Below, one piece after another: positions 1 through 32,000 of a stretch of 32,000 bases of DNA. Position numbers and translations under genes: made by a program. The notes beneath the pieces were generated by a model that saw nothing but the letters and a program-made list of their open reading frames with translations, did no database searches and was not told the origin of the DNA. This DNA is from Clostridiales bacterium. Lineage in GTDB: Bacteria > Bacillota > Clostridia > Saccharofermentanales > Saccharofermentanaceae. The DNA lies in NCBI GenBank assembly GCA_017478485.1, contig JAFVDI010000036.1, positions 2,747 to 34,746 on the forward strand, given 5' to 3'. Position 1 is the first letter of the stretch; each line of letters starts with the position of its first letter.

Positions 1-20
1 CACATCTATGTAAGTATGTT

Positions 21-356
21 TCAATTATTTATAGTTGGATTCCTTGTTTTAAGGATATTCGGATAAAAGGACAGATCGTAATCTTCGGCTTTGCATCGAT
101 TTATCAGATCTGTATCTTCCACACGCTCATCCATAGTCCAATAGAAATAACCATCGATGTAATAATAGTTGTTCTGTCTGCTGAAGAAACGAGCTGGGAA
201 TCCATATTCTCGTATTATCTTTGCAAACTCAAGGAAGTCCTCTTTACCGTTCTCACCAATTATTTTACTCAATACAATGTACTCGTGTGGAGCGCTCTTT
301 GCATAAGTTTTTGCAAATACCCAATTCTGCATTGCGATAAAACCTCTTATATCCAT
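21..356 (-). CDS. hypothetical protein (111 aa), family not recognised
   Basis: ORF 21..440 trimmed to the internal ATG at 356-354 (MDIRGF...). GGAG lies about 8 nt upstream and the start is 4 nt after the stop of ORF 361..594. The region is AT-richer than the ICE core. Confidence 0.55.
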   Translation of the reverse strand: MDIRGFIAMQNWVFAKTYAKSAPHEYIVLSKIIGENGKEDFLEFAKIIREYGFPARFFSRQNNYYYIDGYFYWTMDERVEDTDLINRCKAEDYDLSFYPNILKTRNPTINN

Positions 357-360
357 TGCA

Positions 361-594
361 TCATTCTCCGTAGATAATCTTACGATGATCAGCATTGGTA
401 AAATCAAGTTCCATAACACTGCCATCAGACTTATTGACACTTATAGCCGGATAGTCGACAGGAAAATCGTCATCAATCCAAGAAAACTCGAACAAAAAAG
501 CGCCCTTCTTTTCGTCAATAGACAATATCTTCACATCACCCCATTTAGGCTTAACATATTCCATAAAAATACATTTTGCTTCACTTACTGTCAT
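361..594 (-). CDS. small hypothetical protein (77 aa); weak resemblance to small immunity/PepSY-like proteins
   Basis: Intact ORF with an AAGGA-type RBS upstream of the ATG at 594. It is tightly coupled to the downstream ORF 21..356. No diagnostic motif. Confidence 0.5.
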   Translation of the reverse strand: MTVSEAKCIFMEYVKPKWGDVKILSIDEKKGAFLFEFSWIDDDFPVDYPAISVNKSDGSVMELDFTNADHRKIIYGE

Positions 595-862
595 TTACTT
601 AATCCTTTTACATGAAATCAGCAATTTTATCGAGGTCCAACCCTTACGTCAAGATGTTGATTATTATCACTATCAGCCAAAATGCGGCTCTGATCGGGAG
701 TGTAATCAGACGGAAAAAGAATCTTAGTAATCTCATGCACTTGTACCTCCATAACTGAACGATACGCTACCTAGTGCCTACTATTTGTTCTAACCCATGT
801 TCCTAGCTCAATTCTATCATCGGCAGAAATCTCATGAGTGTCATTAAAAGGACCGTTCTACG

Positions 863-945
863 GTTTTCCCCGGGTTTTATACGTTCTTCCCCCAGTTTTT
901 CACGGTTTTCCCCGAATTTGTACGATTATCCCCGCGTTTTAAATT
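863..945 (+). repeat. four tandem imperfect direct repeats of about 21 bp (T-rich, CCCC core, ending ACG)
   Basis: GTTTTCCCCGGGTTTTATACG (863-883), TTCTTCCCCCAGTTTTTCACG (884-904), GTTTTCCCCGAATTTGTACG (905-924), ATTATCCCCGCGTTTTAAATT (925-945). They lie directly upstream of the small HTH gene. Confidence 0.85.
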
Positions 946-1013
946 TTGGGTTTACACATTGGAATTCATATGCTTCTGTGAATATCCTTGAAACAAGGAA
1001 AGGAGCGGCAAAC

Positions 1014-1190
1014 GTGATAAGAACCATCAATGGTGCTATAGAAGAACTTCGAAAAGAAGACCCGGAGACTCCCATAAACTCTCATATGCTGAGAAGGTGG
1101 ATAGCTTCCGGCGAGTTAAAGCATACAAAAAGCGGTAATAGATATCTTATCGATATGGATGTACTCAAAGCTTTCCTGAGAGGAGAGTAA
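1014..1190 (+). CDS. excisionase-family / MerR-like helix-turn-helix DNA-binding protein (58 aa)
   Basis: GTG start at 1014, 8 nt after AAAGGAG. Sequence (V)IRTINGAIEELRKEDPETPINSHMLRRWIASGELKHTKSGNRYLIDMDVLKAFL matches the short Xis-type HTH pattern. The upstream part of ORF 834..1190 is encoded by the DNA repeats and looks non-protein-like. Confidence 0.7.
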   Translation: MIRTINGAIEELRKEDPETPINSHMLRRWIASGELKHTKSGNRYLIDMDVLKAFLRGE

Positions 1191-1191
1191 A

Positions 1192-1347
1192 GTGAATATG
1201 GTCATCATATGGGCGGCTCCGCTGGCCGTGTGCCTCAAAAGACTTATAAAGAAGCCGATAAGAATACAAAAGCTCTCTTTCAGTGATAAAGACTTCGTAA
1301 AACGTATCGGCGTTTACTATATGTGTATCGACGATCTCCCGCTGTGA
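1192..1347 (+). CDS. possible small ORF (about 51 aa), hypothetical
   Basis: GTG 1192 or ATG 1198 follows AGGAGAG (about 1179-1185). Open to TGA 1345-1347. No recognisable motif; below the length cutoff of the ORF track. Confidence 0.3.
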   Translation: MNMVIIWAAPLAVCLKRLIKKPIRIQKLSFSDKDFVKRIGVYYMCIDDLPL

Positions 1348-1673
1348 GATACGTCTTCTTATAATAATTACTTCTAAATTAATTACATATCTATATGCGC
1401 AGAAGGCCTCAAAGGTGCTCAGGGTATCAGATTTCAGCTATTTTTGTCGATTTTCGGGCGAATTTGACCTTACCGGTTCCGTTTTGCCTTTTCCCACTAC
1501 TTATAGGTGAAGGCCTCGGTGATTCGCGTCACCGAGCTCGACTTCTCCCCGTCGGACAATTAAAGACATTAATTGCATACGTGAAGCCGCTGCGTTCAAA
1601 GCTTCGGGCTAACTGTATCTATTGTTGGGACCAAAAGCTTCGCGGAAAAATCTAAGCAAAGGAGGAAAAAGCA

Positions 1674-2510
1674 TTGGATGACAAATGCAAAGTGATTGCC
1701 GTCGCCAATCAAAAAGGCGGCGTCGGGAAAACAACCACTGCGCTCAACCTGGGAGTTGCTCTTGGCAAGCTCGGGAAACGGGTCCTGCTGGTCGATGCCG
1801 ATCCGCAAGGAAGCCTTACAAGGTCTTGCAGGATCATAGACCCGGACGGCCTGGATATCACCCTATCGGAGCTCATGGCATATGAGATGACCGGAGAAGA
1901 TAAAGACTTTGTTCTCAAGAACGACGCTATCAGACGTTTCGAGAACGTGTATCTTATCCCTTCAAACATCAGCCTTTCCGGTACCGAGACCGCTCTGTTC
2001 AATTGCATGAGCAGAGAATCGGTACTAAAAAGGACAATCGAGCCGCTCCGCCAGAGTTTCGACGTTATCCTGATCGACTGTATGCCGTCACTCGGCATGA
2101 TGACCATCAACTCGCTCGTAGCTGCAGACTCGGTCATTATCCCCTGTGAGCCGTCTTATCTCTCGGTCAAAGGCCTGGATCTCCTATTACACTCAATTTC
2201 GAGGATTAAGAGACAGATCAACCCGGGCCTGGAGATTGACGGCGTCCTTTTGACCATGGTCGATTCCAGGACAAACAACTCAAGAGACATCTCGGATGCA
2301 TTACGTGATGCAATGGGTATTAATATTAATGTATTTAATATAGAGATACCCCGCTCAGTTCGTGCGACCGAATGTCCAAACGTAGGCGAAAGCATATTTA
2401 CTCACGATCCTAAGGGTAAAGTAGCCGATGCCTACGCAAATCTGGCAAAGGAGGTACTCAGTCTTGAGAGACAAACCCAAACTAGATCTCGGCCTTACGG
2501 CGTACGATGA
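1674..2510 (+). CDS. parA: ParA/Soj-family partition ATPase
   Basis: Deviant Walker A KGGVGKTT in VIAVANQKGGVGKTTTALNLG, then LLVDADPQGS. TTG start at 1674 lies 9 nt after AAGGAGG. Confidence 0.95.
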   Translation: MDDKCKVIAVANQKGGVGKTTTALNLGVALGKLGKRVLLVDADPQGSLTRSCRIIDPDGLDITLSELMAYEMTGEDKDFVLKNDAIRRFENVYLIPSNISLSGTETALFNCMSRESVLKRTIEPLRQSFDVILIDCMPSLGMMTINSLVAADSVIIPCEPSYLSVKGLDLLLHSISRIKRQINPGLEIDGVLLTMVDSRTNNSRDISDALRDAMGININVFNIEIPRSVRATECPNVGESIFTHDPKGKVADAYANLAKEVLSLERQTQTRSRPYGVR

Positions 2511-3420
2511 ACTCTTCAAGGATGATAAAGAAATTAAGGAAGGCAAACTTCCGAAGATCTATGACATCCCCATCGAACTTATCGACGACTTCCCTGACCA
2601 TCCGTTCAAGGTAAGAATGGACGAGGACATGGACCAGCTGGTCGAGAGCATTAAGGAACGGGGACTCATCACCCCCATCACACTGAGACCAAAAGAAGAC
2701 GGACGATACGAAATCGTTTCCGGACACAGAAGAAAGAAGGCCTGCGAAATCGCAGGTCTTTCTGTTTTAAAGGCAGATGTTCGTGAAATGAGCCGTGACG
2801 AAGCCATAATCCTCATGGTCGAATCCAACCTGCAAAGGTCGGTAATCCTGCCAAGCGAGAAGGCTTACTCATACAAAATGCGTCTTGAAGCCCTTAAACG
2901 ACAAGGAAAAAGAACTGATTTAACTTCCAACCCACTGGGTGGGAAGTTGGGTGAAACCGCTGAGTATATCGGAGAAAGTTCTGGTGACAGCGCAACTCAA
3001 GTTAGACGTTTTATTCGCCTGACAGAGCTTATCCCTGATCTCCTTGATCTCGTCGATGAGGGAGCTATCGCACTCCGCCCTGCCGTTGAGCTTTCATACC
3101 TGACCTGCGATGAGCAGGAAATGGTCTACAACCAGATATTGGCGTGCGACTGCACACCATCGCACGCTCAGGCCATCAGGCTCAGGAAGTTCTCAGAAGA
3201 CGGAAGATTAACGGATGCCGTTGTCGAGTCCATCATGCAGGAAGAAAAGCCGAACCAAAAGGAGAAAATCCATCTTCCCTACGTCCAGCTCCGGAAATAC
3301 ATTCCGGAAAGCGTGTCATACGACGATACCAGGGACTACATCATGCAGGCTCTGGAGTTCTATCAGAAGTACCGCACAAAAGTACCCGCACAAAACAATA
3401 TTCAAAGAGAATCGAGGTAA
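2464..3420 (+). CDS. parB: ParB-like N-terminal-domain partition / DNA-binding protein
   Basis: IELIDDFPDHPF ... GLITPITLRPKEDGRYEIVSGHRRKKA (ParB/Srx GxRR box). The likely start is TTG 2464, 9 nt after AAGGAGG, which gives a 47-nt overlap with parA. The ATG at 2428 is the alternative start. Confidence 0.9.
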   Translation: MRDKPKLDLGLTAYDELFKDDKEIKEGKLPKIYDIPIELIDDFPDHPFKVRMDEDMDQLVESIKERGLITPITLRPKEDGRYEIVSGHRRKKACEIAGLSVLKADVREMSRDEAIILMVESNLQRSVILPSEKAYSYKMRLEALKRQGKRTDLTSNPLGGKLGETAEYIGESSGDSATQVRRFIRLTELIPDLLDLVDEGAIALRPAVELSYLTCDEQEMVYNQILACDCTPSHAQAIRLRKFSEDGRLTDAVVESIMQEEKPNQKEKIHLPYVQLRKYIPESVSYDDTRDYIMQALEFYQKYRTKVPAQNNIQRESR

Positions 3421-3424
3421 AAAC

Positions 3425-3814
3425 ATGGAAAATCAGGAAATCTACGAAACAAACGGAACGCAGAACACCGCCGAAATGCTTACGATCAAGTTCTCCCGTA
3501 AGCTCGCAAGACCTTTCACTACGAAGACCGGCAAGGACATGGTCGCCATCTCTATCCCGAACGAGGATCCTGCTGACAACCGTGCCTGGGAAGAGTTCGT
3601 CCTTCCCGTGACAATGGTCCACAGCGATCACTACGGCAGCAAGGCACTCTGGGTCAAGCTCCCCGAGGACGGAACCACAGTTCTCTCCAGACCCAACAAG
3701 CCCTCCGCAAAGGACGGTACTTGGACAAGAGACGAGAGAAAGGTCGATAACAAGACCTTGAAGTCAATGGTCGAAGCCTACAAGCTCAAGCCCAAGACTC
3801 AGGAAGCAAGGTGA
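3425..3814 (+). CDS. conserved-looking hypothetical protein (129 aa)
   Basis: ATG 3425 after GAGGT, 4 nt past the parB stop. The longer ORF-track version (3215..) overlaps parB in another frame. No motif recognised. Confidence 0.6.
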   Translation: MENQEIYETNGTQNTAEMLTIKFSRKLARPFTTKTGKDMVAISIPNEDPADNRAWEEFVLPVTMVHSDHYGSKALWVKLPEDGTTVLSRPNKPSAKDGTWTRDERKVDNKTLKSMVEAYKLKPKTQEAR

Positions 3815-3825
3815 TCTCAAAAGGC

Positions 3826-3873
3826 GGGGCGCTAATATAACTAAATGCGTACGCGTGTTACTTAGCGCTCCCC
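3826..3873 (+). terminator. stem-loop after the par operon (possible terminator; no T-tract)
   Basis: GGGGCGCTAA (3826-3835) pairs with TTAGCGCTCCCC (3862-3873). The 26-nt loop contains the palindrome GCGTACGC (3847-3854). A C-rich tract follows instead of a U-run. Confidence 0.35.
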
Positions 3874-4140
3874 TTCCTTCCCCCACACCCCTAACTAACC
3901 CCTTCTATCAATAAAACTATCAAGCTAAAAGAGAAGTGTTTAATCACTACGGTAGACTGTAATATCCTGAAGATACAGAAAGATATTGCAAGCCAGTGAA
4001 AGATAGAGAAAGAAATCGCACATTTTACCTTGATTGTTTGGTGTTTTAAGATTCAGGCAAGAGGTTAAGAAATTGACAGGCTTAAGGCATAACGTTTCAG
4101 TTATTCTTTTAGCCCAGCAATTCGAAAGGGGGATTTTCGT

Positions 4141-4860
4141 ATGAAGCCTTTATTTAAGCTTTTGCTAAGTCTTTTGATCAAGATAGCTTTTATAGCGTTG
4201 ATCTATGCAATAGTTATGGGATTGACCAGTTGCAGTAGGAACGATAAGCCCGTTCTTTCTTCTTTTAGCTCAGATAATAAAAAAGAGTTTGAGGTCTGTA
4301 CTGAATCTTCAAGAGAAGCCGTTGTTTCGGAAACGAGTAAGGAAACCGAGCCTTCCGTTTTAAATGAAAGTGAGCCGAGTTCTGAAAGCATTGTGGAAAC
4401 GGCGGTTCAAACTAAGGCTTCAGAAAGCAAGCCCACGCATAGTTCAAAGAAGACCAATGCCAAGAAAGTGACCAAGGCTCCAACGAAGGCGCCAAAGAAA
4501 ACTGCAGTTAAGAAAACAGTTAAGGATCCGGGCAAGGAAAATGAAGCAACTACGGCAAAACCTACGACCAAGAAAGTAACGAAGGCGCCTACCAAGAAAC
4601 CTACCAACACACCAACACCCAAGCCTTATACGTATTGCACGTGTGATGCTGAGGTATCCTGTGGAAGTACGTCAGCAGGCACTTTCCATAAGTTCACTAT
4701 CAAGGGCCTTACGGCTCACAAGCTTAAAAGCGGGCTTTGGGAAATAACAGAGGCTTCAGACGATAAAGTCCGGGCCTACTTAAAAGAAAACTATCCCGGT
4801 TACGGGAGATATGGAGTAGGGAAACTCAAAAACAAGCGTGATTACAGGTATAAACCGTAA
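4141..4860 (+). CDS. lipoprotein with a Lys/Thr/Pro-rich repetitive linker
   Basis: Signal peptide with lipobox (GLTSC). Internal repeats KKVTKAPTKAPKK and KKVTKAPTKKPT. RBS GGGGGA upstream of ATG 4141. Confidence 0.8.
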   Translation: MKPLFKLLLSLLIKIAFIALIYAIVMGLTSCSRNDKPVLSSFSSDNKKEFEVCTESSREAVVSETSKETEPSVLNESEPSSESIVETAVQTKASESKPTHSSKKTNAKKVTKAPTKAPKKTAVKKTVKDPGKENEATTAKPTTKKVTKAPTKKPTNTPTPKPYTYCTCDAEVSCGSTSAGTFHKFTIKGLTAHKLKSGLWEITEASDDKVRAYLKENYPGYGRYGVGKLKNKRDYRYKP

Positions 4861-4887
4861 TCAGAGAACCCTCCATTAGTCATCAAG

Positions 4888-4922
4888 GAAACCCCTTCGT
4901 AGAAATACGCGGGGGTTTTCTT
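4888..4922 (+). terminator. rho-independent terminator
   Basis: GAAACCCC (4888-4895) pairs with GGGGTTTTC (4912-4920), followed by a T-rich tail. Confidence 0.6.
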
Positions 4923-4960
4923 ATGGCTTTCTTCAAACAAACTAAGAAAGGACGAGATAA

Positions 4961-7900
4961 ATGAAGTTTTCAAAAATGATCTGTGCTTTTGCAGTCGCTT
5001 CACTTCTCATGCTTCAGAACGTCGCTCCGATGGTTCCGGTAATTGCCGATACCACCGAGACAACAGTTGAGACTGAAGCCACAGAGGAAACAAAGCATCA
5101 TGAAGAGACAGCAAAACCGAAAGAAACAACGAGACAGACCGAATCCTCTGAGACTTCTGAAACAACAAAAGCTTCAGAAAAGCCGGTTGAAACAGCGGTA
5201 CCTTCTGAGACAACAGAACCTTCAGACGAAACAAAGCCCTCAGAAACGACAGAGTCAAAGGAAACTACAGAGCCTTCAGTGTCAGCAATAACGGCTGAGA
5301 CAACGGCTCCGACAGAAAAGACTGAGCCTTCTGAAACCACAGTGCCTTCTGAAACATCGGAAAGCTCCGAGCCTTCCGAAACAACGTCAGAAACAACCAC
5401 CGTTGAAACACCCAAGATCGTTAAGGCAAAGTCTGCTGACGAGTATATCAAACTCGTTGCTGCTCTCCCTGATGGTGACAAGCTCATTGTCGCTACCAAA
5501 GATGATCTTTCAGCCTTAAAGCCTGATGCAGGCGTTTACTTTGACGGCATCTATACACTCTGGTTTAAGACTGGCTCAGAATACGGTGCGGCTGTTAAGT
5601 ATGCAGCTTCTCATCGCTATGGCTATACGGAAGACGGCGTTGTCGGTCTCTGCGGTACTGCTGATTATTCAGCTTACGCTAAATACGCCATTAAGACCGC
5701 TTCGGCATGCTCTTCAGGCAAAACAAGGATCGTCATAATCGATACAGGCGTTAACGGCGCTGATGAAGCATATTCCGTTATCGGTTCCGACGTGAAGGAT
5801 AAGAACGGCCATGGTACTTTCATGGCTGACCTGATCAAGGAATCCACAGACAAGGCCTATATCATTTCAGTGAAGGCTGTCGGTGATAACGGCAAAGGCA
5901 CTGTCTCCGATGTTTACAATGCACTTCAGTATGCAGCCGACCAGAAGCCTGACATCATCCTGATGGCGATCTCAATCAAGGATAACCCTGATGAATATGT
6001 TGCTTTGAAGTCACTCATTGAGGAAACAGCATCCAAAACGACTGTCATCGCTTCAGCCGGTAACAATAATGCTGACGCATCCAAGTATCTTCCTGCAGGC
6101 TCAGATGGTGTTATCACCATTGGTGCAGTCAAGAACGATTTCTACAAAACGGCCACTTCCAACTACGGAGATGCCGTTGATTACTACGCAGTTGCCGCTT
6201 CTACTTCAGAAGCTTCCGCAACGTTCGTCGGCAAGTATATTGCTAAGGACGATTCAGGAGTAGTCGTGAGCTATGCCGGTTCAGAAGACGGTGTTGAGTA
6301 CGTCGGTGATGACATCTTCTTCGGCATCGACAGTGATTTTACCGATAACACCAAGAAGATCCTTGGCGGTGACGACCTCAAGATGTCCGCTTCCGTCTTC
6401 CATCAGCGTGTTCTCCAGTACGCAAAGGATATCTGTGATGACAACAGATACCAGTACAGCTTAGACGGTGGCACATATAACCTTGACTGCATAGGCTTCG
6501 TAAACAAGGTCTACTACCTCGCACTCGGCAAACCTGCCTTCAAGTCAGGGACCAGCTACTATGAGGCTAAGTACGCTTACAAGTCCAGTTCCAAGACCTA
6601 CCGTGCAAGGATCTTCAATGGCAATACAGCTCCCAGCTGTGGTGCCTGGATCAACTATGCAGGTATCCGTACAAAGCCTTCAGCATCCTCAAAGTCAAAG
6701 AAATGCACGACGCTCTCGGCGGCTGCGAAGCATATCAACAAATACGCGGTTCCCGGCGACATCATCATGTACGGTTCAACTACACATTGGGTTCATGCAG
6801 CAATCTATGCCGGTTCTGCCAACAGCGGAAAGTCTTACTATGAATACGCTGCTCACAACAAGTCTCTGGGCATTTCAAGAATCATAAAGACTGAGACGAC
6901 ATTCTCGGCCCCCAAGAGTGATGACAGCGATTCAAGGATCTCTTATGTGCTCGTTGTCCGTGTTACCGGCACAAGCACAACAGGTCTTAAGTTCGTCAAG
7001 AAATGTATCGGTGATCAGGACTTACTTGGCGAATGTTACTCGTTTGAGGGAACAACTTACGGAATTTACACTGACGAAGCATGCACGACCCCTTATTCCA
7101 CTATGCCTACGATCGAGTTCGACGAGGCAGGCGAAACAGACAGCATGATCCCTACGATCAGCAATTATCCCCTCACCGTTTATCTCAAAGAGACCAAAGC
7201 AGGTCCCGGTTACCTTGTCGACGATTCAGTCTATAAGCTCAATCTGGCAAGCACATCCGCAGGCACTGTAACCACAGTCGAAGGCGATGGCGAAGCTAAG
7301 CTCACTCTGAGTAGCGGCATTTTTACCGTAACACTTTACGATATCCCGACATTTGACCCACTCACGATCAGGCTTCGTAAAACCGGCGTTAACCACGCTT
7401 CAGCTCCGATGAACAAGGCTACGTTCCGCATACGTTACTACGATGCAGATTATCCTTATGACCCTGCAGTCTTCACTCCTGATGATTTCGATAACAACGA
7501 GACACCGGAAGACGATTTCTATATAACTATCAGCAATCCCGATCAGCTTCGTGACTTAAGTCTTAAGGATCTGGCCGGTTATGGAAGTGTTACTGTAAGC
7601 GGTGATAACAGCTCACTGAAAGCAATTTATGATGCTCAGTTGAGCACAATGTTTTTCCCGTTTGGAACCTACAGGATCCAAGAAGCAACAGCACCTGACG
7701 GATACTATCTCAACGACAGTGTTTACAGGATCAAGCTGTTCATGAACAATGACAGAGATGCTGATATTGAAATGCGTAACGAGAAAACCGGAAAACTGCT
7801 CACAGAGTTCACTATAGATAACGAGCCCGGTGTCGATATCGCGGTCCCGGAGATCAACGGTCCTGCTTACTTCAGTCTTGAAAAGCGCGTAACTGATGAT

Positions 7901-9502
7901 TCAAGCCGTGCAGGGTTCACTTTTGAGATCTATTCAGGTTCAACCCTGTTCTGCACCGGTGTTTCCGAAGCAGATGGCCGTGTCAGATGGACTTATAAGA
8001 TCGCTGATTACTACAGCACGAATAAGGATCCTGAGCATGGTGCGCTTACAACCCTTCTTACAAACACCTCTGCATATCAGATCGAATTGCCGAGCAATGC
8101 ACAATTCCAGATCCGTGAGACTTTCGAGACTGAAGGTCTTAAGTCTATGTGGAAGATCCCCGAAGGATGGAGTAACGGCGGTATGTATTACTACAAGAAC
8201 TTCACAAGTGGAAATATGTTCCATGCTACTTCTGACAGTGTAACAAACAAGCCCGCATTTAAGAGTTACAGACTGACAAAGGAACTCAAAGCGTCTGATG
8301 ACACACTGAACAAAGCTGGTTTCGTCTTTGCTGTAGCTGATGAGAACGATAAAGTCTATGCAAACGGCGTATCCGATGAGAACGGTAATGTTCAGTGGAC
8401 ATACACATCTGAAGGTGCTTTATCAGGTATCCCGGGTGCTTCTGTAGGCGGCAGGACTGAAAAGCTCCTGCTTAGACCTAACTATGCTGACGGAACTCCG
8501 ATCAAATACCAGGTAAGAGAGCTCATTCCCGGAACACTCCAGGTTCGTGGTATCCCCGAAGGCTGGACTGACGGCGGTGAGTATTTCTACAAGGCCATTG
8601 ATACTGCCGAAGATGTTATCAAGGATTCCGTTTTGAACTATGTCCCGGATATCAGGACTAAGGCAACAACCGAAGTCGGTAAGACTGTTGTGTACTCCAC
8701 CCAGGCAACCATTAAAGATACAGTTTCTTATAGAAATCTCGTACCTGGCAAGACATACACCATGAGCGGAAAGCTTATCGTTAAATCGACCGGCAAAGAA
8801 GCCAAGGACGAAAACGGTAACGCTATCGTTTCAAGCACAGAGTTCACGCCTGAAACTTCAGACGGCACTGTTGAAGTAACATTCACTTTCAACAGCACGC
8901 TGCTTCAGGGCGAAAAGCTTGTTGTCTTTGAGTCACTTACCTACAACAAAGTAGAGTATGCGGTCCATGCCGACATCAATGATGAAGGCCAGACAGTCTA
9001 TGTTCCGAAGGTTGGCACGACAGCAACTATCAAGGGCAAGAAGTCCATATTCCTTGCTTCAACCGAAGTCAGGAACATAACGATCACTGATAAGATCGCA
9101 TATAAGGGCCTTGAACCCGGCAGGAAGTACCGTGCTGAGGCAACGCTCTACAAGAAGAACGGTGCTCAGCTCATGAGGGACGGAAAGCCCGTCACCGCAA
9201 CACTCGAGTTCACTCCCGAGAATTCTTCCGGAACAGTGGAAGTCAAGATCACATTCTCTTCCAAGGGACTTTCCGAAGGCGACAAGATCGTCGTGTTCGA
9301 GAAAGTGTTCGATGTAGAGACCAATATCCTTATCGGCGTTCATGAGGACTTGAAGGATAAGAACCAGACAGTCACTATCCACTTCATGCCTCTGACAGGC
9401 GAGATCTCTCCGACTTACGTTAAGTTCGGTGTAGCTCTCGCTTCCTTGTCTGCTCTTGTCATCGCTCTGATGGCAAGACGCAAAAAGAAACTTTCGACAT
9501 AA
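4961..9502 (+). CDS. large wall-anchored multidomain surface protein: S/T/E/P-rich stalk, subtilisin-like S8 domain, NlpC/P60-like domain, Cna-B/SpaA-type Ig folds, two VaFE (Thr-Gln ester-bond type) repeats, and an LPXTG-like sorting signal
   Basis: Signal peptide MKFSKMICAFAVASLL. S8 triad context VIIDTGV (D261), NGHGT (H284), ASTSEASATFVG (S416). NlpC/P60 context LDCIGFV (C510) and GDIIMYGSTTHWVHAAIYAG. FGTYRIQEATAPDGYYLND is a Cna-B-like motif. KLVVFESL...HADINDEGQTV and KIVVFEKV...HEDLKDKNQTV are the two VaFE repeats. C-terminal MPLTG (9386-9400) is followed by a hydrophobic helix and RRKKK. Confidence 0.9.
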   Translation: MKFSKMICAFAVASLLMLQNVAPMVPVIADTTETTVETEATEETKHHEETAKPKETTRQTESSETSETTKASEKPVETAVPSETTEPSDETKPSETTESKETTEPSVSAITAETTAPTEKTEPSETTVPSETSESSEPSETTSETTTVETPKIVKAKSADEYIKLVAALPDGDKLIVATKDDLSALKPDAGVYFDGIYTLWFKTGSEYGAAVKYAASHRYGYTEDGVVGLCGTADYSAYAKYAIKTASACSSGKTRIVIIDTGVNGADEAYSVIGSDVKDKNGHGTFMADLIKESTDKAYIISVKAVGDNGKGTVSDVYNALQYAADQKPDIILMAISIKDNPDEYVALKSLIEETASKTTVIASAGNNNADASKYLPAGSDGVITIGAVKNDFYKTATSNYGDAVDYYAVAASTSEASATFVGKYIAKDDSGVVVSYAGSEDGVEYVGDDIFFGIDSDFTDNTKKILGGDDLKMSASVFHQRVLQYAKDICDDNRYQYSLDGGTYNLDCIGFVNKVYYLALGKPAFKSGTSYYEAKYAYKSSSKTYRARIFNGNTAPSCGAWINYAGIRTKPSASSKSKKCTTLSAAAKHINKYAVPGDIIMYGSTTHWVHAAIYAGSANSGKSYYEYAAHNKSLGISRIIKTETTFSAPKSDDSDSRISYVLVVRVTGTSTTGLKFVKKCIGDQDLLGECYSFEGTTYGIYTDEACTTPYSTMPTIEFDEAGETDSMIPTISNYPLTVYLKETKAGPGYLVDDSVYKLNLASTSAGTVTTVEGDGEAKLTLSSGIFTVTLYDIPTFDPLTIRLRKTGVNHASAPMNKATFRIRYYDADYPYDPAVFTPDDFDNNETPEDDFYITISNPDQLRDLSLKDLAGYGSVTVSGDNSSLKAIYDAQLSTMFFPFGTYRIQEATAPDGYYLNDSVYRIKLFMNNDRDADIEMRNEKTGKLLTEFTIDNEPGVDIAVPEINGPAYFSLEKRVTDDSSRAGFTFEIYSGSTLFCTGVSEADGRVRWTYKIADYYSTNKDPEHGALTTLLTNTSAYQIELPSNAQFQIRETFETEGLKSMWKIPEGWSNGGMYYYKNFTSGNMFHATSDSVTNKPAFKSYRLTKELKASDDTLNKAGFVFAVADENDKVYANGVSDENGNVQWTYTSEGALSGIPGASVGGRTEKLLLRPNYADGTPIKYQVRELIPGTLQVRGIPEGWTDGGEYFYKAIDTAEDVIKDSVLNYVPDIRTKATTEVGKTVVYSTQATIKDTVSYRNLVPGKTYTMSGKLIVKSTGKEAKDENGNAIVSSTEFTPETSDGTVEVTFTFNSTLLQGEKLVVFESLTYNKVEYAVHADINDEGQTVYVPKVGTTATIKGKKSIFLASTEVRNITITDKIAYKGLEPGRKYRAEATLYKKNGAQLMRDGKPVTATLEFTPENSSGTVEVKITFSSKGLSEGDKIVVFEKVFDVETNILIGVHEDLKDKNQTVTIHFMPLTGEISPTYVKFGVALASLSALVIALMARRKKKLST

Positions 9503-9529
9503 CCCTCTTCCACCACCCCCTTTCTTCTG

Positions 9530-9571
9530 CCCCGTGGGTTTTCATCAAAAGCTCACGGGGCTTTCCATTTT
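9530..9571 (+). terminator. weak stem-loop / partial terminator between the adhesin and sortase genes
   Basis: CCCCGTG (9530-9536) pairs with CACGGGG (9554-9560) across a 17-nt loop. The following sequence is T-rich (CTTTCCATTTT). Confidence 0.35.
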
Positions 9572-9583
9572 CAAGGAGGAAAC

Positions 9584-10312
9584 ATGAAATATGGCAAAGC
9601 ATTAAGGATCCTGCTCCAAACGATACTTATCGCTGCTTTCCTGATCGGCATTGCCCTGGTGGGCATTTACCTGATAAAAAGCTTCGTTCGAAAAAGTGTG
9701 TCAAACGGCGCAAAGATCGCTATTGAAAATGTGATAAACAACGGTGGAGGCGATGTAACTTACGATGTTCCGGACTCTGACTTCTATTCAGTCGATGGTG
9801 AAATGGGAGAAGAAGACATTTCCCCTTCTGATCTCGTGTATCAGATGAAAACACTCTCATCTACATACAAAAAACTGAAGCTTATCGGAATACTTGAGAT
9901 CCCCTGCATAAAGGTAAAAGAACCAATATGGGACTCCTGCTCTAAAACCGCATTGCGCTACGGTGTGGGGAGGTTCCCCGACACGTGCAATATCGGCGAG
10001 GCAGGTAATTGCACCATCTTCGGACACAGGATGAAGAACAAAACCATCTTTTGGCAGCTCCAGAAGCTTGAAAAGAAGATAGGCGAAGAAGTCATCGTTA
10101 CGACAACAGACGGCGTGAAGCACAAATACACGATAGTCAGTTCCACTTATGTCAAAGGTTCTGCCGTCGATCCGTACCTGACTGCAGATTTGTTCAGCAC
10201 AGAGCATTTGTGCCTTGCTACATGCGGCTACGGCAGGGATCCGTTTAACAAGAAGATCTTTTGGCCAAAGGCTACGGAATTCATCGTGATTTGTGTGCCT
10301 GTAAATACTTAA
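9584..10312 (+). CDS. sortase-family transpeptidase
   Basis: N-terminal TM helix, GNCTIFGHRM (active-site His context) and HLCLATCGY (TLxTC-type Cys). It sits immediately downstream of the protein carrying the sorting signal. Confidence 0.85.
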   Translation: MKYGKALRILLQTILIAAFLIGIALVGIYLIKSFVRKSVSNGAKIAIENVINNGGGDVTYDVPDSDFYSVDGEMGEEDISPSDLVYQMKTLSSTYKKLKLIGILEIPCIKVKEPIWDSCSKTALRYGVGRFPDTCNIGEAGNCTIFGHRMKNKTIFWQLQKLEKKIGEEVIVTTTDGVKHKYTIVSSTYVKGSAVDPYLTADLFSTEHLCLATCGYGRDPFNKKIFWPKATEFIVICVPVNT

Positions 10313-10325
10313 GGAGATTTCTCAT

Positions 10326-10670
10326 ATGAATAAAGAAAAAGAAATATACGAATACCTCTCAGGTAATCACATCGGCAAGGCAAATGCAGTTCACAGCAAG
10401 GTCCTTGAAAAGCATTTCAGTATCAGTTCCAGAACTGTTCGCAGATATATCGGATTGCTCAGAAAGTCAGGCGTTCCTATCTGCAGTGATGATTCGGGAT
10501 ACTGGATCGGAGCCGATTCCAAGGAAGTTAACAAGACCATCAAGCGCCTGGGTGACTTCGTAGGCGAAGTCAACAGTGCAAGGACCGGCCTTGCTTTCGC
10601 AACTATACAGATGCGCAGCGTTACGAGAGTAACGGAAGAAAGTATCCAGATAACCGTAAAGGTCAGCTAA
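10326..10670 (+). CDS. winged-helix HTH DNA-binding protein (HTH_11/DeoR-like N-terminus)
   Basis: KVLEKHFSISSRTVRRYIGLLRKSGVPI. RBS AAGGAG upstream of the ATG. Confidence 0.7.
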   Translation: MNKEKEIYEYLSGNHIGKANAVHSKVLEKHFSISSRTVRRYIGLLRKSGVPICSDDSGYWIGADSKEVNKTIKRLGDFVGEVNSARTGLAFATIQMRSVTRVTEESIQITVKVS

Positions 10671-10682
10671 ACATCATTAAAG

Positions 10683-10718
10683 ACCTGCGTTCCAGTGATG
10701 CGGTAACGCAGGTTTTTA
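10683..10718 (+). terminator. rho-independent terminator
   Basis: ACCTGCGTT pairs with AACGCAGGT, followed by TTTTT (10713-10717). Confidence 0.75.
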
Positions 10719-10762
10719 AATGCCTGGAAACAGGCAAATAAAAAACACAAGGAGGTTCTGAT

Positions 10763-10960
10763 ATGAGATCAGACGAAATCACAGTACCCAAGCCGGAGAA
10801 GTGGCCTGAAAAGACAGGCAGCAAGGTCAGTCTTTTTGCTTACTTTAAAGCATTAAGCGGAAAGGACAGACAGCGCGCACAGCCCAAAGCCAGTCCCGAA
10901 AAATCCGGACTTATGAAGGAGCTTGAAAAGACCAGGCTCGACACATGCGATAACGCGTGA
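10763..10960 (+). CDS. small hypothetical protein (65 aa)
   Basis: Strong RBS AAGGAGG 7 nt upstream of the ATG. Lys/Glu/Pro-rich; no motif. Confidence 0.5.
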   Translation: MRSDEITVPKPEKWPEKTGSKVSLFAYFKALSGKDRQRAQPKASPEKSGLMKELEKTRLDTCDNA

Positions 10961-10976
10961 GAAAGGAAGAAACGAT

Positions 10977-11933
10977 ATGGATTACGAATCATTCAAGACA
11001 AACCTGATGGACCTCGTCACAAAAGAGATCAAGGACAGAGAGCTTGAGTCTATCTCTCTCAAGTTCGACACGATCGACTCCCCTGACGGCATGAGCGACA
11101 GACTCATGGTATCGGTCGGCGAGTCAAAGATGTCTATGGCATTCAGGCTCAAGGAGATCTACCGCGACGTTGAAAACGGCGAAAGCATGGATAAGGCGAC
11201 CTTCAAGATTGTAAATACCATCGAGGACAACATCTCGGTCGTTAAGACTAAGGAAGCGGGTGTTAAGTCATTTATCACCGACTACAGCAAGGTCAAGGAT
11301 CACACCTATCTGAGGCTCATACCCGGTAACTCTCCGGTTCTTAAGACAACTCCTCACAAGAAGATCGAGGACATGGCACTCGTTGTAAATGCACACCTCG
11401 ACGACTTCTCTGACGACAACGGCAAGTCTGTCGTAGTCATCACCAAGCCTCTCATGGAGACATACGGGATCAATGAGGACCAGCTTTTTGCTGATGCCGA
11501 GAAGAACTCACTCGCTAACGAGCCTCTCGTTCTCACCCCTCTCGTTGACATGATCCAGCACCTTATCAGCGAGGAAGACCTTCCTAATCCCGAGGAAGTC
11601 GGCATCGTGACTTATATTGCTACCAACCAGAGCGGATTCCAGGGTGCAGCCGTAGTAGCATATCCTGACTTTGCCGAGAAGGCAGCCGAGCAGATCGGTG
11701 GAAGCTTTTATATGCTCCCCTCTTCTGTTCACGAATTCATCCTCATCAAGGATGACGGCGGCCCGAACGCAAGAGACCTCAACAAGATGGTCAAGAACGT
11801 CAATGAAACAGTACTTGACCCCAGAGATTTCCTTTCCGACCAGTGCTATCACTACGATGCTCAGGAGAAGAAGTTTGAGACCGGACTTGCGTATGCCTCA
11901 AGGAACGGAAAAGGAAAAGGTGATGCAAGATGA
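10977..11933 (+). CDS. conserved ICE-associated hypothetical protein (318 aa); recalls DUF5688-type proteins
   Basis: ATG 10977 after GAAAGGAAG. The motif GGSFYMLPSSVHEFILI is reminiscent of DUF5688 family members. This is from memory only, not searched. Confidence 0.7.
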   Translation: MDYESFKTNLMDLVTKEIKDRELESISLKFDTIDSPDGMSDRLMVSVGESKMSMAFRLKEIYRDVENGESMDKATFKIVNTIEDNISVVKTKEAGVKSFITDYSKVKDHTYLRLIPGNSPVLKTTPHKKIEDMALVVNAHLDDFSDDNGKSVVVITKPLMETYGINEDQLFADAEKNSLANEPLVLTPLVDMIQHLISEEDLPNPEEVGIVTYIATNQSGFQGAAVVAYPDFAEKAAEQIGGSFYMLPSSVHEFILIKDDGGPNARDLNKMVKNVNETVLDPRDFLSDQCYHYDAQEKKFETGLAYASRNGKGKGDAR

Positions 11934-12328
11934 CCTACAAGGAGTATATCGAAGATACGTTCAAGAACTGCATGACAGTCTTGTCTGAGTGTCCCGTAGG
12001 CGATCTTTTGGATGCAAATCACTTGAGAAACCTACTCTGGGAAGACGACCGTGTAACTGGTGTTGTCAGCGGATTCTGCACTTCTGTTAAGAACAATGTG
12101 GCTGACAACATCAAGGACGTCCTCTTTGACCCGGACTTCCTGAAAGACTTAAACGCACGCGGCATGAACATGCAGAATGTCATGTTCAATGGCCCGGATG
12201 CAATAGATGTTGCCGCAAGGTGCCTTGCCTTAAAGCATATCAGCATCAATGAACTTGTTAAGCGCGAACAGGAAAGACGTCGTCACGAAAGAGAAAAGAT
12301 GGCCTGCGAATTCTTCGAAAGAACCTAA
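11930..12328 (+). CDS. hypothetical protein (132 aa)
   Basis: ATGA start/stop overlap with the upstream gene indicates translational coupling. No recognised motif. Confidence 0.65.
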   Translation: MTYKEYIEDTFKNCMTVLSECPVGDLLDANHLRNLLWEDDRVTGVVSGFCTSVKNNVADNIKDVLFDPDFLKDLNARGMNMQNVMFNGPDAIDVAARCLALKHISINELVKREQERRRHEREKMACEFFERT

Positions 12329-12336
12329 GTAAGTTT

Positions 12337-12370
12337 GGGAGGGATCTTCAAAAGGTCCCTCCCATTATTT
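12337..12370 (+). terminator. rho-independent terminator
   Basis: GGGAGGGA (12337-12344) pairs with TCCCTCCC (12356-12363), followed by ATTATTT. Confidence 0.65.
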
Positions 12371-12386
12371 ATAAAGGAGTTAATGT

Positions 12387-13310
12387 GTGAACTACTACAA
12401 TAAAGAAGATGTCAAAAAGGCTCGGGAAATGGATCTGTTCACATATCTTTCTTACTATGAACCCGATAATCTCAGACATGTCTCAGGAAGTGTTTATTGT
12501 ACGCGAGAACATGATTCGCTCATTATAAACAACGGTAAATGGTGCTGGTTCTCACAAGGTATCGGCGGAAGATGTGCTTTGGATTATCTGCGAAAAGTTA
12601 AAGGCCTTTCCTTCTACGAAGCAGTAGACAGGATAATCGGTAATAATGCCACTCCCCTGCCACCGCCTAAACCCATTCAAACTATGCCTAAAGTCTTTGT
12701 GATGCCGGAAATAAGCGATGATACGACCCGAGTAAGGAAATATCTTACAGGACGAGGCATCGATCCAGAGATCATAGATTGGTGCATAAAGCGCAAGCTC
12801 ATATATGAAACCGCTAAATACGGAAATGTGCTTTTCGTCGGCTATGACAGCCAAGGCTTACCCAAATACGGTGCCGTCAGATCAACTTGTGACGGTTACA
12901 AAGGTGATGTCAAAGGCAGCGATAAGAGGTTCTCCTTCAAGCTGGTACGAGCTGACAGCCCCAGAAAAGTTCACGTATTTGAATCCGCTCCCGACCTTCT
13001 TTCATACGCCACATGTGTCAAGTTAAGGGGCAATAACTGGCGTAAGGAGTCATATCTGTCTCTTGGAGGCATAGGCGGAAACTCAATTCCAAAAGCGCTC
13101 GAACAATTCCTAAAAGATTATCCTGACATCAGTCACATATATCTTCACCTGGATAACGATGAGCCTGGCAGGAACGCCACAAAGAACATCTCAAAAATCC
13201 TAAGAAAAAATTATGTTGTGCGGGACTATCCCCCGCCCACCGGTAAAGATTATAACGACTATCTGAAATCTCAAATCGCCCAAAGCAAGCATCAGGATCC
13301 AGTCAGGTAA
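12387..13310 (+). CDS. DUF3991/Toprim-domain protein (primase-like, conjugation-associated)
   Basis: GTG start 7 nt after AAGGAG. N-terminal region CTREHDSLIINNGKWCWFSQGIGG. Toprim signature VHVFESAPDLLS ... IYLHLDNDEPGRNA (E ... DxD). Confidence 0.8.
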   Translation: MNYYNKEDVKKAREMDLFTYLSYYEPDNLRHVSGSVYCTREHDSLIINNGKWCWFSQGIGGRCALDYLRKVKGLSFYEAVDRIIGNNATPLPPPKPIQTMPKVFVMPEISDDTTRVRKYLTGRGIDPEIIDWCIKRKLIYETAKYGNVLFVGYDSQGLPKYGAVRSTCDGYKGDVKGSDKRFSFKLVRADSPRKVHVFESAPDLLSYATCVKLRGNNWRKESYLSLGGIGGNSIPKALEQFLKDYPDISHIYLHLDNDEPGRNATKNISKILRKNYVVRDYPPPTGKDYNDYLKSQIAQSKHQDPVR

Positions 13311-13355
13311 GAACCCCTTCCGAGAGGAAAAAGCCAACGGCTTTCACCAGGGTTT

Positions 13356-13409
13356 CAGGGTCTTCCCTGACAAGCAAAATGTGTTTGTGGTACACAAACG
13401 CGATGCTTG
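13356..13409 (+). promoter_or_regulatory. candidate oriT: nested inverted repeats upstream of mobC and the relaxase gene
   Basis: CAGGG/CCCTG (13356-13369). CAAGCA (13371-13376) pairs with TGCTTG (13404-13409), and these enclose GTTTGTG-GTA-CACAAAC (13383-13399). Confidence 0.45.
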
Positions 13410-13457
13410 CTAATACACGGGACATCAAAACTAACAATAAGAAAGGAGATGCGGAAA

Positions 13458-13799
13458 ATGCCCCACAAAAAGACAGAGCGACCAATTCAGATCCACTTTC
13501 GTGTATCCAAAAGTGAGTATGATGCCATCAAAAATAAAGTTGAAAAATCGGGGCTGAGCATGAGCGAATTTGCCAGAAAAACTTTCTTGGATAAGAAAAT
13601 TGTTTCGGCTCCACCTGCCGACTTTCCGGCTCTCATCATAGAGGTAAAAAGAATTGGTGGAAATCTCAACCAGCTCGTCAGAAAACTGAACGCTTTGGGC
13701 ATAGCTCACAGTTCTGAATTGAAAAACTGCGAAACCGAAATCCGAGAAACTGAAAGAATGCTATATCGGACCTTCAGGCCCGGGAAAGGAGATAGCTGA
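13458..13799 (+). CDS. mobC: MobC-family relaxosome accessory protein (RHH)
   Basis: IHFRVSKSEYDAIKNKVEKSGLSMSEFARK ... IGGNLNQLVRKLN is the typical MobC pattern. ATG 13458 lies 9 nt after GGAG. Confidence 0.85.
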   Translation: MPHKKTERPIQIHFRVSKSEYDAIKNKVEKSGLSMSEFARKTFLDKKIVSAPPADFPALIIEVKRIGGNLNQLVRKLNALGIAHSSELKNCETEIRETERMLYRTFRPGKGDS

Positions 13800-15229
13800 T
13801 GGCAGTAACTTCCATATGGTATGTATCTGAACGCGTCGATCACGTAGTAAGTTATGTGGTCAATCCAGATAAAACCGTAGAAAAGCCCGAACTTACTCCC
13901 GAAGCCATAGCCGCTCGAAAGGCAGTCGGTGATGTTATCGACTACGCCAGTAATGCAGATAAGACCGAACAGATGATGTATGTAACAGGCATTAACTGCA
14001 ACCCCGACACTGCCGCCGATCAGTTTCTTGAAACAAAACTATATTGGGATAAGACTGGCGGCAGGCTTGCTTATCACGGTTATCAGTCTTTTCTCGAAGG
14101 CGAAGGTGAGATTACTGCAGAGAAAGCTCACGAAATCGGAGTAAAGCTTGCTCGAGAGTTATGGGGCGACAGATTTGAAGTCGTAGTAGCAACCCACCTC
14201 AATACCGGCCATTACCACAACCATCTCCTTGTTAATTCAGTTTCTTTCGTGGACGGCCTTAAGTACCGCAGGACCAAAGCGGATTATAGGCAGATGCGAA
14301 TGGTAAGCGACAGACTATGCCGAGAAGCAAATCTTCACATCGTAGAGGATCCTTCCGGCATAAAAGGCAAGTCTTATGATGAGTGGCGTGCCGAACGGCA
14401 AGGAAAACTGACCGTAAGAGGAACGATCCGTCAGGATATCGACTACGCGATAAAGCTGTCTCACAGAGAAAAGGAATTTTGGGATGTCCTTAGAGAAATG
14501 GGCTATGAATTCAAATTCTTCAGAAAGGACGGTTCAATGCTTGAACATCCGGGAATTAAACCTCCTGGTGCTGCAAACTTCTTCAGGCTTGATGGTCTGG
14601 GACCCGATTACGATTATGACTCACTCAGACGGCGTATCGTTGAGAACACACTTGTTCCAGGTACGCCGTTATTGTTTGAGAGGAAAGAACCCTCCCCTTT
14701 TGATGAACAGCCTAAAGGCTCAGGTCTTCCCTACACATACCGCCGTTATTGTATAAGGTTATATTCTTTTATATGTAAACCGGTTAATTCCCAAAGAGAC
14801 TATATACCTATGGCGCTCAGGGAAGATATTGCAAAGCTTGACCGGTATATCGAACAGATGGACTTTCTGTACCAGCACAAGATCGAGGATAAGCAGTCTC
14901 TGCAGGAAAAGACGGATAACCTTCAAGCCGAGCTAAAAGCCCTATATATCAAGCGAAAACAGCTTTATTCAGCTAAAAAATACGCTGTGCGCCATCATGA
15001 CGCGCCTAAGATAGAGCAGACAAAAAGCGAAATTAGGGACAACGCCCGAAAGATCCGTGGACTCAAAAAGCAGATCAAGCTTTGTGATGCGGTCTTTATC
15101 AGCTCAGACCGTGTCTTGGAAGCTGCCGAAGCCCCTATGAAAGAGCCTGAAATAAGACCTGTAAATACAAACAAAATGACAATAAGATCGCAAATTCAGC
15201 ATGACAGTTTCGGGAAAAGTGCAAGATGA
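13799..15229 (+). CDS. relaxase / mobilisation nuclease (MobA/VirD2 family)
   Basis: Histidine triad context HLNTGHYHNHLLVNSVSF. The N-terminus is of the relaxase type (AVTSIWYVS...VVSYVVNPDKT). 1-nt overlap with the mobC stop (TGATG). Confidence 0.9.
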   Translation: MAVTSIWYVSERVDHVVSYVVNPDKTVEKPELTPEAIAARKAVGDVIDYASNADKTEQMMYVTGINCNPDTAADQFLETKLYWDKTGGRLAYHGYQSFLEGEGEITAEKAHEIGVKLARELWGDRFEVVVATHLNTGHYHNHLLVNSVSFVDGLKYRRTKADYRQMRMVSDRLCREANLHIVEDPSGIKGKSYDEWRAERQGKLTVRGTIRQDIDYAIKLSHREKEFWDVLREMGYEFKFFRKDGSMLEHPGIKPPGAANFFRLDGLGPDYDYDSLRRRIVENTLVPGTPLLFERKEPSPFDEQPKGSGLPYTYRRYCIRLYSFICKPVNSQRDYIPMALREDIAKLDRYIEQMDFLYQHKIEDKQSLQEKTDNLQAELKALYIKRKQLYSAKKYAVRHHDAPKIEQTKSEIRDNARKIRGLKKQIKLCDAVFISSDRVLEAAEAPMKEPEIRPVNTNKMTIRSQIQHDSFGKSAR

Positions 15230-15291
15230 CTCTTATAGACACTTATCAAGTTTTTTTTACAATATAACGACTGCGAACAAGGAGGGTACAA

Positions 15292-15888
15292 ATGAAGAAA
15301 TCATTATTTGCAATCTTTTTGACTTCAACACTGTTGCTGACAGCATGCAGTACTTCAAATGCAAAAAAAGAATCTGAAGCTACCACAACAGCGTCTGAAA
15401 CTACTACCGAAGTAACAACAACTACAGAATCAGAGACAACGACAACCGAACCGGCTGAAGATGTTATTAAGCCTTCGTTCAAGTCAAGCCTTACTCTGGA
15501 TGACATCAAGAAGGTCGCTCCTGAAGATCTGAGCAACTACGATAAGTTCTGCAATGAGTATTTTTCTGTAACCAAAACATCAGGCAAATACTGTCAGATA
15601 GAAGGTTTGGAAACAGTTACTTTATCTTCCTCTACTGACAAAAACAGAAAAACAGACGCTCAGTTGTTTTTCTTTAAGGCCGGTGCTGATGTCGCAAACA
15701 CTGGAAAGTTCAGTGGTACTGACGGCACATTACACAGCCAAATACCTTTCATTCCACTTTTCTACAATGAAACTAAAGGCTGTCTGGTAGGCTATAGAGA
15801 TGCCATGATCAACGCTCACAAGTTTACCTTTGTCGAAAAGTATACCGATATGATGGTTGAAGTAAGCCCCAGCGAATACGGCTTATAA
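15292..15888 (+). CDS. lipoprotein with a Thr/Glu-rich linker, unknown function
   Basis: Signal peptide with lipobox LLLTAC. RBS AAGGAGGG upstream. Confidence 0.8.
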   Translation: MKKSLFAIFLTSTLLLTACSTSNAKKESEATTTASETTTEVTTTTESETTTTEPAEDVIKPSFKSSLTLDDIKKVAPEDLSNYDKFCNEYFSVTKTSGKYCQIEGLETVTLSSSTDKNRKTDAQLFFFKAGADVANTGKFSGTDGTLHSQIPFIPLFYNETKGCLVGYRDAMINAHKFTFVEKYTDMMVEVSPSEYGL

Positions 15889-15917
15889 TTCTTAAGAAAC
15901 AAATAATAAACTCATTA

Positions 15918-15946
15918 AAAAGCACCCTTCATCGGGGTGCTTTTTT
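15918..15946 (+). terminator. rho-independent terminator
   Basis: AAGCACCC pairs with GGGTGCTT, followed by TTTTT. Confidence 0.8.
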
Positions 15947-15990
15947 AATGCCAAAAAACAAACAAATAACAAAACAAAGGAGGAAGACAA

Positions 15991-17028
15991 ATGGCTATTG
16001 AGAATGAAACAGCCGATCAGATCGTCAGAATGGTCATGCAAGGCAGCGAAGTTGTCTTAAGACTCTCAGGCGAAGCTTCTATGCGAGTAGCGCACATGAT
16101 CTACTCCGCCCTTCAAGGCGATCACACGACCAAAGGCAAGGCTACACTTTGGGAATTCCTGAAATCAGGTAAACCTCAAAAGGTATTCACCGTACCGGAA
16201 GAGTATCTCAAGGCGTTCACCACTGCCAGTAAAAAGTTCGGCTTCCCGTTCGTCATGTTGAAAGACAAAGCGGATAAGAAAGGCATGGTAGACATCATGG
16301 TCTATGCGACTGATGCTTCCAAGGTCAACCGCGTTCTTGAGAACCTTAAGCTTACCGTTAAGCAGGTCGAAACGATCAAGCCTGAGATCCTGTTAGATGA
16401 CGGCGAACTTGTAAAACCGCTGAACATGCAGTTTAAGGTCCCGCTTGAACTCATCGATAACATCCCTAATCCTGAAATGCAGAACAGAACGCTTTATGTT
16501 GAGCTTCAAAAGTATGCAGCTAGGATCAAGGCAAAAGGTCCCGGCTTCATAGAACCTGTCGGTCTTTTATGTAAGCCTGACGGCAGATATGAGATCCTTC
16601 CCGGACAGGGCTCCAAAAGGATCATGGCATTAAGACTTGCCGGTTATAAGGAAGCTGTTGCCGATATCGCGGTCCCGAACAAGGAAAATGTCGAGGTCAA
16701 AGCTGAAAATGTTGAGGAAAAGCCTGCTCAGGAAAGATCTGAAGCTCCCAAGACTCAGGAGAAAAAGGCTCCCGAAAAGCCAAACCCCACCAAAGAAGAG
16801 GGCCAGACCGTAAACCCTACTATGGCCCGAACGTCGAGAGATCCAGCGTCCGGGCAAAACTCCGTCAAGAGATCGAAAAACAAAGAAGACAGAACAATAT
16901 CGGACGATGCTGAAAAGAGACCTTCGGTCCGAAAGAAGTTAGAACAGGCGAAAATCATAGCCGCTGAAAAGCAGGCGGCAAAAGAGCTTGCTAAAGCAAC
17001 AGAAAAGATCATTCCCAAATCGAGGTGA
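15991..17028 (+). CDS. PcfB-family (DUF3801) protein fused to a degenerate ParB/Srx-like domain and a Lys/Glu/Pro-rich tail
   Basis: The N-terminus (QIVRMVMQGSEVVLRLSGEA...FGFPFVMLKD...VDIMVYATDASKVNRVLENL) is PcfB-like. Residues about 146-230 parallel the element's own ParB (VPLELIDNIPNPE ... CKPDGRYEILPGQGSKRIMALRLAGYKEAVADI). Confidence 0.8.
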   Translation: MAIENETADQIVRMVMQGSEVVLRLSGEASMRVAHMIYSALQGDHTTKGKATLWEFLKSGKPQKVFTVPEEYLKAFTTASKKFGFPFVMLKDKADKKGMVDIMVYATDASKVNRVLENLKLTVKQVETIKPEILLDDGELVKPLNMQFKVPLELIDNIPNPEMQNRTLYVELQKYAARIKAKGPGFIEPVGLLCKPDGRYEILPGQGSKRIMALRLAGYKEAVADIAVPNKENVEVKAENVEEKPAQERSEAPKTQEKKAPEKPNPTKEEGQTVNPTMARTSRDPASGQNSVKRSKNKEDRTISDDAEKRPSVRKKLEQAKIIAAEKQAAKELAKATEKIIPKSR

Positions 17029-17034
17029 TTACGC

Positions 17035-18876
17035 ATGCGGAAAGAAACTAATAAGTTTTCGGGTACGAGGATCGCCTTGTATCTTACAGGCCTCATCCCC
17101 GTGACATGGTTCGCACTAAAGTCAGCACCGTACTTCATCACAAATGGGCTTGTGGGGATCCTGGAAAATGCAGACGATATATTTAATAATCCGTTTCATA
17201 TAACACTTGGTAAGGGCAGCCTTCGGGTTGCCCTTATCTTTTGTCTCATATATGTGATCGGGATAGCGATATATCTCTCTACCGAAAAGAACTACAGGCA
17301 CCGTGAAGAGCACGGCTCTGCCAAATGGGGCGAGGCAGGCATCATAAACAAGCGGTATCAGGCTAAACCTGAGGAAGCAAACAAGATCCTGACTCAAAAT
17401 GTAAGGATAGGCTTTGACGGTCATAAACACAGAAGAAACCTCAATGTCCTGGTCGTCGGCGGTGCCGGCGCAGGCAAGACAAGGTTCTATGCCATGCCGA
17501 ATATCCTTCAGGCTAACAAAGAAACCAAGTTTTCAATGGTAGTCCTTGACCCTAAAGGCGGAACTCTCCGTTCATGCGGAAACTATCTTGTGGACCAGGG
17601 ATACGATGTCAGAGTCCTGGATCTGATCAACCTCGACAGGAGCCACTGCTATAACCCGTTCGTATACCTCGAAAGTGATGACGATATTCAAAGGCTGACT
17701 ACGAACCTCATAAAGAACACGACTCCAAAAGGCAGCCAGACAACGGATCCTTTCTGGGACCAGGCGGCTGAGATGCTGCTCAAGGCAGTGGTCTTCTATC
17801 TCTTCTATGAGGCTCCGCCCGAAGAGCAGAACTTTCCGATGGTCATGGACATGATCAGAGCAGGAGACGTCAACGAAAACGATTCCAACTACGAATCGCC
17901 TTTGGATATCCTTTTTGCACAGCTTGAGGAAAGAGACCCCGAGCATATAGCCTTGAAGTACTACAGAGGCTATCACTCAGGTGCTACCAAGACCTTGAAG
18001 TCAATCCAGATATCCCTTATCGCAAGGCTCGAGAAGTTCAACCTGCCTTCCCTTGCGAACATAACGCAGACCGATGAACTCAGGCTTCGTGAACTTGGTG
18101 AAAAGCCCGGAGCAATCTTTGCACTCATCCCGGATAACGACCAGTCCTTCAACTTCATTATCGGAATGCTCTACACTCAGCTGTTCCAACAGCTTTACAG
18201 GAGCGCCGATTTCGAACACAGCGGCCGTCTTCCCTACCATGTCCATTTCATAATGGACGAGTTTGCCAACGTTTGCCTCCCTGACTCGTTCGACTCTCTC
18301 CTGGCAACAATGCGTTCCCGTGAGATATCCGTAAGCATAATCTTGCAGAACCTTGCTCAGCTGAAGGCTCTATTTGAAAAGAACTGGGAATCCATCGTAG
18401 GCAACTGCGACGAATTCCTCTATTTAGGCGGCAATGAGCAAGGAACGCATAAGTATGTCAGCGAGCTCTTAGGCAAGGAAACGATCGATACGAACTCCTA
18501 CGGCCAGAACAAAGGACGAAACGGGAGCTTTACCAAGAACAGCCAAATCCAGGCAAGAGATCTCATGACACCCGACGAGGTCAGAATGCTCGATAACAGA
18601 TACGGGATCCTCTTCATCAGAGGCGAGTACCCGGTCATGGACCTTAAGTATGATCTCATGAAGCATCCGAAGATCGCATTCACGGAAGAAGGCGGAGCCG
18701 AGCCGTTTATCCACGGCAGAGATAACAATTCCATCGCCAAGATCAGTCTCGTCGGTGACGATCCTGAAATCAGGAGCAAAGCCATCGACCTCGAAAAGAT
18801 CGTCAAAGACAAACACGAGTATTCGGTCCTCACCAGTGAGGATCTCGAAAAACGATTATCAAAACAAGGAGATTAA
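17035..18876 (+). CDS. type IV coupling protein (VirD4/TraG family)
   Basis: N-terminal TM helices. Walker A VVGGAGAGKT and Walker B HFIMDEFAN. Confidence 0.93.
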   Translation: MRKETNKFSGTRIALYLTGLIPVTWFALKSAPYFITNGLVGILENADDIFNNPFHITLGKGSLRVALIFCLIYVIGIAIYLSTEKNYRHREEHGSAKWGEAGIINKRYQAKPEEANKILTQNVRIGFDGHKHRRNLNVLVVGGAGAGKTRFYAMPNILQANKETKFSMVVLDPKGGTLRSCGNYLVDQGYDVRVLDLINLDRSHCYNPFVYLESDDDIQRLTTNLIKNTTPKGSQTTDPFWDQAAEMLLKAVVFYLFYEAPPEEQNFPMVMDMIRAGDVNENDSNYESPLDILFAQLEERDPEHIALKYYRGYHSGATKTLKSIQISLIARLEKFNLPSLANITQTDELRLRELGEKPGAIFALIPDNDQSFNFIIGMLYTQLFQQLYRSADFEHSGRLPYHVHFIMDEFANVCLPDSFDSLLATMRSREISVSIILQNLAQLKALFEKNWESIVGNCDEFLYLGGNEQGTHKYVSELLGKETIDTNSYGQNKGRNGSFTKNSQIQARDLMTPDEVRMLDNRYGILFIRGEYPVMDLKYDLMKHPKIAFTEEGGAEPFIHGRDNNSIAKISLVGDDPEIRSKAIDLEKIVKDKHEYSVLTSEDLEKRLSKQGD

Positions 18877-18880
18877 GCTT

Positions 18881-19231
18881 ATGAATCACAAGATTAACAA
18901 TGTTACAAACCTTGAAAAAGACAAGAGAAAAGCAATTCTGAAGCGCTATTTGGCAATTTCTGTAGCAGTTGCCGTAGTTTGTGTAGCCATGGTACCGGTC
19001 TTTGCTGCCAGTGATGCGGAAAAGGCTATCAAGAACATGTCTGACATCATATTCGGCATCATCAGGTCGATCGGTGTCATCCTCGCTGGTTGGGGTCTTG
19101 TCCAGGTCGGTATGAGCTTCCAGAGCCACGATCCTTCCCAGCGTTCACAGGGCTTCCTTTGCCTTGCCGGCGGTCTCATCATCGTCTTTGCCAAGTCCAT
19201 CCTTCAGGCAATCGCTCCCGGTGTCATCTGA
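18881..19231 (+). CDS. Maff2-family small membrane protein (VirB2/TrbC-like pilin candidate)
   Basis: ATG 18881 after AAGGAG. Two hydrophobic helices (LAISVAVAVVCVAMVPVFA; IGVILAGWGLVQVG...GGLIIVFAK). Its position between the coupling protein and the VirB6-like gene is typical. Confidence 0.75.
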   Translation: MNHKINNVTNLEKDKRKAILKRYLAISVAVAVVCVAMVPVFAASDAEKAIKNMSDIIFGIIRSIGVILAGWGLVQVGMSFQSHDPSQRSQGFLCLAGGLIIVFAKSILQAIAPGVI

Positions 19232-19246
19232 TAAGGGGGTGATCTG

Positions 19247-20083
19247 ATGGGTACCGCTGCTTGGTTTGAGCTCATGCAGGGTCTTCAGTACCTTGGCTCG
19301 ATGCTCAAAAAGATGTGGGCTATCCTTACTACTTCACCTCAGTCATTTAAAGGCGGCGCCATCTGGAAGGTCATTACCACCATCAACGGTGCTTTGGGCG
19401 CAATCGGCACGGCTCTCCTGGTCTTGTTCTTCACGGTCGGCGTGATAAAGACCTGCGGGAGCTTTGCCGAGCTCAAAAAGCCTGAAACGGCAGTAAAGGT
19501 GTTTGTACGGTTTGCGATAGCCAAAGCCCTTATAAACAACTGCCTTAAGCTCATGGTGAACTTCGTCACCATCGTCCAAAGCGTCATAGCAAAGGTGGCC
19601 GCTTCCAGCAAGATCGGCACTGCCCTCGAGTTTTCCATACCAACCAAAGTCAAAACGACCATGGAAGGTGTCGGAATCCTTGATGGTGCCATCCCATTAT
19701 GGGCTGTCTGCTTCATTGCGCATATCGCGTTCATAGTAGTCGGCATTATCCTGCTTCTAACCGTGTACGGCAGGTTCTTCAGGATCTATATGTATACGGC
19801 TATAGCACCTATACCGCTTTCTACTATGGCAGGCCAGCCTACGGAAAACATCGCCAAGAGCTTCCTTAAAAGCTATGCAGGCGTCTGTCTTCAGGGCGTC
19901 GTTATCGTGCTCGCGTGCGTCATCTTCACCGCTTATGCAGGTTCAATGCCGGAAATCGATACGACCAAGGAACCGCTTGCGATGGTATGGAGCTATGTAA
20001 GTGAGGTCTTATTCAACATGTTGGTCTTGCTCGGCCTCGTTAAGGGCTCTGACAGGATAATCCACGACATGATGGGCTTGTAA
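19247..20083 (+). CDS. polytopic membrane protein, VirB6/TrbL-like (CD0415/CD1112-type)
   Basis: Multiple TM helices. Position between Maff2 and PrgI. RBS AAGGGGGTGA. Confidence 0.75.
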   Translation: MGTAAWFELMQGLQYLGSMLKKMWAILTTSPQSFKGGAIWKVITTINGALGAIGTALLVLFFTVGVIKTCGSFAELKKPETAVKVFVRFAIAKALINNCLKLMVNFVTIVQSVIAKVAASSKIGTALEFSIPTKVKTTMEGVGILDGAIPLWAVCFIAHIAFIVVGIILLLTVYGRFFRIYMYTAIAPIPLSTMAGQPTENIAKSFLKSYAGVCLQGVVIVLACVIFTAYAGSMPEIDTTKEPLAMVWSYVSEVLFNMLVLLGLVKGSDRIIHDMMGL

Positions 20084-20094
20084 GGAGAAAACAC

Positions 20095-20484
20095 ATGGAA
20101 ATAAACATAAACAAAGACATCAGAGAATATACCGAAGGCGTTTTCTTCGGACTTAACATCCGCCAGCTGATCTGCTCCGGTTGTGCTATTGCTTCTGCCG
20201 TTGGGATCTACTTCGGCATGCGGGAAAAGATATCCCAGGATGCAATTACTTACCTCTGTATAGCCGCTGCTCTGCCTTTTGCTGCGATCGGCTTTATCAA
20301 GTACAACGGCATGCCAATGGAGAAGATCTTCGTGGCATGGTTCAAGGATTGCTTCCTCTGCCCCAGAAAGCTTAATTGCAGGGCCAACAACATCTATAAG
20401 GAAGCGCTTAAGGATTATTTCGATGCAAAAGAAAAGGAGGCTATGAATGCTCAAGAGCATAATGACACTGCTGAAGCAGGATAA
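20095..20484 (+). CDS. PrgI-family (VirB3-like) membrane protein
   Basis: The N-terminus NKDIREYTEGVFFGLNIRQLICSG plus two TM helices is typical of PrgI. It overlaps the virB4 start by 38 nt. Confidence 0.8.
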   Translation: MEININKDIREYTEGVFFGLNIRQLICSGCAIASAVGIYFGMREKISQDAITYLCIAAALPFAAIGFIKYNGMPMEKIFVAWFKDCFLCPRKLNCRANNIYKEALKDYFDAKEKEAMNAQEHNDTAEAG

Positions 20485-22801
20485 GGAGGCTTTCAAGGTC
20501 CCAAGAAGGGTTCAGGACCTCGTTCCAATTAAACGGATCTGGCCTGACGGAATCTTTCAGGTAGGCACGAACAAGTTCGCCAAAACCTGGAAGTTTTCGG
20601 ATATCAACTATCTGGTGGCAAGTGAAGGAGATAAAGAGAACATGTTCCTGCTCTATTCCGACGTTCTCAATTCCTTTGACAGTGCTGCTACGACCAAGAT
20701 CACGGTAAACAACCACAGGCTCAACAAGAAGGACTTCGAGAACTCGATCCTCATGCCGATGAAGCATGACGGCCTTGACGATTACCGTCAGGAGTATAAC
20801 GACATGCTCCTGGAAAAGGCTACCGGTGCTAACGGCATCACTCAGGAGAAGTATATAACCGTGTCCATCAACAAAAGAAGCGTTGAGGATGCGCGAATCT
20901 ACTTCGCCAGGACCGGAGCTGACCTTCAGATGCGTTTTGCTTCTTTAGGCAGCAGGCTTGAAGAACTGGATGCTCTGGAAAAACTTCGTATCCTTCACGA
21001 CTTCTACCGTCAGGGCGATGAGACCACATTCGAGTTCGATATGGCCAAGAGAGCCAAGCTCGGTCATGACTTCCGTGACTATATATGTCCGGATACGATC
21101 GAACGCGGCACGGACTATATCAAGCTCGGTGAGAAATATGTCAGAGTACTGTTTCTCAAGGACTACGGCAACTATATCAGCGATGACACCATTGCCGAGC
21201 TTACCGACATGAACAGAAACCTGATGCTTTCAATTGATGTTCTCTCCGTCCCCACAGATGAAGCGATCCGTGAGGTCGAGAACAAGCTATTAGGCGTTGA
21301 GACCAACATCACCAACTGGCAGAGAAAGCAGAACCAGAACAATAACTTCTCAGCTGTTATCCCATACGATATGGAGTTGCAGCGTAACAAGACAAAGGAG
21401 TTCCTGGCTGACCTCACAACCCGTGACCAGCGAATGATGCTCTGCCTCATCACAATGGCGATCACATCTGAGAGCAAGGAACTGCTTGATCTCGATACCG
21501 AAAGTCTTCAGGCCGTCGCCAAAGGCAGACATTGCCAGATGGCGGTCCTCAAGTGGCAGCAGGCGGACGCGCTCAACATCGTCCTCCCCTTCGGAGTCAG
21601 GAAGATAGACTGTTTCAGGACCCTTAACACGGAATCCCTGGCAGTATTCCTTCCCTTCAAAACGCAGGAAATCATGGACAAAGGCGGGATCTACTACGGC
21701 GAGAACGCTATTTCCCATAACCTTATCATGTGCAACAAGGAGAACCTCTTAAACCAGTCCGCCTTCCTTTTGGGCGTTCCCGGTTCGGGCAAGTCTTTCT
21801 CGGCTAAGGAGCTCATCACCTTCCTTATGCTCAATACGGATGACGACATCCTTATCTGCGATCCTGAGGGCGAGTACGCGCCTCTTGTTGAAGCAATGGG
21901 CCCTGAAATGGGCTCTGTCATTAGGGTTTCGGCCGGCGGAAGAGACAGGCTCAATGCGATGTATATGGTTGACGGCTATGGTGAGAACGACCCTATCGTA
22001 GTTAAGTCACAGTTCATCATGTCCCTTGTTGAGCAGATTGATAAAAAAGGCGTCGGGCCTCAACAGAAGTCCATAATCGACCGCTGTGCCGCAGCCGTTT
22101 ACCGGGATGCCGAGAAAACTAAGTCTTCAGGCGGTCCTGTCCCTACCCTCTGCACTTTCCGTGAGAAGCTCTTGGAACAGCCGGAGCGTGAAGCAAAGCA
22201 GATAGCGTTATCGCTTGAGCTCTTCACTACCGGATCTCTTGATATCTTCGGGCGTGAAAGCAATGTAGATATGGACAAGAGGGTCGTCGTTTTCGATATA
22301 CACGGCTTAGGCAGCCAGCTTAAGCCCACGGGACTTCTTGTCATAACGGACACTATGCTTAACCGAGTAACCCTTAATTGGAAGAAAGGTAAGCGTACAC
22401 ATGTCTTTATCGACGAGTTCCATGTCGTATTCGAAAACGAGTTCTCGGCACAGTTCTTTAACTCTGCCTGGAGACAGTTCCGTAAAAGGAACGCCTACCC
22501 TACCGCCATCACGCAGAATGTCGAGTATCTTTTGGACTCCATTCAGGCATCCACGATGCTTTCCAACTCGGAGTTCGTAATAATGCTCAACCAGGCAGCA
22601 TCGGACAGGGCCAAGCTTGCAAAGCTTTTGAACATCTCCGATATTCAGATGCGTTATATCACTAACGCGCCTGCAGGCACGGGTCTTATCAAGTACGGTG
22701 CCGCTCTCGTACCTTTCGTTAATAAGTTCAATAAGGATACGAAGCTCTACCACTTGATGACTACAAAGCCATCAGATAACGGAAAGTTTGCAAGCGGTTA
22801 A
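20447..22801 (+). CDS. virB4: VirB4-family conjugal transfer ATPase
   Basis: Walker A LLGVPGSGKS and Walker B HVFIDEFH. 784 aa. RBS GGAGG 6 nt upstream. Confidence 0.93.
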   Translation: MLKSIMTLLKQDKEAFKVPRRVQDLVPIKRIWPDGIFQVGTNKFAKTWKFSDINYLVASEGDKENMFLLYSDVLNSFDSAATTKITVNNHRLNKKDFENSILMPMKHDGLDDYRQEYNDMLLEKATGANGITQEKYITVSINKRSVEDARIYFARTGADLQMRFASLGSRLEELDALEKLRILHDFYRQGDETTFEFDMAKRAKLGHDFRDYICPDTIERGTDYIKLGEKYVRVLFLKDYGNYISDDTIAELTDMNRNLMLSIDVLSVPTDEAIREVENKLLGVETNITNWQRKQNQNNNFSAVIPYDMELQRNKTKEFLADLTTRDQRMMLCLITMAITSESKELLDLDTESLQAVAKGRHCQMAVLKWQQADALNIVLPFGVRKIDCFRTLNTESLAVFLPFKTQEIMDKGGIYYGENAISHNLIMCNKENLLNQSAFLLGVPGSGKSFSAKELITFLMLNTDDDILICDPEGEYAPLVEAMGPEMGSVIRVSAGGRDRLNAMYMVDGYGENDPIVVKSQFIMSLVEQIDKKGVGPQQKSIIDRCAAAVYRDAEKTKSSGGPVPTLCTFREKLLEQPEREAKQIALSLELFTTGSLDIFGRESNVDMDKRVVVFDIHGLGSQLKPTGLLVITDTMLNRVTLNWKKGKRTHVFIDEFHVVFENEFSAQFFNSAWRQFRKRNAYPTAITQNVEYLLDSIQASTMLSNSEFVIMLNQAASDRAKLAKLLNISDIQMRYITNAPAGTGLIKYGAALVPFVNKFNKDTKLYHLMTTKPSDNGKFASG

Positions 22802-22915
22802 TACCTTCTTAATTCCATTCCATGCCTTGCATGGTAGTATAAGTTAAGAACTTCGACGTACCATGTACCCTACCTTTCAAATATCCTCTTATTGGTATGT
22901 CACATCACCCCCTAA

Positions 22916-22945
22916 CCCCTTGTCACAAGTTGACAAGGGGTTTTT
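22916..22945 (+). terminator. strong rho-independent terminator after virB4
   Basis: CCCCTTGTCA (22916-22925), loop CAAGT, TGACAAGGGG (22931-22940), then TTTTT (22941-22945). Confidence 0.85.
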
Positions 22946-22967
22946 ACATGAGCACGGCAAGTTTTCG

Positions 22968-22996
22968 TTGATTTGTTTTGTTCAAAAACATATACT
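22968..22996 (+). promoter_or_regulatory. sigma-A type promoter for the PLD-ATPase cassette
   Basis: TTGATT (22968-22973), 17-nt spacer, TATACT (22991-22996). It ends about 32 nt upstream of the ATG at 23029. Confidence 0.55.
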
Positions 22997-23028
22997 TTTA
23001 TTTATTGAACTATTTGACAGGAGGCGTT

Positions 23029-25071
23029 ATGGAAAACAGTCAAGTATCCATATTTGATTTGTCTGGAACTGTAAAAGAGAAGAGTTTACAGGCGGTTTTA
23101 TGCAAATATGAAGAAATCTACGACACGAACTTTGAAGAATTATTTACTGGCTTTGATGACATCAAGGTTTTAACCTTCTCATATGGTATGGGTTTTATTA
23201 ACAAGACCTTAAAACTGTTTAGGACAGCGGAAATTATTCTCGGGTCGGAGTTCCGTGTTAAATATGATATCAAGGAAGTCATGGCCGCCCAAGAAGATGA
23301 CGCCCCATTTATGACTTTTCAGGCTTCATGTCTAAGAGGAATAAGGCGTAACAAGTATCTTGTTGATAGGATTCTTAATGATGAAGTCTCCGTTTATCTG
23401 GCAAAAGAAATTATTGCTCATGAAAAGTTGTATATCCTTACAGCCGAGAACGGATCCACTAGAGTAATTTGCGGCTCGGCAAACTTTTCGGATAAAGCTT
23501 TTGAAGGCGGAAGTCAAAGAGAAAGCATTCTTGTGTTCAATAATGATCCCGGTGCATATGAATGGGCTATGAATGAATTCGACATGGTAAAGGATATGAG
23601 CACACAAGAAATAATCAAAAGTGCCATATACTACAGTGAAACCGGTCTTCCAAAAGATGAAAAAGATGAAATCAAGGAAATACCAATAGTTGCCGAAGCC
23701 ATTGCCAAAGAAGCCGGAATCATTCTTGAATCCGAAAGTGTTGTCTCTGATGATGAATACCAGTTTGCAGTAGATGTAAGCAACTTCAAGAATAGAATTA
23801 AAGGTGTTGTGAATGCGGTCGCAAAGAAAGACGCGATAGGTAAGGTTCTGATAACACCAATTAAAACTAATGATCTTATAAGATCATTCCGTAAAAAGGT
23901 TGTTAAGGAGGCTGAAATCCGAAAAGTACACCCGGAGTTTTCTGTAGATCTTTTGAATCATAAAGCGGTACTTAACGACAAAGAATTCAATCTGGATCCA
24001 TCTCAAGAAATGGTAAAGGCGGATATTGAGGCTTTAGACAGGTTCTTTTCAGGATATGACAGATTTCTTGGAAATGTCGAAAATACAAAGAATCAGTTTT
24101 TTCTTCTGATGAATTATATGTTTTTGACTCCCTTTGTCGGAAAGGTCCGTAACACAGCATATAGGCATAAGTATGCTTCTATCTACTACCCTGTTTTCGC
24201 CGTTCTTGTTGGAGACAAAAACTCTGGAAAATCCTCTTTTGTTAAGGTTATCCAAAAGTTTATGTTCTTAAAGGATCTGCAGTCATTCACAGGAGAACAC
24301 TGGACTAAGACAACAGTACGCGGACTTATGCAGAATGTGTCCGAAATACCGATTTTAATCGATGATATCAGCAGAACAAGGTTTAAGGAAAATGCTGATG
24401 AGATCATTAAAGAGGATGACAATATAAATCAATCGGGTATTACGACCATCCCTTCTTTTGTTCTGACATCAAACGACATCACTACAAGTATTGAGCCGGC
24501 TCTAAAAAAACGAATGCTATATATAACTTCCGATTTGAAGTTGGATAATGTAAATGCGGCACACATGCACAAACTTGTTCATGACAATATCGAAAATCTG
24601 AACGGTTCATTCTACTGTAAGTACTTGAGTAAGATGATTGACAGAGTTAATGATTTGCTTGAATTGATCAAATCAGACAAAGCAGAAGACGAGAACTGGC
24701 ATCCTGATCTCTTTAAGATTTCATCCGAAACAATTTGCGAAATCGTAAGCGAAGCCTGTGGTACAACCCCGAAATACATGAGAAAAGTCACTTTTGAAGA
24801 TTATTTCGGTGTAGATACTGCCATGACACGCGATATCAAAGCAGAGATCATTACAAACTACCAGCACAACAAAAGAGCTTTTGTTATTGACCGTAAACGC
24901 AACAAGTTGGTCTATACTCCAGGTGAAAAACAATATGAAGCAAGACGATATGCCGATGCCCTTCCCGAATTTCTCGAGGCAAAAGTGCAAAATAACTATA
25001 TACTAATGGAGTTGGATAAAGCAGAAGAATTCTTTGGAATTAAGTTCAAGAGAGGTTTTCGGTTTAGATAA
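23029..25071 (+). CDS. fusion protein: N-terminal single-HKD phospholipase-D-family nuclease domain plus C-terminal SF3 (D5/P4-type) P-loop NTPase (680 aa)
   Basis: ATG 23029 after AGGAGG. HKD motif H131-E-K...GSAN152 (AHEKLYILTAENGSTRVICGSANFS, nt 23419-23484). Walker A GDKNSGKS (24211-24234), Walker B ILIDD (D445/D446), motif C FVLTSN (N482), followed by ALKKRMLYI. Confidence 0.8.
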   Translation: MENSQVSIFDLSGTVKEKSLQAVLCKYEEIYDTNFEELFTGFDDIKVLTFSYGMGFINKTLKLFRTAEIILGSEFRVKYDIKEVMAAQEDDAPFMTFQASCLRGIRRNKYLVDRILNDEVSVYLAKEIIAHEKLYILTAENGSTRVICGSANFSDKAFEGGSQRESILVFNNDPGAYEWAMNEFDMVKDMSTQEIIKSAIYYSETGLPKDEKDEIKEIPIVAEAIAKEAGIILESESVVSDDEYQFAVDVSNFKNRIKGVVNAVAKKDAIGKVLITPIKTNDLIRSFRKKVVKEAEIRKVHPEFSVDLLNHKAVLNDKEFNLDPSQEMVKADIEALDRFFSGYDRFLGNVENTKNQFFLLMNYMFLTPFVGKVRNTAYRHKYASIYYPVFAVLVGDKNSGKSSFVKVIQKFMFLKDLQSFTGEHWTKTTVRGLMQNVSEIPILIDDISRTRFKENADEIIKEDDNINQSGITTIPSFVLTSNDITTSIEPALKKRMLYITSDLKLDNVNAAHMHKLVHDNIENLNGSFYCKYLSKMIDRVNDLLELIKSDKAEDENWHPDLFKISSETICEIVSEACGTTPKYMRKVTFEDYFGVDTAMTRDIKAEIITNYQHNKRAFVIDRKRNKLVYTPGEKQYEARRYADALPEFLEAKVQNNYILMELDKAEEFFGIKFKRGFRFR

Positions 25072-25674
25072 ATGATTGGTTACGCAAAAATAAGACCAAA
25101 TGATGAAAAGGAATCTGTGTCGGCGCTTTTTCAGCCCTATCGCTGCGAAAAAATCATAATTGACGACTCACACAATCCTAAAGCCGAGGATAGCATTTGG
25201 CAAAGATTAAAACAGGAAATCTTCTCGTCGGATGATCGTGATTTGATAGTCGATTCATTGTTTAGTCTTGGAAAAACCGGTCGTGAAATCTCCAAAGAAC
25301 TGGAGTGGGCATATTCTAACAATATAAAATTGTATATCATCACCGTCCCTTCAACTTTTGAGAACCAACCCTTTGCCAATAAACTGCTTGTTGAGTTGTA
25401 TAGGGATAAAGCCTCTTTAGAGCGTAAAAATGTTGCAGTAAGGCAAGCCGAGGGTCAAAGAAGCGCTACGGAAGCAAATGTTAGATTTGGACGTCCAACC
25501 ACACCATATCCTGCTAATTGGGAGAAAGATTATGCTGCATGGCGCAATAAAGAATTGACAACAAATGACTTTATGGAAAGGTCCAAACTCAAAAAAGGTA
25601 CATTTTATAACCTGATAAAGCGTTATAAAAATGAACTTAGTACCCAGAATCAAGACACAAAAGAATTAGTTTAA
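25072..25674 (+). CDS. serine-recombinase (resolvase/invertase) fold protein lacking the catalytic residues, with a C-terminal HTH
   Basis: The start abuts the upstream stop (TAA 25069-25071, ATG 25072). MIGYAKIRPNDE replaces GYARVSTxxQ, and LFSLGK replaces LDRLGR. The E-helix (ERKNVAVRQAEGQR...VRFGRP) and HTH (GTFYNLIKRYK) are retained. Confidence 0.75.
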   Translation: MIGYAKIRPNDEKESVSALFQPYRCEKIIIDDSHNPKAEDSIWQRLKQEIFSSDDRDLIVDSLFSLGKTGREISKELEWAYSNNIKLYIITVPSTFENQPFANKLLVELYRDKASLERKNVAVRQAEGQRSATEANVRFGRPTTPYPANWEKDYAAWRNKELTTNDFMERSKLKKGTFYNLIKRYKNELSTQNQDTKELV

Positions 25675-25696
25675 ATCACACAAAATGTTACCTAAG

Positions 25697-25724
25697 GCCC
25701 TCGGGATTGACCCGGGGGCTTTCT
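25697..25724 (+). terminator. rho-independent terminator closing the two-gene cassette
   Basis: GCCCTCGGG (25697-25705), loop ATTGA, CCCGGGGGC (25711-25719) with one G-U pair, then TTTCT. Confidence 0.7.
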
Positions 25725-25770
25725 CATATGCTTGTTTTCAAGCCAAAACACAGCAAAGGAGTTAAATGAA

Positions 25771-27420
25771 ATGCCACAAATCAATAAAGTGGAACGCGAC
25801 CACAATATCAGGCAGGTATCGCGTTTGGATGACATAAAACCTGCTACAGAGAAATCAATAACAAAAGTTGTCCCGATTATTGATCAAAAATCGGGACAAT
25901 CTGATCTTACGGCAACTATGGATGCCGCAAGGAGAACCGGTATATCCGCCATAAGGCAGGCAAGGTCACTCTCAGGCAGTTCAGATAAAACCGAAGATCA
26001 GGAAGCGATAGACAAGCTTGAAGCCTCCGCCCGTAACGCTTCCAGAGAATCCGCGATTGCTGCCAAAGAGTCTCTCAGAAGACAGATAAAAAGAAAAAAG
26101 CCGGATATCAAGACGAGTGACCGATCGATCCATAAAGCTGACCGCATTAGAAAAAGCTCAATTGAAGCTTCGCAAGCAATCGTCAAAAGCGCGACAGAAG
26201 TAGCAAAGCAGGCTGCTATTGCTTCTCATAAGGCTGTTTCAGTGAGAAGGACCGAGCAAATGGCTAAGAAGTCCGCTGAATGGGTCAAAAGGATCGTCAG
26301 GGGCATAATCGAAAGCACCAAACAGCTCTTCAGTACATTGGGCGCCGCCGCTGTGCCTCTTATGCTGATACTTGTCCTTGCAGGCATGGTCGGCGGTATC
26401 GTCGCATCCTCTTTCGGCATTTTCTTTGTCGGTAATCAGTCTGGCAATAAAACAAGATCTCTTCAGGATGTCATTCTAAGTATCAACTCGGAATACAACA
26501 ATAAGATCGAAAGCATAAAAAAGAAAGTCTCTCATGATGAGCTCACTACAGAAGGTTATCAGGCACCCTGGTCTGATGTTCTCTCAGTCTATGCCGTCTA
26601 TGTCACGACAAAGACTGAAGATGCGACAGATGTGGTTCATATCACGGACGCCAATGTAAATGTACTTCGAGACATATTCTGGAAGATGAACTCAGTGACT
26701 TACACAACCGAAAAGGTTACCGAAAAGAAAAAGGTCCCGGTGCTAGACGAGAAAGGCCAACAAAAGAAAGATGCAGACGGAAACCCAGTCTATACCGAAA
26801 AGAAGATAACCAAGACCATTCTTCATATCAAGACAACTCACAAAACAGCAGAACAGCAAGCCGCTGCCCTCTCCTTCAATGTAAAACAGCTAGCTGAGCT
26901 AAAAGAACTCCTAGATGTTAAGAACGCTTCACTATGGGCTCAGATCCTCAAAGGCATTGGTTCAGGATCGAATGAACTGGTAAACCTCGCTTTATCGCAG
27001 CTTGGCAACAAAGGCGGCGAAAAGTACTGGAGATGGGCCGGGAGCAGCAAGCGAATTGCCTGGTGCGCCCTTTTCGTATCTTGGTGTGCTGATAAGACCG
27101 GGCTTAGAGCTTCCGGTCAGATCCCTTACTTCTCTTTTGTCGGTGACGGTGTCCACTGGTTTAAGACAAAAGGAAAATGGATCAAAGGCTCTGATGTCAA
27201 CAGTACCAACTATGACAAGCTCATCCGTCCGGGCATGCTCATCTTCTTCGACTGGCTTGAAGACGGCAAGCGAGATGGTCACGGCGATCATGTGGGAATT
27301 GTCACTAAGGTCGCAAATGGTCGATTTTATACGGTTGAAGGTAACAAGGACGATAAAGTCGCAGAAGGTTCTTACCCTGTTGGCAGCAAAAGTATACTTG
27401 GATTTGGAATAGTTGGATAA
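25771..27420 (+). CDS. conjugation-associated cell-wall hydrolase with a C-terminal CHAP domain
   Basis: ATG 25771 lies 9 nt after AAAGGAG. TM segment AAAVPLMLILVLAGMVGGIV. CHAP motifs IAWCALFVSWC (Cys) and GHGDHVGIV...TVEGN (His). Confidence 0.88.
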   Translation: MPQINKVERDHNIRQVSRLDDIKPATEKSITKVVPIIDQKSGQSDLTATMDAARRTGISAIRQARSLSGSSDKTEDQEAIDKLEASARNASRESAIAAKESLRRQIKRKKPDIKTSDRSIHKADRIRKSSIEASQAIVKSATEVAKQAAIASHKAVSVRRTEQMAKKSAEWVKRIVRGIIESTKQLFSTLGAAAVPLMLILVLAGMVGGIVASSFGIFFVGNQSGNKTRSLQDVILSINSEYNNKIESIKKKVSHDELTTEGYQAPWSDVLSVYAVYVTTKTEDATDVVHITDANVNVLRDIFWKMNSVTYTTEKVTEKKKVPVLDEKGQQKKDADGNPVYTEKKITKTILHIKTTHKTAEQQAAALSFNVKQLAELKELLDVKNASLWAQILKGIGSGSNELVNLALSQLGNKGGEKYWRWAGSSKRIAWCALFVSWCADKTGLRASGQIPYFSFVGDGVHWFKTKGKWIKGSDVNSTNYDKLIRPGMLIFFDWLEDGKRDGHGDHVGIVTKVANGRFYTVEGNKDDKVAEGSYPVGSKSILGFGIVG

Positions 27421-27447
27421 CGAGTCACTAAAAGTTTACAAACAGCA

Positions 27448-27484
27448 CTCAGACTGCCTATTTGGATAGTTTGAGAACTTTTTC
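27448..27484 (+). terminator. probable terminator after the hydrolase gene
   Basis: CTCAGACT (27448-27455) pairs with AGTTTGAG (27468-27475) with one G-U pair and a 12-nt loop, followed by AACTTTTT. Confidence 0.45.
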
Positions 27485-27542
27485 ACTTGTTTCTACGAGG
27501 TTGTATGCTGAGAGCATAATGTCAATTTTTTCTTATTTATAA

Positions 27543-27597
27543 TATAATCCGTATAATCCGAATATCCGTTGAGTGCTATTTGTCCCATTAATGGACA
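27543..27597 (+). promoter_or_regulatory. tandem 9-bp repeats containing TATAAT plus an imperfect palindrome, upstream of the DUF262 gene
   Basis: TATAATCCG (27543-27551), TATAATCCG (27552-27560), AATATCCG (27561-27568). Palindrome TGTCCCATTAATGGACA (27581-27597). Confidence 0.5.
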
Positions 27598-27656
27598 CAA
27601 GAAGATAGTAGAATTTGTTTAGTAATAAAAACAAATTTGGCCAAGGAGGAATAAAA

Positions 27657-29396
27657 ATGTCTAAACTAGTAGTTGATCAGAAAACGGTTTATGAATTGTT
27701 TGGCAACAAAAATGCATACTTCTTGATTCCCGATTATCAACGTCCCTATGCGTGGGATGAAGTTGAATGTCAAACCTTATGGAATGATATTTTCTCCTTT
27801 GCAATACCAGAAAACGACTATTCAAAATTCAATAATGATGACGAATATTTCTTAGGTCCAATCGTTACATTTGACAATAATAATAAAAAAGAAGTAATTG
27901 ATGGCCAACAAAGATTAACTACTCTGTTGCTACTTCTACGCGCTTTTTACTGTTCATTTGGTACAATGGCAGACGAAAATTCTCTTGCTACAAAACAAAT
28001 GATAGAAGCCTGCATCTGGAAGACGAACGAGTTTAACAAGCCCGATATGAATGTTTTGAAGATAGATTCTGAAGTAGCTTCAGATGAGCACAAGGAAGAA
28101 TTCCTCTCCATTTTAAAAACTGGAATCGTTGAGGACAAGATGAAGAGCAATTATGCTGTTAACTATCGGTTCTTTCAGAAGAAGATTGAGGAGTTCCTTC
28201 ACACATACCCAACATATTATCCCTATTTGCCGATACGAATAATGAAGAATTGCATCTTACTTCCGATTGAAGCAGAATCTCAGGATACTGCTCTGCGTAT
28301 CTTCTCAACCCTTAACGACAGAGGAAAGCCATTGTCTGATGCTGATATTTTTAAAGCCCAGTTGTATAAACACTATTCTCTTAAGGGAGAGAAGGATACT
28401 TTCATCAAACGTTGGAAGGCGTTGGAATCTAAGTGTAATGAAATCTATCATCCTATATCTGGTACTCCTATGGACGAGGCATTTACTCGTTATATGTATT
28501 ATGAGAGAGCCAAGATGGGAATAAAATCTTCTACCACAGAAGCTTTGAGAAAGTTCTATGAAAAAGACAGTTATGCTCTGTTAAAGAATGATTTAACATT
28601 CGACAACATTGTGGATCTTACAGATTTCTGGGAGTCTGTTTCGAAACAGGACGAAGAGAGATTCTCCGATGATGTGCTGAAAAAGCTGTTTATCTTGAAT
28701 TATGCTCCAAATGGTATGTGGACATACTTTGTTTCAGTCTATTACTTAAGCAATAAAGACAGAGGCGGATTGCTTGAAGAAGGGGCATTCCTTAGTTTTC
28801 TCGAGAAAACCATTGCTTTCATATGGACATATGCGGTAACCAATCCAGGCGTTAACTCTCTAAGAACCCCGGTATACGCAGAAATGATAAGTGTTGTAAA
28901 ACACGATAATGTTGATTTTGCGGATTATCTGTTTGATGAGAAAACAACGCGAACATCCTTTGATAACTATGTTTTTACAAACAACAGAGGTATTACAAAG
29001 TCAATGTTAACATGGTGGGCTTATCATAATAAGGATCAGAGTCTGATCCCTCTTGATACTACATTGGAAATAGAACATATTTATGCCAAAAATCGTTTTG
29101 AAAATGAGAAGTCTTTAAGCAATGCTGCTGTTATTGAAAAACTTGGTAATAAGTCTCTTCTGGAAAAGAGAATCAACATTCGTGCATCAGATTATAGATT
29201 CAACGATAAGAAAAAATATTATCAGGGGTTTGAAGGTTCCAGAGGATACAAGCCAGGAACTTGTATTTCTGATTTAAAATGTCTTGCTAACGCAAAGGAG
29301 AATTTTGAGGAAAAAGATATCAACAATAGAACTAAAGAGATCTTAGATGCTTTTTTTGAGTATTTAAAGAGTAATAGTTTGATTGCTTTAGCATAA
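27657..29396 (+). CDS. GmrSD-like DUF262/DUF1524 protein (putative modification-dependent type IV restriction enzyme)
   Basis: ATG 27657 lies 7 nt after AAGGAGG. DUF262 motifs IPDYQRPYAW and DGQQRLTT (27900-27923). C-terminal His-Me finger-like LEIEHIYAKN ... LGNKSLLEKRIN (H474 at 29076-29078). Confidence 0.85.
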   Translation: MSKLVVDQKTVYELFGNKNAYFLIPDYQRPYAWDEVECQTLWNDIFSFAIPENDYSKFNNDDEYFLGPIVTFDNNNKKEVIDGQQRLTTLLLLLRAFYCSFGTMADENSLATKQMIEACIWKTNEFNKPDMNVLKIDSEVASDEHKEEFLSILKTGIVEDKMKSNYAVNYRFFQKKIEEFLHTYPTYYPYLPIRIMKNCILLPIEAESQDTALRIFSTLNDRGKPLSDADIFKAQLYKHYSLKGEKDTFIKRWKALESKCNEIYHPISGTPMDEAFTRYMYYERAKMGIKSSTTEALRKFYEKDSYALLKNDLTFDNIVDLTDFWESVSKQDEERFSDDVLKKLFILNYAPNGMWTYFVSVYYLSNKDRGGLLEEGAFLSFLEKTIAFIWTYAVTNPGVNSLRTPVYAEMISVVKHDNVDFADYLFDEKTTRTSFDNYVFTNNRGITKSMLTWWAYHNKDQSLIPLDTTLEIEHIYAKNRFENEKSLSNAAVIEKLGNKSLLEKRINIRASDYRFNDKKKYYQGFEGSRGYKPGTCISDLKCLANAKENFEEKDINNRTKEILDAFFEYLKSNSLIALA

Positions 29397-29412
29397 TAAT
29401 ATGGTGAAAACA

Positions 29413-32000
29413 ATGGGTAAGTTATCAGAATATGAAGTTGAAGAGATGTTCATAAACAAGCTGGAAAGCATTGGTTATGATTACATCGAATTAAATAATT
29501 ATACAGATGTGCTTAACAACTTTAGGTCGCAGCTGTGTAAGCTAAATGCTACAAAACTCATTGAGAAGAAAGGCATCGCCGAGTTGTCTCAAAAGGAGTT
29601 TGAGCGTCTTCTGATATATGTAGACAATAAAACTGTTTATGAATCAGCTAAGATTCTAAGAGACAAATATATCCTTCAGCTTGATAATGGTGAAACTGTT
29701 TATTTGGAGTTTTTTACACCTGATTCTACTCGTAATACTTATCAAGTTGCTCATCAGATAACAATGGATCCTGAACACAAGGATGATGTTGTCTATAAGA
29801 ACAGATATGACGTCACAGTATTCGTTAACGGTTTACCATTGGTACAGATAGAACTTAAAAGACCCGGCGTTGAGATTAACGAGGCGGTTAATCAGATTAA
29901 CAGATATCGCAAATTCTCTTTCAAAGGACTCTTTCATTATCTTCAATTATTTGTAGTATCGAATTCTGTCCAGACAAAATACTTCTGCAATGAAAATGAG
30001 ATGTTAAATGGTCAGCGAAGACCTATTCTCAAGAGCTTAGTATTCTTCTGGACAGACGAAAACAATGACAGAATCAATGATCTATCTGATTTCACTTCGG
30101 ATTTCTTCAGGAAGACATTTCTTACCGATATTATTTTCAAATATATGGTAATTAAAACTACCGAAGATACATTGATGGTAATGCGACCATATCAAATTTA
30201 TGCAGTCCAAGCCGCAAAAAAGAGAGTGCTTGAGGTTAATAAAGACGGATTTATCTTCGCTTGTACTGGTTCAGGAAAAACACTAACATCTTTTAAGCTG
30301 GCACAGTTACTGAGAGATGAAAACGCGGTAGATAGAGTTATATTCCTCATTGACCGCAAAGACTTAGATGACCAGACCATAGATGAATATAATTCGTTTG
30401 AGAAGGATTGTGTTGATAGAACCACAAACACTTACGCTCTGATCAATCGTTTGCGCGACAAATCACAGAAACTAATTGTTACCACAATACAAAAGCTTGC
30501 CAAGGCATCAAATAACAGTAAGTTCGATGAATTGCTGGAAAGCATGCGTAATGACAAAGTCGTTTTTATCATTGATGAATGCCATAGATCTCAGTTCGGC
30601 AAGATGCATGCTGATATCGCTCGCCGCTTTGATAATGCCAACTATATCGGATTCACTGGTACACCTATTTTTAAGGAAAACAAAGGTAGCAATAATCAAA
30701 CAACAGCTGATCTCTTTTATGCCGGAGAAAATCTTGATTCGTGTCTGCATAAATATATGATCAAAAATGCAATAGCGGATGGAAATGTATTGAAATTTTC
30801 CGTCGAATACCAAAGATCAATTCTAGTTAAAAATGTTCAAGCAAAAGGTATTGATCCCGATAGGCTTGATGATCCTGAATACTGTCGGATACATAATGTG
30901 GATATAAATTCTTTGTATCATGACAAACAGAGAATAAGAAATATAGCTGAGCATATTTTTAAGAATCATCAGATACATGTTCATCCTCAAGGCGAGAGTG
31001 TATATACAGCCATGTTTGCTGTAGATCAAATACAAACGCTCGGAATGTATTATAAAGAGTTCAAACGACTTAATGATGAAGCTCCTGAAGATAAGAAACT
31101 CAGGATAGCGGCCATATTTACTTATCAAGCTAATGAAGATGTTGATGAAGATGAAGGTATGGATGAACACTCCCAAGAGTTATTAGACTCATGCATAGAT
31201 GATTACAACGACTTATTTGGAACATCATTCAGTACGGAAACTTTTGACTCATATCGAAAAGACATACAAAAACGCTTGAAACAAAAAGAACTTCCACAAG
31301 TAGATCTTTTGCTTGTAGTTAATATGTTCCTTACCGGGTTTGATGCTAAACCTTTAAATACGCTATATCTTGACAAAAACCTTATTTGGCACTCACTGCT
31401 TCAAGCATATAGCAGAACAAACCGTGTCGATAAAGCATCCAAACAGTTTGGACAAATCATCACATATCGTAATATAAAAAAGGCTCAGGACGATGCTCTA
31501 AAACTCTTCTCAGGTGACGGCAATCCGGATGAGTATCTTCTCAACAGTTATGAATACTATACAGAGGAGTGGAGAACAAAAACAGGCGAATTGATGAGGA
31601 TCGCACCGACAGCTTCGGAAGCTGGACATCTTCAATCAGAGGATGATATCAGAATGTTTGTTGTAGCTTTTAGAGCAGTTTCAAAAACACTCGCTATTTT
31701 GAAAACCTTCTCAAAGTTCGACTGGAAGGATCTTTCGATAGTACTTAGCGAAGATGAGTACGAAGCATATAAAAGTTGGTACTTATATTTCTACGACATC
31801 TTAAAGAAAGAACGTGAAACTGAAAAAGTTCCAGTCCCGGTTGATGTCGACTTTGACATTGAGCTGATAAGAACTGACAAGATCAACGTAGTTTATATCC
31901 TTAACCTTCTCAAAGAGGTCAATCGTAAGAATCCCGAAGAAATGCGACGTTCTGCAGATCTTATCCTTCGTGAAATAGAGCGTTCTGACAATGAAGCACT
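29413..32000 (+). CDS. hsdR: type I restriction enzyme R subunit (HsdR), 3' end truncated by the window edge
   Basis: I translated the frame by hand and it is open from 29413 (alternative start 29401) to the window end. N-terminal nuclease region RYDVTVFVNGLPLVQIELKRPG. Helicase motif I ACTGSGKT, motif II IIDECH (30574-30585), and also FLTGFDA and LLQAYSRTNR. Confidence 0.92.
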   Translation, partial: MGKLSEYEVEEMFINKLESIGYDYIELNNYTDVLNNFRSQLCKLNATKLIEKKGIAELSQKEFERLLIYVDNKTVYESAKILRDKYILQLDNGETVYLEFFTPDSTRNTYQVAHQITMDPEHKDDVVYKNRYDVTVFVNGLPLVQIELKRPGVEINEAVNQINRYRKFSFKGLFHYLQLFVVSNSVQTKYFCNENEMLNGQRRPILKSLVFFWTDENNDRINDLSDFTSDFFRKTFLTDIIFKYMVIKTTEDTLMVMRPYQIYAVQAAKKRVLEVNKDGFIFACTGSGKTLTSFKLAQLLRDENAVDRVIFLIDRKDLDDQTIDEYNSFEKDCVDRTTNTYALINRLRDKSQKLIVTTIQKLAKASNNSKFDELLESMRNDKVVFIIDECHRSQFGKMHADIARRFDNANYIGFTGTPIFKENKGSNNQTTADLFYAGENLDSCLHKYMIKNAIADGNVLKFSVEYQRSILVKNVQAKGIDPDRLDDPEYCRIHNVDINSLYHDKQRIRNIAEHIFKNHQIHVHPQGESVYTAMFAVDQIQTLGMYYKEFKRLNDEAPEDKKLRIAAIFTYQANEDVDEDEGMDEHSQELLDSCIDDYNDLFGTSFSTETFDSYRKDIQKRLKQKELPQVDLLLVVNMFLTGFDAKPLNTLYLDKNLIWHSLLQAYSRTNRVDKASKQFGQIITYRNIKKAQDDALKLFSGDGNPDEYLLNSYEYYTEEWRTKTGELMRIAPTASEAGHLQSEDDIRMFVVAFRAVSKTLAILKTFSKFDWKDLSIVLSEDEYEAYKSWYLYFYDILKKERETEKVPVPVDVDFDIELIRTDKINVVYILNLLKEVNRKNPEEMRRSADLILREIERSDNEA

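Follow-up and report, generated by a model that had tools for sequence, protein, structure and literature searches.

An accessory two-gene cassette encoding a predicted PLD nuclease–SF3 helicase and a resolvase-derived protein in a conjugative element of rumen and gut Clostridia

In the window, the 32,000-nucleotide stretch of Clostridiales DNA analyzed here, the segment from 22.95 to 25.73 kb is best read as a mobile, self-expressed two-gene cargo module of a conjugative element of rumen and gut Clostridia. We judge it somewhat probable that its two genes, A and B, form an autoregulated nuclease–NTPase module of the defense type. A role in defense or exclusion is plausible from the domain logic and from the gene neighborhoods, which include BREX, GmrSD, type I restriction–modification, McrBC, and NACHT genes.

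The module lies between the virB4 ORF (20447–22801), in which a domain search found TraG P-loop, DUF87, and AAA_10 domains, and a hydrolase gene whose ATG at 25771 follows the RBS AAAGGAG (25755–25761) and is supported by the N terminus MPQI..., common to all relatives. An earlier sequence-only reading had described a virB4 stop codon, a hairpin, a promoter, two abutting genes, a second hairpin, and the hydrolase ATG, in that order, and each feature lies exactly where it had been placed or no more than a few bases away. It had also called the cassette AT-richer than its surroundings, and G+C content was indeed 38.0% in the cassette against 47.1% in the backbone, a drop of 9 points (46.1% in the hydrolase gene); a related locus carrying the same pair, L005, shows the same drop (37.7% in the cassette versus 45.7%). 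By blastn, homology to relatives with an empty site ends at 22801–22806 and restarts at 25742–25754, and we found neither direct repeats at the flanks nor terminal inverted repeats of the cassette. The ∼110 nt from the virB4 stop to the first hairpin (22802–22913, forward strand) constitute an intergenic backbone variant outside the cassette; this element aligns with L005, L016, L051, L018, and partly L020, some of them cargo-free, contains CCTACCTTTC, an RBS-like motif in antisense, and gave no match in an Rfam search. On the other side, the 5′ leader of the hydrolase gene (25730–25761, forward strand) also belongs to the backbone and consists of a small hairpin, GCTTG-tttt-CAAGC (25730–25743), an A-rich spacer, and the RBS, a layout that is the same in L013, L014, L015, L017, L018, L020, and L005; comparison of relatives revealed compensatory changes at three positions of the small stem.

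The sequence-only reading took the cassette for an accessory acquisition and proposed a blastn or synteny comparison with related elements to find empty sites. Five such relatives were found (L011, L013, L014, L015, and L017), with VirB4 proteins 91 to 93% identical to that of the window and only 73 to 87 nt from virB4 to the hydrolase ATG, and none of 80 related VirB4 genome loci carries A or B. These comparisons show an insertion polymorphism at the junction and support an accessory acquisition, as opposed to a core transfer function. The difference may have arisen by gain in the window or by loss from the relatives; between the window and L005, cassette and backbone have diverged to about the same extent. 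The same reading had assumed that the virB4–hydrolase junction is uninterrupted in related elements, which is not the norm: three close relatives (L012, L018, and L051) hold a different small gene of 126 to 137 aa there, and in distant relatives virB4 is directly followed by orphan N6/N4 methyltransferases or an AAA_14/DUF4143 ATPase. In all, the junction is empty (n = 5), holds the 110-nt element alone (n = 2), carries small-ORF cargo (n = 3), or carries A and B (window/L117–122, L005–8, and L091), and is a recurrent cargo slot. Two positions serve as slots here, one behind virB4 and one behind the hydrolase gene. Variable hotspots among the core transfer genes of ICEs, of which hotspot 5 of SXT/R391 with its anti-phage systems is an example, often carry defense genes (bioRxiv 10.1101/2020.12.16.423150). 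The likeness lies in a conserved conjugation backbone with defined intergenic slots that hold interchangeable cargo; in contrast to SXT/R391, the window element belongs to an MPF-FA-type Clostridia family, and terminator-like hairpins border its slot.

The first of these hairpins, with its U-run (22914–22945, forward strand), follows virB4 and has a perfect 12-bp stem (22914–22925/22931–22942), a 5-nt loop, and the run UUUUU, two of whose U residues lie within the stem; it folds at −20.6 kcal/mol (z = −5.2), and none of 200 shuffles folded as well. The second (25694–25722, forward strand), at the 3′ end of the cassette, has a 12-bp stem (25694–25705/25711–25722) with one G-U pair and an interrupted U-tract (UUUCUCAU); its folding values, −26.9 kcal/mol and z = −4.2, are for a 61-nt stretch that includes the small hairpin of the leader. 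A consensus-based simple terminator scan listed neither. Empty-site relatives have one equivalent hairpin, then TTTTTACATG, ahead of the hydrolase RBS. A terminator-like hairpin at this place is thus native to the backbone, with only one of the two having come with the cassette, and because the empty sites already hold a hairpin before the RBS, read-through of a hairpin would be the ancestral condition for the hydrolase gene. The insulation proposed for the cassette is in this sense partly ancestral.

The promoter-like site, TTGATT-N17-TATACT (22968–22996, forward strand), matches 9 of 12 consensus positions. Such sites are no rarer than chance in the region (24 found versus 20.4 expected); this one, however, recurs with conserved sequence and spacing ahead of A homologues in four other contexts (L005/L007, L009, L010, and L092). 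Spanning its −10 box is an inverted repeat, GTTCAA-N19-TTGAAC (22980–23010, strand-neutral), a candidate operator for B. Its TTGAAC arm is invariant across five aligned promoters, and its 6-nt arms are not above chance, being reached by 39% of shuffles. At distant loci with A and B, the inverted repeats of the promoter are much longer (arms of 12 nt in L105 and 11 nt in L107), and 0 of 300 shuffles reached these.

Gene A (23029–25071, forward strand; 680 aa) has an ATG start backed by the N termini of homologues and a GGAGG RBS. Its product joins a BfiI/NgoAVII-type PLD nuclease and a Cch/D5-type SF3 helicase in a single chain, and both active sites are conserved: a restriction-type nuclease domain with a single HKD motif (residues ∼35–190), an SF3 helicase core (∼300–500), and a helical, winged-helix-like C terminus (∼505–670). 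Pfam matches were PLDc_2 (28.9 bits; cut-off 27) and RE_NgoFVII (24.2 bits; cut-off 23.8), and precomputed Pfam annotation assigns A to PF27394, Aq_aa27. The AF2 model (pLDDT 85.8) matched nucleases in Foldseek (NgoAVII-R 4rct, 2.3e-5; SauUSI 7clg, 3.4e-5; BfiI 2c1l, 4.6e-4) as well as helicases (Cch 5dgk, 6.5e-6 over 402–537 aligned columns; AsfvPrimPol, MPXV E5, D5, LTag, PriRep1, and NrS-1), the TM-scores of the SF3 matches being low (0.25–0.35) as only part of each chain aligns. DUF927 and primase-helicase matches in BFVD reached 5e-8, and an A profile matched 5dgk among PDB sequences (E 0.004). The PLD motif HxK...GSxN...E is present once per chain (H131-x-K133, G149-S150-A151-N152, and E165), and the SF3 motifs comprise Walker A (G395-x4-G400-K401-S), Walker B (D445-D446), sensor N482, and the arginine finger K494-R495. 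Across 101 diverse family members K133, N152, K401, N482, and R495 are invariant, G400 and D445 are invariant or nearly so, and H131, S150, and E165 are present in at least 85%. The family comprises 954 representatives at 50% clustering; most of the best 150 of these align near full length, at ∼650 to 700 aa. At the sensitivity used, neither phage genomes nor viral contigs contained A.

SF3 helicases of the type found in A (Cch, D5, DUF927, and primase-helicases) classically serve mobile elements in replication, an observation that runs against a defense reading. One could accordingly picture a replication or maintenance module in which A is a self-loading helicase like Cch of SCCmec or the Rep of SaPIs, the PLD domain nicks or processes an origin, and B binds an origin or operator, allowing autonomous replication after excision. 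The C-terminal two-thirds of A do best match replicative helicases from mobile elements and viruses (Cch 5dgk, AsfvPrimPol, D5/E5, PriRep1, NrS-1, and LTag), and a published description treats D5-type SF3 helicases as a hallmark of mobile and conjugative elements (PMC10853773). A also shares with the Cch/DUF927/D5 proteins of SCCmec, SaPIs, phages, and NCLDVs the layout of helicase core, collar helices, and C-terminal winged helix. However, those proteins have primase or origin-binding N termini and a role in replication, whereas A has neither domain: its N terminus is taken up by a restriction-type PLD nuclease whose active-site residues are invariant or nearly so. The module is also dispensable, since A and B are missing from very closely related loci that share this conjugative backbone, and no iterons or repeats flank the two genes. 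Finally, the A-carrying plasmids examined have replication genes of their own: typed replicons in Acetobacter and Komagataeibacter, where A is a lone gene among toxin–antitoxin or par genes, and replication-initiation and DnaB-like genes in an Arcobacter plasmid with a lone A. We consider a replication role unlikely.

Gene B (25072–25674, forward strand; 200 aa) begins with an ATG directly after the TAA of A, to which it is translationally abutted. It matched Pfam Resolvase (24.8 bits; cut-off 23.3), the PHROG "DNA invertase" (E 3.6e-12, residues 58–197), and, in the PDB, Bin3 (2r0q, E 8e-4). In common with Tn3/γδ resolvase, Sin, Bin3, and Hin, B keeps the resolvase N-domain signature, the E-helix, the GRP arm, and the C-terminal HTH, and its own promoter is overlapped by a putative dimer site. 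In contrast to active small serine recombinases, its catalytic Ser, Arg, and Asp-Arg are replaced: in alignment with Sin and Bin3 the catalytic Ser has become Arg, DRLGR has become FSLGK, and the first Arg has become Lys, so that the positions of γδ R8, S10, D67, R68, and R71 hold K6, R8 (the Ser position), F63, S64, and K67, and the catalytic set is lacking. Orthologues have R, S, K, N, Y, V, T, D, or G at the Ser position. B thus descends from small serine recombinases but is no functional recombinase and is unable to recombine DNA, while the retained arm and HTH predict that it still binds DNA. Both assignments made from the letters alone, of A as a PLD nuclease/SF3 ATPase and of B as a dead recombinase, thus hold, the former by agreement of Pfam, the AF2 model, and Foldseek, and the latter by the replaced catalytic residues and the unconserved Ser position.

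B accompanies A even where identity has fallen to 26%. In Proteobacteria, at high-G+C loci, and at L111, by contrast, A is present and B is not, and solo A genes are found on plasmids (L001–L004) and at L101–104; B is therefore not required for the activity of A. This distribution bears on whether the pair could be an addiction module of the toxin–antitoxin type, in which A is a toxic nuclease, B a labile repressor or antitoxin, and segregants without the element would be killed by de-repressed A. Such a module would be expected to be small, self-contained, and on mobile elements, as here, and the tight translational coupling, the putative autoregulated promoter, and the A homologues found within type II toxin–antitoxin clusters on Acetobacteraceae plasmids fit as well. 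Yet A cannot be unconditionally toxic, since solo A is present in many lineages (the L001–L004 plasmids, L101–104, and L111). The order, effector first and regulator second, also speaks against addiction, as do the 680-aa motor–nuclease architecture, atypical for a toxin of such systems, and the lack of any toxin–antitoxin signature for A–B in PADLOC, Pfam, and NCBIfam. Addiction is accordingly, in our estimate, an improbable account.

The A–B pair was found at the same slot in L005–8 and L091 (A 76–77% identical), downstream of the hydrolase gene at L092 (A 56%), beside a large serine recombinase in L093, and in non-conjugative contexts (L009/L123, L096, L099, and L105), a spread that supports movement of the two genes as a unit. 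GmrSD lies within the window by domain search, and a 125-kb contig with an identical module carries GmrSD followed by type I restriction–modification. Elsewhere the neighbors are BREX; type I restriction–modification; NACHT-pentapeptide; GmrSD-like with McrBC and HNH; and an N6-methyltransferase, and SoFic and type I methyltransferase/specificity matches occurred among 90 neighbors; on Acetobacteraceae plasmids the neighbors are toxin–antitoxin clusters. This neighborhood evidence amounts to about 10 independent contexts and is anecdotal, without a background control. The location of the module within or beside the transfer operon (in the window, L005–8, L091, and, after the hydrolase gene, L092) might instead reflect establishment or competition linked to conjugation: expressed with or after the T4SS genes and zygotically de-repressed in the recipient before B accumulates, the module would degrade resident rival elements or the ends of recipient DNA, or else serve exclusion. 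A transferable element whose promoter is under repressor control would be predicted to show a burst of expression on entry, and conjugative plasmids carry PLD nucleases such as Nuc. Against this, many A homologues sit in non-conjugative contexts (L093, L096, L099, L105, L111, and L123), and the first hairpin stands between the module and the virB4 transcript. We think this very unlikely.

The defense-type reading places the module beside known nuclease–motor systems, none of which it reproduces. The pair had been said to match no named defense system, and a PADLOC run had been suggested; among the PADLOC v2 models the best for A was ZacB (E 6e-4, 16.8 bits), over residues 131–256 of the PLD region only, and B had no hit, so that no model matched. 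Like SauUSI, NgoAVII/CglI, and BfiI, A has an N-terminal, single-HKD, restriction-type PLD nuclease. SauUSI, a type IV enzyme, unites PLD, SF2 helicase, and target-recognition domain in one chain, and A is likewise a single polypeptide, whereas NgoAVII/CglI pairs a PLD R-protein with a separate ATPase N-protein. Both systems, like A, couple the nuclease to a motor driven by NTP, and A too has a putative DNA-binding domain at its C terminus. Unlike that of SauUSI, the motor of A is a Cch/D5/DUF927-like SF3 ring helicase, and A is paired with a dead resolvase; beyond the PLD core it has no sequence-level similarity to SauUSI, NgoAVII, or BfiI. A Pfam-type domain search of A detected no SRA-type or similar reader domain, and this, together with the SF3 motor, rules out a SauUSI-type type IV enzyme. 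Azaca (ZacABC) and Mokosh are operons of PLD nuclease and NTPase with experimentally validated phage defense and NTPase-dependent DNA cleavage (bioRxiv 10.1101/2025.07.10.664194). A shares their logic of PLD nuclease and P-loop NTPase, but their motors are SF2 or SF1 helicases, in separate proteins or other fusions, and neither an SF3 NTPase nor a recombinase-derived partner has been described for them.

In the defense-type mechanism that we favor, the SF3 module of A would oligomerize on DNA and use ATP to translocate or unwind it, and the PLD domains of neighboring A chains would complete each other's active sites by pairing and so cleave it; incoming DNA of phages or rival elements would be the target. 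B most likely represses the A–B operon: it would bind the inverted repeat over the −10 box of the cassette, much as Tn3-family resolvases, which also repress at res, do at their own sites, and would so hold a dangerous nuclease low. Because A and B are translationally coupled, B may also be a physical partner of A. A bolder version, which we regard as a long shot, is a new immunity against mobile elements in which B, beyond repressing, recognizes res-like or dimer-site DNA when plasmids, transposons, or phages enter and recruits or licenses hexameric A to thread and shred that DNA, with a burst of expression on entry into a naive cell. If the defense reading holds, the module would represent an uncharacterized DNA-targeting type that uses an SF3 motor in place of the SF2 or SF1 motors.

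The gene content of the window identified it as a Firmicute conjugative element. It opens with genes for ParA, ParB, a 1513-aa TQ-ester surface protein, a sortase, and DUF5688 and DUF3991-Toprim proteins, followed by NikA/MobC, the relaxase, DUF3801, VirD4, TrbC-like, TrbL-like and PrgI genes, and then VirB4 (20447-22801). The 1513-aa protein (4961-9502), which combines two T-Q ester-bond domains with a SpaA-like domain and a weak NlpC/P60 signal and whose gene is followed by the sortase gene (9584-10312), probably serves the element as its mating adhesin. Downstream of virB4 we found a terminator-like hairpin (hairpin 1; 22914-22942) with a perfect 12-bp stem and a U-run (-20.6 kcal/mol, z = -5.2), a promoter-like site (22968-22996; TTGATT-N17-TATACT), gene A (23029-25071), gene B (25072-25674), whose ATG directly follows the stop codon of gene A, and hairpin 2 (25694-25722; -26.9 kcal/mol, z = -4.2 for a folded 61-nt stretch that includes a small second hairpin). 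Only after hairpin 2 come the RBS and ATG of the CHAP hydrolase gene (25771-27420), itself followed by a GmrSD gene (27615-29396). Every feature of the virB4-to-hydrolase layout listed in the sequence-only reading was therefore present, and the AT-richness noted there was borne out as well; 38.0% of the cassette is G+C, compared with 47.1% of the backbone and 46.1% of the hydrolase gene. Searching Rfam with 22600-25900 and the PLSDB plasmids with 20447-27420 (megablast) returned no match.

The cassette had been read as an accessory acquisition for which empty-site relatives should be sought by backbone comparison, and this is now strongly supported. Scanning GTDB genomes with VirB4 yielded 80 related loci from rumen and gut Clostridia (Saccharofermentans, Ruminococcaceae, Oscillospiraceae, Lachnospiraceae), none of which encodes A or B, and a core transfer function for the two genes is thereby ruled out. 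Among the loci with the closest backbones (VirB4 91-93% identical), the virB4 stop codon and the hydrolase ATG are only 73-87 nt apart in five (L011, L013, L014, L015, L017) and 184-192 nt apart in two (L016, L020), while three others (L012, L018, L051) have an unrelated single gene of 126-137 aa at the junction. The expectation of an uninterrupted transfer operon was thus only partly correct. When the window was compared with empty relatives by blastn, homology ended at 22801-22806 and restarted at 25742-25754, placing breakpoints at both ends of the cassette. The unrelated junction gene (12422-12799 in L012) encodes an N-terminal LYGYVRG motif and is flanked by two hairpins; the L012 gene, the only copy scanned, matched nothing in Pfam and nothing above threshold in NCBIfam.

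More distant relatives (VirB4 ~60% identical) have either nothing immediately after virB4, an orphan N6/N4 DNA methyltransferase or an AAA_14/DUF4143 ATPase (one of the latter two in L053, L054, L064, L076, L048 and L052), with DUF6075, sortase and hydrolase genes downstream; the orphan methyltransferases may be anti-restriction cargo. Taken together, the junction states across close and distant relatives indicate that the post-virB4 position is a cargo slot throughout the element family. A comparable arrangement exists in SXT-type ICEs, whose variable hotspots between core genes carry anti-phage systems (bioRxiv 10.1101/2020.12.16.423150). Neither direct nor terminal inverted repeats were found flanking the cassette, and the lack of transposon-like ends or target duplications around it ruled out an origin by transposition; the simplest idea is that it was inserted by recombination-mediated exchange in the conserved flanks.

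The empty sites also qualified the proposal that the cassette is insulated. At these sites a single GC hairpin precedes TTTTTACATG, and a small second hairpin and the RBS often come next, whereas cargo-bearing sites contain two large hairpins. Because a hairpin is already present at empty sites, the terminator-like structure 5' of the hydrolase gene is ancestral and only one hairpin came along with the cassette, so half of the apparent insulation predates the insertion. How the hydrolase gene is expressed past a terminator-like hairpin is consequently a question for the whole family and not specific to this insertion. Comparing the window (25694-25770) with L013, L014, L015, L017, L018, L020 and the A-bearing locus L005, we observed a conserved leader 5' of the hydrolase gene, consisting of the GC hairpin, TTTTTACATG, the small second hairpin, AAATA and the RBS AAAGGAG. 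The small stem shows compensatory changes at three positions, reading GCTTG/CAAGC in the window (25730-25743), GCTTT/AAAGC in L013, GCCCT/AGGGT in L015 and L017, GCCC/GGGC in L020 and GCCCG/CGGGT in L005; this leader may control hydrolase expression in cis, as a regulatory or a processing element. Just inside the 5' end of the hydrolase gene (25868-25899) lies a 19-nt near-perfect palindrome, TTGTCCCGATTATTGATCA / TGATCAAAAATCGGGACAA, which is 95% complementary. On the other side of the cassette, an element of ~110 nt extends from the virB4 stop codon to hairpin 1 (22802-22913) and recurs in L005, L016, L051, L018 and, partly, L020, with cargo or without. Within it, a CCTCCTTTC-like motif reads as a minus-strand RBS; the element has no conserved ORF and no Rfam match, and could be an antisense or 3'-UTR RNA.

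Gene A had been taken for a PLD nuclease/SF3 ATPase, and this domain call was confirmed by Pfam matches, conserved residues and structural comparison. In Pfam, its product matched a PLD domain (PLDc_2 and RE_NgoFVII, both above cut-off) and, weakly, a VapE-like P-loop domain; precomputed annotation assigns it to PF27394 ('Aq_aa27'). An exhaustive HMMER search recovered 954 cluster representatives of this family at 50% identity, 267 of them with E <= 1e-30, and most of the best 150 of the 954 align over nearly the full length (~650-700 aa). In 101 diverse members, the PLD residues H131, K133, S150, N152 and E165 are invariant or nearly so, as are the ATPase residues G400 and K401 (Walker A), D445 (Walker B), N482 (sensor) and R495 (arginine finger). 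Both active sites are thus kept across the family, which rules out that A is a pseudogene or remnant. In other searches, a word-indexed protein search with the A profile returned only four close homologues, a pattern-based genome scan from the A alignment gave no relatives with the patterns chosen, and none were found in phage GenBank (tblastn) or IMG/VR viral contigs at the sensitivity used.

An AlphaFold2 model built on the 101-sequence alignment was confident (pLDDT 85.8, pTM 0.77) and superseded an earlier, unusable model from 5 sequences (pLDDT 46). Foldseek against the PDB matched its N-terminal domain to the PLD nuclease domains of NgoAVII-R (4rct), SauUSI (7clg) and BfiI (2c1l), and the rest to SF3 helicases, best to SCCmec Cch (5dgk) and also to ASFV PrimPol, poxvirus D5/E5, SV40 LTag, PriRep1 and NrS-1; against viral models, the best matches were DUF927 and primase-helicase proteins. 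The C terminus is predicted to be winged-helix-like. From the Pfam and Foldseek matches, we conclude that A joins a PLD nuclease of the restriction type to an SF3 helicase of the Cch/D5 type. The Cch/D5 fold is what would be expected if A were instead a replication helicase module, a reading we consider unlikely, as the A-B pair is dispensable, A begins with a nuclease domain and it co-resides with other replicons.

The product of gene B matches the resolvase N-domain (Pfam), a PHROG DNA-invertase profile (residues 58-197) and Bin3/Sin (PDB). As suspected from the sequence, it is a dead recombinase; in the alignment the catalytic pocket reads IGYAKIRPNDE for IGYARVSSLDQ, with the catalytic Ser replaced by Arg and the first Arg by Lys, and a second motif reads VDSLFSLGK for VESIDRLGR, while the E-helix, GRP arm and C-terminal HTH region are retained. 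A B-like gene follows A in 14 of 26 metagenome loci (L091-L097, L099, L100, L105, L107, L109, L114, L115), persisting where A is only 26-39% identical, and also in L005-L009 and L123. The Ser position is occupied by R, S, K, N, Y, V, T, D or G across the orthologues, so there is no constraint on it. A stands without B on Acetobacter, Komagataeibacter, Arcobacter and Athalassotoga plasmids, in the high-G+C gut loci L101-104 and in L111. B is therefore a lineage-specific partner that lies outside the core chemistry of A, and the same solo-A lineages make it improbable that the pair is a TA-like addiction module. An Acetobacter "recombinase family protein" near solo A was rejected as a B orthologue; its catalytic site is intact and it lies 1.2 kb away. 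Downstream of solo A in L101-L104, in place of a B-type gene, is a conserved ORF of ~63 aa (GKSWVAAGGRTITDEMVERWERELETGEF...), which may be an alternative small partner of A.

Promoter-like hexamers are no rarer than chance in the cassette region, so the evidence for the promoter is its conservation in relatives and not its match to the consensus. The motif TTGayT-N17-TATACT is common to the window and the loci L005/L007, L009 and L010 in different contexts, with an invariant AAAAA-ATATACT and, downstream, TTGAAC, and the promoter region of L092 retains GTTCAAAAACATATACT. An inverted repeat (GTTCAA-N19-TTGAAC, 22980-23010) spans the -10 box of the cassette promoter; alone it is not significant, as 39% of shuffles hold one at least as long, and we kept it only as a conserved-position lead. 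Long inverted repeats are, however, embedded in the promoters of distant A+B loci; that of L105 (12-nt arms) and that of L107 (11-nt arms, repeated about both promoter boxes, -35 and -10) were each reached in 0 of 300 shuffles, and their half-sites (TGTCTAAAAAT, GTCTATAAAT) resemble resolvase half-sites, which we treat as a lead. Tn3-family resolvases repress at res. By analogy, we infer that B is probably an autorepressor binding DNA as a dimer, a resolvase with only its repressor role left.

The module recurs in varied surroundings. A 125-kb contig (L117) carries an identical module in the virB4-hydrolase slot and then GmrSD and a complete type I R-M system; L005/L006 have the pair in this slot and BREX after the hydrolase gene, and L092 has the pair (A 56% identical) after the hydrolase gene. 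In the window, the GmrSD type IV restriction gene lies in a low-G+C stretch (~36%; 27615-29396 and 29400-32000), and backbone homology to relatives runs out at ~27420-27460. The post-hydrolase position is thus a second cargo and defence hotspot. Elsewhere, the pair immediately follows a large serine recombinase and has SoFic within 10 kb (L093), lies between an N6-MTase/HsdS block and a TniQ gene (L096), or sits upstream of a NACHT-pentapeptide protein, resolvases and type I R-M (L099), and solo A precedes GmrSD-like, McrB, McrC and HNH genes in L111. Type II TA clusters or parAB adjoin A on proteobacterial plasmids, and a helicase and a DNA methyltransferase adjoin it on an Athalassotoga plasmid. 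In both L009 and L123 a third gene (99% identical between them) comes after the pair; it is 207 aa long in L009 and precedes type I R-M there, whereas Macro and LHH/SUKH genes come next in L123. The third gene (L009:2780-3403; L123:10600-11232) encodes 207-210 aa with no Pfam match, and its product may be a third component in some module variants. These neighbourhoods, anecdotal evidence from about ten contexts, show the pattern expected for cargo riding defence islands. That so many are non-conjugative makes it unlikely that the pair serves a conjugation-linked establishment or competition function.

A defence function is plausible, and we give a slightly better than even chance to the specific reading that the module is an autoregulated nuclease-NTPase directed against foreign DNA. 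An active site forms only when two single-HKD PLD domains come together, as Nuc, BfiI and NgoAVII illustrate. The SF3 domain of A would assemble on DNA and translocate with ATP, the resulting ring of subunits would offer paired PLD nuclease sites because such domains must pair, and B would hold expression of the module low. The nearest architectural analogues of A are the ATP-dependent PLD restriction enzymes SauUSI and NgoAVII/CglI. For the pairing of a PLD nuclease with an NTPase there is precedent in Azaca and Mokosh, whose anti-phage activity and NTPase-dependent cleavage are proven (bioRxiv 10.1101/2025.07.10.664194). Neither A nor B is covered by a PADLOC model, in agreement with the initial impression that no named defence system matches, and literature searches on Aq_aa27, PLD plus SF3 helicase defence and inactive-resolvase partners turned up no account of the A-B pair. 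To our knowledge, no named system contains the A family or uses the SF3 motor class as its NTPase. The combination of PLD nuclease, SF3 helicase and dead resolvase is a variation on the nuclease-NTPase theme and not a separate category.

The large, uncharacterised A family (~950 clusters at 50% identity) gains here a hypothesis and a testable context, namely presence/absence polymorphism in near-identical conjugative backbones, a promoter of its own and a dedicated recombinase-derived partner; the locus is a clean experimental entry into this widespread family. If the module is defensive, the nuclease-NTPase paradigm would reach SF3 helicases, and B would exemplify the domestication of a serine recombinase into a regulator or partner. 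Whatever the function, the comparisons define two cargo slots, behind virB4 and behind the hydrolase gene, in a conjugative family widespread in rumen and gut Clostridia that shuttles BREX, GmrSD, type I R-M and methyltransferases, and these slots bear on gene flow and on phage and plasmid resistance in gut microbiomes.

Follow-up and report, generated by a model that had tools for sequence, protein, structure and literature searches.

A fixed fusion of a single-HKD PLD domain and an SF3-like ATPase is a candidate ATP-dependent defence nuclease of ICEs and plasmids

The ATP-dependent restriction and defence enzymes catalogued so far draw on SF1/SF2 helicases, ABC/OLD ATPases, and AAA+ rings of the McrB/BrxL type; the hexameric motors of the SF3 type known elsewhere serve to replicate viruses and plasmids. 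NgoAVII and CglI require an NTPase, and the NTPase of Mokosh is a helicase. In Azaca (ZacABC) and Mokosh, cleavage of DNA by the PLD nuclease needs the associated NTPase, and PLD nucleases form a covalent histidine intermediate (bioRxiv 10.1101/2025.07.10.664194). The BrxL-HKD variants of type 1 BREX, in which a ring-forming AAA+ ATPase is fused to an HKD endonuclease, function in defence (PMC12839542). Here, we describe a gene within a 32,000-nucleotide stretch of DNA from a Clostridiales bacterium (the window) whose product joins an HKD nuclease domain of the PLD type to an SF3-like ATPase (PLD-ATPase).

The gene occupies positions 23029..25071 on the plus strand and encodes 680 aa, as the preliminary description had it; the assignment draws on the open reading frame, Pfam matches, an alignment of homologues, and a structural model. 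The product is identical to MBR1907110.1 from a Clostridiales MAG, which is recorded under the name ‘hypothetical protein’. The start codon is an ATG at 23029, and an RBS (GGAGG, 23017-23021) lies just 5′ of it. A TTG at 22978, taken as the start in an ORF listing, was rejected as a mere upstream extension because homologues start at the equivalent of MENSQ. Direct reading of the N-terminus revealed no hydrophobic, signal-like stretch, in agreement with the earlier assertion that the protein carries no signal peptide.

The N-terminal part (23128..23598, plus strand; residues ~34-190) is a single-HKD PLD domain of the NgoFVII/BfiI/SauUSI restriction-enzyme type, as assigned from Pfam, fold matches, and secondary structure. 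The Pfam models PLDc_2 (28.9 bits; cut-off 27) and RE_NgoFVII (24.2 bits; cut-off 23.8) both passed their gathering thresholds and matched 55 and 53 of 71 family members, respectively, while weak matches to Tyr-DNA_phospho were detected in 3 of the 71. Foldseek searches matched this part of the structural model to R.NgoAVII (4rct; E 3e-5), SauUSI (7clg), BfiI (2c1l), and Tdp1 at probabilities of ~1.0, with the matches to Tdp1 being weaker than those to the restriction-type PLD nucleases. The threshold-passing Pfam scores, their recurrence across the family, and the fold matches together bear out the PLD-like character originally proposed for this domain. The catalytic motif AHEKLYILTAENGSTRVICGSANFS (H131-x-K133 ... 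G149-S-A-N152; 23419..23484, plus strand), delimited from the family alignment, has H131, K133, and GSAN149-152 at the residues first noted, and each chain reads directly as having one HxK...GSxN unit. H131 and K133 are each present in 130 of 133 aligned members and N152 is present in 129 of 133. The canonical HxK(x)4D aspartate is not conserved in this alignment (position 138 is K, S, E, or T), and the GSxN lies 10 residues further on versus 6 in the canonical arrangement.

The C-terminal half is an AAA+/SF3-like ATPase with Walker A, Walker B, and sensor-1 motifs and a trans-acting arginine finger. Its P-loop core (24184..24534; residues 386-502), delimited by conservation, fold matches, and alignment to phage P4 alpha, contains Walker A GDKNSGKS (24211-24234; residues 395-402), Walker B ILIDD (24352-24366), motif C/sensor-1 FVLTSN (24457-24474; residues 477-482), and arginine finger R495 (24511-24513) at the end of ALKKR (residues 491-495), all on the plus strand. 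These positions agree with those given before except that ILIDD, while present, spans residues 442-446 rather than 441-446. K401, N482, and R495 are invariant (133/133), the D445/D446 position is acidic in nearly all of the 133 aligned members, and K461, which is located on a helix between motifs B and C, is nearly invariant. Both the PLD and the ATPase catalytic sets are intact in 128 of 133 members. The motif residues are thus conserved among homologues, and since PLDc_2 and RE_NgoFVII also pass their cut-offs, the motifs are not attributable to chance.

An AlphaFold model built from the 133-sequence alignment reached a pLDDT of 87.2 and a pTM of 0.81 (a run with five sequences gave a pLDDT of 46). 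Foldseek searches of the PDB matched residues ~270-680 of the model to Cch, JCV LTag, ASFV PrimPol, D5, MPXV E5, B19V NS1, PriRep1, and NrS-1; the top matches were almost all SF3 helicases, ahead of other AAA+ classes, and the best-matching SF3 structures were of the DUF927/Cch, P4 alpha, and poxvirus D5 group (PDB 5dgk, 8hwc, and 8iqh). Fold matches in BFVD were to DUF927/P4/D5 primase-helicases of phages and other viruses. Under profile alignment, Walker A, Walker B, motif C, and the arginine finger line up with their counterparts in P4 alpha, at an hhalign probability of only 33%. No significant match to curated SF3 models (Pox_D5, DUF927, VapE-like, DUF5906, and RNA_helicase) was obtained, the one match for the window protein being VapE-like at E=0.058, and among the 71 members matches to SF3 models were sporadic (DUF927, RNA_helicase, and DUF5906, as single matches at E~2e-3). 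A profile search against PDB sequences yielded marginal matches only (Zucchini/MitoPLD, 0.0068; Cch, 0.0077; Msp1, 0.011). The newest Pfam release places the C-terminal part in a family of its own, PF27394 (‘Aq_aa27’), for which precomputed matches are listed for the window protein and all of its close homologues. The SF3-like nature claimed for the ATPase at the outset is therefore upheld by motifs, spacing, fold, and the P4 alpha register, but membership at the level of sequence is weak, and we count this against the explanation that we favour below.

The region between the two catalytic domains (23599..24183, plus strand; residues 191-385), delimited by conservation and the model, had been regarded as a linker of about 200 aa. 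It is more than a linker: the model shows it as helical, with a loop of low confidence at 236-248, a small beta-sheet at 303-320, and a pair of long helices at 326-379 that run into the ATPase core, and the family alignment has nearly invariant P302 and R374 here; the region may be a collar or oligomerisation region. Within the ATPase, the spacing of motifs B and C resembles that of P4 alpha. The interval between them is modelled with no beta-hairpin. The ATPase could be an assembly switch instead of a translocase because the model has only a short loop (469-475) where a DNA-translocating beta-hairpin would be expected. The chain ends in a helical bundle and a small alpha/beta domain (24535..25068, plus strand), both recognised from the model (pLDDT >90) and from an alignment to Cch that spans 405 columns in Foldseek. 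The small domain (residues ~598-680) is predicted to consist of a helix, a beta-hairpin, and a helix, an arrangement reminiscent of a winged helix. Bundle and small domain together are a putative DNA-binding end, placed in the chain where Cch and P4 alpha have their C-terminal domains.

The family became apparent only through an exhaustive search of cluster representatives; a word-indexed homology search gave 4 close homologues. PLD-ATPase matched 954 cluster representatives, 267 of them at E<=1e-30, and these are mostly 650-700 aa in length, align end to end, and are nearly all full length. The fusion of PLD and ATPase is a fixed architecture over hundreds of 50%-identity clusters and lineages. 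Its first characterisation as an unusual fusion was hence correct in one sense, in that the literature searched contained no description of a PLD-SF3-type fusion, but the fusion is not rare. The idea of swappable N-terminal effectors on the ATPase module found no support: outliers either keep the PLD domain or are fused to Band_7 or MatE and are likely chimeric gene calls. NCBI names for family members are ‘restriction endonuclease PLD domain-containing protein’, ‘phospholipase D family protein’, and ‘hypothetical’; on these names, the family is not an annotated replication initiator, a possibility that the preliminary description had raised. PADLOC-DB v2.0.0 returned no significant match (the best, to ZacB at E=6e-4, was confined to the PLD portion), its matches to JetA and AriA were dismissed as noise, and NCBIfam gave no match. 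Since the PADLOC 2023 and NCBIfam models do not detect PLD-ATPase, the family has probably escaped surveys of defence genes in the gut mobilome.

Family members are widespread in gut and rumen Clostridia and were also identified on plasmids of acetic-acid bacteria, Arcobacter, Thermus, and Thermotogae. The loci are spread over ICEs, plasmids, and chromosomal islands and have genes for restriction, BREX, and toxin-antitoxin systems in their surroundings; all identified carriers of known type are ICEs or plasmids, and many copies reside in long chromosomal contigs. No relatives were detected in GenBank phages or in the IMG/VR viral collections. This absence is neutral for a role in defence and shows a bias toward plasmids and ICEs.

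In the window, the module occupies a slot between VirB4 and a CHAP hydrolase within the transfer operon of an ICE of gut Clostridia. The last T4SS gene before it encodes a VirB4-like conjugation ATPase of the CD1110 family (20447..22801, plus strand) and is followed by a terminator-like hairpin (22914..22947, plus strand) with a 12-bp perfect stem, a 5-nt loop, and then TTTTT (dG -19.3 kcal/mol, z -4.5; none of 200 shuffled sequences was as stable), which may insulate the PLD-ATPase module from the T4SS operon. A promoter-like site, TTGATT-17-TATACT (22968..22996, plus strand), precedes the RBS; the evidence for this site is weak, with the promoter scan overall not exceeding shuffled sequence (11 sites versus 8.6 expected). 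DNA homology with the related element L001 starts at 22980, and the GC content of the module is 0.38 versus 0.46-0.51 in the upstream T4SS genes.

Downstream, the ATG of a partner gene (25072..25674, plus strand; 200 aa) directly abuts the PLD-ATPase stop codon. The partner has a resolvase-like fold and a conserved C-terminal HTH (GLKKGTFYNLIK), and Pfam Resolvase matches it over profile positions 29-143 only. Compared with serine recombinases, the position of the catalytic serine (YxRVSTxxQ) is R, K, or S in seven aligned partners, and the DRLxR arginine motif is replaced by SLGK. From these residues and the gene junction, the partner is predicted to be a catalytically dead, resolvase-like HTH protein that is translationally coupled to PLD-ATPase. 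A second stable hairpin (25694..25722, plus strand; dG -21.6 kcal/mol, z -3.1), followed by UUUCUCAU, is a possible terminator of the pair. With its own promoter-like site and flanking hairpins, the pair reads as an insulated, autonomous two-gene unit. Beyond it lie the CHAP-domain cell-wall hydrolase of the conjugation apparatus (25771..27420; start as in the gene call of L090), a GmrSD-type (type IV) restriction endonuclease as a context gene (27615..29396), and the type I restriction subunit HsdR (29401..32000, running past the end of the window), all on the plus strand; HsdM and HsdS come after HsdR in the identical contig L090. Carriage by a transposon or cassette was considered and rejected: no direct or inverted repeats were detected on the flanks, and related elements share no conserved non-coding ends. 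Neither an integrase, iterons, nor terminal direct or inverted repeats were detected flanking the PLD-ATPase gene.

Loci of relatives were collected with a nine-sequence alignment as the query. Neighbourhoods are not conserved, with gene neighbours varying over 90 loci, and the partner was identified at +1 in 10 of these, all within one family clade. In some other clades, a WYL or AraC-type regulator lies directly upstream in place of the resolvase-like partner. Among related elements, the slot is followed by BREX in L001 and L002 and by type I R-M in L005, and in L073 the PLD-ATPase gene is located between a WYL regulator and brxA-brxB-brxC. The 138 immediate neighbours at ~85 loci include 7 that match type IV REase models, 5 that match type I REase models, and 5 that match PbeA models; these are raw counts of sets that may overlap, 5 of the neighbours being SauUSI-like. 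Type I MTases account for 3 of the 138, and WYL, GmrSD, and ParE proteins also occur. Overall, recurring neighbours are SauUSI-like proteins, HsdM, WYL regulators, and AraC-type HTH proteins; plasmid copies are found among TA systems, and many neighbours are unrelated or housekeeping genes. No cognate methyltransferase was consistently linked to the family among the neighbours at these ~85 loci.

From its domains and genomic context, we infer a function for PLD-ATPase, and we lean toward its being a stand-alone, oligomerisation-gated, ATP-dependent PLD nuclease that is carried by the ICE as defence cargo. The domains, the model, the fixed architecture, the autonomous unit, the defence neighbours, and the precedents for nuclease-NTPase pairs all support a role in defence, and the effector role suggested at the outset fits the genomic contexts. 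The weak sequence-level SF3 membership, the short loop at 469-475, the lack of a significant PADLOC-DB or NCBIfam match, the many unrelated or housekeeping neighbours, and the lack of a consistently linked methyltransferase count against it. A lone HKD is not enough for a PLD active site, and two chains would therefore have to pair, as in Nuc and BfiI, while ATP would be hydrolysed only between adjacent subunits through the arginine finger. The half-site nuclease and the trans-arginine ATPase would thus share one switch: oligomerisation, which would probably yield a hexameric ring of the SF3 type on DNA and would start both activities together. Such a hexamer could accommodate as many as three PLD dimers. 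Once loaded on foreign DNA, the ring would translocate along or unwind it, and cleavage by the paired PLD domains would pass through a covalent phosphohistidine intermediate and need no metal ions. The choice of target would be set by the C-terminal domain, and in the clade that has it, the dead-resolvase HTH partner may act as a DNA-binding adaptor, a transcriptional regulator, or an antidote. We put forward more tentatively, as a possibility that we would not yet back, that the family is a new class of stand-alone immune nuclease in which an SF3 hexameric motor has been turned on invaders, the HKDs pair on ring assembly, and swappable partners (dead resolvase, WYL, or AraC) set expression or targets.

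The partner and regulator genes could also be read as the restraining half of a toxin or addiction module that serves abortive infection or keeps the element stable, in which PLD-ATPase would degrade self-DNA, be held in check by the partner or a WYL/AraC protein, and be freed upon infection or element loss. The position of plasmid copies inside TA-system clusters, the translational coupling of the partner, the interchangeability of regulator-like partners, and the lack of a linked methyltransferase are consistent with such a module. However, ~70 of 90 loci have no recognisable small partner or regulator adjoining, so PLD-ATPase must be tolerable alone, and the partner resembles a DNA-binding protein more than a typical antitoxin; we consider this alternative unlikely. 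Doubtful to us as well is the proposal that PLD-ATPase is an effector of competition between elements, directed not at phage but at plasmid or conjugative DNA, whether incoming or resident, and excluding the rivals of its carrier. That typed carriers are all ICEs or plasmids and that none were found in the phages or viral contigs searched would suit this role, as would the nature of the substrate, given that SF3 helicases load onto ssDNA and forks and that conjugation delivers DNA of this kind. Yet most of 80 genomic loci have no conjugation genes within 8 kb, and the proposal departs from the defence nuclease that we favour only in its target, which sequence data cannot settle.

Two further alternatives concern replication or mobilisation and DNA repair. 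PLD-ATPase might be a replication or mobilisation initiator of a cryptic replicon or ICE, an analogue of HUH-SF3 Rep/NS1 proteins that couples a PLD nickase (via covalent phosphohistidine-DNA) to an SF3 helicase. The order of nuclease then SF3 domain is shared with those proteins, the fold matches include NS1 and PriRep1, catalysis by PLD nucleases goes through a covalent histidine intermediate (10.1101/2025.07.10.664194), and mobile elements carry the family. Nevertheless, the carrier plasmids come with separate annotated replication initiators and the ICE with its own relaxase and Toprim protein, the gene is flanked by none of the integrase, iteron, or repeat features noted above, neighbourhoods are variable with many copies in long chromosomal contigs, and restriction endonucleases are the nearest relatives of the PLD domain. 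An initiator is thus disfavoured, and we regard it as very unlikely. Motor-assisted removal of protein-DNA crosslinks, such as relaxase adducts, by a Tdp1-like DNA-repair enzyme would account for the weak Tyr-DNA_phospho matches (3/71), the presence of Tdp1 among the fold matches, and the position of the window gene in a conjugation gene cluster, but is scarcely credible when restriction-type PLD nucleases match better than Tdp1, most family members lie away from conjugation genes, and the Tdp1 chain has two HKD-like halves where PLD-ATPase has one.

If a defence nuclease of the kind favoured here is confirmed, an SF3-motor nuclease would join the ATP-dependent restriction and defence enzymes, and the shared oligomerisation step would explain how a potentially lethal nuclease stays silent. 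The family is compact, with one gene of ~2 kb, and its slot in an ICE transfer operon beside GmrSD and type I R-M would indicate that conjugative elements bundle immunity with transfer.

Like the DUF927/Cch, P4 alpha, and D5 SF3 helicases, PLD-ATPase has a C-terminal domain after the ATPase and a similar motif spacing; however, those helicases carry primase or origin-binding N-termini and replicate their own elements, whereas the N-terminus of PLD-ATPase is a nuclease, and sequence-profile similarity between them is marginal, with Pfam separating the ATPase as PF27394. Parvovirus NS1/Rep and CRESS-virus Rep also join a nuclease at the N-terminus to an SF3 helicase within a single chain, but their nuclease is an HUH tyrosine nickase and they are replication initiators with defined origins, whereas PLD-ATPase has a PLD domain and no origin-like features were found at its locus.

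Among restriction enzymes, the ATP-dependent type IV enzyme SauUSI (7clg) resembles PLD-ATPase in having an N-terminal single-HKD PLD domain, a central ATP motor, and a C-terminal DNA-recognition part; its PLD domains must pair for cutting, as we propose for PLD-ATPase, and SauUSI-like genes are frequent neighbours of the family. SauUSI differs in its two-lobed SF2 helicase motor and in target recognition by DUF3427, whereas PLD-ATPase has a single-core AAA+/SF3-like ATPase whose trans arginine finger implies assembly into a ring or oligomer, and the two have no sequence relationship beyond the PLD domain. R.NgoAVII and BfiI (4rct and 2c1l) provide the closest solved PLD domains, and these enzymes and R.CglI likewise have one HKD per chain; their covalent-histidine, metal-independent chemistry is probably shared by PLD-ATPase. 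In R.NgoAVII and R.CglI, however, the NTPase is a separate N-protein of another family, whereas that of PLD-ATPase is fused, and R.NgoAVII, R.CglI, and BfiI have a B3-like DNA-binding domain and a cognate methyltransferase, neither of which accompanies PLD-ATPase.

Azaca and Mokosh would share their functional logic with PLD-ATPase as we interpret it, and a weak PADLOC match links it to ZacB, although both systems use other NTPases, Azaca is multi-subunit, and neither system has a significant sequence match past the PLD core. Members of the family adjoin or sit within BREX loci, where BrxL-HKD offers a further parallel. BrxL is MCM/Lon-related, carries a C-terminal HKD (as an HRD variant), and is part of a multi-gene system, whereas PLD-ATPase combines the reverse domain order with an SF3-like ATPase in a stand-alone gene.

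The gene for the PLD-ATPase ends at 25071 and was listed automatically from a TTG codon at 22978. However, an ATG at 23029 is preceded by GGAGG 8 nt upstream and agrees with the N-termini of all close homologs, and we therefore take it as the start of a 680-residue protein, the length assumed in a preliminary description of this sequence. The motifs placed there were recovered at the same residues: H131-E-K133 and G149-S-A-N152 of a PLD nuclease, and GDKNSGKS (395–402), ILIDD (442–446), FVLTSN (477–482), and ALKKR (491–495) of an ATPase. An identical sequence is deposited in GenBank as MBR1907110.1, annotated ‘hypothetical protein’, from a Clostridiales MAG.

Two Pfam models scored above their cut-offs of 27 and 23.8 bits, PLDc_2 with 28.9 and RE_NgoFVII with 24.2, respectively. 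The ATPase part gave only a sub-threshold match in the local Pfam copy (VapE-like, E = 0.058), and no NCBIfam model matched the protein. PADLOC returned a weak match, confined to the PLD part, to ZacB, a subunit of Azaca, which is one of two PLD-type nuclease-NTPase systems in bioRxiv 10.1101/2025.07.10.664194. A word-indexed search identified four homologs (55–78% identity) annotated with the C-terminal family PF27394 (‘Aq_aa27’); the local Pfam copy did not contain this model, and the assignment is that of the precomputed annotation of these homologs. An exhaustive search, run against 1.84 billion cluster representatives, yielded 954 matches at E ≤ 1e-3 (599 at ≤ 1e-10 and 267 at ≤ 1e-30), the majority of which were 650–700 residues long and aligned end to end.

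In an alignment of 133 family members (22–78% identity), K401, N482, and R495 were invariant, H131 and K133 were each present in 130, N152 was present in 129, and nearly all had acidic residues at D445/D446. Of the 133 members, 128 retained both catalytic sets, and the aspartate of the canonical HxK(x)4D was not conserved in this alignment. PLD models matched 55 of 71 sampled members, while the SF3-type models DUF927, RNA_helicase, VapE-like, and DUF5906 matched only isolated members (E ~ 2e-3).

An AlphaFold model built from the 133-sequence alignment (pLDDT 87.2, pTM 0.81) comprised a PLD domain (residues ~34–190), a middle region made up of helices and a single disordered loop, a small sheet with two long helices (303–379), a five-strand P-loop core (390–501), and a helical bundle followed by a small alpha/beta C-terminal domain. 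The top Foldseek match in the PDB was SCCmec Cch (E = 1.9e-6, 405 columns), followed by R.NgoAVII (3e-5), SauUSI, the JCV large-T helicase, and ASFV PrimPol, and then by vaccinia D5, MPXV E5, B19V NS1, BfiI, Tdp1, PriRep1, and NrS-1. Rpt, RFC, spastin, RuvB, ORC, p97, and MCM, which belong to other AAA+ classes, ranked lower. Among viral models, the best matches were DUF927, P4-type, and D5-type primase-helicases. A profile-profile comparison with phage P4 alpha and its close relatives, for which the template alignment was very shallow, gave a low probability of 33% (E = 4.5e-4) but aligned Walker A, Walker B, motif C, and the arginine finger with their counterparts. At the expected position of the translocation hairpin the model has only a short loop, although the spacing is similar to that of P4 alpha.

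The PLD assignment is thus secure, as the above-threshold profiles and the R.NgoAVII, SauUSI, and BfiI fold matches bear out. The preliminary assignment of the ATPase to SF3 held for fold and motif layout but not at the sequence level, where profile matches were sub-threshold; the ATPase is AAA+/SF3-like in the former respects and a separate family in the latter. We consider the combined architecture, a PLD nuclease joined to an SF3-like ATPase, very probably correct.

The window is occupied by a Firmicutes conjugative element encoding ParA and ParB, a TQ-ester adhesin with its sortase, DUF5688 and Toprim/DUF3991 proteins, NikA/MobC, a relaxase, DUF3801, a VirD4 coupling protein, a TrbC-like pilin, PrgI, a 278-residue protein whose counterparts in two related loci (L090 and L001) are called TrbL_2, and a CD1110-type VirB4. 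The 1513-residue surface protein, which has TQ ester-bond and SpaA-like domains and is followed by the sortase (the two at 4961–10312), is presumably a mating adhesin. VirB4 is followed by the PLD-ATPase and a 200-codon gene, after which come genes for a CHAP hydrolase and a GmrSD type IV enzyme. The window closes within HsdR, which begins at ~29401 and, because it continues past the window end, is missing from the automatic ORF list. The CHAP gene, listed from TTG 25732, most likely starts at ATG 25771 (549 residues, as called in L090), upstream of which lies the ribosome binding site AAAGGAG. HsdR was identified through L090, a contig 99.99% identical to the window in which HsdM and HsdS come next; GmrSD and the type I R-M system lie at 27615–32000 in the window and at 14629–22043 in L090. 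Because related elements carry a BREX locus at this position, these observations suggest a defense-cargo hotspot downstream of the T4SS operon.

Within this region, the PLD-ATPase and the 200-codon gene show signs of being an autonomous unit. GC content falls to 0.38 at the PLD-ATPase, compared to 0.46–0.51 in the upstream T4SS genes, and stays below ~0.40 to the window end save for ~0.46 within CHAP. A perfect 12-bp hairpin followed by T5 lies after virB4 (22914–22947; dG -19.3 kcal/mol, z -4.5), and a second stable hairpin follows the 200-codon gene (25694–25722; dG -21.6 kcal/mol). The promoter-like site upstream of the PLD-ATPase is weak, as the promoter scan performed no better than on shuffled sequences. 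A 16-nt inverted repeat (94% complementary) between the putative -10 region (22982–22997) and the coding sequence (24112–24127) is probably due to chance.

The start codon of the partner gene (25072–25674) immediately abuts the PLD-ATPase stop codon. In its product, similarity to a resolvase catalytic-domain model begins only at profile position 29. Alignment of seven partners with a bona fide recombinase showed R in place of the catalytic serine in the window and K or S there in relatives, loss of the DRLxR arginines, and a conserved C-terminal HTH (GLKKGTFYNLIK). Together, these features identify the partner as a catalytically dead, DNA-binding resolvase derivative.

Close homologs are likewise found between VirB4 and CHAP together with this partner; BREX comes next in L001 and L002, and a type I R-M system in L005. 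A one-genome-per-species scan added 80 loci (28–34% identity), predominantly from gut and rumen Clostridia but also from Kiritimatiellia, Spirochaetota, Verrucomicrobia, Alistipes, and Ligilactobacillus. Screening by tblastn identified 12 plasmid copies, annotated as PLD-domain proteins, in Acetobacter, Komagataeibacter, Arcobacter, Athalassotoga, and Thermus. In the five regions inspected, one per genus, the gene stood alone, beside TA systems, ParAB, or helicase/methylase genes, and the Thermus copy was cut by a transposase. That copy, on Thermus oshimai pTHEOS02 (3280–5005), retains only the ATPase half as a 370-codon ORF, immediately preceded by a transposase gene in the opposite orientation, and was probably disrupted by an insertion sequence. 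Neither a set of 50,697 phage records nor IMG/VR yielded a family member.

When ORFs were called in all 90 loci and clustered, one neighbor alone, the dead-resolvase partner, kept a constant position. It lies at +1 in 10 loci that form a single clade of the family tree, the gap to the PLD-ATPase gene being +1, 0, -4, -13, or -17 nt; all other neighbors vary. Different clades of the family carry an upstream AraC/SoxS-like or WYL gene as the DNA-binding gene instead of the downstream dead resolvase. AraC/SoxS-type HTH proteins lie directly upstream in four loci (gaps 15–19 nt), encoded on the same strand and ~251 residues long (L023, L043, L082, and L087). WYL regulators of ~327 residues, also on the same strand, are encoded by the adjacent upstream gene in L016 and L073 (11–12 nt away) and by the second gene upstream in L081 and L082. 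In L073, from a Candidatus Scatosoma MAG (6982–16911), a 30%-identical member occupies the slot between a BrxR-like WYL regulator (gap 11 nt) and BrxA, BrxB, and BrxC, and may be an accessory BREX nuclease.

Type IV restriction models matched 7 of 138 immediate neighbors; SauUSI-like PLD-SF2-DUF3427 proteins accounted for five, HsdM and WYL for three each, and GmrSD and ParE for two each. Among recurrent clusters, named by PDB sequence matches, SauUSI-like helicases were found in six loci and HsdM in four. The SauUSI-like neighbors take two forms, one of ~1050 residues (PLD, SF2 helicase, and DUF3427) and one of ~750 residues with a helicase and no PLD, often after a gene of ~105–118 codons (L032, L046, L047, L048, and L079; L014, L042, L048, L060, and L068). 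Two different PLD/ATPase nucleases are thus often adjacent. Counting recurrent clusters alone, R-M, BREX, or WYL genes occur within six genes in at least 20 of the 90 loci. Some neighbors are housekeeping genes, and the neighborhoods carry a qualitative defense-island signature.

The architecture, the conservation of both catalytic sets, the constancy of the fusion, the signs of an independent transcription unit, and the genomic neighborhoods are observed directly; the mechanism that follows is deduced from what is established for the two protein families. A PLD active site requires two HKD motifs, and the single-HKD enzymes Nuc and BfiI work as dimers; AAA+/SF3 ATPases hydrolyze ATP at subunit interfaces via a trans arginine finger, for which the invariant R495 is the candidate. 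Both activities would therefore depend on self-association. Under the most economical model, the protein would assemble on foreign DNA into an SF3-type ring or some other higher oligomer and thereby pair its PLD domains, and the paired complex would cut DNA during translocation or unwinding. Given the short loop at the translocation-hairpin position, the ATPase might instead serve as an assembly switch only. The C-terminal domain and the clade-specific partners (dead resolvase, WYL, and AraC) are candidates for governing target choice or expression. No methyltransferase that would spare self DNA is consistently linked to the gene across loci.

A role as a defense nuclease is probable and is the one we favor. 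A toxin/addiction or abortive module is a plausible alternative in view of the coupling of the partner gene and of plasmid contexts rich in TA systems, yet the majority of loci lack any partner; action in competition between mobile elements would differ from defense only in its target. Taken jointly, these three roles are quite likely to include the correct one. A Rep-like PLD nickase with an SF3 helicase is appealing on chemical grounds and, if true, would represent a new category, but is disfavored because carrier plasmids encode separate initiators, flanking repeats or origin-like features are absent, and neighborhoods are unconserved. A Tdp1-like repair enzyme is a marginal prospect.

The protein belongs to none of the systems catalogued in PADLOC, and we found no description of a PLD/HKD-SF3 fusion in the literature, of which our coverage was incomplete; the new family PF27394 indicates that curators have already noticed the C-terminal domain. 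Functionally, the protein appears to belong with ATP-dependent PLD nucleases and the nuclease-NTPase defense class that includes SauUSI, NgoAVII/CglI, Azaca, Mokosh (bioRxiv 10.1101/2025.07.10.664194), and BrxL-HKD (PMC12839542), whereas its type of motor otherwise serves the replication of plasmids, phages, and viruses.

Follow-up and report, generated by a model that had tools for sequence, protein, structure and literature searches.

Serine resolvases are textbook recombination enzymes, and a few of them, such as TnpR of Tn3, also repress through their recombination sites; in Tn3 and gamma-delta the resolvase controls tnpA and tnpR in this way through res. Repressors of a different kind guard some defence systems, namely WYL-domain proteins of the BrxR and CapW type, which are thought to sense a ligand. 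That a serine-recombinase homologue may be retained after catalysis is lost has a precedent in F16 of vaccinia virus, a predicted inactive serine recombinase (PMC11980589). Compared by description, however, F16 comes from a virus of eukaryotes and localizes to nucleoli, and it has no known operator or partner nuclease. The closest annotated relative of the protein described here is instead a plasmid resolvase, ResP (AP024978, resP), which is found on Clostridium perfringens plasmids of the pCP13/pCW3 type.

The gene under study occupies positions 25072..25674 on the forward strand of the window, by which we mean the whole stretch of 32,000 nucleotides that was analysed, and it encodes a catalytically dead small serine recombinase of 200 aa. 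That it is related to serine recombinases is clear from matches far beyond what chance would give. The Pfam Resolvase profile (PF00239) scores 24.8 bits at a cut-off of 23.3, Sin resolvase (2r0q) matches residues 2-147 with an E-value of 8e-4, a PHROG 'DNA invertase' matches at 3.6e-12, and ResP aligns over its full length with 31% identity (BLASTP, 198 residues, E 1e-23). The AF2 model (pLDDT 91.6) has a long helix at 99-134 and further helices at 150-196, and Foldseek matches it best, over the full length, to the resolvases Sin, gamma-delta and Tn3. In an alignment of 61 homologues the arm residues G140-R141 are invariant, as are W150, W157, F167, K174, T177, Y179 and N180 in the region of the helix-turn-helix. 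The protein is thus a full small serine recombinase in fold, with catalytic domain, E-helix, Gly-Arg arm and helix-turn-helix. The initial annotation had proposed this fold with a retained E-helix and C-terminal helix-turn-helix, and both the model and the homologue alignment bear it out, with the Gly-Arg arm kept in addition.

The recombination chemistry is another matter. Where ResP and Sin have GYARVSS(K/L), the 200-aa protein has GYAKIRPN, and where they have LDRLGR it has LFSLGK. In gamma-delta numbering the nucleophile S10 is therefore replaced by Arg8, the catalytic arginines R8, R68 and R71 by K6, S65 and K68, and D67 by F64. It had been claimed beforehand that every key catalytic residue is substituted. 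This holds for the nucleophile and the three arginines, but it goes too far for the E-helix, where the residues that we take to correspond to gamma-delta E118, R119 and R125 (counted back from the aligned Gly-Arg pair) are kept as E117, R118 and R124. ResP, on the contrary, keeps both motifs intact (GYARVSSKEQ and ELDRLGRN) and is presumably active.

The loss is not peculiar to this copy. At E<1e-30 the protein has matches in about 70 clusters (formed at 50% identity), and none of them keeps the catalytic set. Among the 61 aligned homologues the nucleophile column holds Lys in 49, Thr in five, Ser in two, and Arg, Asn, Phe, Ala and Glu in one each. As the initial annotation suggested might be checked, the substitutions are indeed common to the family, being seen in all close and distant relatives examined, so that the protein is a pseudo-enzyme under selection and not a decaying copy. 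The family ranges over Firmicutes and Campylobacter, in genomes and in metagenome contigs, many of them from gut samples.

It could be argued that the protein still recombines DNA by way of a different nucleophile, such as Ser65 or, in some relatives, a serine at position 8, or else that it is a resolvase pseudogene in decay. Ser65 is indeed well conserved (54 of the 61 sequences have Ser in the R68 column), and a serine stands in the nucleophile column of P0002, P0003, L018, P0171 and P0176, which are members of the window's clade. But the R68 column never holds Arg, the R71 column holds Ile, Lys, Leu or Met in 53 sequences and Arg in one, and the E-helix is shortened by 8 residues in 49 of the 61. 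Further, no invertible or excisable segment lies between two sites: there is one dyad in 32 kb, and there are no meaningful flanking repeats around 22700-25800. As to decay, full-length intact open reading frames that share the substitutions are still found at 25-30% identity and beyond a single phylum, for instance in Campylobacter, and this excludes it. In our opinion this pair of explanations is extremely improbable.

The direction of descent can be read from the more remote matches. Beyond about E 1e-25 the matches have the catalytic motifs complete (YARVSTKEQ, LDRLGRN) together with the same C-terminal motif as the 200-aa protein, which shows that the dead family descends from active enzymes and not the reverse. 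The motif, GRP..YP.NW..Y..W..KE.T...M....LKK.(S/T)FYNLIK.Y., is unusual, and ResP has it in the same architecture. A ResP-like plasmid resolvase is the probable ancestor.

No nucleotide separates the ATG of the recombinase gene from the TAA (25069-25071) that ends the gene before it, which lies at 23029..25071 on the same strand and encodes a 680-aa fusion of an N-terminal PLD nuclease with a C-terminal SF3/D5-like P-loop helicase (Pfam PF27394, Aq_aa27). We place the start of this gene at ATG 23029 behind GGAGG and not at TTG 22978. Besides PF27394, Pfam recognizes PLDc_2 and RE_NgoFVII in the protein. H131, K133, G149, S150, N152, G400, K401, N482, K494 and R495 are invariant in 18 homologues and D446 is nearly so; the catalytic motifs are intact on both sides of the fusion (HxK...GSxN in the nuclease; Walker A/B, motif C and Arg finger in the motor). 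Foldseek brings up the Cch helicase of SCCmec, the NgoAVII R protein, ASFV PrimPol, SauUSI and the SaPI5 primase-helicase. The protein accordingly joins the HxK...GSxN motif to an NTP-hydrolysing motor, with fold matches to 4rct and 7clg, but its motor is SF3 and not SF2, so the likeness to NgoAVII and SauUSI is one of analogy and not of family membership. In the PDB fold search the PLD half and the SF3-helicase half each found entries of their own, and none of the solved structures joined the two. Neither a methyl-sensing nor a B3-like recognition domain was detected in the protein. A phage origin finds no support, as a search of 50,697 phage records gave no match to the nuclease-helicase.

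The pairing of the two genes, which the initial annotation had noted in this stretch, is tight and recurrent. The nuclease-helicase gene stands immediately upstream on the same strand at 24 of 29 genome loci of the recombinase, and in the window's close relatives the genes abut or overlap. The ribosome binding site of the recombinase gene is poor, as had been stated, the sole purine-rich run being GAGAGG at 25050-25055, 16 nt 5' of the ATG. Translational coupling is not universal, given intergenic gaps of 12 to 61 nt in L016, L018 and L020.

The pair forms what we propose to be a self-contained transcription unit, carried as cargo by conjugative elements and small genomic islands. On the 5' side a terminator-like hairpin at 22914..22942 on the forward strand (a perfect inverted repeat with a 12-bp stem, a 5-nt loop and UUUUU; -19.3 kcal/mol, z -4.4) ends the VirB4 transcript and marks the edge of the cassette. 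This palindrome was itself considered as a binding site and rejected, since it is a hairpin followed by a short U run, and in the sister element L054 an unlike sequence at the same position forms the same kind of fold. On the 3' side a second terminator-like hairpin (25694..25722, forward strand; -21.6 kcal/mol, z -3.75, then UUUCU) closes the cassette before a CHAP hydrolase gene. A putative sigma-70-type promoter, TTGATT-17 nt-TATACT, lies at 22968..22996 on the forward strand. It is a pattern match only (9/12 in a consensus scan), and at other loci the dyads contain TTGACA/TATAAT-like boxes at the corresponding position.

The absence of res-like sites was one point of the initial annotation that must be corrected. 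At 22980..23010 (forward strand), upstream of the cassette, there is a 31-bp res-like dyad, GTTCAAAAAC-N11-GTTTATTGAAC, with the half-site GTYYAWAAA, which we propose as the operator of the dead resolvase; it covers the -10 box and the transcription start of the predicted promoter. It is the sole match in the 32-kb window where shuffles give 0.03, a statistic that is partly circular because the degenerate half-site was widened after the window's clade had been viewed. Two other observations are independent of this widening. The dyad is identical at 30 of 31 positions in the diverged sister element L054, whose flanks are only 46-56% identical, and a simple outer-pentamer pattern precedes 27 of 41 cassettes that have the partner gene against none of 45 that lack it (background, 33 matches in 503 kb). 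A dyad-symmetric site thus sits over the promoter of the putative regulator's operon and is found together with that regulator's gene, as in autoregulatory repressors such as TnpR in its repressor role and the R-M controller proteins.

The simple pattern fails at the remaining 14 of the 41 partner-bearing loci, some of which have diverged dyads by eye. Of the strict dyads in 475 kb, 30 of 31 fall within 220 nt upstream of the operon. The strict pattern is specific yet insensitive, finding 2 of 15 out-of-sample loci in clades of 36-39% and 26% identity; diverged dyads can be seen by eye in these clades, such as GTTCAATAA-N13-TTATTGAAC, GTCCATTAT...TTTTTGGAC and TCCAATT-N11-AATTGGAC. In distant clades, 28-bp dyads of the form GTCTAWAAAT...ATTTWTAGAC enclose the -35 box and follow the -10 box. 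Protein and site also vary together: proteins with KKATFYN accompany GTCTAWAAAT sites and those with KKGTFYN accompany GTYCAAAAAC sites. Just upstream of resP there are three tandem dyads (26, 32 and 30 bp) with the same half-site as in the cassette dyads, arranged like a res site, whereas the window's cassette has one dyad. It seems that one or two operator dyads are all that is left of the res site in this family.

With a little more belief than doubt, we suggest that the 200-aa protein is an autorepressor that arose from a resolvase and controls a mobile nuclease-helicase cassette, which is probably a defence or conflict module. It has lost recombination chemistry but would have kept site-specific DNA binding. 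Most likely as a dimer, it would bind the res-derived dyad at the promoter of its own operon, and the bound protein would repress the nuclease-helicase gene and itself. The nuclease-helicase would probably be an ATP-dependent DNA-degrading effector in defence or in conflicts between mobile elements. Since the repressor gene is downstream in the operon, the genes would be strongly expressed when the element first reaches a new cell, and less so afterwards. A downstream repressor gene with an abutting start would fit, too, a protein whose amount has to be matched to that of the nuclease-helicase.

There is a parallel with TnpR. Both are small serine recombinases with a Gly-Arg arm and a helix-turn-helix (Foldseek 1gdt), both have binding sites (putative ones for the dead resolvase) over their own promoter in dyads of about 28 bp with arms of roughly 12 bp, and a repressor role is shared if our reading is right. 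Repression by a resolvase is hence not wholly new, because TnpR already represses its own operon through res. The differences lie elsewhere: TnpR is active and resolves cointegrates, whereas in the window's protein the chemistry is gone and a putative repressor function is left; and TnpR controls a transposase gene, while the proposed target of the dead resolvase is a nuclease-helicase gene. If so, this family has kept only the DNA-binding half of a resolvase's dual role, and would be a clear example of an enzyme turned regulator.

The initial annotation had left two roles side by side, a DNA-recognition subunit and a regulatory one. The regulatory role is favoured, in the form of an autorepressor, because the res-like dyad is conserved and sits over the promoter of the cassette itself. 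The other role would make the dead resolvase a stoichiometric subunit that recognizes a sequence or a structure, for instance res-like sites of foreign transposons or plasmids, and there recruits or loads the nuclease-helicase; it is compatible with autorepression. The strict adjacency of the genes, abutting or overlapping in close relatives of the window, would suit such a subunit. The same can be said of the finding that Pfam and fold searches recognize no sequence-specific DNA-binding domain in the nuclease-helicase itself, of the separate recognition modules used by related PLD restriction enzymes (the NgoAVII and SauUSI matches), and of the resemblance of the half-site to the dyads before resP on C. 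perfringens plasmids. However, the window's only strict site is in the cassette's own promoter, and a nuclease targeted there would destroy its own genes. No fusion of the two proteins is present among the 150 matches listed of 1843 in a representative search; solo partner genes are intact in four Lachnospiraceae genomes, where the half-site motif is kept in their own promoter region; and most nuclease-helicase clades lack the partner or have a WYL regulator in its place. We consider a recognition subunit unlikely.

A bolder version of this thought is that the dead resolvase senses res-type sites on incoming plasmids or transposons of the ResP resolvase family and recruits or licenses the nuclease-helicase to destroy them, while the operator at its own promoter would be the ancestral res site, retained so that the operon is under feedback control. 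Were it true, it would amount to anti-plasmid immunity whose sensor is a domesticated version of the resolvase that the invader itself carries; we regard it as very unlikely.

A two-gene operon with translational coupling and a dyad operator at its promoter, carried on mobile elements and found beside classical toxin-antitoxin pairs, may also call to mind a toxin-antitoxin arrangement. The nuclease-helicase would then be a growth-arresting toxin, and the dead resolvase would bind and neutralize it besides repressing the operon, so that the element is stabilized or abortive infection is triggered on partner loss. This is difficult to reconcile with P0021, a close homologue of the nuclease-helicase that keeps all catalytic residues and stands on 5 contigs with no partner, or with distant homologues that stand alone on plasmids, and in our view it is quite unlikely.

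Returning to the autorepressor, the clades with WYL regulators offer a further comparison. WYL-WCX genes adjoin the nuclease-helicase in other clades at the position equivalent to that of the dead resolvase, which suggests that they do the same job, that of a dedicated repressor of a dangerous effector. The folds are unrelated, and the dead resolvase has no evident sensing domain. That unrelated regulators serve different effector clades fits a need for tight transcriptional control of such effectors.

A role in defence or conflict is probable for the cassette on the evidence of its genomic context. In the window it adjoins GmrSD and a type I restriction-modification system, and the sister element has BREX nearby; at other loci the neighbours include SoFic, DISARM, methyltransferases and toxin-antitoxin pairs, and many neighbours are housekeeping genes. 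PADLOC-DB v2.0.0 has no match for the 200-aa partner and marginal matches only for the nuclease-helicase (ZacB at E 6e-4, JetA at 6e-3, AriA at 0.05). Our searches of the literature turned up no account of the two genes as a pair, and full-text hits for Aq_aa27 were artefacts of DOI strings. The analysis thus defines an uncharacterised two-gene cassette, a PLD-SF3 helicase fusion with a dedicated putative repressor, and we think it reasonable to count the cassette as a candidate new system for defence or against plasmids.

A recombinase gene about 600 nt upstream of a nuclease-helicase homologue on an Acetobacter plasmid is unrelated to this family; it has full motifs (GYARVSTVGQ, LDRLARS) and its position is probably a coincidence. 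No third gene is conserved beside the cassette, neighbours varying at almost every locus; the commonest neighbour family, a ComM-type Mg chelatase, accounts for 3 of 116 neighbour proteins. The G+C content of the window's cassette is 38%, against 46-51% for the conjugation genes.

The product of 25072-25674 (forward strand, 200 residues) has, judged from its sequence, the resolvase fold but a dead active site. It matches Pfam Resolvase at 24.8 bits (cut-off 23.3), the Sin resolvase 2r0q at E 8e-4 and the PHROG 'DNA invertase' at 3.6e-12. Its closest named relative is ResP, the presumably active resolvase of Clostridium perfringens plasmids, with 31% identity across 198 residues (E 1e-23). The AlphaFold2 model (61 homologues as input, pLDDT 91.6) combines a beta-alpha core with a long helix (99-134) and a C-terminal bundle of three helices, and its top PDB matches are the Sin, gamma-delta and Tn3 resolvases, all full-length. 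When Sin and ResP are aligned to it with HMMER and BLAST, their GYARVSS stands opposite GYAKIRP and their (I/L)DRLGR opposite LFSLGK; in gamma-delta numbering, the changes are R8 to K6, S10 to R8, D67 to F64, R68 to S65 and R71 to K68. The Pfam and PDB matches and these alignments bear out the resolvase fold with a lost nucleophile proposed in the initial annotation. Its further statement that every key catalytic residue is replaced is correct for the Ser and Arg changes but not for the E-helix: E117, R118 and R124, which pair with gamma-delta E118, R119 and R125 when counted back from the aligned Gly-Arg, are retained here and in the window's clade.

It had also been considered that this is a decaying copy among ordinary active resolvases. 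We checked this point, and the close homologues share the substitutions. A first search returned five other clusters only (41-62% identity, SLGK in all), and a profile search 151. When 1.84 billion representatives were searched exhaustively, the number of clusters rose from 70 at E<1e-30 to 484 at E<1e-10 and 1843 at E<1e-3. In the 61-sequence alignment the nucleophile column reads K49/T5/S2/R1/N1/F1/A1/E1, the R8 column Y48/K7/R4, and the R71 column I28/K11/L10/M4 with a single Arg; the R68 column holds Ser in 54 sequences and Arg in none. Within the window's clade Ser at the nucleophile column is sporadic and never occurs together with R68. Eight residues of the E-helix are deleted in 49 of the 61, and G140-R141 (the counterpart of the minor-groove arm in Hin and gamma-delta), P147, W150, W157, F167, K174, T177, Y179 and N180 are invariant. 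In matches weaker than about E 1e-25 the catalytic motifs (YARVSTKEQ, LDRLGRN and RQxEGI) are complete, and the C-terminal motif is the same. The loss of catalytic residues is a trait of the family and not decay, and residual recombinase activity, or decay, of the 200-residue protein is very unlikely. The likely descent is from an active ResP-like resolvase, through loss of the Ser and Arg set with the E-helix intact (the window's clade), to the E-helix deletion of the large clade. Databases label the members 'resolvase', 'recombinase family protein' or 'hypothetical'.

The Ser that replaces R68 in 54 of the 61 members (alignment A3) is Ser65 of the window protein (25264-25266). It lies within an invariant (S)LG turn and is the sole conserved hydroxyl close to the former active site; its role is probably structural.

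For the upstream gene the best start is the ATG at 23029, with GGAGG ahead of it, as in the gene calls on identical public contigs; it gives a product of 680 residues (23029-25071). Its N-terminal part is a PLD nuclease domain (PLDc_2, RE_NgoFVII) and its C-terminal part a P-loop domain (PF27394, 'Aq_aa27'). Among 18 homologues the PLD motif HxK...GSxN (H131, K133, G149, S150, N152), Walker A G400-K401, motif C N482 and K494-R495 are invariant, and Walker B D446 nearly so. The AF2 model (pLDDT 72.8) matches the SCCmec Cch helicase, the D5-like helicase part of ASFV PrimPol, the SaPI5 primase-helicase and the SF3 helicases of polyomaviruses and parvoviruses; its N-terminal part matches the NgoAVII R protein and SauUSI. 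Based on the domain matches, the invariant motif residues and the predicted structure, the protein is a PLD nuclease fused to an SF3 helicase, with its catalytic motifs intact. We found no match to it in the phage collection.

The TAA of this gene directly abuts the ATG of the dead resolvase (0-nt gap). The remark in the initial annotation that there is no good RBS at 25072 and that translation is probably coupled is fair, since the sole Shine-Dalgarno-like run, GAGAGG, sits 16 nt upstream. The spacing is also 0 nt in loci L007 and L058, while the genes overlap by 4 to 17 nt in L008, L009 and L054 and are 12 to 61 nt apart in L016, L018 and L020. With the dead resolvase as query, the nuclease-helicase gene lies immediately upstream on the same strand in 24 of 29 species-level genomes, a set that includes Lachnospiraceae, Finegoldia, Anaerococcus, Peptoniphilus, Anaerovibrio, Blautia, Ligilactobacillus and Campylobacter. 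Exceptions are a single short contig and four Lachnospiraceae or Clostridium genomes with a solo copy (about 7800-8410 in L026, L030 and L031; 5304-5885 in L027); the solo copies occupy one syntenic place in the chromosome, flanked by a copper ATPase/LUD-like gene and by nadA, and no nuclease-helicase accompanies them. With the nuclease-helicase as query, the partner is present in about 20 of 80 metagenome loci, namely the clades closest to the window and one clade at 26% identity; it is absent from the other loci, of which many are from environmental metagenomes. On Arcobacter and Athalassotoga plasmids, too, distant homologues have no partner beside them. No conserved third gene was found among the neighbours of the loci compared.

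We searched for inverted repeats upstream of nuclease-helicase genes and obtained a recurrent motif, (T)GTCTAWAAAT...ATTTWTAGAC(A). GTCYAWAAA occurs 84 times in 540 kb, 56 of them within 200 nt upstream of the operon, and the half-sites pair as 28-bp dyads (9+10+9), often two dyads about 40 bp apart. In L022, L025, L024, L046 and L030 a TTGACA -35 box lies inside the first dyad, and the second begins directly after a TAATAT or TATAAT -10 box. Clades whose recognition helix starts with KKG instead of KKA have GTYCAAAAAC-type half-sites. Solo dead-resolvase genes have the same half-site motif within their own promoter region, so the motif travels with the dead resolvase and not with the nuclease-helicase; the solo copies might be orphan repressors of incoming cassettes.

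A generalised dyad (GTYYAWAAA-N8-15-TTTWTRRAC, at most one mismatch) has 31 matches in 475 kb; 30 of them, from 23 of 34 loci, are located no more than 220 nt upstream of the operon. Its only match in the window, GTTCAAAAACATATACTTTTATTTATTGAAC at 22980-23010, spans the predicted TATACT -10 box and ends 19 nt ahead of the ATG. Shuffled sequence gives 0.03 matches per window, a figure that is partly circular because the pattern was widened once the window's clade had been seen. Three further comparisons are independent of that widening. Between the window and its sister conjugative element L054 (VirB4 91% identical, nuclease-helicase 76%, partner 60%) the dyad is identical at 30 of 31 positions, against 50/108 and 10/18 for the remainder of the spacer, and it is also kept in L059 and L060 (nuclease-helicase identity 77% and 56%). 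Of 41 cassettes with a partner, 27 have the cruder GTYYA-N17-23-TRRAC (33 matches in 503 kb as background) in the 150 nt ahead of them, and of 45 without a partner none has it. Finally, resP on the C. perfringens plasmid pCP-O13-19-2 is preceded by three dyads in tandem (L053, 1203-1313; 26, 32 and 30 bp) that share the half-site consensus, here GTTTAWAAA, two of them matching at no more than one mismatch where 0.035 would be expected. Their layout resembles a three-subsite res, apparently one that serves ResP and has not been annotated. A TTGATT -35-like box lies inside the third dyad.

The simplest account, which we consider somewhat more likely than not, has a ResP-like resolvase losing its catalysis and being retained as autorepressor of a mobile nuclease-helicase cassette, where it would bind a reduced res site overlapping the cassette promoter. 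The initial annotation suggested a DNA-recognition or regulatory subunit for the nuclease-helicase; a recognition subunit would fit the tight coupling of both genes, but we regard it as unlikely. To an antitoxin-like role we give little credence. Tn3 TnpR represses via res and is a precedent for the proposed autorepressor, as are the controller proteins of R-M systems and the WYL regulators of defence systems. WYL-WCX genes in fact adjoin the nuclease-helicase, upstream or downstream, in place of the dead resolvase in three other clades (4525-5538 in L073, 1355-2281 in L129, also L074, L132, L126 and L127), one such locus being flanked by genes for a GmrSD_N-Schlafen protein and a NERD-UvrD helicase. 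In the literature searched we found no description of the pair, and vaccinia F16 was the only precedent found for an inactive serine recombinase (PMC11980589).

From gene context alone we infer that the cassette may act in defence or conflict. Its neighbours elsewhere include ParE/Phd and RelB/ParE pairs, a zeta-like toxin, SocA, an LHH toxin with SUKH immunity, SoFic, DISARM genes, methyltransferases, comM and housekeeping genes. Against PADLOC families the dead resolvase had no match at all and the nuclease-helicase none of significance (best E 6e-4). A close nuclease-helicase homologue without partner, P0021 (L013-L015), has as neighbours an RNase H/Cauli_VI protein, a DEAD/ResIII helicase with a Cauli_VI domain, a RelA/SpoT-like gene, two toxin-antitoxin pairs and a protein of Pfam family Aq_aa04; judging by their names, Aq_aa04 and Aq_aa27 are apparently called after Aquifex proteins.

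The window itself is a Firmicutes conjugative element, with ParA, ParB, a Toprim/DUF3991 protein, a MobA/VirD2-like relaxase, coupling protein, TrbL, PrgI, VirB4 and a CHAP hydrolase. G+C is 38% in the cassette and 46-51% in the conjugation genes, and a terminator-like hairpin lies on each side of the cassette. Downstream of the CHAP gene lie a GmrSD-type (DUF262/DUF1524) type IV restriction gene (27615-29396) and the start of a type I R-M operon (29401-32000), which on L001, an identical public contig, has hsdR, hsdM and hsdS. Their G+C of 34-40%, below that of the conjugation genes, points to a second cargo block, of defence genes; L054 has BREX (BrxA, BrxB, BrxC) at this place. The cassette (23029-25674) is more diverged from that of L054 than is VirB4 (20447-22801), and to judge from these identities either it changes much more quickly than the backbone or it was exchanged. 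A 1513-residue surface protein with T-Q ester-bond and SpaA-type domains (4961-9502), followed by a sortase (9584-10312), is probably the mating adhesin of the element.
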